From positions 1 through 49,866 of the forward strand of contig JBDLTQ010000005.1 of the NCBI GenBank assembly GCA_039805745.1: DNA of 49,866 nt, in the 5' to 3' direction. Made by a program: the position numbers and the translations under genes. Below the pieces are notes generated by a model that was not told the DNA's origin, ran no database searches, and was given only the letters and a program-made list of their open reading frames with translations. How positions within the stretch are numbered: position 1 is the first letter of the stretch; each line of letters opens with the position of its first letter. Source of the DNA: Candidatus Parcubacteria bacterium (GTDB lineage: Bacteria > Patescibacteriota > Minisyncoccia > Phycocordibacterales > UBA5272). Below, one piece after another: positions 1 through 49,866 of this stretch.

Positions 1-138
1 AATCCGAAATTTTTTTTTCTCTTCATTATGAAAATAAACATCATTATGTATAAAAAAGCGATAAAAATAATATAAATAAAAAAAATAATTTTGTAAAACT
101 AAAAAACAAAATAAATAACACGACTCTGGTTCTATTTT

Positions 139-179
139 TTGACATTTTTTTAAACATGTTGTAGTGTTATAAACATGTT
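139..179 (+). promoter_or_regulatory. Candidate promoter/operator upstream of ORF 203: TTGACA followed by two copies of the palindrome AACATGTT
   Basis: TTGACA at 139-144. The 8-bp self-complementary AACATGTT occurs at 153-160 and 172-179. TATAAA lies at 168-173, but its spacing to the -35 is too long (23 nt), so promoter geometry is unclear. Confidence 0.25.
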
Positions 180-202
180 CTTTATAAACAGAAGGGGGTA
201 TC

Positions 203-448
203 ATGGAACTCCATGAATTACGAAGACAACTTATTGAAATAGAACAGGAGTATAGCATCGCTCTAGAAGGCTTCATGGAGAATATCCTTACCTCTCTGGG
301 TGGTAGCCACAGTCCTGTTGTAAAAGAAAAGATGAGGGAGCTCTATACAGTTACACGCAGTCAGACACTGCAATCCCTTAGGCTGCAAGGACACCTCTTA
401 CAGGAGCCGAAATACCCGCTCCATCTTATCCATTCAAAGACCACCTAG
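203..448 (+). CDS. Hypothetical small protein (81 aa)
   Basis: ORF preceded by a strong SD (GAAGGGGG, about 6 nt before the ATG). Its TAG stop is embedded in a terminator hairpin. No recognisable motif. Confidence 0.55.
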   Translation: MELHELRRQLIEIEQEYSIALEGFMENILTSLGGSHSPVVKEKMRELYTVTRSQTLQSLRLQGHLLQEPKYPLHLIHSKTT

Positions 449-465
449 TGGTCTTTTATTTTCTA
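436..465 (+). terminator. Intrinsic terminator of ORF 203
   Basis: Stem AAAGACCAC (436-444) / GTGGTCTTT (448-456), loop CTA, followed by TTTTATTTT. Confidence 0.6.
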
Positions 466-490
466 TTATTAACGATATACTCGTTATTAT

Positions 491-895
491 ATGGAACAAC
501 CTTATTTTAAAAACAATATTGAAAATAATACACCACAAAGACCAGAACTTCAGGATCTTGATCCAGAACTTCTAAAAATAGTAACTAAACTACAGCAACT
601 AGAACCTCAACTTAAGAATCTACAAGAAAAACAAAAAAATACCTCTGAAAATAATTATCAAGAAAGAAGTGACTTAAGAGAGAAAATTAAAAAACTTGAA
701 AACGAAATAAACCTTCTCCAAACAGAAAAGATGGTGCGTATTAAGGAAAAAATGCATCTCCTTGAGGCAAAATTTAAAACCATAACAGGTGAAAATAAAA
801 GCATCACTGATGAAGGTGACGCATTTGATAAGGCATTAAAGGGAACAGGGGAGCTCGCAGCTAATGATAGACTACGCATAAGAAGAGGTATATAA
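491..895 (+). CDS. Hypothetical coiled-coil protein (134 aa), Lys/Glu/Gln-rich
   Basis: Uninterrupted ORF with heptad-like charged sequence (LQQLEPQLKNLQEKQK...). No clear SD. Followed by a long hairpin. Confidence 0.5.
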   Translation: MEQPYFKNNIENNTPQRPELQDLDPELLKIVTKLQQLEPQLKNLQEKQKNTSENNYQERSDLREKIKKLENEINLLQTEKMVRIKEKMHLLEAKFKTITGENKSITDEGDAFDKALKGTGELAANDRLRIRRGI

Positions 896-934
896 ACACC
901 TTTTAGCCCATCAAGCACTCAACATTATCTTTAT

Positions 935-983
935 AAAGATACAATAAAACGCGACTTTATTAGTCGCGTTTTATTGTATCTTT
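935..983. terminator. Bidirectional terminator / long perfect inverted repeat between convergent genes
   Basis: 21-nt arms AAAGATACAATAAAACGCGAC (935-955) and the exact reverse complement (963-983), with a 7-nt loop. A/T-rich on both flanks. Confidence 0.6.
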
Positions 984-1024
984 ATTTGTTTCTGTAGTTT
1001 TTTCTAAAGAAACAAGAAAGGATA

Positions 1025-1321
1025 CTATTTAACTGCATCCTTAAGAGCTTTTGCAGCTGAAAACTTTGGAACCTTAGTAGCTGGAACCTTTACTGTTTCT
1101 CCAGTCTTTGGGTTACGAGCTTCGCGAGCCTTTCGTAGCTTTACAGAAAACTTTCCAATACCAGCGATAGCAACCTCATCTCCTTTTGAAAGAGTCTTGA
1201 TAATTGTATCGAAGAGTGTGTCTACTACTTCTTCAGCTTGTACTTTTGTTGAACCAAGTACTGCATGTACCGCTTCAACGAGTCCTGCTTTGTTCATATG
1301 ATGAATGTAATTAGGTAGCAT
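1025..1321 (-). CDS. hup: HU/IHF-family nucleoid-associated DNA-binding protein
   Basis: MNKAGLVEAV...GIGKFSVKLRKAREARNPKTGETVKVPATKVPKFSAAKALKDAV is a typical HU fold sequence with the beta-arm RNPKTGE. The ATG at 1321 has AGGA 5 nt upstream. An internal ATG at 1297 would give the canonical MNK start. Confidence 0.9.
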   Translation of the reverse strand: MLPNYIHHMNKAGLVEAVHAVLGSTKVQAEEVVDTLFDTIIKTLSKGDEVAIAGIGKFSVKLRKAREARNPKTGETVKVPATKVPKFSAAKALKDAVK

Positions 1322-1398
1322 GGTTTCCTAGGATCACACTACCTAAAAATAAATTTATTAAATCATCGCAAGCGTACTTTCGTACGATGGATAAAATA

Positions 1399-1426
1399 AG
1401 TATATAACTCCTAGGTTTTTCTGCAA
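1399..1426 (-). promoter_or_regulatory. Candidate sigma70-type promoter for the HU gene
   Basis: On the minus strand: TTGCAG (1426-1421), 16 nt, TATACT (1404-1399). This leaves a ~75-nt leader. Confidence 0.35.
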
Positions 1427-1700
1427 GTCACAAAAACACGTAATTATATTTTGTCAAAAAATACCTTTCTTACAAAAGCTCTCGTAAAACACAAACCTAC
1501 AACTTCCTAAGAAAAAAGGGTGTTCTGCATGACGAAGAAACTAGCTCTGTATTATTCTATACCCCATACATCAATTCATGTTTAAAATTCACAAAACTTA
1601 GGCAACTTTATGAGATAAGTTTTATACTACTGTACAAGACTCCTGTTGGAGAATCAGTAATTTTTACCTTATGCTGTAGTTGTTTTAGAGGACAACCAAA

Positions 1701-1730
1701 CAAAAAGAAACACCCTCGCAAGGGAGGGTG
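1701..1730 (-). terminator. Intrinsic terminator of the nucleotidase gene
   Basis: Hairpin CACCCTC/GAGGGTG at 1711-1730, followed on the minus strand by TTTCTTTTTG. Confidence 0.55.
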
Positions 1731-1752
1731 TTTATGTATGCATCAAGAGAAT

Positions 1753-2409
1753 TTAATGAAGAATTCCGCGAGGAAATCTATCGGATCCGACAAAGGTGCC
1801 TGGGGTGATTTCCCTCGTTCTCTCGGCGTACTCGAAATAATCCTTAAACATTGGAATAATGACTTTATGCCATGTTGGCCAAGAAGTAATCCTTGGGAGG
1901 TATAACCCTTCGTTGTACGCGTGAGCAAAGTGCACATGCTCCCAGACCGGAGTAAGAGCACTAGACACCACCGGCTTATCGTCTATCAAAACAGACCCAC
2001 GGATAAGGGTTTTGTCACGGGAGATAATGGCGTTGTTAGCAAAATCATCATCAAGATGCTTCGCAAGCCATTCAAGCTTCTCCTTGGTACAAAAAGGGTT
2101 CTTGCTTGGCTTTTTAGGTGCCGTGCAGACAATCACCTCGCCGAACTTGTCCCTGATGAACCTACGCATCTCCTTGATCGATTCAACTGCGCCCACAATC
2201 GGAGGAAGGTATGCATAAAACCCTTCTTCGTTACTAAGCGCATCAACAGCCTTCTGATGCTCTTCTTCAAACATATACTCAGGATTAAACTCCTTCACTT
2301 CTTCTGGATGAAAAAGTGGTAGACCAAGTTTTGTGTGTGCGAGTTCGAGAATTCGTGCATTGTAATCGCACACAACCCCATCCATGTCGAGCAGAACAAT
2401 GAAATCCAT
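1753..2409 (-). CDS. HAD-superfamily 5'(3')-deoxyribonucleotidase (NT5C-like)
   Basis: Starts MDFIVLLDMDGVVCDY (HAD motif I, DxDG). Overall layout resembles NT5C-type nucleotidases. The ATG at 2409 is preferred over the upstream ORF start at 2469. GC visibly higher than neighbouring genes. Confidence 0.7.
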   Translation of the reverse strand: MDFIVLLDMDGVVCDYNARILELAHTKLGLPLFHPEEVKEFNPEYMFEEEHQKAVDALSNEEGFYAYLPPIVGAVESIKEMRRFIRDKFGEVIVCTAPKKPSKNPFCTKEKLEWLAKHLDDDFANNAIISRDKTLIRGSVLIDDKPVVSSALTPVWEHVHFAHAYNEGLYLPRITSWPTWHKVIIPMFKDYFEYAERTREITPGTFVGSDRFPRGILH

Positions 2410-2538
2410 ACTATTTCTCCTATGTGGTCGGTAAAGATCTACCACCAAGAACTCTACCAGAAAGGACAAGACTTTTGGTGATACAAAGGTAAATATGTAT
2501 ATTTTGCTTTACACTTTATATTTTTATACTATATAATA

Positions 2539-3274
2539 ATGTTATATTTTGAAATAAATATGACAAATAAGCCCCTTAATCACGCCCTTTTTGCGCTCGG
2601 CCTAAGTGAGCACGAAGCGGCAATCTATATCTTCCTCGCCCATAAAGGGGCATCAAATATAAGCAATGTCGCTAAAGGAGCACACCTTTCACGAGTAACA
2701 ACCTATAGCTATGTAGAAAAACTACTCAAAAAGAATCTCTTACTAAAAACAAAACGCAAGGAACGAGATCTCTATGAAGCGTGTGATCCAAGCTCACTCA
2801 TCGCCTCACTCGACGAGGTACACAAAGAGGGGAGTCTAGCACTTACATCACTTGCTCACATACTTAAAAAACATTATTTATCCCGAGAATCACAACGCAC
2901 GCAGGAAGGAGCTGTTCGATGTTTATGTAGATATCGCGAAAGATTCACCAAAAGGTGGCACGTTTTTTAGGTATACATCTCGCACAGATGATTTTGGTTT
3001 TGCTCCACTCTATACAGGACTACGGGAGGAAAAAGAATTAGAACGATTAGTTATTACAAGTGAACACAAAGCCGAGAAAACAAAAAAGGATTCTAACAGG
3101 TTTATAAAAACAGTACCGAAAGATTTTTCTTTTGATGACAATGTAACCCTTATTATTCATGGGAACAAAGTTACCCACATTGATTACAGTTCACTTACAG
3201 GTATCACCATTGAATCACCACAACTTGCGCGTTTTCAAGAAAAAATTTTTAAATTATTGTGGAAGAAATTATAA
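2539..3274 (+). pseudogene. TrmB-family winged-helix transcriptional regulator, split by a +1 frameshift at an A6 run
   Basis: The N-terminal ORF (2539-2970) carries the HTH (LGLSEHEAAIYIFLAHKGASNISNVAKGAHLSRVTTYSYVEKLLKKNLL). The C-terminal part continues in frame 2 (2852-3274). The two frames join at AAAAAA, 2866-2871. Confidence 0.7.
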
Positions 3275-3287
3275 ATGATAAAAAATA

Positions 3288-3316
3288 AAAGAGTGACGCC
3301 TACGGCGTCACTCTTT
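3288..3316. terminator. Bidirectional terminator between the TrmB-like gene and rny
   Basis: AAAGAGTGACGCC (3288-3300), loop TAC, GGCGTCACTCTTT (3304-3316). A-run before and T-run after. Confidence 0.7.
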
Positions 3317-3347
3317 TATCATAGCGCACATCTTTATCATATAGACA

Positions 3348-4865
3348 CTATCTTGCAAACTCAATGACACGTGATTCACGTATCACATGAATCTTTATCT
3401 CACCCGGAAAACGAAGTTCTTGTTCAATACGAAGAGCAATATCTCGCGCAAGATTACGCGCTTCCATATCAGAGACAAGAGAAGGGGAAACAAACACTCT
3501 AATTTCGCGACCAGCAGCAAGAGCGTATGCACGCTCTATGCCAGAAAATGCCAGCGCTATTGCCTCCAAATCTTCAAGACGTTTTATATATCGATCAACA
3601 GTATCGCGACGTGCTCCTGGACGACCACCAGAAATAGCATCAGCCACCTGGACAAGAACACTTTCAATAGTCTCATATGGATACTCTTCATGATGAGCCT
3701 GCATTGCAAGAATAACTCGTTCATCAACACTATACTTCATAAGAATCTTACGACCAATTTCAACATGAGTCCCTTGAACCTCATGGTCTACAGCTTTTCC
3801 TATGTCATGAAGGAGTGCTCCAGCTTTTGCAACATGAACATCTGCCCCAAGCTCATACGCCAGAACACCTGCAATATGAGCCATTTCAATAGAATGATCA
3901 AGCACATTCTGACCATAACTTGTACGAAAATATAAACGACCGATAATTGGAATAATTTCTTCTGGAAGAGAAAGAATACCCGTTGCAAGCACTGCTTCTT
4001 GTCCTTTCTTTTTCATAAAAACACCAATGTCTTTCTTTGCTTTCTCAATACATTCTTCTATTTTTGCCGGCTGAATACGTCCATCTTTTATTAGTATTTC
4101 AAGTGCGCTCTTAGCAATTGCGCGTCTCACTGGATCAAAACAAGAGATAACAATAGCATTTGGAATCTCATCAATGAGAAGTTCAACGCCGGAGAATCGT
4201 TCAAATGTCTTAATATTTCTCCCATCTTTACCAATAATCTTACCTTTTATCTCTTCATCTTCAAGAGGGACTGTTGCTGTTGTAAACTGAGAAACTTGAC
4301 TATTCCCGATACGATAAATAGCATTAACAATAATATCTCTTCCACGTTCTTCCAAACGAGCCTCCCCATCTCGTGCGAGTTTCAACGCACGAGATGCAAA
4401 ATCTTCTTCTGACTCTCTAGTGACTTGCTCTAAAAGCATGCACTTAGCTTCATCTTTAGAAAGAGATGCGATTGATTCTAATGCATTACCTACCTCTTTC
4501 TGTTGAGAAAGAAGTGTTTCTTTTATAGTTTCAAGCTCTTTTGATTTAGCTCTTATAAGCTCTGACTCATGAAGAAGAGACTGCTCACGCAGATGAAACT
4601 CTTTTTCTTTCGCATCAATACGCGATTCGTGCTTTTCTAAACGGTCTTCATTCTTTTTTAGCTCTTCACGAAGCACCTTAGCCCTAGAAAGAGCTTCGTC
4701 TTCTATTGCTCTTGCTTCTCGCTTTGCAATAAGAAGTTTTTCTTCTATTTGTGCTTCGATTGTTCCACGATGAGCAAGTGCCACATAGTGACGCACCACA
4801 TATCCTAAAGCGCCCCCAACAACAAAGATGACAGCGCCTTCTGCGAGAAGTACTGTAGTTTGCAT
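3348..4865 (-). CDS. rny: Ribonuclease Y
   Basis: N-terminal TM helix, long coiled coil, KH domain (GKIIGKDGRNIK), and HD domain (LLHDIGKAVDHE...HH). This is the typical RNase Y architecture. Confidence 0.93.
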   Translation of the reverse strand: MQTTVLLAEGAVIFVVGGALGYVVRHYVALAHRGTIEAQIEEKLLIAKREARAIEDEALSRAKVLREELKKNEDRLEKHESRIDAKEKEFHLREQSLLHESELIRAKSKELETIKETLLSQQKEVGNALESIASLSKDEAKCMLLEQVTRESEEDFASRALKLARDGEARLEERGRDIIVNAIYRIGNSQVSQFTTATVPLEDEEIKGKIIGKDGRNIKTFERFSGVELLIDEIPNAIVISCFDPVRRAIAKSALEILIKDGRIQPAKIEECIEKAKKDIGVFMKKKGQEAVLATGILSLPEEIIPIIGRLYFRTSYGQNVLDHSIEMAHIAGVLAYELGADVHVAKAGALLHDIGKAVDHEVQGTHVEIGRKILMKYSVDERVILAMQAHHEEYPYETIESVLVQVADAISGGRPGARRDTVDRYIKRLEDLEAIALAFSGIERAYALAAGREIRVFVSPSLVSDMEARNLARDIALRIEQELRFPGEIKIHVIRESRVIEFAR

Positions 4866-4866
4866 G

Positions 4867-5451
4867 TTATTTAGTTTTTGGTTTTAAAATAGAATCAACA
4901 ATACCGTATTTTTTCGCCTCATCAGCAGACATCCAGTAGTCGCGATCACTATCTTTTTCAATAGTTTCTATTTTCTGCCCAGTATTTTTAGATAATATTT
5001 CATTAAGAAGCTTCTTTAAGCGAACACCTTCACGTAAATCAATTTCTATATCTGTAATCTTTCCACGAGCGCCTGATGATGGCTGATGAATCATTACAGT
5101 TGCATGGGGGAGAAGACTTCTCTTGCCTTTTGTTCCACTTGAAAGAAGGAATGCACCCATAGATGCTTGCATACCAATACCGACAGTAGCAATATCACAT
5201 TTTAAATGTTTCATTGTGTCATAAATAGCCAAACCATCATACACACTTCCACCAGGAGAGTTAATGTAGAGCATAATATCTTTTTTTGGATCTTCCGCTT
5301 CAAGGAAAAGCATCTGGGCTACAACAATAGAAGCAGTGTACTGATTCACTTCATCTCCAAGGAAAATAATACGCTCCTTAAGAAGTCTTGAATAAATATC
5401 ATATGCACGTTCACCAAATTGGCTTTTTTCAATAACAGTTGGGATTAACAT
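4867..5451 (-). CDS. clpP: ATP-dependent Clp protease proteolytic subunit
   Basis: [19 protein letters not shown]...INSPGGSV...[11 protein letters not shown]...MIHQP contains the catalytic Ser/His context. Its stop lies 1 nt before the rny start, indicating an operon. Confidence 0.95.
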
Positions 5452-5715
5452 AGTTTTTAAGATTAAATAAACTTATTTTATAACAGTTTTACCTGTATTT
5501 ATGCTTTAAAAAAATTCTTCTATCAATGTAACATTCTTTCATTCTTTCGGTAACAGATCTGTATTCCTTTCATGCCAGTATTACTTGCACTATATCATAA
5601 AAAGATACTGCGCTTGTATGTATTTGACACTATCACAAAAAATATGGTAGTACAAACGCATAGGGTTCCAAAAAAGACTTATTTTACAAGCACACCCTTT
5701 TGAACACTGCTACTT

Positions 5716-5913
5716 ATGACGGAACCAACATTTACTATTACAGAGACCGGATTCACCCTCTTCGCAGATGGTGCCGAATATGTTCTCACATGGATCGGGG
5801 AGAAACTTATGGTAACAGGACCGGATATTTGTTATTACCTATTACAAACAACAAGAGGGCTCGAACAAGCAAATTGCGCCCTCACCACATTTTCTCTCAT
5901 TGTTCCCAACTAA
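5716..5913 (+). CDS. Possible small hypothetical protein (65 aa)
   Basis: ORF only, with no SD. A weak upstream promoter-like site exists (TTGACA 5624-5629). It could equally be non-coding. Confidence 0.2.
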   Translation: MTEPTFTITETGFTLFADGAEYVLTWIGEKLMVTGPDICYYLLQTTRGLEQANCALTTFSLIVPN

Positions 5914-5958
5914 AAACTATTTATTTTATTGAAAAATAAGGATTTTTTAGAAAATATA

Positions 5959-5986
5959 CTTGACAAAAGGCTATTTTTATGTATAA
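5959..5986 (+). promoter_or_regulatory. Near-consensus sigma70 promoter for the membrane protein gene
   Basis: TTGACA (5959-5964), 16 nt, TATAAT (5981-5986), with TG immediately upstream of the -10. Confidence 0.65.
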
Positions 5987-6054
5987 TATATAGCATCGGT
6001 AGCAGAAATCCTTCTACTATCATTGATCTTTCACTTTTCAGAAAGGAGGGTGTC

Positions 6055-6831
6055 ATGCCTTCACTCTTTTACGTTCGTATATCCACAATTATCCTCCTGG
6101 CATGCCTGCCCGCAGGATACTCGATTGGCGCCTTAGCAGAAGGGAAATTCTTCTACGGCATGCTCTCTGTTGTGACAACTCTTCTCTTGATAGTCTTCGC
6201 ATTCTATCCGAAGGAAGTCTTGTCTTTTCTTGAATCTTTGACAAAGACAACTGTGGAGAGTGTTGCAAAGGTTTCACCCCACGTGATACGCCGAACAAAA
6301 AGTAGCAGCACCTTTATCAGCAACCAACTTGCTGTCAAACCCTTCTTTTGGCTTAGTGTGGCAGTGTTTGCCATAACTTTTGCCAGTATCTTTTTTGAAA
6401 AGGTCACCACTTGGGCCGTTCTCTTCTTTTTTGGTGTTGGAACCATTCTTATGGTGACACACTATAACAAATGGAGGGAAATCCTTGCTGTCATTGTTAC
6501 CTACAAAAAACAGGTGTGGCTTGGGTTGTCAGTTGTCTTTTTAGCAATTGCTGTAGCACAAGAATCACCGACGATGAGCTTGCTGTGTCTTGTATCTGGC
6601 ATTTGTGCAGTCATCACAATTACCAAGTGCTGGGGGCAGGTTGGTATCTTTTTTCGCACACTACTGTCTGGTGGTTACGGAAAAAGCACGCTGACAATCA
6701 GCGGTGCAGTGCTAATTCTGCTCATTGTGCTGTATCTGCCTATTTGGGACAACCTGAGGGAAGGACTCGGTGTGATCTGCGCACTACTTATTATTGCAAG
6801 CGTCATCTTCTTGACACCCAAAAGTAAGTAA
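6055..6831 (+). CDS. Polytopic membrane protein, unknown function
   Basis: The ATG at 6055 is preceded by AAAGGAGGG. There are about 7 hydrophobic segments. The ORF-track start at 5929 lies upstream of the promoter, so it is rejected. Confidence 0.7.
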   Translation: MPSLFYVRISTIILLACLPAGYSIGALAEGKFFYGMLSVVTTLLLIVFAFYPKEVLSFLESLTKTTVESVAKVSPHVIRRTKSSSTFISNQLAVKPFFWLSVAVFAITFASIFFEKVTTWAVLFFFGVGTILMVTHYNKWREILAVIVTYKKQVWLGLSVVFLAIAVAQESPTMSLLCLVSGICAVITITKCWGQVGIFFRTLLSGGYGKSTLTISGAVLILLIVLYLPIWDNLREGLGVICALLIIASVIFLTPKSK

Positions 6832-6844
6832 GCCCTGCTCACTC

Positions 6845-6878
6845 AAAAGCTGAACATATACTGTTCAGCTTTTTTTTA
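6845..6878 (+). terminator. Intrinsic terminator
   Basis: AGCTGAACA (6848-6856), loop TATAC, TGTTCAGCT (6862-6870), then T8 (6871-6878). Confidence 0.75.
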
Positions 6879-6940
6879 TACAAAAATACCATATAGATAG
6901 AAATCACTGTTCAAAAACACAAAATATTCGTAATAAAAGA

Positions 6941-7240
6941 AATAAAAAACCCTCTTGCATTGTAGATACGACAAGATAAGTCATATACACAATGCAAGAG
7001 GGTTCATACTATCCTACATAAGTACTCGTTTAAAAACAAACTGTGTAACCTTTATAATAGGGGAGAAGTGATATCACTTCTTGTTATCAAATGGATCACA
7101 TGGAGATGTTGTGTGAGTGCTCTAATAATTAGAACGAAGCACTCAACAAAATAAAGAACAAACATGGTAGAATCTGTGCGCAAAGTTTTATAACCCGATA
7201 ACGCACGGGTGAACGTTTTTGACTACGTCATCTACCCTGT
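6941..7240 (-). ncRNA. Candidate ~300-nt structured RNA, unit A (no family recognised)
   Basis: Minus-strand promoter at 7246-7274. Conserved 5' block TAAGGACAGGGTAGA...TCACCCGTGCGTTATCGGG...TCTACCA is shared with unit B. Ends in a 14-bp perfect hairpin (6950-6963/6989-7002) plus a U-tract. The track shows no ORF of 60 aa or more in this unit. Confidence 0.4.
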
Positions 7241-7245
7241 CCTTA

Positions 7246-7274
7246 ATGATACCCTTATTGTCTTTTATACGCAA
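7246..7274 (-). promoter_or_regulatory. Promoter of RNA unit A
   Basis: Minus strand: TTGCGT (7274-7269), 17 nt, TATCAT (7251-7246). Same geometry as unit B. Confidence 0.45.
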
Positions 7275-7283
7275 CAGCTTTCT

Positions 7284-7292
7284 TGTGGATAA
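7284..7292 (-). promoter_or_regulatory. Perfect DnaA box (TTATCCACA on the minus strand), 9 nt upstream of the unit A -35
   Basis: The plus strand reads TGTGGATAA, an exact 9/9 match to the DnaA box consensus. Confidence 0.5.
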
Positions 7293-7311
7293 CTTTTAAA
7301 AAACTACTAAA

Positions 7312-7604
7312 ATAAAAAACCCCTTGCTATCTATACGCGACAGGATGTCGTGGACAGATTGCAAGGGGTTTTTGAGAAAAGTTTGTACTATTCAGCGGTT
7401 TCACAACCTTGGTTTAGTTACAAACGATATAAAGAGCGATTCATGCAAACCTTTTTAGATTTATATATTGATTTGTATACGGACATCTTATGGTGATGTG
7501 TAATCCGTGAATAAAAGAGCAGTTTTGGTAGAGATTTGTGCGTTACACATAAGTGTCCCGATTAACGCACGGGTGAGCGTGTGTACGTCTTGTCTCTACC
7601 CTGT
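7312..7604 (-). ncRNA. Candidate ~290-nt structured RNA, unit B (paralogue of unit A)
   Basis: Promoter at 7610-7638. Same conserved 5' domain as unit A. Helices GGTAGAGA/TCTCTACC and GTGCGTTA/TAACGCAC. Terminator hairpin CCCCTTGC...GCAAGGGG (7320-7368) plus a U-tract on the minus strand. Confidence 0.4.
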
Positions 7605-7609
7605 CCTTA

Positions 7610-7638
7610 ATAATATAGCAGATGTCTCTTACATGCAA
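7610..7638 (-). promoter_or_regulatory. Promoter of RNA unit B
   Basis: Minus strand: TTGCAT (7638-7633), 17 nt, TATTAT (7615-7610). Confidence 0.45.
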
Positions 7639-7647
7639 GTACCTTTG

Positions 7648-7666
7648 TGTGGATAACTGTGGATAA
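7648..7666 (-). promoter_or_regulatory. Two adjacent perfect DnaA boxes, the proximal one 9 nt upstream of the unit B -35
   Basis: TGTGGATAA at 7648-7656 and 7658-7666 (plus strand). Minus strand reads TTATCCACA-G-TTATCCACA. Confidence 0.5.
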
Positions 7667-7773
7667 GTCTTTTATAGTTCTTTATTATTCCTTATGTAGT
7701 CTTCTGCTACGCTCTTATTATTGTCTTTTCATATCTCTTGCAATGTCTCTTTGGCTTCGATAGTCTTGTATAC

Positions 7774-8466
7774 ATGCGATTACATCGCTTCTATATACAA
7801 CAACCCCTTGGTGAAGGAATACTACGTATAGAGATACAAGAACTGATTCATCAGTGGATGCACGTGTTCCGCTATACAAAAGGCGATCACGTGCTTCTTT
7901 TTTCTCCCGACGCACCAAAAGATTATGAGTATGAAATTATCTCTGCAACAAAAAAAGAGGTTGTGTTGTCGTATATACAAACGATCCCTAACATTAATCC
8001 TCCTTCAAAAAAATCTCTTTTTATGGCTCTTGTCAAAAAAGATACTTTTGAAACAATTGTACGCCACGCAACAGAAATTGGTATCACTGATATATATCCT
8101 GTACTTTCCGCACGTTCAGAAAAGAAAAATATTAATTTTACACGACTGCAAACTATCGCAAGAGAAGCTTCTGAACAATCAGGAAGGGGTGTGGTTCCTT
8201 ACATACATCCAATCACATCTTTTTCTCAAGCGGTTATACATAGTAATGATGCACATATTATTTTTGATAGTACAGGATCCTCTCTTGCTGAGACTACACA
8301 GATAAAAAAAGAAGCGATATGGATTGGACCAGAAGGGGGATGGACTACCGATGAAATGGAAACTTTTACACAACTAAAAGTCACAATAGTGTCTTTAGGG
8401 GAAACAACACTTAAAGCAGACACTGCCGCTATTCTCGGTGTAGGAATCCTTATGAAATCACTTTAA
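7774..8466 (+). CDS. rsmE: 16S rRNA (uracil1498-N3)-methyltransferase
   Basis: MRLHRFYI... N-terminus and the C-terminal IGPEGGWT...LG..TLKADTA motif are typical of RsmE. ATG at 7774. Confidence 0.88.
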   Translation: MRLHRFYIQQPLGEGILRIEIQELIHQWMHVFRYTKGDHVLLFSPDAPKDYEYEIISATKKEVVLSYIQTIPNINPPSKKSLFMALVKKDTFETIVRHATEIGITDIYPVLSARSEKKNINFTRLQTIAREASEQSGRGVVPYIHPITSFSQAVIHSNDAHIIFDSTGSSLAETTQIKKEAIWIGPEGGWTTDEMETFTQLKVTIVSLGETTLKADTAAILGVGILMKSL

Positions 8467-8624
8467 ACTAAATCTCACGCAACACATAAAACTGCACGTG
8501 AGACACGCACTTCGAAAAAAATAAATCTACTGTAAAGATAGGTATTCCTAAAAACTTTGGTAGATTAAATAGTGAATGATACACTACCGTATAACCCTAC
8601 ACGGGACAAACTAACTATTATCAT

Positions 8625-9011
8625 ATGAAGAAAATCAACATAGATTACGCCTTGGTTTCTCGTTCACTTATTGCTCTTTTGTTTGTAGTAGCAGGAATCA
8701 ACAAAATAACTCAATTTACTCAAACATCTGGATTCATTGGGTCACTTGGTATTCCAGCACCAGCTATCGCAACTATTGCGGTTATTCTCATAGAAGTTCC
8801 TGTGGCTCTTCTTTTTGCATATGGATATAAAGTTCGTGAAACAGGATATACCCTCATTGCTTTCACAGTACTCGCTACACTTATTGTTCACAAAGACTAC
8901 TTTGGTAATGATATGGTGATGGTACTCAAAAATATATCTATCATCGGAGGTATTATGGCAGCAATAGCATGTACTTGTGCAAATTGTACTGTTCACGGAA
9001 AGAAGGGGTAG
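8625..9011 (+). CDS. DoxX-family membrane protein
   Basis: 128 aa with 4 TM segments. LIALLFVVAGINKI... is a typical DoxX N-terminus. Confidence 0.75.
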   Translation: MKKINIDYALVSRSLIALLFVVAGINKITQFTQTSGFIGSLGIPAPAIATIAVILIEVPVALLFAYGYKVRETGYTLIAFTVLATLIVHKDYFGNDMVMVLKNISIIGGIMAAIACTCANCTVHGKKG

Positions 9012-9047
9012 GTAAAAAACTACTTACTTTTTAGGAAACATATAAAA

Positions 9048-9074
9048 ACTGTCGCAAGCTTTGCTTGCGACAGT
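9048..9074. terminator. Bidirectional terminator between the DoxX gene and tig
   Basis: ACTGTCGCAAGC, loop TTT, GCTTGCGACAGT. Flanked by A5 and T5. Confidence 0.7.
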
Positions 9075-9106
9075 TTTTATTATTATTGTTTTTTTGAACA
9101 ATGTAC

Positions 9107-10189
9107 TTACTTAGTGCCTTCTTCTAGAAAACGAAGCACTTTATCATTTGTTATCACCTGATAAAGGTACCCTTTTGCTCTATCCTCATCAGCATCTTGT
9201 ACAGTAGCTAAAAGTCGAACAAGTTCTGCTTCTATTTCTGCTTCTGTTGCTTGAAGATTTTCAACATGCGCTATCTTGTGCAAAATAAGCTGTGAGAGTG
9301 AGCGTTTTATCGCATCATCACGCCATCCTGCCTTTATCTCATCTTCAGTTTTCTTCATGTGAGCAAGATACTCTTCCCATGTACCACCAAAACGAGTAAT
9401 ATCATGCTTCATCTGAGAAAGCATAGTATCTAACTCTCCTTCGATAACAACCTCTGGGAGGTCAACCTTGGTCTCAGCGGTAATTTTGTCAATAATAGCA
9501 GTACGACGCTTCTCACGAAGTTTTTGTTCTTTTTCAAGCTTAAGATTAGCACCAATCTTTTCTTTAAGATCTGCTACTGTCTTGAAATCTTCGCCAAAAC
9601 TTTGTGCAAATGCGTCATCAACTACAGGAAGATTTTCTTCTTTCTTATTATCACTTTCTGCTGTCACTTCATCGTGAGAATGATCGTGATGGTTGTGATC
9701 ATGGTCGTGATCATGATGTGCATGCCCTGCACGACCCTTACGAAGCTCTTCTACGACATCGTTAATATCTGTGTCAGTTACTTCCACTGTTTCTCCATCC
9801 TTCATAACTCCCTCTGCAATAGTGGTATATTTTGGAAGAGTAATTTCTGGCATAATAGAAATGGTCATCGTTGCCTCAAACGGATTACCTTTAGCAATCT
9901 TTGTGATAGCAATTTCTGGTTGAGCGATAGGATTAATCTTATGCTCATCAATTGCCTTCATATACGCATCACGGAGAGCGAGGTTAGCCATTTCTTCGAC
10001 AATAATCATCTCTCCATACTTTTGAATAACAATATGTTCTGGAGCATTTCCTTTACGAAAACCATCAACTTCAACTTCTTTTTGAACAGCTTGAAAAGCT
10101 TTCGCATGGTAACTATCAAATTCCTCCGTATCAAGAGAAACTCTGATTTCTATTTGTGATTTTGGTAAATCTTTCTTTTCAAATTTCAT
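9107..10189 (-). CDS. tig: Trigger factor, short form with a His/Asp-rich insert where the PPIase domain normally sits
   Basis: N-terminal ribosome-binding domain with the GFRKGNAP signature, plus a C-terminal TF arm domain. Only 360 aa. The middle carries GHAHHDHDHDHNHHDHSHDE. Confidence 0.85.
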   Translation of the reverse strand: MKFEKKDLPKSQIEIRVSLDTEEFDSYHAKAFQAVQKEVEVDGFRKGNAPEHIVIQKYGEMIIVEEMANLALRDAYMKAIDEHKINPIAQPEIAITKIAKGNPFEATMTISIMPEITLPKYTTIAEGVMKDGETVEVTDTDINDVVEELRKGRAGHAHHDHDHDHNHHDHSHDEVTAESDNKKEENLPVVDDAFAQSFGEDFKTVADLKEKIGANLKLEKEQKLREKRRTAIIDKITAETKVDLPEVVIEGELDTMLSQMKHDITRFGGTWEEYLAHMKKTEDEIKAGWRDDAIKRSLSQLILHKIAHVENLQATEAEIEAELVRLLATVQDADEDRAKGYLYQVITNDKVLRFLEEGTK

Positions 10190-10242
10190 ACTATAGACTG
10201 ACTAGTGTTTTGAGTGTTTTGGTTGATAGACACAAATCACTA

Positions 10243-10773
10243 TTATTTGTTAAATTCTTGCTTATAAAGAGCAATACCTTCTGCGATGACCATCTTTGCA
10301 TCTTCAACGTCTCGAACTGACTCGATCGTAACAACTTTTTTTTGAACCTGCTTATACGTTACCCAAAAATGCTCAATTTCCATTAACATATGCTCATTCA
10401 TATCTCCCAATGACTTCACATTCTTAAAGCGTGGATCACCAACAGGGACTGCGATAATCTTTGCATCACTTTCTCCTGAATCAACCATATCCATAACAGC
10501 AATCGGTCGAGCTTCAACTAATATTCCTGGCATAAGAGGGTGTGTTGTGAGGAGTACAACATCAAGCGGGTCACCATCATGCCAATGTGTCTGAGGAATA
10601 TACCCATAATCAAACGGATAATCCTGAGCCGTATGCATTACACGATCAAGCTTGATAAGACCTGTTGCTTTATCGAGTTCATATTTATTCTTTGAACCTT
10701 TATTAATTTCAACAATTACATTAATCTCATCAGGAATATTATTCCCTGGCGCAATATCATGAAGTAAATTCAT
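10243..10773 (-). CDS. ppa: Inorganic pyrophosphatase (family I)
   Basis: EINKGSKNKYELDK...DYPFDYGYIP.T...DGDPLDVVLL are canonical family I motifs. Confidence 0.95.
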   Translation of the reverse strand: MNLLHDIAPGNNIPDEINVIVEINKGSKNKYELDKATGLIKLDRVMHTAQDYPFDYGYIPQTHWHDGDPLDVVLLTTHPLMPGILVEARPIAVMDMVDSGESDAKIIAVPVGDPRFKNVKSLGDMNEHMLMEIEHFWVTYKQVQKKVVTIESVRDVEDAKMVIAEGIALYKQEFNK

Positions 10774-10816
10774 ATGGATAAATCTATATACTAATTATGT
10801 TTATAAGCGGTAGTTA

Positions 10817-12175
10817 TTATTGTAGTACTTCTTCTTTTTCAGACATAGTCTCTTCAGGTGCTGATACTGTAGCTGTGTCTACAGTATCCTCGAGAGCTTC
10901 TTCTACAGAATTTTCAATTTCTGTATTTTTTGGAAGCTCTTCATCAACACCATTCATAGAACCAAGCACTTCATCAACCTCTTCTTCTAATGTTGTATTA
11001 ATTTGTACCTCATCAGTAGTGATAGAACCTTCTTCATCAGCTTCCACAACCACCTCACCAGAAGAAACAATATCTATCTTCCATCCAGTGAGCTTTGCGG
11101 CGAGACGAACATTCTGCCCACCTTTACCAATAGCAAGCGATTGCTCCTCTTGAGAAACAGTAACAAATGCTTTTCTCTCATCTTCAACAAGTTCAATTGA
11201 TACAACCTTAGCAGGGGAAAGGGCTGTTGCGATAAAACGACGAGCGTCATCTGACCATTCAATAACATCAATCTTCTCACCAGAAAGTTCTTCTGTAATA
11301 GCAGATACACGAGCACCACGCTGACCAACACATGCACCAACTGGATCAATACGATCATCAGTAGTACGAACAGCAATCTTTGAACGTGATCCTGGTTCAC
11401 GAGCAACAGATACAATCTCAACAACACCTTGTGCAATTTCGGCGCTTTCATTTTTGAAAAGTTCAATCAAGAATTTTGGATGTGATCGTGATAGACGAAT
11501 AGAAAGCCCGCGAAAACCTTCTTCAATTGAGAACAAAAAAGCTCGAACACGCTCGCCAGGACGAAGACGCTCAGAAGCAATTTGTTCTTCAAATGGAAGA
11601 ACAGCTGTTGTGCGTCCTAAGTCCACAAAAACAGTACCTCGTTCAACACGTTGAACAATACCTGACACAATAGTGTTTTCTTTATCCTTAAACTCTCCAA
11701 CAATACTCTCACGCTCCGCCTCACGAAGCTTTTGTACAATCACTTGCTTTGCTGTCTGAGCGGCAATACGACCGAAATCGTCTTGATTATCAAGAGGGAA
11801 AATAATCTCTTCGCCGAGTTCTGCATTTTTCTTTAACATCTTTGCAGTATCGAGAAGAATGTGTCTCTCTTCATTATAACGAGGAAGGAGACCTTCTTGT
11901 GCTTCTTCAGAAAGATTCATGACTACCACTTCTTCTTCACCTTCAACTGGCATACGCACAGTTGTTTCATTAACCACAATCTTTACCTGTTCAAAAGATG
12001 TTTCACCTGTATCAAAGTTGATCTGGCAACGCACAAGCTGACCACGCTTACCATATTCCTTTTGGTATGCAGCAGCAAGAGATTTTTCAACAGCGTCAAC
12101 CACTTTTTCATGAGCGATTTTCTTTTCTTGTTCGAGTTGCTCAAGAGCAACTTTGAGAGCTTTAATATCTAACAT
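10817..12175 (-). CDS. nusA: Transcription termination/antitermination factor NusA
   Basis: N-terminal domain, S1 domain (GIVQRVERGTVFVDLG), and two KH domains (PVGACVGQRGARV, AIGKGGQNVRLA). Acidic C-terminal tail. Confidence 0.95.
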   Translation of the reverse strand: MLDIKALKVALEQLEQEKKIAHEKVVDAVEKSLAAAYQKEYGKRGQLVRCQINFDTGETSFEQVKIVVNETTVRMPVEGEEEVVVMNLSEEAQEGLLPRYNEERHILLDTAKMLKKNAELGEEIIFPLDNQDDFGRIAAQTAKQVIVQKLREAERESIVGEFKDKENTIVSGIVQRVERGTVFVDLGRTTAVLPFEEQIASERLRPGERVRAFLFSIEEGFRGLSIRLSRSHPKFLIELFKNESAEIAQGVVEIVSVAREPGSRSKIAVRTTDDRIDPVGACVGQRGARVSAITEELSGEKIDVIEWSDDARRFIATALSPAKVVSIELVEDERKAFVTVSQEEQSLAIGKGGQNVRLAAKLTGWKIDIVSSGEVVVEADEEGSITTDEVQINTTLEEEVDEVLGSMNGVDEELPKNTEIENSVEEALEDTVDTATVSAPEETMSEKEEVLQ

Positions 12176-12352
12176 AATTATATGAATTATTTATAAAACT
12201 GAACGTTAAGTTCATCATATCCTAAAAAGAGGAACACGGACCCCTAAAAAAACGAATGGCCGGACTTTTGGTCCGACTCACAATCAATCACATCCGTATT
12301 ACCTATTACTATATAACACTTTTTCACAAAAAGCAAATTTTTGTACCGTATA

Positions 12353-12393
12353 TCAGAAAAAAGAAAAAGAGGGTTTGCGAAAGCAAACCCTCT
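12353..12393 (-). terminator. Intrinsic terminator of the GC-rich gene
   Basis: AGAGGGTTTGC (12368-12378), loop GAAA, GCAAACCCTCT (12383-12393). On the minus strand it is followed by TTTTCTTTTTTCTG. Confidence 0.65.
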
Positions 12394-12424
12394 CAAGGAT
12401 TCAAGGATCAAGATTTCATATGAC

Positions 12425-13080
12425 TCAAGACCCCAAAGTGGAAGTTAAGCCTTGCGGAAGACACACCGAAGCCGAACCAGAGTAGTCGCGGGCATGGCCA
12501 ACAACGCGGGCGTCGAACCGGACCCCGTCGTCAAGGAACCGGAAGTACGGAGACCGCGAGAAGACGCCACCGGCATCCGGAGCAAACTCGTCACCTGCAC
12601 AGTCAATCCAGAGGTCGTCATAGTGCTTGAGACGCTCGGGGTGGCAGAGGAGCATGATGCCGATAGCAAATGCACCCAGACCACACTCGCTCAAACCACA
12701 TTCGTTTGCGTTCATCACTTCACGTGCACGGCGAACCATCCTTCAGCGTTTTCAGGAAGCACCTGCTCGGCAAGCTTTTCGTTGGCGTAGCCGATACCAG
12801 GGAACAGTTCACGGAGGCGGTTGGTCTGCTTGGTGATACTCTTGCCGTTGGGCTTGTAACCCGAAAGGTAGCCGTAGCTCGAATCCACTTCCTCGTCTGC
12901 GTACTGGTTGGTGATAGAGAAGCATGAAGCAAGCTTCTTCAGCTCGGCTTGAAACTCTCCTCCGTTTTCGATAAGGCGCTGTGCGCCCTCCTTTTGGAGA
13001 TTCATGGCATCAATGCCGTCCTCCACGAATCAAATGATTTGTTTGCGTTGATTCGATGTCATCTTTTCAGATTGAGACAT
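12425..13080 (-). pseudogene. GC-rich foreign gene of unknown function, disrupted by an in-frame TGA and one frameshift
   Basis: The ATG at 13080 has AAGGAG upstream. There is an in-frame TGA at 13032-13030. The reading frame then continues 13026-12715. A frame change near 12725 (EGWFAV | RRAREVM) leads into ORF 12739-12425. GC far exceeds the flanks, and spurious ORFs appear in all frames. Confidence 0.6.
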
Positions 13081-13148
13081 ACCTTCTCCTTGTTAAAGAA
13101 CTCTTTCTGGACGCGACCAGAACCATCGCAAGTGTATCTTGCTTCAGA

Positions 13149-13178
13149 GATTCTAGTAAATACAATACACATTGTCAA
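13149..13178 (-). promoter_or_regulatory. Consensus-like promoter of the GC-rich gene
   Basis: Minus strand: TTGACA (13178-13173), 17 nt, TAGAAT (13154-13149). Confidence 0.55.
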
Positions 13179-13183
13179 TGTCA

Positions 13184-13210
13184 AGATATTCTCCCCATAC
13201 AAGAATATCT
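13184..13210. promoter_or_regulatory. 9-bp inverted repeat in the divergent promoter region (operator candidate)
   Basis: AGATATTCT (13184-13192) and AGAATATCT (13202-13210), separated by 9 nt. Confidence 0.3.
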
Positions 13211-13289
13211 AATCTTTTTACATACTCATGTATTCCTATGTGCTATACTAGAACTCTAGAAGAACTTTACATACTGGGAAAGGACAGTC

Positions 13290-13547
13290 ATGCATGAAAC
13301 CCAAGCTTTTATTATCTGGGAAAACACTTTACAACCGATTAAACGATCACTTTCAACTCATTGCCCGATCATGTTACGTGTTCATGGGGAGGGACATTTC
13401 TATGACGAGACAGTGTGTCGATGTGATGTATCTACGATAAAACCATTGATTCACCCAAATAGATGTAGCAGTGTGCGTCCATGTGAAGTGCGGACACATC
13501 TTATCGCACAAGGAGAAAAAGTAGAACAGCACTACAAACTTTTGTAA
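13290..13547 (+). CDS. Hypothetical Cys-rich small protein (85 aa)
   Basis: ORF with GGAAAGGA upstream and five Cys residues. Followed by a GC-rich hairpin. Confidence 0.5.
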   Translation: MHETQAFIIWENTLQPIKRSLSTHCPIMLRVHGEGHFYDETVCRCDVSTIKPLIHPNRCSSVRPCEVRTHLIAQGEKVEQHYKLL

Positions 13548-13563
13548 AGAAAAGGGGCAGCTA

Positions 13564-13592
13564 AAGCTGGATGCGCTATGCGCATCCAGCTT
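13564..13592 (+). terminator. Hairpin terminator, copy 1 of a shared GGATGCGC-TAY-GCGCATCC core
   Basis: AAGCTGGATGCGC, loop TAT, GCGCATCCAGCTT, followed by GTTTGTTT (a weak U-tract). Confidence 0.5.
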
Positions 13593-13760
13593 GTTTGTTT
13601 ATCACCACACGCACCCCAAAAAAATGAAGAAGGGTGCACCTTCATTGCACACATACCTACTATTTTCATCTACCACATTTAGTGATAGAGTGCTGTACAG
13701 GGTCTTGTTTTTTTGTAATAAAACAAATGATATCGTTATCTATTAAAGAAAGGACATGCC

Positions 13761-14534
13761 ATGCTTGGCTACATACTCAGGAAAGAACCATGTGAATTCT
13801 ATAGAGTAAACCTCACCCAAGATGGGGTTATTATTACACTAGCGACTTCTTTGTATCAACACATGATGAAAGAAATACTATCGCAAAAAAAGCAATGCAT
13901 TCTATCGAATGTAGGTATTGTTCAAGAAAAAGATACCACCATTTGCTCTATACCTTTCCCTTATATCTCTTACCCAAATACGTCACACAAAAAAATTAAC
14001 TGGGAAGAAATGCGTAAAAGTGCGGAGTCTTTGAATGTAATTCTTAGCTACCTCTCATGTGTTTATGACGAAGCACATAGGTATCCAATAAGTGAAAAAT
14101 CTCAACTTGTTCTGATGGAATGTTTTTCACAGGAAAGATACTCGTCTATCACAGTTGGTTTTAGTCCAAAAGCAATGTGTGTACTTAAAGAAAATGCAGA
14201 GGATGGCAAGTACTTCCCTTCGATTGTGCGCACAATGACTGTTGCTCACGAAAAGCTTTCTGAAACAACCACAAAAGGATTCCTTCGAAAGACACAAGAA
14301 GGTGGTCGTATCGGCATTACGCACCAAAACTTTTCAGCAATCATACGCAAAGAAGGTGTTCCAAACTTTAATGTTCCAGGAAACTGCGCCTGCTTAGGGG
14401 CAAATCCTGATAACTTCAAAATAGATGGTTTCCTTACTCCGCATAACATTGATACACCGCTACAACTCCTCACCATGGTAGTTGGCGTTGTGAGTTTTTG
14501 GAATGAAACCCTCAAACCACTTTGTTATGAGTAA
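13761..14534 (+). CDS. Hypothetical protein (257 aa), no recognisable domain
   Basis: ORF with AAAGGA SD context similar to ORF 13290. Followed by the twin hairpin. Confidence 0.6.
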   Translation: MLGYILRKEPCEFYRVNLTQDGVIITLATSLYQHMMKEILSQKKQCILSNVGIVQEKDTTICSIPFPYISYPNTSHKKINWEEMRKSAESLNVILSYLSCVYDEAHRYPISEKSQLVLMECFSQERYSSITVGFSPKAMCVLKENAEDGKYFPSIVRTMTVAHEKLSETTTKGFLRKTQEGGRIGITHQNFSAIIRKEGVPNFNVPGNCACLGANPDNFKIDGFLTPHNIDTPLQLLTMVVGVVSFWNETLKPLCYE

Positions 14535-14550
14535 CGTTCTGTCATCACCA

Positions 14551-14584
14551 AAAGCCGGATGCGCTACGCGCATCCGGCTTTTTC
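14551..14584 (+). terminator. Hairpin terminator, copy 2 of the shared core
   Basis: AAAGCCGGATGCGC, loop TAC, GCGCATCCGGCTTT, followed by TTTC. Confidence 0.65.
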
Positions 14585-14692
14585 ATATATCATATCCAAA
14601 CAATACAAGTAATCACAAACAAAACAAAGCGGTGTACAGGCGCACCACTTTGTTCTACCTTCTATACCCTAGATTCTAGATTCTTTTTTATT

Positions 14693-15379
14693 CTACTCCT
14701 TCACCACCTTTCCATCAGACAACCTCACCACCCTATCTGCCAACTTTCCATACTCTGGCTCATGTGTCACCATTACGATAGTAAGATTATCTTCTTTATT
14801 TAGTTTTTGAAAAATTTCCATCACTGTTTGAGATGAAAAAGAGTCGAGGTTAGCTGTTGGTTCATCAGCAAAAAGAATCTTTGGTTTGTGTGTTATCGCA
14901 CGTGCAATCGATACACGCTGTTGCTCACCACCTGATAGTTCAGATGGTGTGTTACCTGCTCGCACTGCGAGGTTAACACTTTCGAGAGCTTCATATGCGC
15001 GTTTTTCGGCAGTCTTTCTGCTTACACCTTGCATAAGAAGAGGGACCATGATGTTCTCAAGCGCAGTCAATTCTGGAAGAAGTGAATAATCCTGAAAGAC
15101 GTAACCAAGTTCATGTAAACGAAACACAGTCTTCTCGGTGTCAGACATTGTGTCTATTGTTTTATTGTTTACCTGTATAGAACCTGAAGTTGGTGTATCA
15201 AGAAGTGAAAGCTGGTACAAAAGAGTAGATTTACCCGCACCAGAACGTCCCATGATCGCCACAAACTCTCCCTCTTGCACTGTAAAATCAACACCTTTGA
15301 GAACTTCTGTGACATTTGTTCCATCAGTAAAGCTCTTTCGTATCTCTTGTGCTTGTATTATATTTTTTTTCATACTCAT
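14693..15379 (-). CDS. ABC transporter ATP-binding protein (MacB/LolD-type)
   Basis: Walker A GRSGAGKST, signature LSGGEQQRV, Walker B ILFADEPT, and an H-loop VTHE. Confidence 0.93.
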   Translation of the reverse strand: MSMKKNIIQAQEIRKSFTDGTNVTEVLKGVDFTVQEGEFVAIMGRSGAGKSTLLYQLSLLDTPTSGSIQVNNKTIDTMSDTEKTVFRLHELGYVFQDYSLLPELTALENIMVPLLMQGVSRKTAEKRAYEALESVNLAVRAGNTPSELSGGEQQRVSIARAITHKPKILFADEPTANLDSFSSQTVMEIFQKLNKEDNLTIVMVTHEPEYGKLADRVVRLSDGKVVKE

Positions 15380-15385
15380 ATCTTT

Positions 15386-16711
15386 TTATTTATTTCTACC
15401 TAAAATAGCATTAAGAGTGTTCGTCTTTACAATAATTCTTGCTGGCAAATATCCCGCCAAAATAGAAACAATAATAACGAGCATAAATTTTATTACAACA
15501 GATACCGGCTCTGCCACAAGGACAATCGTCGCAAATGGAGTATCAATAGGATGAGCATCAATATATGGCTTAAGAAGGACAAAGACTATACCGAGTGCAA
15601 GCACCGATCCAAGGAGTACGTAAAATAGTGCCTGAAAAATATAACTAAGCTCAATCGCAAACTCTGTAACACCGACAGCCTTCATAATACCAATCTGACG
15701 ACGACGGGTGAGGGCATTAATGTAAATAATGATAAAGATGGTAATGAGTGCTACCACCACAGACACCGAACCAAGTATTGTGCCAATAATACCAAAAAAG
15801 AGTTTAATGCTTACCAGAAAATCTGGCGCACCTTCTTCTGCAGTGTTTATCTTGGCATAGTCACTAAAACGATTATTGATAAGGGGGGTCTTCACCACAT
15901 ACGGATCAACTCCATTATTCATCACAATAGCGATCTCTGATACATCGCTATCTGTTTTTCCTAACATTTTCTTAAGTTCGGTATCAAGGATATATGCTCT
16001 TGATGAAACAAAAGCGACCTTCGAATCAATAATACCTCTGACAATAAAATCTTGAGTTACTGCTGAGGATTCATCAATAGTAGAGGCGAGTTCCTGACCT
16101 TCTTGGTCAGGATTAAGTGTAACTTTTGCACGAGAAACAGTAACACGAACAGTTGTTCCTACTTGTATATCTCGTAACAATGAAACCAAGTCTTTTACTC
16201 GACTGTACTCTTCAAGATACCCAGAACCAATGACAATACCTCGTGCATCACCTTCTTTTAACCACTCTCCTTGTACAACTGCTTTTGAAAGATGTGTCGT
16301 TGCTTCTTCTTTTTCTGGATTAATACCAGCTATTTGATTAGAAACAATGTTAGCATCTTCTTCTTTTCTTTTCTCTTGCCAATTTGCTTCTATTTTTGCA
16401 CCAGCAACAACACGAGAAGAGTAACTCTGTATTTCTGGAAAAGAAGCAAGCATGCTCTCGATGTCTCTTGTGTGTTCTATATAGGTATTCTCATCTCTAT
16501 TGGTAATCATAAGATCACCAGTCCACTGTTCCTTAAAAGCGCGTGACGCACCCTCGATAATACCAACAAGAAAGCCACTTGTTGCCACAAGGTTAAGAAA
16601 AGTAAGCATCATAATAAACACAATCAAACCTGTTGCCCACTTACTTCCGCGCATCACTTGTCGTACTGCGAGAAAGAACCCCAGTGAAACAGTATTAAAA
16701 AAATGTTTCAT
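15386..16711 (-). CDS. ABC transporter permease, FtsX/MacB-like
   Basis: N-terminal TM helix, a large extracytoplasmic domain, and a C-terminal FtsX-type 3-TM bundle. The ATG at 16711 avoids overlap with the upstream gene. Confidence 0.88.
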   Translation of the reverse strand: MKHFFNTVSLGFFLAVRQVMRGSKWATGLIVFIMMLTFLNLVATSGFLVGIIEGASRAFKEQWTGDLMITNRDENTYIEHTRDIESMLASFPEIQSYSSRVVAGAKIEANWQEKRKEEDANIVSNQIAGINPEKEEATTHLSKAVVQGEWLKEGDARGIVIGSGYLEEYSRVKDLVSLLRDIQVGTTVRVTVSRAKVTLNPDQEGQELASTIDESSAVTQDFIVRGIIDSKVAFVSSRAYILDTELKKMLGKTDSDVSEIAIVMNNGVDPYVVKTPLINNRFSDYAKINTAEEGAPDFLVSIKLFFGIIGTILGSVSVVVALITIFIIIYINALTRRRQIGIMKAVGVTEFAIELSYIFQALFYVLLGSVLALGIVFVLLKPYIDAHPIDTPFATIVLVAEPVSVVIKFMLVIIVSILAGYLPARIIVKTNTLNAILGRNK

Positions 16712-16724
16712 AACGATATAGTAT

Positions 16725-18365
16725 TTAATTAGTTTGCTTTTGAGCACCTCGTGTAACTGTCTCTTGAGAAACAACAACATCTCCTTCAACTAAACCTTCA
16801 GTGACTTCAATCAGTCCAGCATCACCACGAATACCGAGAGTTACATTTTTTACTTCTTGTGCTGTTTTTGTTACAACCACTACTTGTCCATGGGTTGCGT
16901 CCATCACATGCACAAATCGTGCAGGGATAGTAATAACACTTGATTTTGATTCTGTAAGAATAGTGACATTAGCAGTCATACCTTGTTTGATTCGCTCATC
17001 TGTACCAGAAAAAGTAACAATCACTTTATACACAGGGACTGTTCCTTCTGTGGTTGCTGACGGATTGATACGAGTTACTGTTGCTGGAAAAATAACAGAT
17101 GTTCCATAAGCATCAAGTGTTACATCAACAGATGCACCTACTTTTACTTTAATAATATCAACCTCTGGAACCTTTGCTTCTATTTCATACCCTTCTGTTG
17201 CCATCATTTGTATCACAGTGTGACCCGTAGTCACTGTTTCACCAATTGACATATCAACTTCACTTATCACACCAGTAAACGGCGCAACAATAATTGTCTT
17301 TGATAAATTAGCACGAGCTTGAGCGACTTGTGCTTCAGCTTGAGAAACAAGAGCAGATTGCGCCTTTAAAGTGTATGGATCGGTTCCCGCCTTTGCGAGA
17401 GAAAGGTCACGATTGGCTTGATTAAGTGTGTTTTTTGCACCAACAAGAACAGCGCGCTTTGCAGTCAAATCAGAAAAAAGACTTGTCATGCTTGTTTTTA
17501 CAGAAGAAAGCGTTGTTCGATATCCATCAAGAGATGCGTTTGTGGTACTACACGGAGCAAGAAGAAGTCCAGAGATACCGTTCACAAGCTCGTTTGTAAG
17601 AACAGCAGACTGATATGCCATAGAAAAAGCCTCATCAAGAGCCTCATTGGAGGAAATAGCGGAGACGGTGGTACTTTTCTTCTGGAATGAAGCGAGAGAT
17701 TCTTCGAGTTTTGTACGTTTTACTTCCACCTCATTCTGAAGACGTTGATCACATGAAGAGAAAGAAAGAGTGTATTGGACACCATTAAAAGTAAATAAGG
17801 AGGAGAATTTATTTTTTACAGTATCTGCAGTAACAGCATCAACGTTTTTTATTGCATCAGGCAAACCATAATATGCCTGAGTGAGCGATTCACCAGCGTT
17901 AGCAACAGCCTGCTCTTTAATAGCAAGCTCTTCTTTGCGTGCACCATTCTCAAGTTGAAGCAATGTCGCCTGACGATTAGCGAGAACTGCCTCGGCCTCC
18001 AAAAGAGAAGCTTGCACATTGCCAGCTTGTAATGTTGACAACACCTTACCTTGTGTCACTCGATCACCAACCCTTGCTCCAATATATGCCACCTGGCCTC
18101 CTGTTTGAAACGAAAGAGTCGCATCTTTTGAAGCTTGTACCGATCCAGATACCGCAACAGACTGCTTAATGGCTCCATAGCCAACTGTATAAGAATCATC
18201 ATTTTCCGATGGAGAAGAAAAAAGACCGAGACCCAAAATACCCACAGCGACAAGAAAAAGGATAGCTGTGTAGGTTCTATGAGTAGCAAGAAAACGATGT
18301 AATGATGAATAATTTTTATATAAAAAGCTGAAAAATGATTGTAACATATCACTATAGTATACCAT
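16725..18365 (-). CDS. HlyD/MacA-family periplasmic adaptor (membrane fusion protein)
   Basis: N-terminal TM helix, lipoyl-like/barrel segments flanking a long alpha-hairpin, and a C-terminal beta domain. First gene of the three-gene efflux operon. Confidence 0.82.
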   Translation of the reverse strand: MVYYSDMLQSFFSFLYKNYSSLHRFLATHRTYTAILFLVAVGILGLGLFSSPSENDDSYTVGYGAIKQSVAVSGSVQASKDATLSFQTGGQVAYIGARVGDRVTQGKVLSTLQAGNVQASLLEAEAVLANRQATLLQLENGARKEELAIKEQAVANAGESLTQAYYGLPDAIKNVDAVTADTVKNKFSSLFTFNGVQYTLSFSSCDQRLQNEVEVKRTKLEESLASFQKKSTTVSAISSNEALDEAFSMAYQSAVLTNELVNGISGLLLAPCSTTNASLDGYRTTLSSVKTSMTSLFSDLTAKRAVLVGAKNTLNQANRDLSLAKAGTDPYTLKAQSALVSQAEAQVAQARANLSKTIIVAPFTGVISEVDMSIGETVTTGHTVIQMMATEGYEIEAKVPEVDIIKVKVGASVDVTLDAYGTSVIFPATVTRINPSATTEGTVPVYKVIVTFSGTDERIKQGMTANVTILTESKSSVITIPARFVHVMDATHGQVVVVTKTAQEVKNVTLGIRGDAGLIEVTEGLVEGDVVVSQETVTRGAQKQTN

Positions 18366-18432
18366 TGTATTGCTTGTATATACCTATTTACGACTGCTCC
18401 ATACTCATACTACATGCTATACTTTTAGTATC

Positions 18433-19206
18433 ATGATAAAACGAACACTGCCACTTATTGTAGGCAACTGGAAGGCTACACCACAGACACAAGAGAGTGC
18501 TATCAAAAATATAAAAAATCTTGAGAAAAAACTGACAACTTCCAAAATAAAACTTCCAAAAAAAGTCTATTATATAGCCGTTCCTGAGATTTTTATACCA
18601 ACACTCACACCATTAGCTAAAAAAGGCTATATTGGCGCAGAAACATTACATGGCACAAAAGAAGGACAGATAACTGGGGGGACCACGCCACTACAACTCC
18701 TTTCTGGAGGGGCTATGTTTACACTTATTGGTCACAGTGAGGTACGAGCTCGTGGCGAGACTCGTGAAGAACGAGCACAAAAAACACTAGCATCACTGAG
18801 CAACAAACTACCTGTCGTGCTATGTTTTGGAGAACGAACACGAGACGCAAATGGAAACTATCTCGAAGAACTAGAGGAAGATGTAAAAGAGACCTTAGCC
18901 AGCACTCCTCGTGAGCTTTTTTCTAATCTCATACTTGCCTATGAACCTATTTGGGCAATAGGAGCTGCCAACCCAGCAACAACAAGTGAATGTTTCGAGG
19001 CTATTATTGCCATCAGACGAGCACTTGCGTCTCTTGCTGGTATTGATTATGCAAAAAAAGTACACATTCTCTATGGAGGAACAGTGACTAAAGACTCAGC
19101 GAAAGGATTTCTTGCAGAAGGAGGCGTTGACGGTCTCCTTATAGGAAGAGCGTCTCAAGATCCTGCTTCTTTTTTTGAAATTATTTCTGTAGTACACACT
19201 AAGTAA
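18433..19206 (+). CDS. tpiA: Triosephosphate isomerase
   Basis: Motifs VGNWKA, IGHSEVR, AYEPIWAIG, and YGG.V are present. ATG at 18433. Confidence 0.9.
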   Translation: MIKRTLPLIVGNWKATPQTQESAIKNIKNLEKKLTTSKIKLPKKVYYIAVPEIFIPTLTPLAKKGYIGAETLHGTKEGQITGGTTPLQLLSGGAMFTLIGHSEVRARGETREERAQKTLASLSNKLPVVLCFGERTRDANGNYLEELEEDVKETLASTPRELFSNLILAYEPIWAIGAANPATTSECFEAIIAIRRALASLAGIDYAKKVHILYGGTVTKDSAKGFLAEGGVDGLLIGRASQDPASFFEIISVVHTK

Positions 19207-19257
19207 CGTATACTTGAGAAACACTACTTAATCACACACTTTAACTACACGTATTTT

Positions 19258-20385
19258 ATGAACACAACTTGGCAAGAACACATTGTTCCGGATTTGCGCA
19301 CATTACGAGGAAAAAGAGTCATCGTTCGTGTAGACTGGAATCTTCCAATGGACGGAACACAGATAAGTGACTTTAGTCGTTTCAATGTCACTGTTCCATT
19401 CCTTAAGAACCTCTCTCATGCTGGCGCTAAAATTATTATTCTTACCCATTTTGGAGAAAAGGGGGAAAGTCTAGGACCTGTTGCACGCCACGCAACACAA
19501 GAACTTTCTTTTATACAATTCACACAAACAAATGACTTTGCAGTACTTGAAACAATGTCTCGTGAATTATCAGATGGAAATGCGTTATTACTTGAAAATG
19601 TTCGTCTTTTTAACGGGGAAACAGAAAACCTCTCCTCACTTGTAAGAGACTTTTCTTTGCTCGGAGATGTGTTTATTAATGATGCGTTCTCGGTAGCTCA
19701 TAGAATACATGCGAGTGTTGTTGGTCTAGGAAAAGAGATGCTCTCATATTTTGGACCAACATTTACACGAGAACTAGAACATCTTACAAAAGCCCTCAAC
19801 CCTAACCCTCCCGCACTTTTTATTGTTGGTGGAGCAAAGATCTCAACCAAGTTATCTCTCATTCATCAGTACTTAGATAAGGGAGTGAAGGTCTTTGTTG
19901 GTGGTGCAATGGTACATAATATCTGGAAAGAACTTGGAATAGAGATAGGTGAGAGTTTGTATGACCCAAACTATCATCTCCCTGAGAGTTTTGTTCGACA
20001 TCCACTACTCCTTACACCAAAAGATGTGATCTTACACACGGGAGAAACTGTACCCGTTGGTAAAATTCCGACAAATGGAGTTATTGTTGATTGCGGTAGA
20101 GAAACTGTTGAAATGTTACAAGAGGTTATGAAGCTTTCTAACACTGTCATTGCCAATGGTCCACTTGGACTCTATGAAAAAGGATGGCTCTATGGTAGCG
20201 AGCATGTACTCAATGCAATAGCGACAAGTAATATTGCTTCATACATAGGCGGAGGGGACACAGTAACAGTTGCTCACAAATTAGATCTTCTTAATAAGTT
20301 CACTTTTGTTTCACTTGGAGGAGGGGCGATGCTAGATTTTCTCGCTTCTGGTACACTACCTGGTATAGATGCTGTCACAAAATAA
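19258..20385 (+). CDS. pgk: Phosphoglycerate kinase
   Basis: RVDWNLPM N-terminal motif, FINDAFSVAHR, and the GGGDT C-terminal motif. Confidence 0.95.
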   Translation: MNTTWQEHIVPDLRTLRGKRVIVRVDWNLPMDGTQISDFSRFNVTVPFLKNLSHAGAKIIILTHFGEKGESLGPVARHATQELSFIQFTQTNDFAVLETMSRELSDGNALLLENVRLFNGETENLSSLVRDFSLLGDVFINDAFSVAHRIHASVVGLGKEMLSYFGPTFTRELEHLTKALNPNPPALFIVGGAKISTKLSLIHQYLDKGVKVFVGGAMVHNIWKELGIEIGESLYDPNYHLPESFVRHPLLLTPKDVILHTGETVPVGKIPTNGVIVDCGRETVEMLQEVMKLSNTVIANGPLGLYEKGWLYGSEHVLNAIATSNIASYIGGGDTVTVAHKLDLLNKFTFVSLGGGAMLDFLASGTLPGIDAVTK

Positions 20386-20416
20386 CAACTCGCCGGTTAT
20401 AGTAGACACGGGGGAT

Positions 20417-20962
20417 ATGGAAGTACTCACGAAGTTAATTATCTCTGCAAAAAAAGGAGACAAAGAAGCTTTCGCGATTCTATATCGAACATTCTATGTC
20501 CCCCTCTATCGGTACGTGCTATCTAAAAGCCAAGACAAAGAGCTTGCAAATGATATCTGTCAGCAAACCTTTCTTAAATTCTATGAAGCGCTCGCTTCGT
20601 ACGAACCTGAAAAGTCTCCTCTTGCCTATCTCTACACGATAGCCAAAAGACTTCTCATCAACAACAAAGAAAAAAAGACATTTGAACCATTTGATGACAC
20701 TCTTTTAGAAACAACACAAGACACACAAGCTACGACACTCGACGAAATACATATTAAAAATCTTGCTGAAACCATCAACACCTATCTTCCACGATTATCA
20801 GAAGATGAGCAAGAAGTTATTCGTCTCTACTTCTATTCAGAACTAACCTACAAAGAAATAGGTGATGTTCTACAAAAAGAAGAAGCTACCATTCGAAAAA
20901 TAAAAGAACGAGCACTCAAAAAACTTCGCGTTCTCACTTCACACCTTCATGAAGGAAACTAA
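20417..20962 (+). CDS. ECF-type RNA polymerase sigma factor (sigma-70 family, regions 2 and 4)
   Basis: Region 2 (FAILYRTFYVPLYRYVLSKSQDKELANDICQQTFLKFY) and region 4 HTH (LTYKEIGDVLQKEEATIRKIKERALKKLR). An alternative start at 20369 overlaps pgk. Confidence 0.85.
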   Translation: MEVLTKLIISAKKGDKEAFAILYRTFYVPLYRYVLSKSQDKELANDICQQTFLKFYEALASYEPEKSPLAYLYTIAKRLLINNKEKKTFEPFDDTLLETTQDTQATTLDEIHIKNLAETINTYLPRLSEDEQEVIRLYFYSELTYKEIGDVLQKEEATIRKIKERALKKLRVLTSHLHEGN

Positions 20963-21299
20963 CACCACTACACTACACATAGAGAAAGCCTTGTCCATGT
21001 ATAAGGAGAACGTATCGCCGTCAGAAACCTATTTTCAAGCAATACTTTCTCAAATACCAGAGCAACAAAAACTTAAAGAGGGACGTGCGATACGTTCCCC
21101 GTATAGATGGCTGGCTTTTACTCAAGTAGTGACTGTATGTGCTATAGTAATAGCAATACTTCCTGCATCTGTTATGCGTTCAGAATACACAGAAAGTATC
21201 GTTAATCCATACTATGAGATAGACTCTCAAGTAGAAGCTTTTGAACGCCAGATTGATCAAGAGGATTACGAAAAAAGCCTCGCAGATAACTCACTCTAA
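20949..21299 (+). CDS. Putative anti-sigma factor (single-pass membrane protein)
   Basis: Overlaps the sigma gene stop by 14 nt. One TM segment (WLAFTQVVTVCAIVIAILP). Assigned by position only. Confidence 0.45.
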   Translation: MKETNTTTLHIEKALSMYKENVSPSETYFQAILSQIPEQQKLKEGRAIRSPYRWLAFTQVVTVCAIVIAILPASVMRSEYTESIVNPYYEIDSQVEAFERQIDQEDYEKSLADNSL

Positions 21300-21313
21300 C
21301 TGTATTTATTTAT

Positions 21314-21874
21314 ATGAACACCAGACTACATAAGCAATTGCTAACACTAACTCTTGGACTTCTTCTTGTCCCTATTTTTGCTTTTGCCGAAAATACAACA
21401 CAGACCGAGATATCAGAAGCATCATCAACAACCCCTGTCACAACGACCTCTACCTTTACATCATGCTCTCAAGAGGCAATTGAAGAGCGAGATACAAAAC
21501 TTGGCCAAGCACGAAATATCTACAACACTGCAATGAATGCCGCACTTCTTGAGAGAAAAAATACCGAGAAAGCAGCTATTGCTCTTGATACCGAAAAAGA
21601 AAAGAAGGAAGCAATCAAAGACTCTGTCGAAACATATAAAACAAAAACAAAACAAGCTCAAACAAACCTGACCCAAGCGAGAAAAAATATTTGGCTTTCT
21701 TTTGAGAATACTGTAAAGGATTGTCGAGAAGATTATAATAAAGGGACAACGAGTAACGATAAGGAACTAGCTAAGGAAGAAAAAAATCACCAAAAGACAC
21801 TAGATCAGGAAGCAAAAACATTCAAAGCGACACTCTTTGACTCAATCAAATCACTTTTTGGAACAAAAGAATAA
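21314..21874 (+). CDS. Secreted Lys/Glu/Thr-rich hypothetical protein
   Basis: Signal peptide LLTLTLGLLLVPIFAFA. Third gene of the sigma module. Confidence 0.6.
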   Translation: MNTRLHKQLLTLTLGLLLVPIFAFAENTTQTEISEASSTTPVTTTSTFTSCSQEAIEERDTKLGQARNIYNTAMNAALLERKNTEKAAIALDTEKEKKEAIKDSVETYKTKTKQAQTNLTQARKNIWLSFENTVKDCREDYNKGTTSNDKELAKEEKNHQKTLDQEAKTFKATLFDSIKSLFGTKE

Positions 21875-21885
21875 GATAAAAAATA

Positions 21886-21911
21886 AACAGGAGCAAAAGC
21901 TCCTGTTTTTT
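21886..21911. terminator. Bidirectional terminator
   Basis: AACAGGAGC, loop AAAA, GCTCCTGTT, then T5. An A-run lies upstream. Confidence 0.7.
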
Positions 21912-21931
21912 ATAATGCGCGCACTCTCTTA

Positions 21932-22759
21932 CTATGCACGCTTCAGCCTTGCAAGACCAAGCGCTCGCAAGATACATATCACACCCCACCCAATATCGAA
22001 TTCATACCAACGATATGAAAACTTTGGTGATGTAGGAAATGCATGATGATTCGCATGAAGCTCTTCACCACCAATCCATGGTGCAATAGGGAACAAGTTT
22101 GCTGAGTGGTGAACGTTCGTAAAACATTCAACACCTTTTTCTCGTGACCAAGCATCAGGCACAATATCACCGTCTTTCCAATTTTGATACAAAATCTTAA
22201 ACCGAGAAAGAAAACGTGTATGCCAATGCCCCACGCCATTTATCACACCCGCTGCCCAAAAAGGAATCCACGCCATCTGGATAACCCAAATAAGTAATCC
22301 AAAGACTCCAAAAAGGATAAGATTGATACCGAGCAACACCACTACACCCCACCAATTACGTGGTGTATAGAGAGCACGCTCAATCCAATCATTCGGGCAG
22401 TCTTGCGCATTTCGATAAATACTTGGGATCTTTGCTGTTTTGGTATACAGGAACACACCAGCAAAAAGAACATGGGGAAGTCCGTATTGAAGGGGACTGT
22501 GTGGATCATCAACACTTTCACACTTTGCATGATGCCTTCTATGTACAGCGACCCATTCTTTTGTTTTCATTCCTGTTGTAAACCAAGACCAAAAACGAAA
22601 AAAATGTTGAGCATACGGATGCAGTTCAAGTGAACGGTGTGCGGCATACCGATGTAAATATATCGTCACAGTCATGATGGTGATCTGTGTCATGACAAAA
22701 AGATACAGAAGCTTGCTATATGGAATATCTCCATACATACCGTTAAAAAAGAAATTCAT
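21932..22759 (-). CDS. Membrane fatty-acid (acyl-CoA/acyl-lipid delta-9-like) desaturase
   Basis: Three His boxes: HRYAAHRS, HRRHHAKCE, and HANHHAFP. TM segments present. The ATG at 22759 has GAGGT upstream. Confidence 0.82.
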   Translation of the reverse strand: MNFFFNGMYGDIPYSKLLYLFVMTQITIMTVTIYLHRYAAHRSLELHPYAQHFFRFWSWFTTGMKTKEWVAVHRRHHAKCESVDDPHSPLQYGLPHVLFAGVFLYTKTAKIPSIYRNAQDCPNDWIERALYTPRNWWGVVVLLGINLILFGVFGLLIWVIQMAWIPFWAAGVINGVGHWHTRFLSRFKILYQNWKDGDIVPDAWSREKGVECFTNVHHSANLFPIAPWIGGEELHANHHAFPTSPKFSYRWYEFDIGWGVICILRALGLARLKRA

Positions 22760-22920
22760 AAAGAACCTCAACTGTTATTGAGACACAACATGTGTACTCA
22801 TCTGAATCAGATAGTATCACACTTTAAGAACATCGCCACACCTCTACTAGGTATCACGTACTACTTATCTATACAGTATATTTTGATAAAGACACAAGGG
22901 ACTCCACGTAATAGACGACA

Positions 22921-23685
22921 CTATAATGCTATATCCAGAACAACAGGAGCATGATCACTCCCTTCAATCTCCGTCAAAATATCAGCATGTTGTATACCTT
23001 CTTTTAAAGAAGCACTTACAAATATATAATCTATTCTCCATCCAACATTACGCTCACGTGATCTTGTCTTCTGGTCCCACCAACTATACTTAACAGTATC
23101 ACCATGAGACTCACGATACGTATCAACAAACCCCGACGCAACCACCTTATCAACCCATGCACGTTCGACAGGAAGAAAACCGATTTGAGTACTGTTCTCT
23201 TTTGGCCTAGCAAGATCTATTTCATTATGTGCCACATTTAAGTCACCAGAAAAAATTACCGGCTTCTTTTTTTCGAGTTGTTTCATAAGCTTCAAAAACT
23301 CCTCATAATATCTAAGCTTAAATTGAAAATGCTCTTCATCGCGACCACCATTTGGAAAGTAGCATGTCACAAAAATAAAGTCTTTAAAGTGAAGCTGTAG
23401 CAATCGTCCTTCATGATCCATTCCCTCTACCCCAAGCCCGTAGACCACCTTCTCTGGGATTTCTTTTGTATATACAGCAACCCCTGAATACCCTTTACGT
23501 TCAGTAGCGCTATCAAAGTATGCTGTATATCCAGCAATAGTAGTAATTGCTTCCACCAACTGGTCAGGAGTTGATTTTGTTTCTTGTATCGCCACGATAT
23601 CTGGCTGTTCCATAAAGATACGCGGTAATGCACCTTTTTTATATGAGGCTCGTATGCCATTTACATTCCATGAAACAATTTTCAT
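22921..23685 (-). CDS. xth: Exodeoxyribonuclease III (AP endonuclease)
   Basis: Motifs MKIVSWNVNG, IQETK, and the C-terminal SDHAP are present. Confidence 0.95.
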   Translation of the reverse strand: MKIVSWNVNGIRASYKKGALPRIFMEQPDIVAIQETKSTPDQLVEAITTIAGYTAYFDSATERKGYSGVAVYTKEIPEKVVYGLGVEGMDHEGRLLQLHFKDFIFVTCYFPNGGRDEEHFQFKLRYYEEFLKLMKQLEKKKPVIFSGDLNVAHNEIDLARPKENSTQIGFLPVERAWVDKVVASGFVDTYRESHGDTVKYSWWDQKTRSRERNVGWRIDYIFVSASLKEGIQHADILTEIEGSDHAPVVLDIAL

Positions 23686-23746
23686 GTACTAAGTATAGCA
23701 GAAAATATATCTGACGTAATAACACCATCCATATGCACCCATTCTA

Positions 23747-24430
23747 CTATTTTCCAAAACGTCTATTACGAGTACTATACTCATGAAGTGCCTCATGAAG
23801 TGCATCTTTTCCAAATTCTGGAAATGGACGTATATCAAAATACCACTCACTATAAAGACTTTGTAGTGGCATAAACCCTGATGTACGAATCTCACCACTT
23901 GTGCGAATAATAAGATCAGGGGAGGGAATTCCTGCTCTAGAGGTGTCTAAAAAATCAACAAAAGTTTTTACAATATCATGAGATGCTTCATACAAAAGAA
24001 GAGCCCGTCTCACCTCATCATCGCCACCGTAATCAATAGCAATACATATACAAAAATCTGTATATTGTTTTGTAGACTCTTCCATTTCTTCAATAAGGTT
24101 ACAAATTTTTTTATTCAACCGATCCTTCCTTCCAAGATGCACAAATCTACTCTTTTCTTCTAGAACGCCACCTTGTAGCTCCTTGAGTCCTTTATAAATA
24201 AGAGTAAGGAGGTCATCTACTTCCTCTTCATTTCTGTTCCAATTTTCAGTAGAAAAAGCCCATATAGTCACATACTTCACACCAACAGCTCGAGCTTCTT
24301 TTGTAAGTTCGTGTACACGCTCATATCCAGCAAGATGACCAGACAGTACAGGGAGTCCTTTCTTTTTAGCCCATCTACGATTACCATCAGGAATAATTGC
24401 AATATGTTGTGGTATAACACTTCCATTCAT
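23747..24430 (-). CDS. uppS: Undecaprenyl (isoprenyl) diphosphate synthase
   Basis: HIAIIPDGNRRWA, FSTENW, and RTSGE.R.S.F cis-prenyltransferase motifs. Confidence 0.95.
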   Translation of the reverse strand: MNGSVIPQHIAIIPDGNRRWAKKKGLPVLSGHLAGYERVHELTKEARAVGVKYVTIWAFSTENWNRNEEEVDDLLTLIYKGLKELQGGVLEEKSRFVHLGRKDRLNKKICNLIEEMEESTKQYTDFCICIAIDYGGDDEVRRALLLYEASHDIVKTFVDFLDTSRAGIPSPDLIIRTSGEIRTSGFMPLQSLYSEWYFDIRPFPEFGKDALHEALHEYSTRNRRFGK

Positions 24431-24463
24431 AGACTATGTACTATACCACACCAATGACATGAA

Positions 24464-24499
24464 AGAAAAAACCACGACATAGTCTATATCGTGGTTTTT
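24464..24499 (-). terminator. Intrinsic terminator of hfq
   Basis: AACCACGA (24470-24477) / TCGTGGTT (24489-24496). U-run on the minus strand (plus-strand A5 at 24465-24469). Confidence 0.6.
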
Positions 24500-24519
24500 G
24501 ATAGTTGGCATACGCCCTT

Positions 24520-24765
24520 TTATTCCACACTATCACCAGAGTCTATTTCACTTATGGTAACGTTCCTACTTGGAACGATCGTAGAAATGGCGTGTTTGTA
24601 AACCATTTGCGTGATCGTGTTTCTGAGCATCACCACATACTGGTCAAATGATTCAACATACCCTTGCAGTTTGATGCCGTTCATCAAATAAATGAACACA
24701 GAGACGCGCCCCCGGCGAAGTGTGTTCAGAAATGGGTCTTGGAGCAAAGCATTATTTTTGGCCAT
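24520..24765 (-). CDS. hfq: RNA chaperone Hfq
   Basis: [42 protein letters not shown]...[13 protein letters not shown] contains the Sm1/Sm2 motifs. The ATG at 24765 has GAAGGAAG upstream. Confidence 0.9.
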
Positions 24766-24842
24766 GATGGCTTCCTTCAAAAAAACTGGCGAAATTGCCT
24801 ATCTACCACACTACAATACTTTTTTATAATAGTCAAAAAAAA

Positions 24843-25790
24843 TTATTCTACGTCACTTTTTCTTCTTTTACCATGAAATTTCTCATACTGATCACGAAGA
24901 AACTTATTGGTTACATTCGTGTAAATCTGTGTTGTTGCAATAGATGCATGTCCAAGCATCATCTGTACTGTACGTAAGTCAGCCCCATTATAGAGAAGGT
25001 CTGTTGCAAATGAGTGCCGAAGCACATGAGGTGTACATTTCTTAGCAATACCTGACTTCTCTGCATATTTATTAAGTACACGTTCCACACTTCGAGGAGT
25101 GAGTCGTATCGATTCCTCTTGCACCATGCGAGCATGAGCTCGTGGGGAGTGATCGACAAACATCGCCTCATCGATATCAACACGACTCCCGAGATATGTT
25201 TTTACTGCTCTCTCAGCATTCCCTGAAATGAACACTACACGAACCTTGCCACCCTTACCACGAACTGATATCTCACCATTATGAAGATCAACATTTCTAT
25301 CAAGTGAACAAAGCTCAGACACACGAAGTCCTGTAGAAAAAAGAAGTTCGAGTATTGCTTTATCCCGCAGCCCAGCAATGGTTTGGATGTCAGGAGAGGA
25401 GAGAAGTTCAAGAAGTTCTTTTTCAGAGATAAGATCAAGCTCTCTCTGTGTTGTCTTTGCAAGCTCTATACGTTCTGGATCATATCCATTACCACCACGC
25501 TTACGAATATATTTAAAGAAAGCCCGAAGAGCGATGAGGTGGTAGTTCTGTGTTTTTTTATCAAGCGCTTCTACTGCTTGCCCTTTCTTTCCTTCACGGG
25601 CTGGCATACGATTCAAGTGGACACGATACTCACGCATCATAGCATCCGTAATCTGTGAAGGAGAAGACACTTTAGCAAAAGTAATAAACCTACTTATATA
25701 ATGGTCATAGTTTCGCACTGTAAGAGCAGAGCGACCTTTTTCTATTTCTATGTATTGGAGAAAGTCGAGTTTAAAAGAGGAGAGATCCAT
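24843..25790 (-). CDS. Tyrosine recombinase XerC/XerD family
   Basis: N-terminal SAM-like domain. Catalytic motifs GLRVSEL, HVLRHSFAT, and LGHASIATTQIY. Confidence 0.9.
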   Translation of the reverse strand: MDLSSFKLDFLQYIEIEKGRSALTVRNYDHYISRFITFAKVSSPSQITDAMMREYRVHLNRMPAREGKKGQAVEALDKKTQNYHLIALRAFFKYIRKRGGNGYDPERIELAKTTQRELDLISEKELLELLSSPDIQTIAGLRDKAILELLFSTGLRVSELCSLDRNVDLHNGEISVRGKGGKVRVVFISGNAERAVKTYLGSRVDIDEAMFVDHSPRAHARMVQEESIRLTPRSVERVLNKYAEKSGIAKKCTPHVLRHSFATDLLYNGADLRTVQMMLGHASIATTQIYTNVTNKFLRDQYEKFHGKRRKSDVE

Positions 25791-25839
25791 AGCGTGTAGC
25801 GTGTAGCGTGTAGCGTGTAGTCTGTAGTGTGTAGTATTT
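25791..25839. repeat. Heptanucleotide tandem repeat (AGCGTGT)4 plus three degenerate copies, abutting the xerC/D start codon
   Basis: The units read AGCGTGT x4 (25791-25818), then AGTCTGT, AGTGTGT, AGTATTT. Confidence 0.9.
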
Positions 25840-26091
25840 GGAAAATGCTGCTACACCACAACCACTAAGCTATAACGAGTATACCCTAATGTCGCACAAT
25901 AAGCTGGGGGAAATATCGTATACATGTCTTTGTTTAAAATAAAAATACCTTTTATTAAAAAAAGACCCTGTGCGAATCTAGAATCAGAAGAGTAAAAATC
26001 AATAAATTGTTGTTTTACCTAGCCACATCTATTACTTTTAATCCTAGTATTTCATAAGAAAACACTCTACTATGCAAGGATTCCTGCGGGC

Positions 26092-26120
26092 TTGCATTTT
26101 TCTAAAATGTGTGATACAAT
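26092..26120 (+). promoter_or_regulatory. Promoter of rpsO
   Basis: TTGCAT (26092-26097), 17 nt, TACAAT (26115-26120), with an extended -10 TGA. Confidence 0.6.
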
Positions 26121-26143
26121 AGTCAAATAAAGTTACCAATTAT

Positions 26144-26407
26144 ATGCTAACACCTAGAAAGAAACAAACCGCTATTAAAAGCGTTCAGATTCACGATAAA
26201 GACACAGGATCTCCTGAAGTTCAGGTGTCTATTTTGACAAAAAAAATCACTGAACTCACAAACCATCTAAAGACACATCAGAAGGACAACCACTCTCGTC
26301 GCGGACTTATTCAGATGGTTGCTGATCGTCGTACTCACCTTAAGTACCTCGAAGGCTCTAACAAGAAGCGTTACACCGCTCTTGTGACCAAGCTCGGACT
26401 TAAATAG
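26144..26407 (+). CDS. rpsO: 30S ribosomal protein S15
   Basis: [43 protein letters not shown] matches S15. Confidence 0.95.
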
Positions 26408-26430
26408 TCTCGAAAAACTAAAAAGGGGAA

Positions 26431-26461
26431 GACATGTGGCATCCAACGGATGCCACATGTC
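26431..26461 (+). other. 14-bp perfect stem-loop downstream of rpsO, no U-tract
   Basis: GACATGTGGCATCC, loop AAC, GGATGCCACATGTC. Confidence 0.6.
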
Positions 26462-26605
26462 ACATATAATGGTATTACTAGTACTAGTATTCTTTTTTCA
26501 GAATACTGTATACTAGAGCATAGTTCTCTATTTTTATATTTAATTCAAATTATTTTGAAGTAGTGCGTGGTTATACATAACCAACAGCTACTGACTCTAT
26601 TCTAT

Positions 26606-27307
26606 ATGTCAGTCATCAAACACGAAGGTCAGCGTGTCGCTATGTTTATCGACACTCAGAACCTCTATCACAGTGCAAAAAATCTTTATAACGCAAAAGT
26701 AAACTTTGGCGCCATCACAGAAACAGCTCTTGCGAAACGTACACTCATTCGTTCTATTGCATACGTTATAACAACTGAAGCAGGGGACGAGACGCAGTTT
26801 TTTGAAGCGCTCACAAAACTTGGCATCGAAACTAAAACAAAAGATCTACAAATCTTTTATGGTGGATCAAAAAAAGCAGACTGGGATGTCGGTATGGCGG
26901 TTGACGCAATACGCCTTGCACCAAAGGTAGACACCATTATCCTTGCAACAGGTGACGGGGACTTTGTGCCACTTATTACATTTCTCAAAGAACACTTTGG
27001 TGTTCAAGTAGAAGTTATTTCATTTGGTCGATCCTCTTCAACAAAACTCCGTGAAGCATGTGAAGACTTCATTGATATGTGCGATCATCCAGAAAAATTT
27101 TTGATTGGATATAGAGCACATCGACAAGCAGCAAAAAAAGCACCACGCATAAGCACTGTAACAACACCACACACATCACACCAAAACACAAAACCAAATG
27201 CACCGAAACGAGCTTTTCGTGTAAAGCGTGTAAAAGAAGTCAAAGAAAACAAAACAACTGAGGCACATTTTTCTGATGAAGCTCTTGGTATTTTTGGTGG
27301 GGAATAA
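26606..27307 (+). CDS. NYN-domain (LabA/DUF88-like) protein with a basic C-terminal tail
   Basis: VAMFIDTQNLYHS...DWDVGMAVDA...LATGDGDFVPLI is a NYN/PIN-like acidic motif set. ATG at 26606. Confidence 0.8.
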   Translation: MSVIKHEGQRVAMFIDTQNLYHSAKNLYNAKVNFGAITETALAKRTLIRSIAYVITTEAGDETQFFEALTKLGIETKTKDLQIFYGGSKKADWDVGMAVDAIRLAPKVDTIILATGDGDFVPLITFLKEHFGVQVEVISFGRSSSTKLREACEDFIDMCDHPEKFLIGYRAHRQAAKKAPRISTVTTPHTSHQNTKPNAPKRAFRVKRVKEVKENKTTEAHFSDEALGIFGGE

Positions 27308-27398
27308 TAGAGAACCGCATACTTATCTACATACAAATCAACAAATACCGCTAATAAACACCTGACACCAGATATTTATCTGATACACTACTACCTAT

Positions 27399-28223
27399 AT
27401 GGTTCCAAAAGTAGATACATTCGCTCACGACATCTCAGATGAGATCAAAAGACAAAACACAACACTCACTGAAGTGGTTGTTCCAAAAGGAGGGGATGCA
27501 GGTACACTACAGCCTCCTCAGTCAGAGATTGCAGGAAAAGCTCCTCGTGTTTTTGCTATCATGATAGCAACGGTCGTGCTTATAATAACAGGAATTATTA
27601 GTGGGTTATATTATTATTTCCAAATACTCCTTGTACAACCAGCACACACACAACCACAAGGAGAAGTGGTTCAAGAAAACAGACAAGCCTCTGGACTTGG
27701 CTCTGTCTCTCTAGCGCTAAATGAAAACATTGGTCGCTATGTAACAAAAGTTGAAAAAAAAGATAAGGGGATTATTATATCCTTTTCATCATATCCTGAT
27801 GTTTTTGCCTACATGACCCGTAATGAAAATGATTATATTACTGAGCTTGTAAGAATTTTTAACGCTCCAGAAAAAGCAACAACGACTCAGCAAGTTATTA
27901 CAAAAAAATCACAATCAGATCCTGTGTATACTGCGTCGTCATCAAAAACTCAAACATCCACCACTACTCTTACGACAAAAAGCACCGCAACCACCACCAA
28001 GAAAGAAAGTAGTAACGCAACCACAACACAACCGACAGCAAGTTCTTCGGTTATTGTCTCGTCAGCGCCGTTATTTAAAGATATAACACTTTCTAATATC
28101 AATATGCGTATGTTTATAAGTGATGAAGGAACTGCTGTATACGCTTTTATTTCTGAAGAAAAAATGTTGATTGCAAAAACACCAGAAGACATTCTTGCTC
28201 TTAAAAGTACAGTGCTCAGATAA
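27399..28223 (+). CDS. Membrane-anchored hypothetical protein with a Thr/Ser-rich linker
   Basis: One TM segment (VFAIMIATVVLIITGIISGLYYYF). Low-complexity segment TSTTTLTTKSTATTTKKESSNATTT. Confidence 0.6.
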   Translation: MVPKVDTFAHDISDEIKRQNTTLTEVVVPKGGDAGTLQPPQSEIAGKAPRVFAIMIATVVLIITGIISGLYYYFQILLVQPAHTQPQGEVVQENRQASGLGSVSLALNENIGRYVTKVEKKDKGIIISFSSYPDVFAYMTRNENDYITELVRIFNAPEKATTTQQVITKKSQSDPVYTASSSKTQTSTTTLTTKSTATTTKKESSNATTTQPTASSSVIVSSAPLFKDITLSNINMRMFISDEGTAVYAFISEEKMLIAKTPEDILALKSTVLR

Positions 28224-28229
28224 CACACT

Positions 28230-29786
28230 ATGAGCGTCGCCGTACTACATAGTGCACACATAGTAGGATTACATGCGGAGGAAGTGGGAGTAGAGGTCGA
28301 TGTATCTCATGGATTATACTCTTTCTCAATAGTAGGCCTACCAGACAAAGCTGTTGATGAAAGTAAAGACAGAGTAATAGCAGCTCTTAAAAACTCACAT
28401 CTTCGTAACCCAAAAACAGAAAATCATAAAGTAACTGTTTCACTATCTCCGGCAAATACTAAAAAAGAAGGGTCTCACTTTGACATGCCAATAGCGTTAT
28501 CATACCTTGTTGCATCAAAACAAGTAGCTATACCCCGTGATGCAGGATGGTTCATTGGGGAGCTTTCACTCTCTGGAGATATTCTTCCTGCAAAAGGAGT
28601 ACTAGCCATAGCTCAAGAAGCAAAGAAAAAAGGCATCACCTCACTCTATGTGCCATATGATAACAAAGAAGAAGCTGCACTTATAGATGGTATTAATGTA
28701 TACGGATGTAAGAATCTTCGTGAAGTGGTATTTCATTTTGGTGGAACAATAGACGGAGTACAAGAACTTTTTTCTATACCAAAAACAGAAGCAACGCTCT
28801 TAGAAGAGACAACAACACTAACCTATACTGATTTTTGTGACATTAAAGGCCAAGAAACTGCGAAAAGGGCGCTAGAAATAGCTGCTGTTGGAGGACATAA
28901 TATCGCCTTATACGGACCACCTGGAACAGGAAAGACTATGCTTGCGAGAGCATTTACCGGTATTCTCCCACATCTTAGTCATGATAATGCGATTGAAGTC
29001 ACTCGTATTCACTCTATTACCAAAGAAAAAATAAAACTTATTACACAGCCACCATTACGTAGCCCTCACCATACAGCGTCTTATGTTTCTATTGTTGGAG
29101 GAGGAACAAATCCTCGTCCAGGAGAGATAACGCTTGCTCATCGTGGAGTACTATTCTTGGATGAGTTTCCAGAATTTGATAAAAAGGTAATTGAATCACT
29201 ACGAGAACCTCTTGAGGAAGGACATATTACTGTCTCTAGGGCAAAGGGGACTTTTACCTTTCCAGCTTCATGTACACTTATAGCATCAATGAACCCGTGC
29301 CCGTGTGGTTTTTATGGTAGTAAACAAAAACGCTGTATATGTACTCCATCTGATATTAGTAGATATGCGAGAAAACTATCTGGCCCAATCATGGACAGAA
29401 TAGACATGTGGGTACCTGTTCTTAACATTAACTATGACATGCTCTCAGAAAAAAGAGAAAGTGAAGGGAGTATGAGCGTACGAAAACGAGTAGAAAAAGG
29501 AAGGCTTTTTTCAGAAAAACGTTTCAAAGAAAGTGGTGTGCCTCATCTGTATCTCAACAAAGATATGAAGAACAAAGAGCTAGAACTCTCACTCCACATA
29601 ACCCCTCAAGCGCTCATAACCCTTAAAAAACTTTCCACAACAAGCACGCTTTCTCCTCGTGCATATCATCGAGTACAGAGACTTGCGCGCACCATTGCTG
29701 ACATGAGAGAAAGTAAAGATGTTGAAGAAAATGACATCTTAGAAGCATTTCAATATAGACCAAAACTATACGAAGACAGTCTATAA
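28230..29786 (+). CDS. comM: YifB/ComM-family Mg-chelatase-like AAA+ protein
   Basis: N-terminal Lon-protease-like domain, Walker A GPPGTGKTM, Walker B VLFLDEF, and the Cys cluster CPCG...C.C typical of ComM/YifB. Confidence 0.92.
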   Translation: MSVAVLHSAHIVGLHAEEVGVEVDVSHGLYSFSIVGLPDKAVDESKDRVIAALKNSHLRNPKTENHKVTVSLSPANTKKEGSHFDMPIALSYLVASKQVAIPRDAGWFIGELSLSGDILPAKGVLAIAQEAKKKGITSLYVPYDNKEEAALIDGINVYGCKNLREVVFHFGGTIDGVQELFSIPKTEATLLEETTTLTYTDFCDIKGQETAKRALEIAAVGGHNIALYGPPGTGKTMLARAFTGILPHLSHDNAIEVTRIHSITKEKIKLITQPPLRSPHHTASYVSIVGGGTNPRPGEITLAHRGVLFLDEFPEFDKKVIESLREPLEEGHITVSRAKGTFTFPASCTLIASMNPCPCGFYGSKQKRCICTPSDISRYARKLSGPIMDRIDMWVPVLNINYDMLSEKRESEGSMSVRKRVEKGRLFSEKRFKESGVPHLYLNKDMKNKELELSLHITPQALITLKKLSTTSTLSPRAYHRVQRLARTIADMRESKDVEENDILEAFQYRPKLYEDSL

Positions 29787-29834
29787 TAACTGACTACACA
29801 AAGAGGGGAAATCGTCTCGGGTAAAACTTTCTCG

Positions 29835-30896
29835 TTAGAAAGGATTTTTTGCTCCACGAACTTCAAAGTGAAGATGTGGTCCTGTTGAACGTCCTGTATT
29901 ACCAACAGTACCAATCACTTGGCCTTGTGTAACACTTGTTCCTTGTGTTGTGTAGACATCACGAAGGTGTGCGTATACCGTCTGAACACCTCCTTCATGA
30001 GTAATAATAATAAGATTACCGTACCCACCATTATAGCCACCAATTTTTGCCACAATAACTCGACCACTCGCAGAAGCAACAACAGGGGTACCTGGAGTTG
30101 CGGCAACGTCAATAGCATTATGACCATGAATACCTTGTGTCTTTCTCCCTCCGACAAGAGGACGAACAAGGAAACCGCTTGGTGTTGTGGCAATATACCT
30201 ATCAAGTATTTTTGATGCAGTTTTCTTTTTAGCTGGTGTTTTTGGTTGAACAACTTCAATTTCACCATCTGGAATAATCACAGTACCCCCAGCAATAAGA
30301 GCACCATCTGAAGCTAGTCCGTTATATTTTGCAATATCATCTACGTCAGCTTTATATTTTTTTGCCAAAGAAGCAAGAGTATCGCCTTTCTTTACGGTAT
30401 ATTTAATACCAGTAATTGGAAGAATAATAAGAGTATCTCCTCGAGAGAGGGTGCGACTCTTGAGATCATTTGCCCAAATAATTGTATTGACCGATACTCC
30501 AAATAACTTCGCAACATCAGACAATGTGTCACCTTTCTTTACCTCGTATACAGAAATCTCATCAGTCTCTGGAAAATCAACATCTTCGGTTGAAACACGC
30601 ATAGGACCAGAGATGGCTTGTAATGCTTCATTATTTTCTACAAGCTCTTCTCCTAACGAAGCCATCAAATCTTCTTCTCCTACAACAGTAGGTTTGAATA
30701 CTGCCATAGTCTGCGATGTCGAAACGTCTCCTGTTTCTACATCCTCTTCCTGAACAAAAATAGATTTAATTTTTCCAGTAAGTGTAGAAAAACCTTCCCA
30801 TGCAAAAACCTGTGACGGCACCGAAATAGAAGCAAGTCCGAGGAGAATAACTGCTTTTCTTGCTTTTTCTGTATGAGACTGTGGTTGTACTATCAA
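29835..30896 (-). CDS. Secreted LysM-domain M23 metallopeptidase
   Basis: Signal/TM segment. Two LysM repeats (YEVKKGDTLSDVAKLFGVS, YTVKKGDTLASLAKKYKAD). M23 motifs HNAIDV and GPHLHFEVR. Confidence 0.9.
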   Translation of the reverse strand: MIVQPQSHTEKARKAVILLGLASISVPSQVFAWEGFSTLTGKIKSIFVQEEDVETGDVSTSQTMAVFKPTVVGEEDLMASLGEELVENNEALQAISGPMRVSTEDVDFPETDEISVYEVKKGDTLSDVAKLFGVSVNTIIWANDLKSRTLSRGDTLIILPITGIKYTVKKGDTLASLAKKYKADVDDIAKYNGLASDGALIAGGTVIIPDGEIEVVQPKTPAKKKTASKILDRYIATTPSGFLVRPLVGGRKTQGIHGHNAIDVAATPGTPVVASASGRVIVAKIGGYNGGYGNLIIITHEGGVQTVYAHLRDVYTTQGTSVTQGQVIGTVGNTGRSTGPHLHFEVRGAKNPF

Positions 30897-31085
30897 ACGG
30901 ATTAAAATTAAAAGAGGGGGGTAGCGCGATACTCTTTTGAAACAATGTAGTACGCAACTACCACATCCCTATAGTCACCTCTTTATACTAGCAAAAACCA
31001 CAGAGAAGAACAAGAAAAGTGTCCCTAAAAATATGTGGAGAACTTACTTAAAAGTCTTGAAAAATAAAGTATACTGAGGTGACGT

Positions 31086-34000
31086 ATGAATGGTGATGCA
31101 AACCAAGAAAAGAACGATTTTAGTATAAAAACTAGACCAGAATACAAAGAACCTTCGTATTCCACTCGAGACGTACAACATCCTGGGGTTTTTCGTCCTT
31201 TGAAAATCAACACACCCACTCATTTTGATATCAATCAACGTGTATTACGTAATGTTGGCGGAGAGTTACGACGTCCAGAAAAGAAAGAAGCTGTTGATCC
31301 TGCTATTCTAGAGCTTGGAAAACTTGCCCAAGAGGCAGGGATTACTATCGTTAGTGAAAACGGAGTTACTCGCATAGAGCTTCCAGAAGACACCTCTATC
31401 AACACCGAGCAAAAAAACCGCCTCACCGAAGAAAATGAGAAGCAAACAACCGAACTAAAAAATCTCCTTGAGAGGACACAAGAAGAGTTAGAAAAATTCA
31501 AAGCAGAAACATCTCTTTTAGAAAAAAATCAGGAATCAACCCTCTCTGCACTTGAAACACTAAATAAAGAATTTGCAAAGTTTGTTGCAGAAAAAGAAGC
31601 AAGTGAAAAACAAGCAGAAGAAAATCTCAAGAATAAAGATGCTGAGATCGCTACTCTAGCAGAACAAAATGCTACACGAGAACAAACGCTACACGCTGAA
31701 AAGAAAAAAAGTGAAGACGAGCTTACAAAAAAACTTCAAGAAGCGACAGTCACTGAAAAAATCCTTACCGACTTTATACCAACCTTTGGTACTTTTAGTC
31801 TTACTCACGAAAAAGCTCAGCGCCTTATCCCAAAACTATCTGACACAACAACACAACAAACCCTACAAGAGCAGGGTGGTTACTTATGGGACCTCGCAGG
31901 ACAGATACACGCAGGGGAGAATATCACACAACAAACCATTGATGATTTTAAAAATACATTAAAAACCTACGAAGCATCTCTCAAAGATATCGAGAATCGT
32001 ATAGATGAACAAGAAAAAAAAGCACAACAAGTACTAGAGAAATCACGAAGCCTCACACCGTGGACAGGGTGGCCTAAAAGCATTGAACTCATCAACAGAA
32101 AAGCTGACAGGAATAAAAATATTCATGCTAAAACATACTGGGAAATAACTAACAGCACAACAGGACTAAAACAAGAACTTACACCTATCGAAAGATGGAA
32201 TGATGTGAAGCTTGAATTTGATCGATCATTTAAAGAATATGAAAACTTCCTCAAACAAGACGAGTCCCTTCGTAAAATAGAACGCTACCCAGACCTTGTT
32301 AAAGCAAAAAACGCTATCATTACAGCTCTTTTTGAGCTTGATCCGGAGCGTGCACTTACTCTTGTGTCTGTACTTAACAACACACTAGATACTACAAAAA
32401 AAGCATGGGAAACCTTCAAAGAACTCGAGGCTAAAGAAAAGAAAAAGAGCGAAGAAGAAAAAGCAAAACAAGAAGCCCTCTCCAAAAAAATAAAACAACT
32501 CGAAACATCTCTTGATGAACTCACGACAATTATAGAGGGATCTTCTTTTAGCGCTGTAAGTGGAATCATAATCACCAACGCAGAAAAAGAGGCTATCAAA
32601 AAGAACATAAAATACGCGGAGAGACAGCTAGGGGAGGTGAAGCAAGCTCCAAATGATGGTGATATAGCAGATGTACAAAATCATGTTGACGCAATCACAA
32701 GCCAGATCAAACAAAAGCAAGATGCCACAAACGGTATCGAAAGAAAGAAGCAGACACAACCACGTTTTGTGCATCGCCCTGTATCTCTTAACACAAGAAT
32801 TGTAGTCAGAGATACAAATGGTACATATAAAGAAACCACCGTCGGTGAAGTAGAGCAGAAACGCGCACTCGATGAAGAAGCAAAGAAAGCCTCTATCATC
32901 GCATCTCAAGAAGAAGTGGTAGAACACTACTTTGCTGTCTTCAATAAAAATAAAAAAGGGTTCCTAGAAACCTTTATTCCAAAAGATCCGAACAATAACA
33001 ATGAGTGGTCAAGTCTTTCCGAAAAAGAAGCAGTGCTTGGTATTATACAAAACTACGAAACAGATATAACAAGCACAATTCTTCGACTCAAGGGACTTCC
33101 AGAAAGTATTGAGACCGCAAATCAGATCAACCAGCTTCAAGAAGAACTTCGCGTTATTGACGATCTTCGTCACCAAAAACTTACAAAAGAAGATTCTTTA
33201 AAGAAGTTTGTACAATCATATCGACCATCAGGTGACAAAAATCTTGAACATCTTAATAGCTACAGAAATACACCAAAGAAAAAAGGATTTTTTGCCCGTA
33301 TTGTTTCAAAAAAGAATACACCAAAAGAAGTACAAGAAGTAGACACACCTCAGACTCTGACAATAGGCACAGACGATACACATGCGCAGACAAGCAACAT
33401 GACGAGACCGTATATGGACGAAGAGATGCATACCGCTATTAAAGACAGGTTATCAGAAAAAGAACAAGGAAACCTTACTATTACAACCAAAGATCAGCAA
33501 CTTGCTCACACACTTCCAGTAGAAGCAGTAAGAGAGCAGGAACCTTTGACTACAGAACAAGTTCAACCAACGCCTTCGCAAGAAACCGAAGAAAACACCA
33601 CCCCTGACACCACAACACCTCTACACACACCTGAAGAAGCAGGTAATCCAAGCACCACTCAAGAAACGACTCTAGAGACAACACCTGAAGCAACAAACCA
33701 AGAAGAGCCACAACCAGAAACCCCTACACAAGCAGTAGCTCCGTCTCCAGAATCATCAGAGGAACGTGCGCGGAAACTACAAGCTATCGACCGTCTCACA
33801 AGCACACTTCGCAGTGAAAAAACAAAAAACTGGGCATCTATTCTTGCACTCGCCGGAGCAGGCTTAACCCTTATGTATGGAGGTAAAGAGTTAGCACAAC
33901 ACATCCACGGAAAGAAAGAAGGGGTAACACTTAGCACTCTTGAGCAACTAGCTTCATGGAAAGACTTCTTCCAAACAGAGGAAGATAAACGTTGGTTACA

Positions 34001-34370
34001 CGATATACACGGCAGTACAAAACTAGGTTTTATCCCTCTTATGCAAAAATGGGCACCTGCTGTTGATATTAATAAAAATAATCCTGCAACGATTGTGGCA
34101 TTATCAGCAATGAAATGTGTTGAGCTTCTCAATAGTCATGAAATGGTCTACGGACTCAACAACACTCAGCGCGAGCAAGTCTGTCAAGTTGTCCGAAACC
34201 TAGAAAAAACAATTCAAGCAACTGATGCCAACAGAAGAGTAGATCCATCTTTCTCACAAAATCCATATTCCTACGCTGATTCTGCAATTACTGTATTTGC
34301 ATTTTATGACAAAGTGCAGGAAGCAATAGCGCAAGCGGAAAAACTAGAAGCTACACGTAAGAAAAAATAA
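31086..34370 (+). CDS. Giant coiled-coil protein (1094 aa) with one TM segment near the C-terminus
   Basis: GAGGTGA SD. About 900 aa of Lys/Glu/Gln-rich coiled coil, then a Pro/Thr/Glu linker. TM segment WASILALAGAGLTLMYGG (about 33832-33885), followed by a C-terminal domain of about 155 aa. Confidence 0.7.
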   Translation: MNGDANQEKNDFSIKTRPEYKEPSYSTRDVQHPGVFRPLKINTPTHFDINQRVLRNVGGELRRPEKKEAVDPAILELGKLAQEAGITIVSENGVTRIELPEDTSINTEQKNRLTEENEKQTTELKNLLERTQEELEKFKAETSLLEKNQESTLSALETLNKEFAKFVAEKEASEKQAEENLKNKDAEIATLAEQNATREQTLHAEKKKSEDELTKKLQEATVTEKILTDFIPTFGTFSLTHEKAQRLIPKLSDTTTQQTLQEQGGYLWDLAGQIHAGENITQQTIDDFKNTLKTYEASLKDIENRIDEQEKKAQQVLEKSRSLTPWTGWPKSIELINRKADRNKNIHAKTYWEITNSTTGLKQELTPIERWNDVKLEFDRSFKEYENFLKQDESLRKIERYPDLVKAKNAIITALFELDPERALTLVSVLNNTLDTTKKAWETFKELEAKEKKKSEEEKAKQEALSKKIKQLETSLDELTTIIEGSSFSAVSGIIITNAEKEAIKKNIKYAERQLGEVKQAPNDGDIADVQNHVDAITSQIKQKQDATNGIERKKQTQPRFVHRPVSLNTRIVVRDTNGTYKETTVGEVEQKRALDEEAKKASIIASQEEVVEHYFAVFNKNKKGFLETFIPKDPNNNNEWSSLSEKEAVLGIIQNYETDITSTILRLKGLPESIETANQINQLQEELRVIDDLRHQKLTKEDSLKKFVQSYRPSGDKNLEHLNSYRNTPKKKGFFARIVSKKNTPKEVQEVDTPQTLTIGTDDTHAQTSNMTRPYMDEEMHTAIKDRLSEKEQGNLTITTKDQQLAHTLPVEAVREQEPLTTEQVQPTPSQETEENTTPDTTTPLHTPEEAGNPSTTQETTLETTPEATNQEEPQPETPTQAVAPSPESSEERARKLQAIDRLTSTLRSEKTKNWASILALAGAGLTLMYGGKELAQHIHGKKEGVTLSTLEQLASWKDFFQTEEDKRWLHDIHGSTKLGFIPLMQKWAPAVDINKNNPATIVALSAMKCVELLNSHEMVYGLNNTQREQVCQVVRNLEKTIQATDANRRVDPSFSQNPYSYADSAITVFAFYDKVQEAIAQAEKLEATRKKK

Positions 34371-34371
34371 T

Positions 34372-34659
34372 ATGACCCAAGAACAACTCTACAATGAACT
34401 CGTCACAGAATTTAACCTCACAGATCTCCCAGAGGAGGACAGGGAAGACATGCTTCTTGAGGTTGCAAAAACAATACAAAAGCAGTTTCTTATCGAAGTC
34501 TATGATCGTATCGGGGAACAACAATTCAACGCACTTCAAGCATCTGCTTCAATGGGTGAAGAATTTTATACCACAACCCTAAAACATCTTGTTCCTGATT
34601 GTGAAGAAATTTTTATACAAGCTCGCAAAAAAGTAGTAAAAGCTTTTAGCTCTTCATAA
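34372..34659 (+). CDS. Small acidic hypothetical protein (95 aa), translationally coupled to the giant gene
   Basis: Its ATG lies 1 nt after the upstream TAA. Confidence 0.6.
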   Translation: MTQEQLYNELVTEFNLTDLPEEDREDMLLEVAKTIQKQFLIEVYDRIGEQQFNALQASASMGEEFYTTTLKHLVPDCEEIFIQARKKVVKAFSSS

Positions 34660-34711
34660 TAAACGCATTATAAAATGACCTGTTGTCAGAATGTGCTACA
34701 CTTTGTTTCAC

Positions 34712-36649
34712 ATGAGTGAAGCGATACTCTTAAACACAAAACAACAAGAAGCAGTTCTTCACACTGAAGGACCTCTTCTTATCATTGCAGGAGCAGGCGC
34801 TGGAAAGACAAAAACCATCACCGAACGCATCGTAGCGATTGTAAAAAAAGGAACAGATCCACGCAACATACTCGCTGTGACATTTACAAACAAAGCAGCA
34901 AAAGAAATGCGTGAGCGTATCGTTCACCGCCTCGAAGAAGAACATGTGATTGAAAAAGATAATCCATACCATCACACACCTATTATCAAAACATTCCATT
35001 CACTTGGTGTCATGATACTTCGTGAACATGGTGAATATATTGGATTACCAAAACATCCAACAATACTCGACTCATCAGACTCACTCACCATCATCAAACG
35101 ACAAGTAGAGCACCTCGGCCTCGACCCAAAAATAAATGACCCCTCTAAAATACGATCTATCATTAGTCGTGAAAAAGGGGACTTTGTAAGTGTTTCTCAA
35201 TACAAAGAAAAAGTTGCTACTGCTCAAATGGATATTATTGCTACGGTATGGAGGTTGTACGAAGAAGAATTAAAAGCTCAAAAAGCTGTTGATTTTGATG
35301 ATCTTATCGTAAAGACAGTTCACATGCTCGAGACACATACCACTCTTCGAGAATACTATCAAAAACGATTTAGCTATATACATGTTGATGAGTATCAGGA
35401 TACCAACGCTGCGCAATATGCTTTTATAAAACTACTCATCAACAAAGATCGCAATAATATCTGTGTGGTTGGTGATACAGACCAAAATATTTATAGCTGG
35501 CGTGGAGCAAACATTAGAAACATTCTTAACTTTGAAAAAGATTTTTCTGGAGCTTCTACAATTCTTCTTGAAGAAAATTATCGCTCAACAGGGAATATTC
35601 TTCAGCTTGCTAATAATGCCATCAAAAAAAATACTATTCGCACCGAAAAGAATCTCTTCACCTCACAAGGGGAGGGTGACAAAGTAGACATCATGCCTTG
35701 CTGGAACGAAGAAGCTGAGGCTGAACTCCTCGCTCGCACTTGCAAAAACCTTATAGAACAAGGAGAAAGACCAGAGACTATCGCGGTACTCTATCGAGCC
35801 AATTTTCAATCTCGTGTTCTTGAAGAAGGATTCTTAAGGGAAAATGTTACCTACAATCTCCTTGGAACAAAATTTTTTGAACGTAAAGAAATAAAAGATG
35901 TGTTGAGTTATCTACGAGCATCACTTAACCGATCATCACAACAAGATCTTCGTCGTGTATTCGAAACGCCAAAACGCGGTATCGGCAAAGTAACAATAGC
36001 CAAGTTCTTTGCAGGTGAACAACTTCCTAAAACAGCAGAAACAAAAATCAAAAGTGTGTATGATTTTTTGGACACGATAGCGACGATGCTTTCGACAGAA
36101 CCACTTTCACATGTACTACAAATGATTATCGTTGATTCTGGCATGGAACGAGAACTTCTTGAAGGATCATCAGAAGATAGAGAACGTCTCGAAAACGCTC
36201 GTGAGCTCGTATCACTAACTGTTCGTTATGATGGGAGCAAAGGAGAAGAGTCCGTCACTTCATTTTTAGAAGAAACATCTTTACAGTCTGATCAAGATAA
36301 TGATAATGAAGAAAAAAATGGTGTACGCCTTATGACAATACACGCAAGTAAAGGACTTGAATTTAATCATGTGTTTGTTGTAGGACTAGAACAAGACCTC
36401 TTTCCACATAAAAATATCGGCAACCGAAAACGAAGCAAAGAAGAGGAAGAGGAGGAAAGACGTCTCTTTTATGTTGCTGTTACTCGTGCACGTACACACC
36501 TATACCTCACATACACTGACCTTCGTACCATCTTTGGCCAAAAACAAATTAACGCCCCGAGTGAATTTCTTCGTGATGTACCCGACGAAATAGCTAACTA
36601 CCATGACATGTATTATAAAGAGCACGGTGGATCTGTGGTCTATATATAA
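34712..36649 (+). CDS. UvrD/PcrA-family ATP-dependent DNA helicase
   Basis: Motif I AGAGAGKTKT, motif II VDEYQDTN, plus TIHASKGLEF and YVAVTRAR. Confidence 0.93.
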   Translation: MSEAILLNTKQQEAVLHTEGPLLIIAGAGAGKTKTITERIVAIVKKGTDPRNILAVTFTNKAAKEMRERIVHRLEEEHVIEKDNPYHHTPIIKTFHSLGVMILREHGEYIGLPKHPTILDSSDSLTIIKRQVEHLGLDPKINDPSKIRSIISREKGDFVSVSQYKEKVATAQMDIIATVWRLYEEELKAQKAVDFDDLIVKTVHMLETHTTLREYYQKRFSYIHVDEYQDTNAAQYAFIKLLINKDRNNICVVGDTDQNIYSWRGANIRNILNFEKDFSGASTILLEENYRSTGNILQLANNAIKKNTIRTEKNLFTSQGEGDKVDIMPCWNEEAEAELLARTCKNLIEQGERPETIAVLYRANFQSRVLEEGFLRENVTYNLLGTKFFERKEIKDVLSYLRASLNRSSQQDLRRVFETPKRGIGKVTIAKFFAGEQLPKTAETKIKSVYDFLDTIATMLSTEPLSHVLQMIIVDSGMERELLEGSSEDRERLENARELVSLTVRYDGSKGEESVTSFLEETSLQSDQDNDNEEKNGVRLMTIHASKGLEFNHVFVVGLEQDLFPHKNIGNRKRSKEEEEEERRLFYVAVTRARTHLYLTYTDLRTIFGQKQINAPSEFLRDVPDEIANYHDMYYKEHGGSVVYI

Positions 36650-36682
36650 AAAAAATGGACACGTCTTCGTATCCATTTTTTT
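36648..36682. terminator. Bidirectional terminator
   Basis: ATGGACACG, loop TCTT, CGTATCCAT (one C.A mismatch). Flanked by an A-run and a T-run. Confidence 0.6.
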
Positions 36683-36700
36683 GACAGTACACAATACATC

Positions 36701-37059
36701 TCAACCAAGCATCTCTTTTTCCGCTCTCCAGACGAAACGTGACACAAAGAAGATGCATGCAACAAACATGACGAAGAAAAAGAATAGGGTACTATTGAAC
36801 ACCACATCAAGTGTACAATCTTCTTGAATCCTCACCACCTCATACGGAACACAGAGCATAGTAAGAGTAAAAAGAACGCTATAGAAAAAGAACATAAAAA
36901 ATATAGCTGTCGTATTTTTTTTATAAAAAGAAGACGAGCTGTTGTGCTTTGTGATGAAAAACAGAGAACGGTATACATCGCATAACAAACAAAAAGAACT
37001 GCTGTGATAAAAATAACGACAAGAGCTTCTGTTTGATACATAAATGAAGTAACGATCAT
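36701..37059 (-). pseudogene. Small multi-TM membrane protein apparently frameshifted at an A8/T8 homopolymer
   Basis: The ATG at 37059 has AAAGG upstream and opens a hydrophobic frame (MIVTSFMYQTEALVVIFITAVLFVCYA...). The hydrophobic reading switches at T8 (36915-36922) into the frame of the 138-aa ORF (TAIFFMFFFYSVLFTLTML...). The N-terminal half of the 138-aa ORF does not look protein-like. Confidence 0.35.
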
Positions 37060-37170
37060 ACTCTACGCCTTTCAAAGAATCCATCCCTATACTGCGGTAT
37101 CTACCTCTCTTTGTCAAAAAAAAAGAAAGACCTCTTTACTTCTTCAAAAAATGCTCTAGTATAGAAAGAA

Positions 37171-37974
37171 ATGTATACTTCTCCTAAAAAACAATTTGGT
37201 CAGAACTTTCTTACCTCTATTCCAGCCCGTAACGCAATCGTAGAAGCTGGTGAACTTGTATCATCTGATACTGTTCTTGAAGTTGGCCCTGGAAAAGGCT
37301 TTCTTACAAAAGGTCTTTTGGAAAAAGGGGCTCGTGTAATCGCTCTTGAAAAAGACAGAGATTTACTCCCATTACTACGTGAGAGTTTTTCATCTGAAAC
37401 CGCCTCAGGTGCACTCACTCTTTTAGAAGGGGACGTGCTTGATTTTGATCCAGCGCACAATAGCCTCCGCACTGCGTCATATAAACTTATCGCTAATATT
37501 CCCTATTATATTACTGGTGCTATTATTTCACGATATCTATCTGAAGTGGTTCAGCCGTCAGTAATGGTTATCCTGATTCAAAAAGAAGTTGCTGAACGTA
37601 TCGTTGCGCGAGATGGTAAAGAAACACTCCTTTCTTTATCAGTAAAAGTATACGGTGATCCAAAAATTGTCTATAGAGTTTCTCGTGGAAGTTTCTTTCC
37701 TGCACCAAAAGTAGACTCTGCAGTGCTTAAGATAAGCACCATTTCACGAAAAAACTTTCTTCATACCTATCACGAATCCATATTTTTTAGACTTATTCAT
37801 GCAGGATTTGCCCATAAAAGAAAATTTGCACTCTCTAATATAAAAGAAGTATTCAAAGATGTAGACGTTACAGCTTTATTCAAAGAAGCGCAAATATCTG
37901 AAAAAATAAGAGCGGAAGATGTTACACTACAAGAATGGTTGACGCTATCCTCGAAATTAGTTACACACTCGTAA
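37171..37974 (+). CDS. rsmA: 16S rRNA (adenine1518/1519-N6)-dimethyltransferase
   Basis: GQNFL, SAM motif EVGPGKGFLT, and NIPYYIT. Confidence 0.93.
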   Translation: MYTSPKKQFGQNFLTSIPARNAIVEAGELVSSDTVLEVGPGKGFLTKGLLEKGARVIALEKDRDLLPLLRESFSSETASGALTLLEGDVLDFDPAHNSLRTASYKLIANIPYYITGAIISRYLSEVVQPSVMVILIQKEVAERIVARDGKETLLSLSVKVYGDPKIVYRVSRGSFFPAPKVDSAVLKISTISRKNFLHTYHESIFFRLIHAGFAHKRKFALSNIKEVFKDVDVTALFKEAQISEKIRAEDVTLQEWLTLSSKLVTHS

Positions 37975-39326
37975 CTATTGCACTTCTTTTTCTTTTCATA
38001 CAAACATCTGTTCATAAAAAGAAAAAAACACTTCTATCTCATTGGATGTTATTTGGTTTTCTTTTTAATCTCTATAGTTTTAGTTGGCTCTATACAGTGT
38101 ATCCACTTCCATGGATACAGGAGGGGACTCTACAACTACTTGGTATCGGTCTTCTACATCTCATTCTTTCTGTTGTGGCTGGTGTTTGTTTTTTTGTTGT
38201 TGCTTTTGCTTTTTATACAGAGCGTCATCGACATATTCGTCCACTGCTCTTTGCGACGCTCCTTACTATTGCTGAACTCTTACGTTCATATGCTATTTCA
38301 CTTCTTTTTTATAGCAAAGACACAACTCTTGAGCTTCATTTTACAGCAAGCACCTTAGGGAATGCATTATCAACAACACCTTTTGTAGAGTTCGCATATT
38401 TTGGTGGCACCTTTGCACTTACTTTTGTACTTGGTTATCTGCTTTATAGCAGTAGCGCACTCAAACAACATTTTTCTTATATATATCACATACTATTATG
38501 TGTAGCGATCCTTGTTGTACTGCACATAGCTATTCCTGTTACCTCTCTTAAAAAAGGAACTGTTGCTGGTGTTATCACCACAAACTTTCCAAAACCAAAA
38601 GAAGGGGAGCACTCTGCTTATTTTGCTTCTACAACAGAGGTGGTCTATGCTCTCACAACAGAACTAGCAGAAAAAGCGTCACAAGCACATATAGAGGTAC
38701 CTACTTTTATTGTGTATCCAGAAGATACACGTTTTATATCTCATCTCTCTGATGACAACAAAGAGGTGCTTTCAAAAAAATTTAGATCTACTTATTTTAT
38801 TGATGGTGACACAGTACGTTTAGAGCGTGGCATTGCTAATATTTCTCTTTTTTATAACCTTACAACAAAAGAGTACCTCTATCGTGGTAAAAGTTTTCTT
38901 ATGCCTTTTAATGAGTACATTCCAACAATTTTTAGTACTATTTTCAAAGTATTCGTCTCTAAAAAAGCATTATCTACCTATGAGCAACAGCACACCTATA
39001 CCCCGATGAGGAATAACACCGTAGCGTCTCTTGGCACGCACAGAGTCGCTACCCTTATTTGTTCAGAAATTCTTTCCTATAGAACAATACAAAACATAGG
39101 AGACGAAAATCCTCATATTGTCTTTTTCCAATCACATCTAAGCACATTCCATAATAATCCTTGGTTTGTCATGCATTTACGATCATTTACAAAAATAGCA
39201 GCAGCACAGCTACGAACACCACTTATTAGTAGTACCAATAATGCTCCGGCATTTATTATTTCACCTTATGGATCTATATGGAAAAAAATCCCAACAGGTA
39301 ACAACTCGGTACTTATTAAATTTTAA
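37935..39326 (+). CDS. lnt: Apolipoprotein N-acyltransferase-like protein (polytopic membrane domain plus CN-hydrolase domain)
   Basis: About 6-7 N-terminal TM segments. The C-terminal domain has a candidate Glu/Lys/Cys triad: VYPEDT, RGKSFLMPFNEYIP, ATLICSEIL. Overlaps rsmA by 40 nt, so the start is uncertain. Confidence 0.7.
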   Translation: MVDAILEISYTLVTIALLFLFIQTSVHKKKKTLLSHWMLFGFLFNLYSFSWLYTVYPLPWIQEGTLQLLGIGLLHLILSVVAGVCFFVVAFAFYTERHRHIRPLLFATLLTIAELLRSYAISLLFYSKDTTLELHFTASTLGNALSTTPFVEFAYFGGTFALTFVLGYLLYSSSALKQHFSYIYHILLCVAILVVLHIAIPVTSLKKGTVAGVITTNFPKPKEGEHSAYFASTTEVVYALTTELAEKASQAHIEVPTFIVYPEDTRFISHLSDDNKEVLSKKFRSTYFIDGDTVRLERGIANISLFYNLTTKEYLYRGKSFLMPFNEYIPTIFSTIFKVFVSKKALSTYEQQHTYTPMRNNTVASLGTHRVATLICSEILSYRTIQNIGDENPHIVFFQSHLSTFHNNPWFVMHLRSFTKIAAAQLRTPLISSTNNAPAFIISPYGSIWKKIPTGNNSVLIKF

Positions 39327-39423
39327 TACGTACTCTCATTGTACAGAGTGCTAGTGTTATACACAGCTACTTCTGTAGTACCTATAGAGTAGGTATGTAT
39401 ATCACGCTATACTGTGTACTAGT

Positions 39424-40344
39424 ATGGAACAACAACCAATGACAACCAAACGTGCACTTATCGTTGTAGGTATTACAGGATTTCTTATTATACTCATGTT
39501 TATTATCCCGGGAGAGTGGGTAGGGGTCGGCACTTCCACTGGAGTAACAAAAAAACCACTTATTCTAAAAACAAAAGAAGAGCTTGGTCTACTCAACAAA
39601 GATACTGACAATAATAATACTGCAGACTGGAAAGATCTTCTCAACACCACAACAAACGAGAAAGTGAGAGCGGTTGCAAACACACTAACAGTAACAGAAG
39701 AGGATAAGACTCGCCTCAACGACAAAAACAACCTTACAGCATCACTAGGGAAAAATCTCTACACCGTATCTGCATACCTCCAAAAAAATGGAACTGTTTC
39801 TGAATCTGATCAACAAAAATTAGCAGAAAAACTTGTCACCGAAGAAGCAAGTAGAATCACTGTGACCACCTATACCACTACAGATATCACAACAACAAAA
39901 GATACCACACTCCTTGCAAAAAAAACATATGGTAATGCACTTGCTACACTTCTCAAAAAAGCTAACACCTACAACCTAGGGGATAGTGATGTAGCTGTTA
40001 TAAAAGAATACCTTACCTCAAAAGACGCGACACTACTTGATTCACTTATTACAAAACGAGTGCATATTGATGAAATCATTACCAACCTTCGCACAATGCC
40101 TGTGCCGTACTCTGCTGTGCCATATCACATGCTTCTTCTCAACACTATTTCTGCCTACAGGACAACTATTGACGGCTTATCACAAGCAGACGCTGATCCA
40201 CTTCGAGCATATGTAGCATTTAGCTCTCTTCTTACCATAAACAAAGAGCTTATTACATCTATGGCTACAGTTATACATTATTTTGTTCTTGAAAAAGTAA
40301 CCTTTACACCTCAAGAAGCTGGATACTCATTACTACAACGGTAG
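39424..40344 (+). CDS. Membrane-anchored hypothetical protein, first gene of the T4SS-like operon
   Basis: N-terminal TM segment LIVVGITGFLIILMFII. Thr-rich ectodomain. Confidence 0.6.
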   Translation: MEQQPMTTKRALIVVGITGFLIILMFIIPGEWVGVGTSTGVTKKPLILKTKEELGLLNKDTDNNNTADWKDLLNTTTNEKVRAVANTLTVTEEDKTRLNDKNNLTASLGKNLYTVSAYLQKNGTVSESDQQKLAEKLVTEEASRITVTTYTTTDITTTKDTTLLAKKTYGNALATLLKKANTYNLGDSDVAVIKEYLTSKDATLLDSLITKRVHIDEIITNLRTMPVPYSAVPYHMLLLNTISAYRTTIDGLSQADADPLRAYVAFSSLLTINKELITSMATVIHYFVLEKVTFTPQEAGYSLLQR

Positions 40345-40355
40345 TTTTATTAGGC

Positions 40356-42005
40356 ATGAATATATTAAAATCTATGAAACACATTCTTCTCACAATTGCT
40401 TTTCTTGGAATACTCGCTCAACCAATACAATCACATGCAACGAGTGTTATCGGCGCAACAGAACCAACACAGCTTCTCAATCATGCTGAACTTATACCAA
40501 CAGCGATAGCAACCGTCGCGACCGAAATCAATACACTTACCGACATGACATGGAATACTATACTTGATCCGATTGCTAATGAACTTATCAATGTAACACT
40601 TGAAGACACCTCTGATGACATTCTCTCTTGGATACAAGGTGGGTATGGTGGTGATCAGCCACTTATTATAGAAAACCCCGATGACTACATCACCGAACAG
40701 GGGGATTTAGTGGTACGAGAAGCTCTCACCGCTGTTCCAGAAGACAGTATTTTTGGTGAAAGTATCTTTGCTTCTATACTAGAAAGTAATAAAAAAACAA
40801 CACTCGAGGAAGAAATAGAGGCGATTAGTGATTCTCGTATTCCAGAACTTGTACAAAAAAATCTCTGCAACGAAGAATCTCTTTCTTCACAAACAGGAAA
40901 CTCTGAGGAAAAGCAAGAGCTCTATGACTACGCATGTAGTGGTGATCCGTCTGACCCAGAAACAGCAGCAAAACTCCAAGACCTCTACGAACAAGACCCT
41001 TCTGTTGCAGGGTGGGATGGGTGGCTAGCTATCACCGACGGAAGAAGAGCAGAGAATGAATATACAAAGAACACACTTGCCATAGAAACAACAGCAGAAT
41101 ACAAAAACAGAAAAGAATACCTTGAGGAACGAGGCCTCTACGATGGAGAAAACACCATCAGCCAGACAGAGTGTGTAGAAAAAGAGATTGATTTTATGGG
41201 GGAAGAATTTTGTGTTGAGAAAAAAACTATCTCACCAGGAAACAGTGTCCAAAACTATCTTGACCTCGCATCAACTGCAGGATTCCAACGTATGTTTAAT
41301 ATTGACGGAGGAGGGACAGGGGTTGGTATCTTATCTGGTTTCGCCATGAAAGCACTTAATGCTGGGCTCAGTAGTGCTCTTGCTACTATCAAAAGAGAGA
41401 TTACTTCATCATCAGGGGGGTCACTCACTAATACGACTTTTACACTCAACTCAATAACCCCTTCATCTCAAGATCTTCTTAATAACCCTTCAGCTAAAGC
41501 GTCTCTCTTATCAACTATGACTGCCCAGACAGAAAGAGACAAGGCTTCATTATCTGAACTCGAACAAATTGATAGAAATTATCTCTCTCTTGTAAATAAT
41601 TATGAAAACAAAGTCGCTCAGGTAAAGCAGTGCTACGACTCACTTGTAAGCAATAACCTTGTGCAAAGCACTGACAGTCGTGTTGTTACAGCTACAACAT
41701 TTTACAATAATAGAATGTCCACCATTAATGAAATTAAAAATACAATAGAAAAAGACACTGAAGCGATAACATCATCAAGGGAAGGAATAGCTGGGTTTAT
41801 CCAAAAAATACAAGCATCTAACTCAACAGAAGAAATTAATGCAATGTTTAGCTCTTACACATCAACAGTAAAAAGCCTTAGACTTAGCTCTGTTCTATCA
41901 GAACGAAAAGGGGAATACGCAGTACAGCAGAGCAACGTTTCTCGAGACACTCAACCAGAATCACTACTCCAAACTTGTAACAATATTCGAAACGGTAGTA
42001 ACTAG
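40356..42005 (+). CDS. Secreted hypothetical protein (549 aa)
   Basis: Signal peptide LLTIAFLGILAQPIQSHA. Starts 11 nt after the upstream gene. Confidence 0.65.
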   Translation: MNILKSMKHILLTIAFLGILAQPIQSHATSVIGATEPTQLLNHAELIPTAIATVATEINTLTDMTWNTILDPIANELINVTLEDTSDDILSWIQGGYGGDQPLIIENPDDYITEQGDLVVREALTAVPEDSIFGESIFASILESNKKTTLEEEIEAISDSRIPELVQKNLCNEESLSSQTGNSEEKQELYDYACSGDPSDPETAAKLQDLYEQDPSVAGWDGWLAITDGRRAENEYTKNTLAIETTAEYKNRKEYLEERGLYDGENTISQTECVEKEIDFMGEEFCVEKKTISPGNSVQNYLDLASTAGFQRMFNIDGGGTGVGILSGFAMKALNAGLSSALATIKREITSSSGGSLTNTTFTLNSITPSSQDLLNNPSAKASLLSTMTAQTERDKASLSELEQIDRNYLSLVNNYENKVAQVKQCYDSLVSNNLVQSTDSRVVTATTFYNNRMSTINEIKNTIEKDTEAITSSREGIAGFIQKIQASNSTEEINAMFSSYTSTVKSLRLSSVLSERKGEYAVQQSNVSRDTQPESLLQTCNNIRNGSN

Positions 42006-42103
42006 TAAACCAGACTCAAAAGTATTCCCGACTATCCACAAAATACTGCGAATAACATAAAAAATTAACGCAGTGTTTTCTACTTATGTGATAAACTACA
42101 GCT

Positions 42104-44986
42104 ATGCTACATTTGAGGAAACTCATTGTTATTTCTGCTATCATTTTAACTACTTTTAGTAGTTTTATTGTTCCAACTAAAACAAAAGCTTCTGCACAAT
42201 CAGCAAGTGCTTCTGTTCTTAGTGAATTTTCAAATTCATCTTTTCAACAAACCTATACAGACGCTCAAAAAAATCTCTATAACAATGAAATAAACATTCT
42301 TAGAACGATTCTTCAAGATAAAGCGTCTGAACTACAGAGAGGCAACCCCTCATACTTTGCGGTAGGAGAAGATCATGCAGAAAATGAAAAAGCATACAAA
42401 ATACAAGCTTTAAATGATTTTAAAACCCATCTTAATAACGCTATTTCTGAACAAACAAATACTGCACTTAAAAAAGCGCTGAATGACACTCTATCACTAG
42501 CTGATAGTCTCCACACCAAAATAACAGTTGACTCCTTAACACAAGATACTCTTAATGCTCAAGGAGGAGGAACTACTGTGGCAAATGCTGAACAAACTCA
42601 AAATGCGGCAAATGAAGAACTGCAAGGGGTACGAGAAGATGGTTCTGTAAAAAAAGAAGAGTGTAAAATTACAAACTGGAAAGTAAGTGTCTGTGTTTCA
42701 GAACTCGTCGAATGGTTCATCAAAAACGTTATTCTAGAAATCGCTGCTGTTATCTTTTACTTCGCAGCGAATATGCTGAATTACTCTATACAAATAGGTA
42801 TACTTCAGTTCAAAGACTGGGCACCTGACACTCTCTATCCGATCTGGGTTATTGTTCGACAAATCATCTCTCTTTTTGTTGTCTTTATCGGACTCTGGCT
42901 TGGTTTTATGTACATACTAGGAAAAGCAGACACTTTCGAAAAATACATTCCGTGGGTAATTATCTTCGCGTTATTTATCAACTTCTCATACCCTCTCTCT
43001 CGTACCGCAATAGATATTTCCAATATTATATCTCTTAATGTATATGCAGCGACAGTTGGTCCAGAAGTGCTGACCAACCCAGAATCATTTACTGGATCTG
43101 CCGGTGGTATATTATTACAAAAACTTGGACTAAGCACCCTTGTTACTGAAGCCAACAAGTCACAATCACTCGGGTCCAGTAATCCTTCTGCTGGACTTGG
43201 TGCCATAACAGGTATTCCTGGTACTATTATGGTGGTTGTGTTTATTCTTTATGCTGCGTATGTCATGTTTAAAGCCACATTCATACTCGCTATTCGCACA
43301 GGGGCTCTTGTGTTTCTTACCATCGCGTCACCGTTTCTCTTTATCGATAGCCTCTTACCAGTGCTTGGAGACAAAGCTCAAAAAATACGCACAATTTTCT
43401 TTGAACAGCTCGCTGTAGGCCCTGTGTTTATGATACTCTTTGCCCTTTCTCTTAAATTCATCACTCTTTTTTCAGGGGAAGGAGGACCTATCAAAACGAC
43501 TTTTGGTAGCGGAGGATCTACTCCTCAGGTATTCTTTAGTGTTCTTATGATGCTTATCATGCTTCATATCACTCTTAAGGTGACAAAAGATTTATCAGGC
43601 GCAGTCGGAGAAGGTGTTTCGAATATGATAGGAAAGGTTGGAGGTTTTGCAACAGGGGCAGCTGTTGGGGTAGCTTCAGGTGGGGCTGGACTCCTAGCAC
43701 GAGGAACAATAGGAAGAGCTGCGGGAAAACTTCGTGATAGTTCGTGGGTAACAAATAACCAAAACTCTGCTGTTGGTCGTCGTGTGTATGACATGTCTAA
43801 CTCTCTTGCAAAAGGGTCTTACGATCTACGCAACTCGTCTGTTGTAGCTGGTGGTTTTAAAAAAGCTGGTATTACATTAGGAGCAGGAACAAAAGGAGGA
43901 TATGAGGAACGTGCTCAAATGGTAGCAGATGATCTTCGTACTCGCGCTTCACGAATAAAAACACATTATGAGCGTGATGAGTTTAAAAAAGATAAGGATG
44001 GGAATATTATGTATGATGAAAAAGGTCTTCCAGTATACGCCAACAGAAAAGGCGATGTGAATAAAGAAGGCATGGAGGCGTATAATACATTTGTTAATAA
44101 TCCAGGAAAAAATCTAGAACTAACTGGTGCACAGAAAGAGAAGTTCAAACAAGAGCTAGCTGAGAAAAAAACAGAAAAAGACATGGCTCACTACAATAGC
44201 CTACCTGATGAAGAAAAGGACGCAAAATACCAAGAAATGAAAACTCATTTTGAAGAGCTTAAAAAAACTGACCCTAAACTCAAGAATCCAGAAACATTAT
44301 CACTTGTTCAAACCCTTGGCACAATAGAAAAAGGATTTTCTGATGAAAAGAAAAAGTTTAACAAAGAAGTAGACACACTTAGCGCACGCTACGCAGGAAC
44401 AACAGGAAAAGATGATGCAGATATCCTCGCTAATCGTGTACGTCTCATCAATGGTATCGATGACATAAAGAAAAAACAAGCACTTATTGATAAAGTGGCC
44501 AATGATGCTGTCACAGAGTATAACAAGCTACAAGATTCTGATCCGCAAAAACGTACTGAGAAGCGTGCCAACTTCATGAATGCGCTTCCTACGATTATAG
44601 CAACCGAGGTAAATAAAAAACTTGGAGAAAAAGAACAGCCTCTTGCGTATGATTTTAGAAACCAAGTAGCTACTACACTAGACAAGCAAAAAGAATCTGG
44701 ACCAACTAGCCCAATTACCAGAGGAGCCACATCTGGTGGATATGACTTTACTCAACAGACAGCCAAGATACTACAAAACCAAACAAACTCTGGAGACAGC
44801 CAACCACTTGCAACAAAAGAAATAATGACAGAGGAAGAGATTGCTACTAGACGCAAAGAAAAACTAGCCCAAGCAACAACCTTCGCACAAGAAGAAATGA
44901 ATACTCAGACACAGGCACATGAAATGGCAGGAGATATTCTTGCGAGAGTACGAGCAAATTCAAGACGAAAAAAACATAACCCATAA
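42104..44986 (+). CDS. Polytopic membrane protein, VirB6/TrbL-like candidate (960 aa)
   Basis: Signal/TM segment, then an ectodomain of about 190 aa. At least 6 TM segments lie between about 42716 and 43604, followed by a Gly-rich patch and a Lys/Glu-rich tail of about 400 aa. The call rests on topology plus position upstream of PrgI/VirB4. Confidence 0.6.
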   Translation: MLHLRKLIVISAIILTTFSSFIVPTKTKASAQSASASVLSEFSNSSFQQTYTDAQKNLYNNEINILRTILQDKASELQRGNPSYFAVGEDHAENEKAYKIQALNDFKTHLNNAISEQTNTALKKALNDTLSLADSLHTKITVDSLTQDTLNAQGGGTTVANAEQTQNAANEELQGVREDGSVKKEECKITNWKVSVCVSELVEWFIKNVILEIAAVIFYFAANMLNYSIQIGILQFKDWAPDTLYPIWVIVRQIISLFVVFIGLWLGFMYILGKADTFEKYIPWVIIFALFINFSYPLSRTAIDISNIISLNVYAATVGPEVLTNPESFTGSAGGILLQKLGLSTLVTEANKSQSLGSSNPSAGLGAITGIPGTIMVVVFILYAAYVMFKATFILAIRTGALVFLTIASPFLFIDSLLPVLGDKAQKIRTIFFEQLAVGPVFMILFALSLKFITLFSGEGGPIKTTFGSGGSTPQVFFSVLMMLIMLHITLKVTKDLSGAVGEGVSNMIGKVGGFATGAAVGVASGGAGLLARGTIGRAAGKLRDSSWVTNNQNSAVGRRVYDMSNSLAKGSYDLRNSSVVAGGFKKAGITLGAGTKGGYEERAQMVADDLRTRASRIKTHYERDEFKKDKDGNIMYDEKGLPVYANRKGDVNKEGMEAYNTFVNNPGKNLELTGAQKEKFKQELAEKKTEKDMAHYNSLPDEEKDAKYQEMKTHFEELKKTDPKLKNPETLSLVQTLGTIEKGFSDEKKKFNKEVDTLSARYAGTTGKDDADILANRVRLINGIDDIKKKQALIDKVANDAVTEYNKLQDSDPQKRTEKRANFMNALPTIIATEVNKKLGEKEQPLAYDFRNQVATTLDKQKESGPTSPITRGATSGGYDFTQQTAKILQNQTNSGDSQPLATKEIMTEEEIATRRKEKLAQATTFAQEEMNTQTQAHEMAGDILARVRANSRRKKHNP

Positions 44987-44991
44987 ATACC

Positions 44992-45735
44992 ATGAGCTAC
45001 CCATCGTATATTTCACAAAACATAGAGGAGCTTATCGATAGAGCACCTGATCATATCCTAGACATCATTGAAAGTGATGACATTCCTAATGTAACTATCA
45101 CTCTAGGTAATAACTATAAAATACCCGTAGGGGACCAAGCTTCACTTTCTGATATTATTACCTTTACTATTATTGGAGCTCTTCAGACAGAAGATGTAGT
45201 TCAAGCCTTGCAAGACATGGCTCATGTTTCCTATGATGATGCAGTTAATATTGCCACAGATCTTGAGTTTTCTCTTTTTGAAAAAGCCCGTGTCACATTA
45301 CTCAAAAAAGAAGGGGAGATAAAAACACTTGAGTTTAATGGACAGCGATCAAAAGAAGAACTAAGAAAAGAAATTATGGATACCACAAAACGTGAGAGTG
45401 GTTTACATAAAAACCAAAGCACTGTAGCACCAAAAAAACCTTCTATCATAGCCCCTGGGTCTCGTTCACAGCTTATGGAGCAGTTACAAGTTATCGGCAA
45501 TATACCAGATGATGAAGAGATAAATGAACGCCTGCAACACATCCATGAGCAAATAGCAGCTCTCAAAAAACAAGAAGATGATAACAGTCTTGAATCTACT
45601 GTTGCGCTGAAGAGTTTTATGTTTGGTGAAAAAGGTAAAGAAATGGTTACCCCTTCACTACGACCAGCAACCTACAGTGTTGCTCCGAAAGAATACAATG
45701 TAGATCCATATCGAGAAATAACAGAAGAAAGCTAA
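44992..45735 (+). CDS. Soluble hypothetical protein (247 aa) in the T4SS-like operon
   Basis: ORF starting 5 nt after the upstream stop. No motif recognised. Confidence 0.6.
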   Translation: MSYPSYISQNIEELIDRAPDHILDIIESDDIPNVTITLGNNYKIPVGDQASLSDIITFTIIGALQTEDVVQALQDMAHVSYDDAVNIATDLEFSLFEKARVTLLKKEGEIKTLEFNGQRSKEELRKEIMDTTKRESGLHKNQSTVAPKKPSIIAPGSRSQLMEQLQVIGNIPDDEEINERLQHIHEQIAALKKQEDDNSLESTVALKSFMFGEKGKEMVTPSLRPATYSVAPKEYNVDPYREITEES

Positions 45736-45802
45736 AAGCTGTAAACAATCCTAAACCTCTGGTTGTAGCTATGTAGATACTCTTGTGTGATATACTATTG
45801 TT

Positions 45803-46240
45803 ATGCAATTTCGTGTTCCACAATTCATTGACATTGAGGACAAAGTCTTTGGTCCATTCACCTTAAAACAGTTTGGATACATGGCCGGGGCTGGTGGTTT
45901 TTCTTTTCTTATCTGGACTTTTATCTCCATAAAATTCTTTGCAATTTTACTTATCGTGCCTGTTGCTGGACTTTTTCTTGCTCTTGCTTTTGTAAAAATA
46001 AATAACCGCCCTTTTGGTGACATGCTTGAAAGTGCTTTTAATTATTACACCAATCCAAAACTTTACACATGGAAACAACCAATGGCAGAAAATAAAAACG
46101 ATCCTATCAATCAAGTCGTATCAGACACTCAGAAAGAGATTGTTATTGAAAAAACAAATCGTGACCGTATTCATGATGTAGCACTAGGACTTGATGTCTA
46201 TGAGCGTAACTCACAGAAAGAAGAAGACTATACGAACTAA
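45803..46240 (+). CDS. PrgI-family (VirB3-like) small membrane protein
   Basis: MQFRVPQFIDIEDKVFGPFTLKQFGYMAGAGG plus two TM segments. This is the characteristic PrgI N-terminus and size. Confidence 0.7.
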   Translation: MQFRVPQFIDIEDKVFGPFTLKQFGYMAGAGGFSFLIWTFISIKFFAILLIVPVAGLFLALAFVKINNRPFGDMLESAFNYYTNPKLYTWKQPMAENKNDPINQVVSDTQKEIVIEKTNRDRIHDVALGLDVYERNSQKEEDYTN

Positions 46241-46265
46241 CTAAGGTATACTATCTATAGTACGT

Positions 46266-46913
46266 ATGGCAAAAGGATCAGCTACTCAACAATTCGTTCC
46301 TATTGATAAAGTTCGCGATGGTATTATCGTCCTCAAAACAGGGGAGCTTCGTGCTATTCTTATCACAAACTCTCTTAACTTAGGATTAAAAAGTGAAGAT
46401 GAGCTTACTGCTGTGATCTCTCAATTCCAGAACTTTCTCAACTCACTTGATTTTCCTGTTCAATTCTTTATTGAATCCAGAAAACTCCACATTGCTCCCT
46501 ACCTCAACCTTCTCCAAGAACGTAGTAAACTCGTCAAAGAAGACCTTCTTAAAATACAGATACATGAATACATTGGATTTATTCAAAAATTTACAGAAGA
46601 AAGCAACATCATGACGAAACATTTCTTTATTAGCGTTCCGTATTATGTACAAACGAATACTCAAGCATCCTCCCCATCACCGATAGACATGCTTTCATCG
46701 CTTGCTGTAGGCCAGACCACACGAGGACAACAAGATCCTTTTGAGTTAAGCCGTATTCAACTTGAACAACGTATTGCGGTTATCATACAAGGTCTTTCTC
46801 GTTTTGGTATTCGTGCACAAAAACTTGACACTGAAGAACTTGTGGAACTTTTTTATAAACTTTTTAATCCAAGTGATGACGCTGGGCACGCACCTAAACT
46901 ACAACAATCATAA
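46266..46913 (+). CDS. Hypothetical protein resembling the N-terminal domain of VirB4-type ATPases
   Basis: QQFVPIDKVRDGIIVLKTGELRAILITNSLNLGLKSEDE...FQNFLNSLDFPVQFFIES parallels the opening of Gram-positive VirB4 proteins and the start of the next ORF. Confidence 0.55.
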   Translation: MAKGSATQQFVPIDKVRDGIIVLKTGELRAILITNSLNLGLKSEDELTAVISQFQNFLNSLDFPVQFFIESRKLHIAPYLNLLQERSKLVKEDLLKIQIHEYIGFIQKFTEESNIMTKHFFISVPYYVQTNTQASSPSPIDMLSSLAVGQTTRGQQDPFELSRIQLEQRIAVIIQGLSRFGIRAQKLDTEELVELFYKLFNPSDDAGHAPKLQQS

Positions 46914-46919
46914 CTATCT

Positions 46920-48743
46920 ATGGGACTTTTTGACTTTCTCAATACGAATAAAAACAAAACAGCAACACCTGTTTCTCCTATTCTTCCAGAACAGGTATAT
47001 AAGATTGCAGAAATGCAGCTCAGAGATATCATAGCGCCGAGCGCTCTTGAAATTCTTCCAAAATCAATCAACTTAGGCACTTCTATTGTGCGTTCATTCT
47101 TCGTTATTTCATACCCTCGATATCTTACTGATAACTGGCTTAGTCCACTCATCAACCTTGATAAAGTGTTTGATATAGCTATCCATGTTGTACCACTTAA
47201 CACCGGTGAGGTAATGAAGTCCTTTCAAAGAAAAGTTGCTGAGGTAGAGAGCCAGATTATGACACGTGAAGAAAAGGGAATGGTGCGCGACCCTACACTT
47301 GATGTTGCATACCAAGACCTTGAAGATCTTCGCGATGGTCTCACTCAAGCTCAAGAAAAAATGTTTGAAGTCTCTCTTTATATTAATCTCTACGGGGAAT
47401 CCAATGAGGAACTTGATCGTGCCGAAAATGAAATAAGAAATATCCTAGAGAGTAAACTTGTGTATATAAAACCTTCTCTCTTTCAGCAAGACACGGGATT
47501 CATTTCAAATCTTCCACTTGGTCAAGATATGCTTGGAATAAAAAACAAACTCAACACCTCCCCACTCTCTTCATTTTTCCCATTTGTTTCATTTGATCTT
47601 TCTTCAGACAAAGGGATTCTCTACGGTCTTAATCGTCACAACGGTAGTCTTATTCTTTTTGATCGATTTTCACTTGAAAACTACAACTCTATCATTTTTG
47701 CAAAATCTGGTTCTGGTAAAAGTTACTTTACAAAACTTGAGATTCTTCGCACTCTCATGTTTGATACAGAAGTTATTATTATTGACCCAGAACGAGAATA
47801 TGAATTCCTTGCGGAATCTGTTGGCGGGCGTTACTTTAATATATCGCTTATAAGTGACCACCACATTAATCCTTTTGATCTCCCACACCCAACAGAAGAT
47901 GAATCACCGTCTGAAGTACTTCGTAGTAACATCGTTACTCTCGTTGGTCTTTTCCGTGTAATGCTAGGAGGACTTACACCAGAAGAAGATGCCATTATTG
48001 ATCAGGCAATCACTGAAACATATGCTCTTAAAGATATTAATGGTGATACCGACTTCACCTCTCTTGAACCACCACTTCTTTCTGACTTTGAAATGGTACT
48101 AGATGGAATTGAGGGGTCAGAAAGCCTTCTTCAGCGACTTCAAAAATATACAAAAGGGACATGGGCTGGTTTTATCAATGAGCCAACTAATATTGATATC
48201 AATAAAAAACTTATTTGTTTCTCTATTCGTGACATGGAAGAAGAACTTAAGCCTGTAGCGATGTATATTATTACACACCACATCTGGAACTCTGTTCGAA
48301 AAACACTTAAAAAGCGCCTTCTTATTGTGGATGAAGCGTGGATTATGATGAAAAATGAAGACACTGCATCATTTCTCTTTGGTCTTGCAAAACGTGGAAG
48401 AAAATATTTCCTTGGTTTAGCAACAATCACCCAAGACGTTGGAGACTTTCTCAAATCACCATACGGACTTCCTATTATTACCAACTCATCAATACAAATC
48501 CTTCTTAAACAATCACCGTCATCTATTGATTTAGTACAAAAAACATTTAACCTCACCAATGAAGAAAAATACCTTCTTTTGGAGTCAGGTGTTGGGGAGG
48601 GTATATTCTTTGCTGGACTCAAACATGTGGCACTCAAAGTTGTGGCATCATATACTGAGGATCAGATCATCACAAGTGACCCAGCTCAACTTCTTAAAAT
48701 AAAGAAGATGAAAGAAGAGCTCAATGAATCAAAAGGTCTATGA
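46920..48743 (+). CDS. virB4: VirB4/TrbE/PrgJ-type T4SS ATPase
   Basis: Walker A FAKSGSGKSYF and Walker B RLLIVDEAW. Has a VirB4-like N-terminal domain (RSFFVISYPRYL..WL). The TGA stop overlaps the next ATG (ATGA). Confidence 0.88.
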   Translation: MGLFDFLNTNKNKTATPVSPILPEQVYKIAEMQLRDIIAPSALEILPKSINLGTSIVRSFFVISYPRYLTDNWLSPLINLDKVFDIAIHVVPLNTGEVMKSFQRKVAEVESQIMTREEKGMVRDPTLDVAYQDLEDLRDGLTQAQEKMFEVSLYINLYGESNEELDRAENEIRNILESKLVYIKPSLFQQDTGFISNLPLGQDMLGIKNKLNTSPLSSFFPFVSFDLSSDKGILYGLNRHNGSLILFDRFSLENYNSIIFAKSGSGKSYFTKLEILRTLMFDTEVIIIDPEREYEFLAESVGGRYFNISLISDHHINPFDLPHPTEDESPSEVLRSNIVTLVGLFRVMLGGLTPEEDAIIDQAITETYALKDINGDTDFTSLEPPLLSDFEMVLDGIEGSESLLQRLQKYTKGTWAGFINEPTNIDINKKLICFSIRDMEEELKPVAMYIITHHIWNSVRKTLKKRLLIVDEAWIMMKNEDTASFLFGLAKRGRKYFLGLATITQDVGDFLKSPYGLPIITNSSIQILLKQSPSSIDLVQKTFNLTNEEKYLLLESGVGEGIFFAGLKHVALKVVASYTEDQIITSDPAQLLKIKKMKEELNESKGL

Positions 48744-49723
48744 TAAAAGACTTCTTTATCATAGGTAGTCTGATAGGGTCACTATGTCTTGGATCATGTG
48801 TTGTCTATGCTCAATCACAAGTATCTGGAAAAATCACCCTTAAACCAGAAAACCCAGAACCAAAAAGTGAAGTAACTCTAACCTTTTCAAGTTACAGTTT
48901 TGATGCGGCAACAGCGTATATCTCTTGGAATGTTAATGGTACTCAAGTACTTCGTGGTGAAGGGGAGACGATACTCACACTTCAAGTGGGAGATGTTGGG
49001 GAAAGATATATCGTAGTAATGAAAGCAGAAACAGTAACAGGTCTCAGCATCGAACAGCAAATTACCGTAACTCCGACATCTGTCATACTTCTCTACGAAG
49101 CACCTCAAAGCTACACACCGGTTCTCTATCGAGGGAGATCACTTCCATCAACCTCTGCTCAGGTTCGTGTGACAGCATTACCATTTATAAGTGAAGATGG
49201 TAAAGTATTACCCCCGTCATTACTTTCATATGTATGGTATGTCGGTAACACTTCTATAAAAGAAGCAAGTGGTAAAGGAAAACAAACAGCCAATCTTACT
49301 CTTGATTATCTCAGTAACAAAACAGATATAAAGGTTGTTGTTCGTTCCCCATTTGGCACCACCGCCACAAAATCGATCACTATTTATCCGCATGAAATTA
49401 TGCCACTTCTTTATACATATAATGAACTTTTTGGAACTGATTTTCAAAAACGTATTCACAAACGTTTCGAAACAACACAAGATTTTAGTATCATTGTTGA
49501 GCCTTTTTATGTGTCAAAAAAATCTCCTATTAATGAAAAAACAATGTCATTTAAGTGGCTTTTAAATGGACTTGATTTTACTCCTTTAGGTGGACAACTT
49601 CTCACCTTTACGCCTAAAAAAGGTGACTTTGGATCAAAGACATTACACATTTCTGTATACGGACCAGACAAGCGACTTCAAAAAGGTGAGACTTCTGTGG
49701 AACTTATTTTTGATACACGCTAA
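48740..49723 (+). CDS. Secreted beta-rich hypothetical protein (327 aa)
   Basis: Signal peptide IIGSLIGSLCLGSCVVYA. Translationally coupled to virB4. Confidence 0.65.
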   Translation: MIKDFFIIGSLIGSLCLGSCVVYAQSQVSGKITLKPENPEPKSEVTLTFSSYSFDAATAYISWNVNGTQVLRGEGETILTLQVGDVGERYIVVMKAETVTGLSIEQQITVTPTSVILLYEAPQSYTPVLYRGRSLPSTSAQVRVTALPFISEDGKVLPPSLLSYVWYVGNTSIKEASGKGKQTANLTLDYLSNKTDIKVVVRSPFGTTATKSITIYPHEIMPLLYTYNELFGTDFQKRIHKRFETTQDFSIIVEPFYVSKKSPINEKTMSFKWLLNGLDFTPLGGQLLTFTPKKGDFGSKTLHISVYGPDKRLQKGETSVELIFDTR

Positions 49724-49728
49724 CACCT

Positions 49729-49866
49729 ATGGCATCATCGTACACACCCCTCGAATCCGGCTATCTCTCTACCTTTGGTTCTATTCCAACATTCTCAGGA
49801 AGTGGGGGTTCTTTTTATTCAAGTGTGGTATTCGTTTATCTTCTTTTCTTTGCAATTATTGTTGTT
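49729..49866 (+). CDS. Partial ORF (5' end only), small hydrophobic protein; a T4SS membrane/pilin-like component is possible
   Basis: The ATG lies 5 nt after the upstream stop. MASSYTPLESGYLSTFGS...SSVVFVYLLFFAIIVV runs off the window end. Confidence 0.35.
   Translation, partial: MASSYTPLESGYLSTFGSIPTFSGSGGSFYSSVVFVYLLFFAIIVV

Follow-up and report, generated by a model that had tools for sequence, protein, structure and literature searches.

Tandem paralogues of a probable new structured non-coding RNA family under putative DnaA control beside rsmE in Patescibacteria

Results

Two paralogous units without reading frames lie in the spacer beside rsmE

In the window analysed here (the whole 49,866-nt stretch of DNA from a Candidatus Parcubacteria bacterium), the spacer at 6832-7773 contains no ORF of at least 60 aa wholly within it, as the first-pass annotation had reported; the sole ORF of this size that touches it (7718-7918, minus strand, 66 aa) lies mostly antisense to rsmE. 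Read on the minus strand, 6944-7666 resolves into two paralogous units in tandem with a register of 364 nt, each comprising a predicted promoter, an ORF-less transcript of ~295 nt, and an intrinsic terminator. The identical architecture described for the two units was borne out in all its sequence statements and recurs in 20 other loci. Unit B opens with two tandem copies of TTATCCACA (7666-7658 and 7656-7648), so that its start, previously placed at 7638, is really at 7666; TTGCAT, 17 nt, TATTAT, TAAG, and the RNA from a predicted start at 7605 follow. In unit A, TTATCCACA at 7292-7284 is followed by TTGCGT, 17 nt, TATCAT, TAAG, and the RNA from a predicted start at 7241. The blocks TAAGGACAGGGTAGA and TCACCCGTGCGTTA, said to be shared between the units, each occur exactly twice in the 50-kb window and only in these units, and no third unit copy was found in the window by block search or covariance model. 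The features are as follows.

7658-7666, minus strand: unit B distal DnaA box TTATCCACA, exact consensus, at about -61 to -53
7648-7656, minus strand: unit B proximal DnaA box TTATCCACA, at about -51 to -43
7639-7647, minus strand: 9-nt spacer after the proximal box, a weaker box in many relatives
7610-7638, minus strand: predicted unit B promoter (-35 TTGCAT 7638-7633, 17-nt spacer, -10 TATTAT 7615-7610)
7630-7623, minus strand: unit B promoter spacer motif AAGAGACA
7314-7605, minus strand: predicted RNA B, ~292 nt, covariance-model score 81.6 bits
7605-7527, minus strand: RNA B 5' domain
7600-7595 with 7532-7527, minus strand: RNA B P1
7585-7581 with 7548-7544, minus strand: RNA B P2
7580-7577 with 7568-7565, minus strand: RNA B pseudoknot
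7573-7570 with 7560-7557, minus strand: RNA B P3
7521-7514, minus strand: RNA B CU-rich motif 1
7508-7479, minus strand: RNA B P4
7447-7431, minus strand: RNA B UGCAUGAAUCGCUCUUU
7409-7397, minus strand: RNA B GNRA hairpin P6
7315-7373, minus strand: RNA B terminal hairpin and intrinsic terminator, then U-tract (28-nt arms, 86% complementary, covariation)
7284-7292, minus strand: unit A DnaA box TTATCCACA, at about -51 to -43
7246-7274, minus strand: predicted unit A promoter (-35 TTGCGT 7274-7269, 17-nt spacer, -10 TATCAT 7251-7246)
7266-7259, minus strand: unit A promoter spacer motif AAAAGACA
6944-7241, minus strand: predicted RNA A, ~298 nt, covariance-model score 92.1 bits
7241-7166, minus strand: RNA A 5' domain (P1, 7236-7231 pairing with 7171-7166)
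7160-7153, minus strand: RNA A CU-rich motif 1
7144-7115, minus strand: RNA A P4
6948-7004, minus strand: RNA A terminal hairpin and intrinsic terminator, then U-tract (25-nt arms, 88% complementary, covariation)
7722-7751, minus strand: two further AARAGACA copies (7751-7744 and 7729-7722) flanking the rsmE -35
7738-7743, plus strand: rsmE -35 TTGCAA

Both strong terminator hairpins proposed earlier are present, each followed by a T-run: the base of the RNA A terminator is perfectly paired over 14-16 bp (14-bp stem, 6950-6963 with 6989-7002), and RNA B has the arms CCCCTTGC...GCAAGGGG at 7320-7368. Unit B is followed by unit A, and unit A by a convergent gene and a bidirectional terminator; single-unit loci of relatives share this arrangement, without a regulated gene downstream on the same strand. 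Classification as a riboswitch or cis-regulatory leader fails for lack of such a gene. The AARAGACA pair beside the rsmE -35 is kept in relatives as AAGAGACATTGCAA...GAAAAGACAA and is part of a divergent control region common to rsmE and the RNA units.

The units belong to a family with a constant chromosomal position

Homologues were found in two ways, by synteny via RsmE homologues and by an independent RNA-internal pattern scan of metagenomes, giving 28 units in 21 distinct loci of Parcubacteria/Nomurabacteria-like Patescibacteria, window included. Every unit is oriented away from rsmE and precedes clpP and RNase Y, even where RsmE identity is 42-47%. This fixed linkage could reflect frozen gene order without functional meaning. 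True units score 51-102 bits with the covariance model versus 21-25 bits for chance pattern matches; for distant members, the syntenic position gives 14-43 bits. A strict promoter-plus-5'-end pattern applied to GTDB genomes recovered one true genome only, being too strict; so far as detected, the family is restricted to the Parcubacteria/Nomurabacteria-like clade.

The -35 and -10 hexamers, their 17-nt spacing, and the spacer motif are conserved across all units, as is the terminator, a G+C-rich hairpin with a U-tract that also covaries. The duplication inferred earlier holds for this locus and is limited to the window's subclade, which has two copies, more distant relatives having a single unit. 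Likewise, the 3' halves do diverge between copies, but not by mere drift, each half being conserved among its orthologues. No similar sequence was detected in viral contigs, plasmids, or phages, and an origin from a mobile element, phage, or plasmid was rejected given the lack of matches in these collections, the absence of extra copies in the window, and the constant chromosomal locus.

No known RNA family or conserved reading frame matches the units

Searched against Rfam 15 (4227 families) at the gathering threshold, as had been proposed, the window gave no match and 11 related loci (95 kb) gave tRNA only. In sensitive mode, sub-threshold hairpin matches fell on the terminators only and differed between the window and a related locus (L012). 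The reported absence of signatures of RNase P RNA, tmRNA, SRP RNA, and 6S RNA stands: ARAGORN found neither tRNA nor tmRNA in the window, and 6S, RNase P, and SRP RNA gave no Rfam match even at E up to 10. These three, for which a 5'-3' closing stem and defining motifs (central bubble, GAGGAAAGUCC, and domain IV loop) would be expected, were rejected also because the closing stem is lacking.

Among 23 units, no conserved reading frame was found, ORF lengths and sequences being inconsistent. Conservation follows blocks and base-pairing, not codon position. With their own predicted promoter and terminator, conserved position, and no conserved frame, the units qualify by sequence as putative independent sRNA/ncRNA genes. 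A literature search found no matching CPR ncRNA and no DnaA-box-driven sRNA.

Covariation supports a pseudoknotted 5' domain and a conserved terminal hairpin

From a plain MAFFT alignment, RNAalifold retrieved P1 alone, and the covariance-model alignment mis-registered variant forms; we therefore built motif-anchored, N-padded alignments. These are curated and partly fitted, in that the P2 register was chosen from two options per sequence and P4 was anchored on per-sequence folds, and the shuffle control yields no true probability where sequences are related. The elements backed by covariation are P1, P2, an H-type pseudoknot (ACGC:GCGU with CCCG:CGGG), P4, P6, and the ~24-bp terminal hairpin. 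In the 5' domain (76-79 nt), 94.3% of cells are paired compared with 25-43% in slid controls, 15 of 19 pairs show change on both sides, and the covariation of 0.371 compares with 0.107 in shuffles (0/500 reach 0.371) and a maximum of 0.051 in slid controls. In the 3' part, 89.3% are paired, both sides have changed in 22 of 41 pairs, including all seven P4 pairs (7/7) and 13 in the terminal hairpin, and the covariation is 0.321 versus 0.134 in shuffles (0/500 reach 0.321) and at most 0.074 in slid controls. Compensatory changes in these alignments thus exceed both shuffled and slid controls, as required of a structured RNA. Together with homologues in 21 loci, no conserved ORF, and no Rfam match, this strong covariation upholds the proposal of a new structured RNA family of ~300 nt.

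The P1 helix GGUAGA:UCUACC, already recognized in the first-pass annotation, is invariant in the core clade and changes in a compensatory manner to GCAGU:ACUGC in distant members. The second helix proposed there, GUGCGU:GCGCAC (GUGCGU(UA):(UA)ACGCAC), is possible within the core clade but did not rise above shuffled controls: it was best in a naive column scan and acceptable in a 22-sequence set, and no longer passed the shuffle control after the addition of distant members. The conserved partner of the P3 loop is the upstream ACGC; pairing of the conserved UGACGU with this loop was no better than controls. The CCCG:CGGG hairpin, which makes the 5' fold a pseudoknot, had been overlooked. Both ends of the RNA pair locally, the 5' end in P1 (positions 6-11 with about 71-79) and the 3' end in the terminator hairpin, whose conserved internal loops and inner sequence go beyond what termination needs. 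Two copies of a CU-rich motif (GUUCUUU) lie in single-stranded stretches between hairpins.

A consensus DnaA box is the most invariant feature of the locus

The sequence TTATCCACA, not identified as such before, matches the DnaA-box consensus exactly, and nothing else at the locus is as invariant. Exact copies number three in the window, all in this spacer, and 24 in 163,808 nt compared with about 1.25 expected; 23 of the 24 precede a unit by 35-75 nt on the RNA strand. The metagenome pattern scan did not select for this sequence. A box lies at about -51 to -43 in 22/22 units with upstream sequence (one with a single mismatch), the distal position of unit B is also occupied in L025 and L030, and usually a second, often weaker box, 10 bp from the first, abuts the -35. 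Boxes number one to three per locus, in a single orientation and at a fixed distance from the promoter. By sequence, a consensus box at a fixed promoter position across species marks these promoters as candidates for the DnaA regulon; there are no binding data.

DnaA acts as a transcription factor (PMC8203912), and E. coli DnaA prefers closely spaced pairs of boxes 2-3 bp apart (PMC11317965), whereas the tandem boxes here are 1 bp apart. From the boxes alone, control of this RNA family by DnaA appears somewhat more probable than its absence. The box consensus was established in other phyla and the preference of Patescibacteria DnaA is untested, so binding is inferred only. AARAGACA is a second conserved motif of these promoters, and another factor may be the main regulator.

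Discussion

We suggest that the spacer holds, in tandem, two paralogous members of a new family of stand-alone structured ncRNAs under DnaA control, whose function is not established. We assign this reading a probability of roughly 0.7, with transcription and DnaA binding inferred. That the units represent a real structured-ncRNA family absent from Rfam we regard as highly probable, transcription again being an inference; conservation, synteny, covarying structure, lack of coding potential, and association with DnaA boxes are observed.

In our model, each unit would be an independent gene for a highly structured non-coding RNA of about 250-340 nt, transcribed from a sigma-70-type promoter with the invariant DnaA box (-51 to -43) at its upstream edge and usually a second box abutting the -35. 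DnaA occupancy of the box pair would set the transcription rate, whether by activation or repression being undetermined. The transcript is predicted to fold into a 5' domain closed by P1 and made up of P1, P2, and the compact H-type pseudoknot, followed by the conserved single-stranded UUGUUCUUUCC, hairpins P4 and P5, a second conserved single-stranded stretch UGCAUGAAGUUCUUU, the P6 hairpin (mostly GNRA-capped), and the ~24-bp terminal hairpin with fixed internal loops, which with its U-tract would terminate transcription. Starts near 7605 and 7241 as well as termination remain predictions in the absence of expression data. The RNA would act in trans, the folded 5' domain possibly binding a protein or ligand and the two exposed pyrimidine-rich motifs possibly pairing with RNA or binding protein, with the net effect that the status of the replication initiator would be coupled to another process. 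Action in trans and targets are likewise inferred only, and our confidence in any specific downstream mode of action is low. Complementarity to the 5' end of rsmE mRNA did not exceed that of shuffles (z -1.6 to +1.2) and the sites were inconsistent, and no convincing complementary target of the CU-rich motifs was found in the window.

The lack of a base-pairing target at the rsmE 5' end or in the window would fit an RNA that does not base-pair with mRNAs and instead is a housekeeping RNP or sequesters protein, as a lineage-specific counterpart of 6S-, CsrB-, or Y-RNA-type RNAs. Titration or scaffolding of a protein would then fall to the GUUCUUU repeats and the long terminal duplex, and the single-stranded setting of both motifs, the conservation of the terminal hairpin beyond the needs of termination, and retention in very small genomes, sometimes in two copies, are as this reading expects. 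It is nevertheless improbable: the units lack the 5'-3' closing stem or central bubble of 6S RNA and the GGA repeats of CsrB, they have no Rfam match, and the only consistent neighbours that could be partner proteins are RsmE, RNase Y, and ClpP, for which frozen gene order may explain the linkage.

Distinctly unlikely is the idea that the 5' pseudoknot domain is a ligand-sensing aptamer in a riboswitch-controlled ncRNA, a metabolite exposing or hiding the 3' effector part. The compact P1-closed fold and its highly conserved junction and loop nucleotides (GAUGACGU, ACGCUCA, UGCGUUAAU) would be in keeping with such a sensor; however, they resemble no Rfam riboswitch, no gene lies downstream on the RNA strand, and neither a terminator nor a start codon comes just after the domain. 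In the core clade, the P3 loop can pair with either of two partners and not with both, a property that would befit a switch, but the alternative loop pairing lacks covariation support; similarly, weak pairing is conceivable between the pyrimidine-rich motif directly downstream of P1 and the purine-rich 5' strand of this helix, but it rests on invariant columns and many G-U pairs.

We consider it very unlikely that the spacer is instead a DNA element of the DnaA system, either a chromosomal origin or a datA/DARS-like titrating or recycling site, with transcripts that are incidental or serve DNA opening. Such an element would be in keeping with tandem DnaA boxes that are perfect, invariant, and spaced by 10 bp, with the phased short direct repeats (AARAGACA), and with AT-rich stretches in a large gene-free spacer, but the boxes number only 1-3 per locus, share one orientation, and keep a constant distance from the promoter, and a DNA-only element leaves unexplained the selection on RNA pairing over about 300 nt downstream of them. 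GC skew is negative on both sides of the spacer without inflection, cumulative skew is monotonic over 50 kb, and neither dnaA nor dnaN lies in the 50-kb window. An oriC or plasmid-type origin was rejected on the absence of a skew switch and of dnaA, the few boxes, and the lack of plasmid similarity. Finally, a coding role, in which the units would be mRNAs of very small proteins (leader peptide or type I toxin-like peptide) and the conserved structure a UTR, is already largely refuted: many units have an AUG at RNA position 11 after AAGGA and a second AUG in UGCAUGAAG after AAAGG, and the L021 unit would encode a hydrophobic 22-mer, but the first ORF ranges from 2 to 50 codons and its AUG is missing from the window's unit B, a whole subgroup has AUC in place of the second AUG, the frame of the latter stops after 5-22 codons with unrelated sequences, and conservation does not track codons.

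Patescibacteria (CPR) account for much of bacterial diversity and have tiny genomes with few recognizable regulators; to our knowledge, almost none of their RNAs have been studied experimentally. A large, strongly covarying RNA is kept, and sometimes duplicated, in these tiny genomes, and its role is therefore likely important. For the RNA family that we propose, the invariant link to a consensus DnaA-box pair provides the testable hypothesis that the replication initiator controls an RNA regulator. The family is also a covariance-model target for annotating CPR genomes, and its 76-79-nt pseudoknot domain is suited to structure probing and to ligand or protein screens. We speculate, as an unlikely extension, that transcription of this RNA gene, as the first of its kind, directly reports the state of the replication initiator: a pseudoknotted RNA of ~300 nt, specific to Patescibacteria, would be made in proportion to DnaA occupancy and would feed back on replication or couple it to ribosome or protein homeostasis (fixed neighbours rsmE, RNase Y, and ClpP), replacing missing protein cell-cycle regulators in minimal episymbiotic cells, while the 5' domain might also sense a ligand.

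The riboswitch-controlled ncRNAs EutX/Rli55 and SreA/SreB have an aptamer-like 5' domain, an effector part, and a terminator without a downstream ORF. The units similarly have a structured 5' domain followed by a 3' part and terminator with no downstream ORF; in contrast to those RNAs, their 5' domain has no match among known aptamer classes, there is no intermediate terminator, and there is no evidence for a ligand.

As in known DnaA-regulated promoters (dnaA autoregulation, nrdAB, sda, and gidAB-parAB), the consensus 9-mer TTATCCACA lies by the promoter, and strong and weak boxes are paired in direct orientation (PMC8203912, PMC11317965, PMC13438810). Different from those cases, the gene downstream of the boxes here is a non-coding RNA, and the host is a Patescibacterium, whose DnaA is unstudied. 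As inferred here, the family would resemble CcnA of Caulobacter, which targets ctrA and gcrA (PMC8959179), EcpR1 of Sinorhizobium, which targets dnaA and gcrA (PMC4414408), and the B. subtilis antisense RNA to dnaA (PMC12112137) in being an ncRNA in replication or cell-cycle circuitry, in which promoter control by a master regulator leads to a post-transcriptional output. Those RNAs are shorter and share neither sequence nor structure with the family, and none of them is described in these papers as driven by a pair of consensus DnaA boxes at the -35 (PMC8959179, PMC4414408, PMC12112137).

Finally, the family is like orphan structured ncRNA classes such as raiA, HEARO, OLE, and other Breaker/Weinberg motifs in being stand-alone, intergenic, ORF-less, multi-helix, pseudoknotted, covarying, and lineage-conserved, with biochemical function unknown. 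It matches none of the 4227 Rfam 15 families in sequence or structure, and it is set apart from raiA/HEARO/OLE-type classes by its host phylum, Patescibacteria, its fixed place beside rsmE, and the invariant DnaA box in its promoter.

Two paralogous units opposite rsmE

Our analysis supports the interpretation, put forward in the first-pass annotation, that units A and B are two paralogous units of a new structured RNA family, with amendments on the second helix and the 3' halves. The 942-bp spacer between the membrane-protein gene (plus strand, ending at 6831) and rsmE holds no ORF of at least 60 aa in an ORF scan, and its minus strand carries the two units in a register of 364 nt. Their earlier description from sequence is confirmed, the shared blocks quoted for them occur exactly twice each in the 50-kb window, both times at this locus, and both terminator hairpins are present as described; the start of unit B is corrected from 7638 to 7666.

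Predicted features of the two units
7666-7658 and 7656-7648, minus strand: DnaA boxes of unit B, TTATCCACA
7638-7633 and 7615-7610, minus strand: promoter of unit B, TTGCAT, 17 nt, TATTAT
From 7605, minus strand: RNA start of unit B, TAAG after the -10 and then GACAGGGTAGA
7292-7284, minus strand: DnaA box of unit A, TTATCCACA
7274-7269 and 7251-7246, minus strand: promoter of unit A, TTGCGT, 17 nt, TATCAT
From 7241, minus strand: RNA start of unit A, TAAG after the -10 and then GACAGGGTAGA

A perfect 12-bp hairpin with flanking A- and T-runs (6845-6873), a predicted bidirectional terminator 3' of the membrane-protein gene, stands between that gene and RNA A. At the other end, the true start of rsmE is ATG 7774, the only start with which an exact-protein look-up matched, and the protein from there matches PF04452; TTG 7738, where a mechanical ORF call begins, is not its real start. 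The rsmE promoter (plus strand, 7738-7776) reads TTGCAA (7738-7743), 17 nt, TAGTCT (7761-7766), with the ATG just 7-8 nt past the -10, and relatives retain TTGCAA...TAGAGT...ATG; rsmE thus appears to be leaderless.

Distribution among Patescibacteria

The locus is identical in two metagenome contigs, which therefore add no information, and the next closest RsmE proteins are only ~59% identical. With RsmE homologues as synteny anchors, loci were fetched at 59-46% identity; all have the order RNase Y, ClpP, (small ORF), membrane protein, gene-free spacer, rsmE, and each spacer has the same promoter-to-terminator unit on the strand opposite rsmE. A public metagenome scan with a pattern of RNA-internal blocks only, making no selection for DnaA boxes or promoter layout, returned 14 loci, 10 true (12 pattern matches) and 4 chance matches in coding DNA; the true ones share the same neighbourhood, with RsmE identity down to 42-44%. 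A covariance model built from the 5' domain, the part closed by helix P1, scored true units at 51-102 bits, chance matches at 21-25 bits and distant members at the syntenic spot at 14-43 bits; it detected an extra L028 unit absent from the regex matches and no third copy in the window. The total is 28 units at 21 distinct loci, from sources named 'Patescibacteria group bacterium' and 'Candidatus Nomurabacteria bacterium' (Parcubacteria group).

Units per locus (L numbers denote related loci)
Two units: window, L003, L007, L008, L028, L029, L030
One unit: L009, L012, L017, L024, L025, L031-L035

Because of this distribution, the tandem duplication is limited to the window's subclade. The 3' halves, earlier said to diverge, are conserved among orthologues. 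In L007, the promoters and 5' domains of the tandem units are identical (~140 nt; 3289-3431 and 3760-3902, minus strand) while the 3' parts are of A and B types, a combination indicating putative gene conversion between paralogues. Relatives also carry an insertion between rsmE and the DoxX gene, with a 624-898-aa ORF (no Pfam match) and a 92-aa ORF (plus strand; L003 4707-7685, L007 4711-6867, L008 4704-7122), which the window lacks. In the window, the large ORFs 31086-34370 (plus strand, 1094 aa) and 40356-42005 (plus strand, 549 aa) match nothing in Pfam at E up to 1e-5.

The Rfam search proposed in the first-pass annotation gave no Rfam 15 match at gathering score in the window, and 95 kb of related loci gave nothing at that score except one tRNA; in sensitive mode the terminators alone drew hairpin matches, all sub-threshold and different between the window and L012. 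ARAGORN detected nothing, nothing similar to the units was found in viral contigs, phage genomes or plasmids, and literature searches turned up no account of an RNA of this kind.

A covarying RNA structure

Because plain MAFFT with RNAalifold recovered the invariant P1 alone and the covariance-model alignment mis-registered variant forms, each sequence was parsed into homologous segments with conserved-motif anchors and N padding. The final model of the 5' domain has four paired elements.

Paired elements of the 5' domain
P1: GGUAGA:UCUACC, invariant in the core clade of closer relatives; GCAGU:ACUGC in L033; extended UAGAUUA:UAAUCUA in L031
P2: CAAA:UUUG, CAUCC:GGAUG, UACAC:GUGUA, CACAU:GUGUG, CAAU:AUUG, AAUGU:ACAUU, AAAAC:GUUUU, CGGUU:AAUCG
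P3: CCCG:CGGG, CCGA:UCGG, CCCU:AGGG, CCCA:UGGG, CCUA:UAGG, AUCG:CGAU
Pseudoknot: ACGC immediately 5' of P3 with GCGU in the P3 loop; variants UCGC:GCGA, AGCU:GGUU, AAGC:GCUU, ACUC:GAGU

Across 25 distinct sequences, 94.3% of cells are paired, as against 25-43% with slid partners, and both sides change in 15 of 19 pairs; covariation is 0.371, compared with 0.107 in shuffles (0/500 reach 0.371) and at most 0.051 when slid. The P2 register was picked from two options per sequence, and shuffles do not yield a probability where sequences are related, here or in the second alignment below. The pseudoknot helix and P3 form a compact H-type pseudoknot, which in the predicted structure replaces the second helix proposed earlier, GUGCGU(UA):(UA)ACGCAC. 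That helix can form in the core clade and uses the same loop; its covariation (0.201 versus 0.197 in shuffles, 202/500 reaching 0.201) lends no support, and it is absent in L009, L031 and L033, leaving it possible, though without support, as an alternative conformer. Pairing of UGACGU with the P3 loop, a third candidate, did no better than controls.

Elements 3' of P1, in every unit
Single-stranded conserved UUGUUCUUUCC
P4 hairpin, stems very different between units, including GCGGAU:AUCCGC, GCAGAC:GUCUGC, GUAGGUC:GACCUAC, GAGUGCU:AGCACUC, ACGGA:UCCGU
P5 hairpin
Conserved UGCAUGAAGUUCUUU(UAUUAG), between P5 and P6
P6 hairpin, mostly AGGUU-GUGA-AACCU with a GNRA loop
Terminal hairpin of ~24 bp, CCCCU-UGC...GCA-AGGGG, then U4-7

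In a second curated alignment of this downstream part, 89.3% of cells are paired versus 27-47% when slid, both sides change in 7/7 pairs of P4 and in 13 of the terminal hairpin, a conserved mismatch position marks a fixed internal loop, and covariation is 0.321 versus 0.134 in shuffles (0/500). P4 anchors came from per-sequence folds, while the terminal hairpin was anchored objectively on UGC/GCA. In all homologues this hairpin (window 6948-7004 and 7315-7373, minus strand) keeps the positions of its 1x1 internal loops and an inner sequence, UGUG..CGAA/UUCG. Such conservation exceeds termination needs, and the hairpin may bind a protein or be cut by an RNase III-type enzyme. An extra hairpin in the subgroup L021, L023 and L024, located between two CU-rich motifs (L021 ~1310-1350, L024 ~7000-7040, plus strand), keeps its loop UAAUCUUGU on stems unrelated in sequence, which again fits RNA-level selection.

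A predicted promoter with an invariant consensus DnaA box

Upstream of the units lies TTATCCACA, the consensus DnaA box. Exact copies number 24 in 163,808 nt (window plus 15 true loci) against ~1.25 expected, and 23 of them are on the RNA strand, 35-75 nt upstream of a unit; the remaining one (L030 5978-5986, minus strand) lies where RNase Y and a 239-aa ORF converge, in the spacer between their 3' ends, next to a terminator hairpin. All 22 units with upstream sequence have a box at -51 to -43, counted from the G of GACAGGG; in one unit it reads TTATCCCCA and is followed by GTTATCCAC. A second box sits 10 bp off at either of two places: upstream at ~-61 (unit B, L025, L030), or downstream, directly against the -35, as GTTATCCAC in L021, L023 and L024 and in degenerate form (GTTAACCAC, CCTACCCAC) in other units. 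The layout is the same in five distant loci (L031-L035). Judged from sequence, this invariant pair of putative DnaA sites is a substantial addition to the first-pass interpretation.

A second invariant motif, TAAAAGACA (AARAGACA), lies within the 17-nt promoter spacer at -25 to -17, with more copies just upstream of the DnaA box, where it is inverted (TGTCY) in distal 'A' units, and around the rsmE -35. The window copies (7751, 7729, 7674 (partial), 7630 and 7266, all minus strand) include spacings of 22, 55 and 44 nt, multiples of 11, and the positions are the same in related loci.

Function and relation to known systems

In many bacteria DnaA also regulates transcription, and it can activate or repress (PMC8203912). 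Read most economically, each unit encodes a structured ncRNA that would act in trans and be made at a rate set by DnaA; its function is not established, and the functional surfaces are likely the folded 5' domain and two exposed pyrimidine-rich motifs. Complementarity to the rsmE 5' region was not conserved (z -1.6 to +1.2, sites inconsistent), and the window offered no convincing target for the CU-rich motifs. A ligand-sensing ncRNA and a protein-sequestering or RNP RNA are rival readings. A small-protein mRNA, a further rival, is met by RNA-strand ORFs that are inconsistent between units: an AUG at RNA position 11 opens 2-50 codons and is missing in unit B, and a second AUG is lost in one entire subgroup. 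We consider it unlikely that the spacer is an origin or a datA/DARS-like DNA element, because GC skew is negative on either side of the spacer and cumulative skew monotonic over 50 kb, neither dnaA nor dnaN is encoded in the window, each locus has only 1-3 boxes in a single orientation at a fixed distance from the promoter, and ~300 nt downstream of them are under selection for RNA pairing.

E. coli DnaA prefers closely spaced box pairs 2-3 bp apart (PMC11317965; see also there for the consensus TTATCCACA), whereas the boxes at these RNA promoters are 1 bp apart. The RNAs are a new family within the orphan structured bacterial ncRNAs, and their regulatory coupling, inferred from sequence, is unusual.

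Follow-up and report, generated by a model that had tools for sequence, protein, structure and literature searches.

The gene cluster that ends the window (the whole 49,866-nucleotide stretch analysed here, which is one entire contig of a 96%-complete, 0.73-Mb metagenome-assembled genome of a freshwater member of Paceibacteria) is the known chromosome-borne, non-conjugative type IV secretion system (T4SS) locus of Patescibacteria, situated near the replication origin. Loci of this kind were described between 2023 and 2025; the cluster is real, important to the organism and already known, matching those of Wang et al. (2023, Cell, PMC10633639) and, in the passages used here, Quinonero-Coronel et al. 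(2025, Microb Genom, PMC12102498). It is very probably the form that the chromosomal, non-conjugative and vertically inherited 'Patescibacteria-clade' T4SS takes in Paceibacteria; this system descends from the conjugation machinery of monoderm bacteria (MPF-FATA). The novelty is a small addition to the published system, namely a pair of hydrolases with a common hairpin module that is homogenised in each genome.

The features of the window part of the locus are as follows.

39357..39412, plus strand: putative promoter-like element, GTTATACAC followed after about 40 nt by TATACT, which lies some 12 nt upstream of the g1 ATG
39424..40344, plus strand: g1, 306 aa, one N-terminal TM helix and an all-alpha ectodomain
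40356..42005, plus strand: g2, 549 aa, secreted, with a predicted Sec signal peptide
42104..44986, plus strand: g3, 960 aa, extended VirB6-like polytopic membrane protein
44992..45735, plus strand: g4, 247 aa, acidic, no predicted TM helix
45803..46240, plus strand: g5, 145 aa, PrgI/VirB3-like membrane protein
46266..46913, plus strand: g6, 215 aa, TrsD-like, VirB4 N-terminal domain as a separate polypeptide
46920..48743, plus strand: g7, 607 aa, VirB4 ATPase of MPF-FATA (CD1110) type
48740..49723, plus strand: g8, 327 aa, Sec signal peptide and Ig-like beta-sandwich repeats
49729..49866, plus strand: start of g9 (46 codons; full protein 269 aa), cut by the contig end
49746..49866, plus strand: first 121 bp of copy 1 of a 390-bp exact repeat, copy 2 of which opens g11, the SLT gene

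The arrangement given in an earlier note on this DNA, nine co-directional plus-strand ORFs with gaps of 5-98 nt and one ATGA overlap, was reproduced: the gaps are 11, 98, 5, 67, 25, 6 and 5 nt, and the start of g8 overlaps the stop of g7 by 4 nt. This spacing suggests a single operon. The G+C content of the cluster (0.37-0.40) is similar to that of the rest of the genome, with no compositional anomaly.

The core of the machine comprises g3, g5, g6 and g7. HMM searches bore out the PrgI and VirB4 assignments made earlier, g5 matching Pfam PrgI (8.5e-11, 42.7 bits against a cut-off of 27) and g7 matching NCBIfam conju_CD1110 (7.1e-112, 375 bits against a cut-off of 325) over profile positions 183-733 of 752, together with Pfam P-loop_TraG (3.7e-27) and AAA_10. 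VirB4 is split, g7 being without the N-terminal residues, around 180 in number, that g6 supplies. The latter aligns to positions 1-125 of the CD1110 profile and resembles the N-terminal part of VirB4_plasma (5.6e-10) and TrsD (8.6e-6) in NCBIfam, both below curated cut-offs; its match to Pfam TraC_F_IV is weak. For g3, also proposed earlier to be VirB6-like, the topology fits (a signal peptide, an ectodomain of about 170 aa, six TM helices and a K/E-rich charged C-terminal tail of about 470 aa), but Pfam TrbL/VirB6 is matched by just 4 of 33 orthologues (best 5.5e-4) and the window's own copy had no VirB6 match in the Pfam search, so that the data point weakly to an extended VirB6. Among 80 related loci retrieved for their similarity to VirB4, g3 is present in 66, g5 in 77, g6 in 79 and g8 in 78.

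As previously noticed, the cluster is cut by the end of the window: the contig stops inside g9, within the 390-bp repeat. The start of g9 is the ATG at 49729 (MASSYTPLES...), a correction to the GTG frame from 49590 in the mechanical ORF list. The JGI metagenome contig L111, 100% identical to window positions 39729-49866, extends the cluster by g9, g10 and the beginning of g11 (positions 12201-12299 of L111 equal window 49746-49844), and the window-encoded part of g9 is likewise 100% identical to a full-length protein, P0056. The window end can be joined to contig C19 of the same genome, since a Logan contig of 390 bp, with roughly double the depth of its flanks, overlaps both window 49746-49866 and C19 1-121. 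C19 starts with the remainder of g11, including the SLT domain, and continues with yidC and dnaA. The completed cluster thus has 11 genes, followed by yidC, dnaA and dnaN; the same-genus genome G016 reads UvrD-KsgA-[11 genes]-YidC-DnaA-DnaN, and the eleventh of these genes encodes the SLT domain.

Two of these distal genes encode predicted wall hydrolases. In g9 a VirB2-like two-helix membrane hairpin is followed by a Thr/Gly-rich linker and an alpha/beta domain (helices 30-61 and 65-95, and residues 136-265, in the AF2 model of an orthologue). This C-terminal domain is probably a zinc peptidase of LAS/M15 type: H, H, D and HxH do not vary among orthologues, and the best BFVD matches were Peptidase M15A (E=0.064) and M15 (E=0.30), neither significant. 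The same hairpin is joined in g11 to an SLT lytic transglycosylase, while the intervening g10 is membrane-anchored and weakly TolB-like. Pfam T4SS_pilin is matched by 3 of 24 g9 orthologues (best 3.2e-7), a level that the hairpin from this genome does not reach, and profile-profile comparison of the g9 hairpin with the free pilins of the genome gave a weak match (probability 14.5%) with TM2 alone aligned. The hairpin modules of the two hydrolases have a median DNA identity of 99.4% within genomes, compared to 71% between species, and because they are near-identical within each genome, assemblies repeatedly break there. Neither the common N-terminal hairpin nor its within-genome homogenisation figures in the passages of PMC12102498 concerned with such loci.

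The remaining genes encode lineage-specific or exported partners. The TM helix of g1 spans residues 11-29 and its AF2 model is entirely helical (pLDDT 85.7), with no PDB match by Foldseek better than E=0.09 and no sequence match in Pfam, NCBIfam or the PDB; syntenic in 31 relatives at a median within-genus identity of only 33%, it is a lineage-specific T4SS accessory protein. It was the best-placed candidate for a VirB8-like component, but was rejected as its model is all-alpha and has no structural counterpart, and no VirB8-like component was found in the cluster. Without a family match in Pfam or NCBIfam, g2 is the fastest-evolving member (26 relatives, median identity 29%) and a candidate surface or host-contact part, or substrate. 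The presumably cytoplasmic g4, with no Pfam, NCBIfam or PDB match, has a median within-genus identity of 54% and a near-invariant C-terminal DPYRE motif in which D238, P239 and Y240 are invariant in the orthologue alignment. Among 44 orthologues of g8, 13 match BiPBP_C (best 3e-5), seven Ig_3 and six PKD_6 (best 3.2e-6), and the family profile matches the Ig domains of phage Hoc at 1e-3.

Further parts lie away from the cluster. Neither a VirB1 hydrolase nor a VirB2 pilin had been visible to the earlier note, yet both exist: the g9 fusion begins in the window, its SLT paralogue is on C19, and a five-gene array of VirB2-like pilins, all PF18895-positive, occupies C31:29242-33637. Similarly, the reported lack of a relaxase extends, by Pfam search, to the whole genome, while that of a coupling protein (T4CP) is true of the locus only, two T4CP-like ATPases (TrwB_AAD_bind plus TraG-D_C) being encoded on C8 and C20, each of them matched in 30 of 31 relatives. 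Judged by sequence, the pilin array and these ATPases are candidate partners of the cluster. A Pfam search of the 96%-complete genome found no PF02534, PF03432, PF01076 or PF08751.

The passages of PMC12102498 that describe the Patescibacteria-clade T4SS record an MPF-FATA-related VirB4 with adjacent TrsD, PrgI/VirB3 and VirB6, a VirB1-like hydrolase linked to virB4 in Paceibacteria, VirB2-like pilin arrays and T4CP homologues elsewhere, no relaxase, and a position beside dnaA, dnaN and ksgA; each of these was verified here, and with respect to those passages there is no essential difference. The T4SS of Candidatus Southlakia epibionticum ML1 (SEML1_0006-0019), essential for epibiotic growth, is similarly Gram-positive-like, and its cluster includes predicted pilins and lacks a recognisable relaxase (PMC10633639); the relevant passage of PMC12102498 places peptidase and lysozyme homologues directly downstream of its virB4, as here. 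Southlakia, however, belongs to Saccharimonadia rather than Paceibacteria, and its pilin array lies inside the cluster, whereas in the present genome free pilins are encoded on a separate contig and the pilin-like modules that do lie in the cluster form part of hydrolase fusions. With the monoderm MPF-FATA systems (pCF10 Prg, pGO1 Trs, CTn2 CD1110) the locus shares VirB4 of CD1110 type, PrgI, TrsD and a VirB6-like channel, as well as a predicted glycosidase and peptidase in membrane-anchored wall hydrolases (PrgK/TraG-like logic), here on two proteins instead of one. Unlike them it has VirB2-like pilins, lies on the chromosome beside the origin and occurs in 29 of 31 related genomes, and no relaxase, linked T4CP, PrgB-type adhesin or VirB8-like (PrgL/TcpC) fold was found. 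As in Bordetella Ptl, Brucella VirB and Helicobacter ComB, the genes of the machine include none for a coupling protein, although those three are of the diderm VirB type and contain VirB7, VirB9 and VirB10, in contrast to the monoderm architecture here, and this genome has the two T4CP-like ATPases elsewhere. Substrates may therefore arrive at the machine from a non-cytoplasmic source, in a Sec-dependent, Ptl-like way, or be taken up as in ComB. Two cluster proteins, g2 and g8, have predicted Sec signal peptides of cleavable type.

Extrapolating from MPF-FATA and VirB systems, a VirB4 hexamer, its N-domain provided in trans by g6, would dock on PrgI and VirB6 in the membrane; g11 (SLT) and g9 (M15-like) would make an opening in the cell wall where the machine assembles; VirB4 would pull VirB2-like pilins out of the membrane for polymerisation into a pilus or conduit; and the fast-evolving exported g1, g2, g8 and g10 would form wall-spanning and host-contacting parts. 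The host-interaction role suggested by the earlier note for this reduced, host-dependent bacterium is retained as probable: the machine would serve epibiotic life through host-cell contact and macromolecule transfer, not conjugation, an argument by analogy with the essential Southlakia T4SS, which comes from another class.

Import of DNA or other nucleic acid, as by Helicobacter ComB or Sulfolobales Ced, into a cell unable to make nucleotides is an unlikely alternative function. It accords with the missing relaxase and linked T4CP, as in ComB, with a weak match of the VirB4 P-loop region to the DNA-import ATPase CedB (1.5e-9, far below cut-off) and with a preprint (10.64898/2026.06.21.733656) in which a cultivated patescibacterium is reported to take up host RNA and to have tubular structures, maybe T4SS pili, as well as a monophyletic VirB4. 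Yet Pfam and NCBIfam searches recognised nothing in the cluster as a DNA-binding or nuclease component, the two conserved T4CP-like ATPases could recruit cytoplasmic substrates for export, and transport direction is not revealed by sequence. Moreover, according to a review of Patescibacteria T4SSs (PMC12857230), comEC deletion in Southlakia abolished competence, not viability; the essential T4SS role there is therefore not via ComEC-dependent transformation. Quite unlikely, too, is a locus that no longer translocates anything and builds just a VirB2-type adhesive pilus or attachment organelle: the pilin array, pilin-like modules, Ig-like and other exported proteins and lack of a linked coupling protein would suit it, but the extended VirB6 with its large cytoplasmic tail and the two conserved ATPases exceed the needs of a pure pilus.

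The inheritance of the T4SS locus bears on its non-conjugative character. VirB4 occurs in 29 of the 31 related genomes at 67-88% identity, with one match each except for one split, broken copy, and the synteny check proposed earlier found the same gene order in the 80 loci, a fixed series of 11 genes flanked by uvrD and ksgA upstream and yidC, dnaA and dnaN downstream. Within the genus, median identities are 86% for VirB4, 68% for PrgI and 66% for TrsD, compared to 64% for the housekeeping KsgA; the core is thus at least as conserved as KsgA and the exported parts far less (g1 33%, g2 29%, g8 45%). Since the locus is syntenic in 80 relatives, VirB4 is so widespread and relaxase and integrase are lacking, it is not an ICE, and the earlier chromosomal reading stands: on the downstream side, as far as dnaN, there is no relaxase, T4CP or integrase, the sequence instead running through the hydrolases and a membrane-anchored protein to yidC, dnaA and dnaN. 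The idea of a mating-pair-formation module of an ICE, or its decaying remnant, with the missing genes past the contig end, draws on the conjugation families of VirB4 (CD1110), PrgI and TrsD and on the window stopping within the cluster, but is extremely improbable and close to refuted by these flanks, the conserved order, the ordinary composition, the genome-wide lack of relaxase Pfam families, the wide occurrence of VirB4, ORFs that are all intact and a core more conserved than KsgA.

Promoter and terminator scans of the region gave background levels, the generic sigma-70 scan being not enriched. Upstream of g1, GTTATACAC is a DnaA-box-like 9-mer with one mismatch, and the pattern GTTATCC(T/A)C ... 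TATACT ... ATG, suggestive of a promoter-like function, recurs in about nine same-genus relatives.

Nine ORFs run on the plus strand from position 39424 to the end of the window, separated by 5-98 nt except at one ATGA overlap, an arrangement described in the earlier note and borne out by the ORF listing. The ninth starts with the ATG at 49729 (MASSYTPLES...); a GTG frame at 49590, given by a mechanical ORF list, was rejected as its start. The genes, numbered g1 to g9, are as follows.

39424-40344, plus strand: g1, membrane-anchored protein
40356-42005, plus strand: g2, exported protein
42104-44986, plus strand: g3, candidate VirB6-like protein
44992-45735, plus strand: g4, protein with an invariant C-terminal D-P-Y
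45803-46240, plus strand: g5, PrgI/VirB3
46266-46913, plus strand: g6, TrsD-like protein
46920-48743, plus strand: g7, VirB4
48740-49723, plus strand: g8, secreted Ig-like protein
49729 to the window end, plus strand: g9, start of a hairpin-bearing protein

The window is contig C5 of 37 in a 730,701-bp genome that is ~96% complete. The entire gene order is displayed by G016, a genome of the same genus, as UvrD-KsgA-[11 genes]-YidC(-)-DnaA-DnaN; there the final cluster gene carries an SLT domain and genes 9 and 11 have an identical N-terminal ~100 aa, with two hydrophobic helices inside. In the present genome ksgA is located in the window, upstream of the cluster, while another contig, C19, opens with an SLT domain, after which come yidC and dnaA; a 363-aa ORF on C19 occupies the dnaN position, dnaN proper being identified in G016 only. 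Three pieces of evidence join C5 to C19. First, the two ends of a 390-bp piece among Logan contigs from the freshwater source metagenome overlap window positions 49746-49866 and C19 1-121 respectively, and the piece has a depth approximating the sum of its neighbours (29.1 versus 18.7 + 10.6, and 81.7 versus 32.3 + 31.5). This is an exact repeat, present at double depth in that metagenome and corresponding to the two-helix hairpin module of g9 and g11. Second, a JGI metagenome contig (L111) matches window 39729-49866 with 100% identity and runs on beyond it, taking in the whole of g9 (269 aa), g10 (432 aa) and the first part of g11 before ending within the second repeat copy (the copies lie at 10018-10407 and 12201-12299). 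Third, a protein from a large collection (P0056) is this organism's full-length g9. The C-terminal part of g9 and g10 were both absent from the genome assembly by tblastn, since the MAG lacks the ~2 kb that separate the two repeat copies; L111 supplies this piece. Taken together with G016, these data therefore define a cluster of 11 genes spanning ~13.5 kb and ending at yidC/dnaA.

The ATPase g7 is a VirB4 related to MPF-FATA, of the monoderm-conjugation CD1110 family: it scores 375 bits against the NCBIfam conju_CD1110 profile (cut-off 325; profile positions 183-733 of 752) and matches Pfam P-loop_TraG at 3.7e-27. From its 67-91% identity to the VirB4 of 80 Patescibacteria MAGs we infer that it belongs to the published Patescibacteria VirB4 clade. 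The VirB4 N-domain missing from g7 is supplied separately by g6, a TrsD-like protein (VirB4_plasma N-part, 5.6e-10; TrsD, 8.6e-6; both under the curated cut-offs), and g5 is PrgI/VirB3 (Pfam PrgI, 42.7 bits; cut-off 27). The PrgI-TrsD-VirB4 order is kept in 77-79 of the 80 loci; in one locus (L068, DALYDA010000004.1, 8819-9881) the PrgI and TrsD genes are on the strand opposite virB4, through local inversion or misassembly. Topology prediction gives g3 a signal peptide, a ~170-aa ectodomain, six TM helices and a ~470-aa K/E-rich tail. Pfam TrbL/VirB6 is matched by four of 33 g3 orthologues (best 5.5e-4) and not by the window protein itself, which may tentatively be considered an extended VirB6-like protein.

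The earlier note had taken the cluster to be chromosomal rather than part of an ICE, lacking relaxase and integrase, and the completed locus agrees: yidC and dnaA follow it, and nothing like a relaxase, coupling protein or integrase was found downstream. A genome profile search limited to relaxase families PF03432, PF01076 and PF08751 and T4CP family PF02534 found none of these families. Inheritance is vertical, at a site near dnaA, dnaN and ksgA. Of 31 related genomes, 29 have VirB4, 67-88% identical; 80 loci, whose MAGs bear the labels Paceibacterota, Nomurabacteria or Parcubacteria, preserve the gene order; and the cluster G+C of 0.37-0.40 does not differ from that of the remaining genome. 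Within the genus, identity is 86% for VirB4, 68% for PrgI and 66% for TrsD, versus 64% for KsgA, and 29-45% for the exported proteins. A conjugative element, be it an ICE or the MPF module of a plasmid, is rejected on the housekeeping flanks, the failure to find the relaxase families searched and the presence of the locus in 29/31 related genomes.

Candidate further components are encoded on other contigs of the same genome, unlinked to virB4.

C31, 29242-33637: array of five VirB2-like pilin genes (PF18895), encoding 341, 170, 127, 184 and 85 aa, three of them above the cut-off
C8, 16005-17888: T4CP-like ATPase of 627 aa, with TrwB_AAD_bind and TraG-D_C
C20, 35747-38476, minus strand: T4CP-like ATPase of 908 aa, with TrwB_AAD_bind and TraG-D_C

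VirB2-like pilins (PF18895 / PF04956) are represented by the C31 array, in which one unrelated 258-aa ORF is interspersed and the 341-aa protein has two pilin-like matches. The two T4CP-like ATPases are paralogues, each matched in 30/31 related genomes; the 627-aa protein has a DUF4015 glycosyl hydrolase on one side and an LTD/PKD surface protein on the other.

These properties identify the locus as the T4SS already known from Wang et al. 2023 (PMC10633639) and Quinonero-Coronel et al. 2025 (PMC12102498). The interpretation in the earlier note was essentially right, but the kind of system is not new. The former authors found a Gram-positive-like T4SS in Southlakia, with pilins and without a relaxase, and used Tn-seq to show it to be essential for epibiotic growth, a requirement shown in Southlakia only. 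The latter phylum-wide survey reports a VirB4 clade related to MPF-FATA; TrsD, PrgI and VirB6 close to virB4; in Paceibacteria, linkage of VirB1 to virB4; arrays of pilins, unlinked T4CPs and a near absence of relaxases; and a location close to dnaA, dnaN and ksgA. A 2025 review (PMC12857230) counts the Patescibacteria systems as newcomers to the T4SS superfamily. The class is near-universal across a huge radiation of host-dependent bacteria and is the sole T4SS known to be essential to the growth of its owner. The present locus offers a fully resolved Paceibacteria example, in which each of the 11 genes has its place and positions are known for the pilin array and for two conserved T4CP-like ATPases.

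Less can be said of the remaining cluster proteins. One TM helix and an all-alpha ectodomain (AF2 pLDDT 85.7) make up g1; VirB8, PrgL and TcpC, which combine a TM helix with an alpha+beta NTF2-like domain, were rejected as identities for it on the basis of that all-alpha fold and the lack of any significant PDB fold match. Neither of the VirB8-like candidates checked fits, namely g1 (AF2 and fold search) and g4 (without a TM helix). Because no TM helix is predicted, g4 is presumably cytoplasmic. The Sec-secreted g2 is the fastest-evolving cluster member, and g10 is membrane-anchored; one g10 orthologue has an extra PG_binding_1 domain. Searches with Pfam and NCBIfam of all ORFs and of whole orthologue sets gave no assignment for g2, g4 or g10. 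The secreted g8 is a stack of Ig-like beta-sandwiches, with BiPBP_C, Ig_3 and PKD_6 matches in up to 13 of 44 orthologues. When family profiles of g1, g4, g8, g9 and g10 were compared with the PDB, only weak hints emerged, of Hoc Ig domains for g8 (1e-3) and of TolB for g10 (0.18, non-significant).

What appears to be new is that two different hydrolases, g9 and g11, have a hairpin module in common which is homogenised within genomes, together with the effect of this on assembly. In g9 the helical hairpin (high-confidence model of an orthologue) leads by way of a disordered Thr/Gly linker into a compact alpha/beta domain, and the family has invariant residues H205, H208, D216, H260 and H262 (H, H, D, HxH). 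LAS/M15 zinc peptidases carry H-x(n)-D and H-x-H as zinc ligands, on an alpha/beta fold of the D-Ala-D-Ala peptidase type. The C-terminal domain has no match in Pfam or among PDB sequences, and a PHROGs search of the family yielded nothing useful, with one weak HNH match. Comparison of a g9-type model with viral structures (BFVD) placed Peptidase M15 or M15A at three of the top five positions, with sub-significant E-values of 0.064-0.68; the domain is a probable LAS/M15-type peptidase. Histidine kinases, the top Foldseek matches of the full-length model in the PDB, were dismissed as artefactual, being produced by the way a helical hairpin is combined with an alpha/beta domain. The other hydrolase, g11, is a VirB1-like SLT lytic transglycosylase: the match is marginal in the organism's own C19 copy (Pfam SLT, 21.6 bits; cut-off 21.3) and stands at 8.8e-6 in the G016 orthologue.

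Within genomes the two modules have a median DNA identity of 99.4% (94-100% over 230-406 bp, with a single locus at 83% as the one exception), measured in 14 distinct relatives with both genes assembled (17 loci, three being the same contigs fetched twice). Between species they are ~71% identical where alignable at all. Judged from these sequence comparisons, the modules are kept identical by concerted evolution. The resulting exact repeat of ~0.3-0.4 kb regularly breaks short-read assemblies ~1.1 kb past virB4: about 11 of the 36 closest loci stop 1.0-1.3 kb past virB4, which is the position of the repeat, and many g9 homologues in the protein collection are on orphan contigs of 1-2.5 kb. The window stops where it does for this reason, and surveys will in consequence find too few VirB1-like and pilin-like genes in Paceibacteria.

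In more distant relatives the slot after g8 is variable. In one (L072, 12754-15087) it holds one 777-aa protein in which T4SS_pilin and SLT occur together (SLT, 1.6e-9), and in another (L064, 12789-15687) a 483-aa protein without known family and a 475-aa NlpC/P60 protein. Pfam T4SS_pilin (PF18895), a family of two hydrophobic helices with a short charged loop between them, is matched by the g9 hairpin in three of 24 orthologues scanned (best 3.2e-7) and fails to match in 21, most of the same-genus copies; positional analogues in the more distant L090, L069 and L072 match at 3.9e-7 to 8.6e-6. Alignment of the module with the free pilins of the genome by hhalign was weak (probability 14.5%). 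We consider it unlikely that g9 and g11 are enzyme-bearing minor pilins which VirB4/VirB6 load into the T4SS pilus, at its base or its tip. Were they so, the filament would bear a peptidase head and a glycosidase head, cutting own or host peptidoglycan; with one loading site or pilus lattice to fit, the two hairpins would be kept identical by gene conversion, and the lattice itself would diverge fast between species. Such proteins would represent a new way to arm a type IV pilus.

The reading we prefer has the hairpins as anchors. A VirB4/TrsD motor would be seated on a membrane platform of PrgI and VirB6, the two hydrolases with their hairpin anchors would open the cell wall, the unlinked pilins would build a VirB2-like pilus or conduit, and the fast-evolving exported proteins would form the host-contact end, the whole presumably having a role within a host-dependent lifestyle. 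Import of host nucleic acid, for which preprint 10.64898/2026.06.21.733656 may be cited, is a live alternative as the role of the machine.

Promoter and terminator consensus scans gave background levels. Immediately upstream of g1 (39357-39423) are a DnaA-box-like GTTATCC(T/A)C, ~35-40 nt, TATACT, ~10-12 nt and then the ATG, a pattern recurring at equivalent sites in L021, L023, L025, L029, L035, L036, L038 and L043; its conservation suggests a near-leaderless operon start. Between ksgA, whose end it overlaps by 40 nt, and g1 lies a gene (37935-39326) whose product, a membrane protein of 463 aa, weakly matches the Lnt N-terminal family (4e-7). Since only about half of the same-genus relatives have a detectable counterpart, it is probably not a member of the T4SS. 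Upstream of uvrD are a LysM-LysM-Peptidase_M23 cell-wall hydrolase (29835-30896, minus strand) and, adjoining it, a 1094-aa coiled-coil protein (31086-34370) with only weak 14-3-3 and KASH matches.
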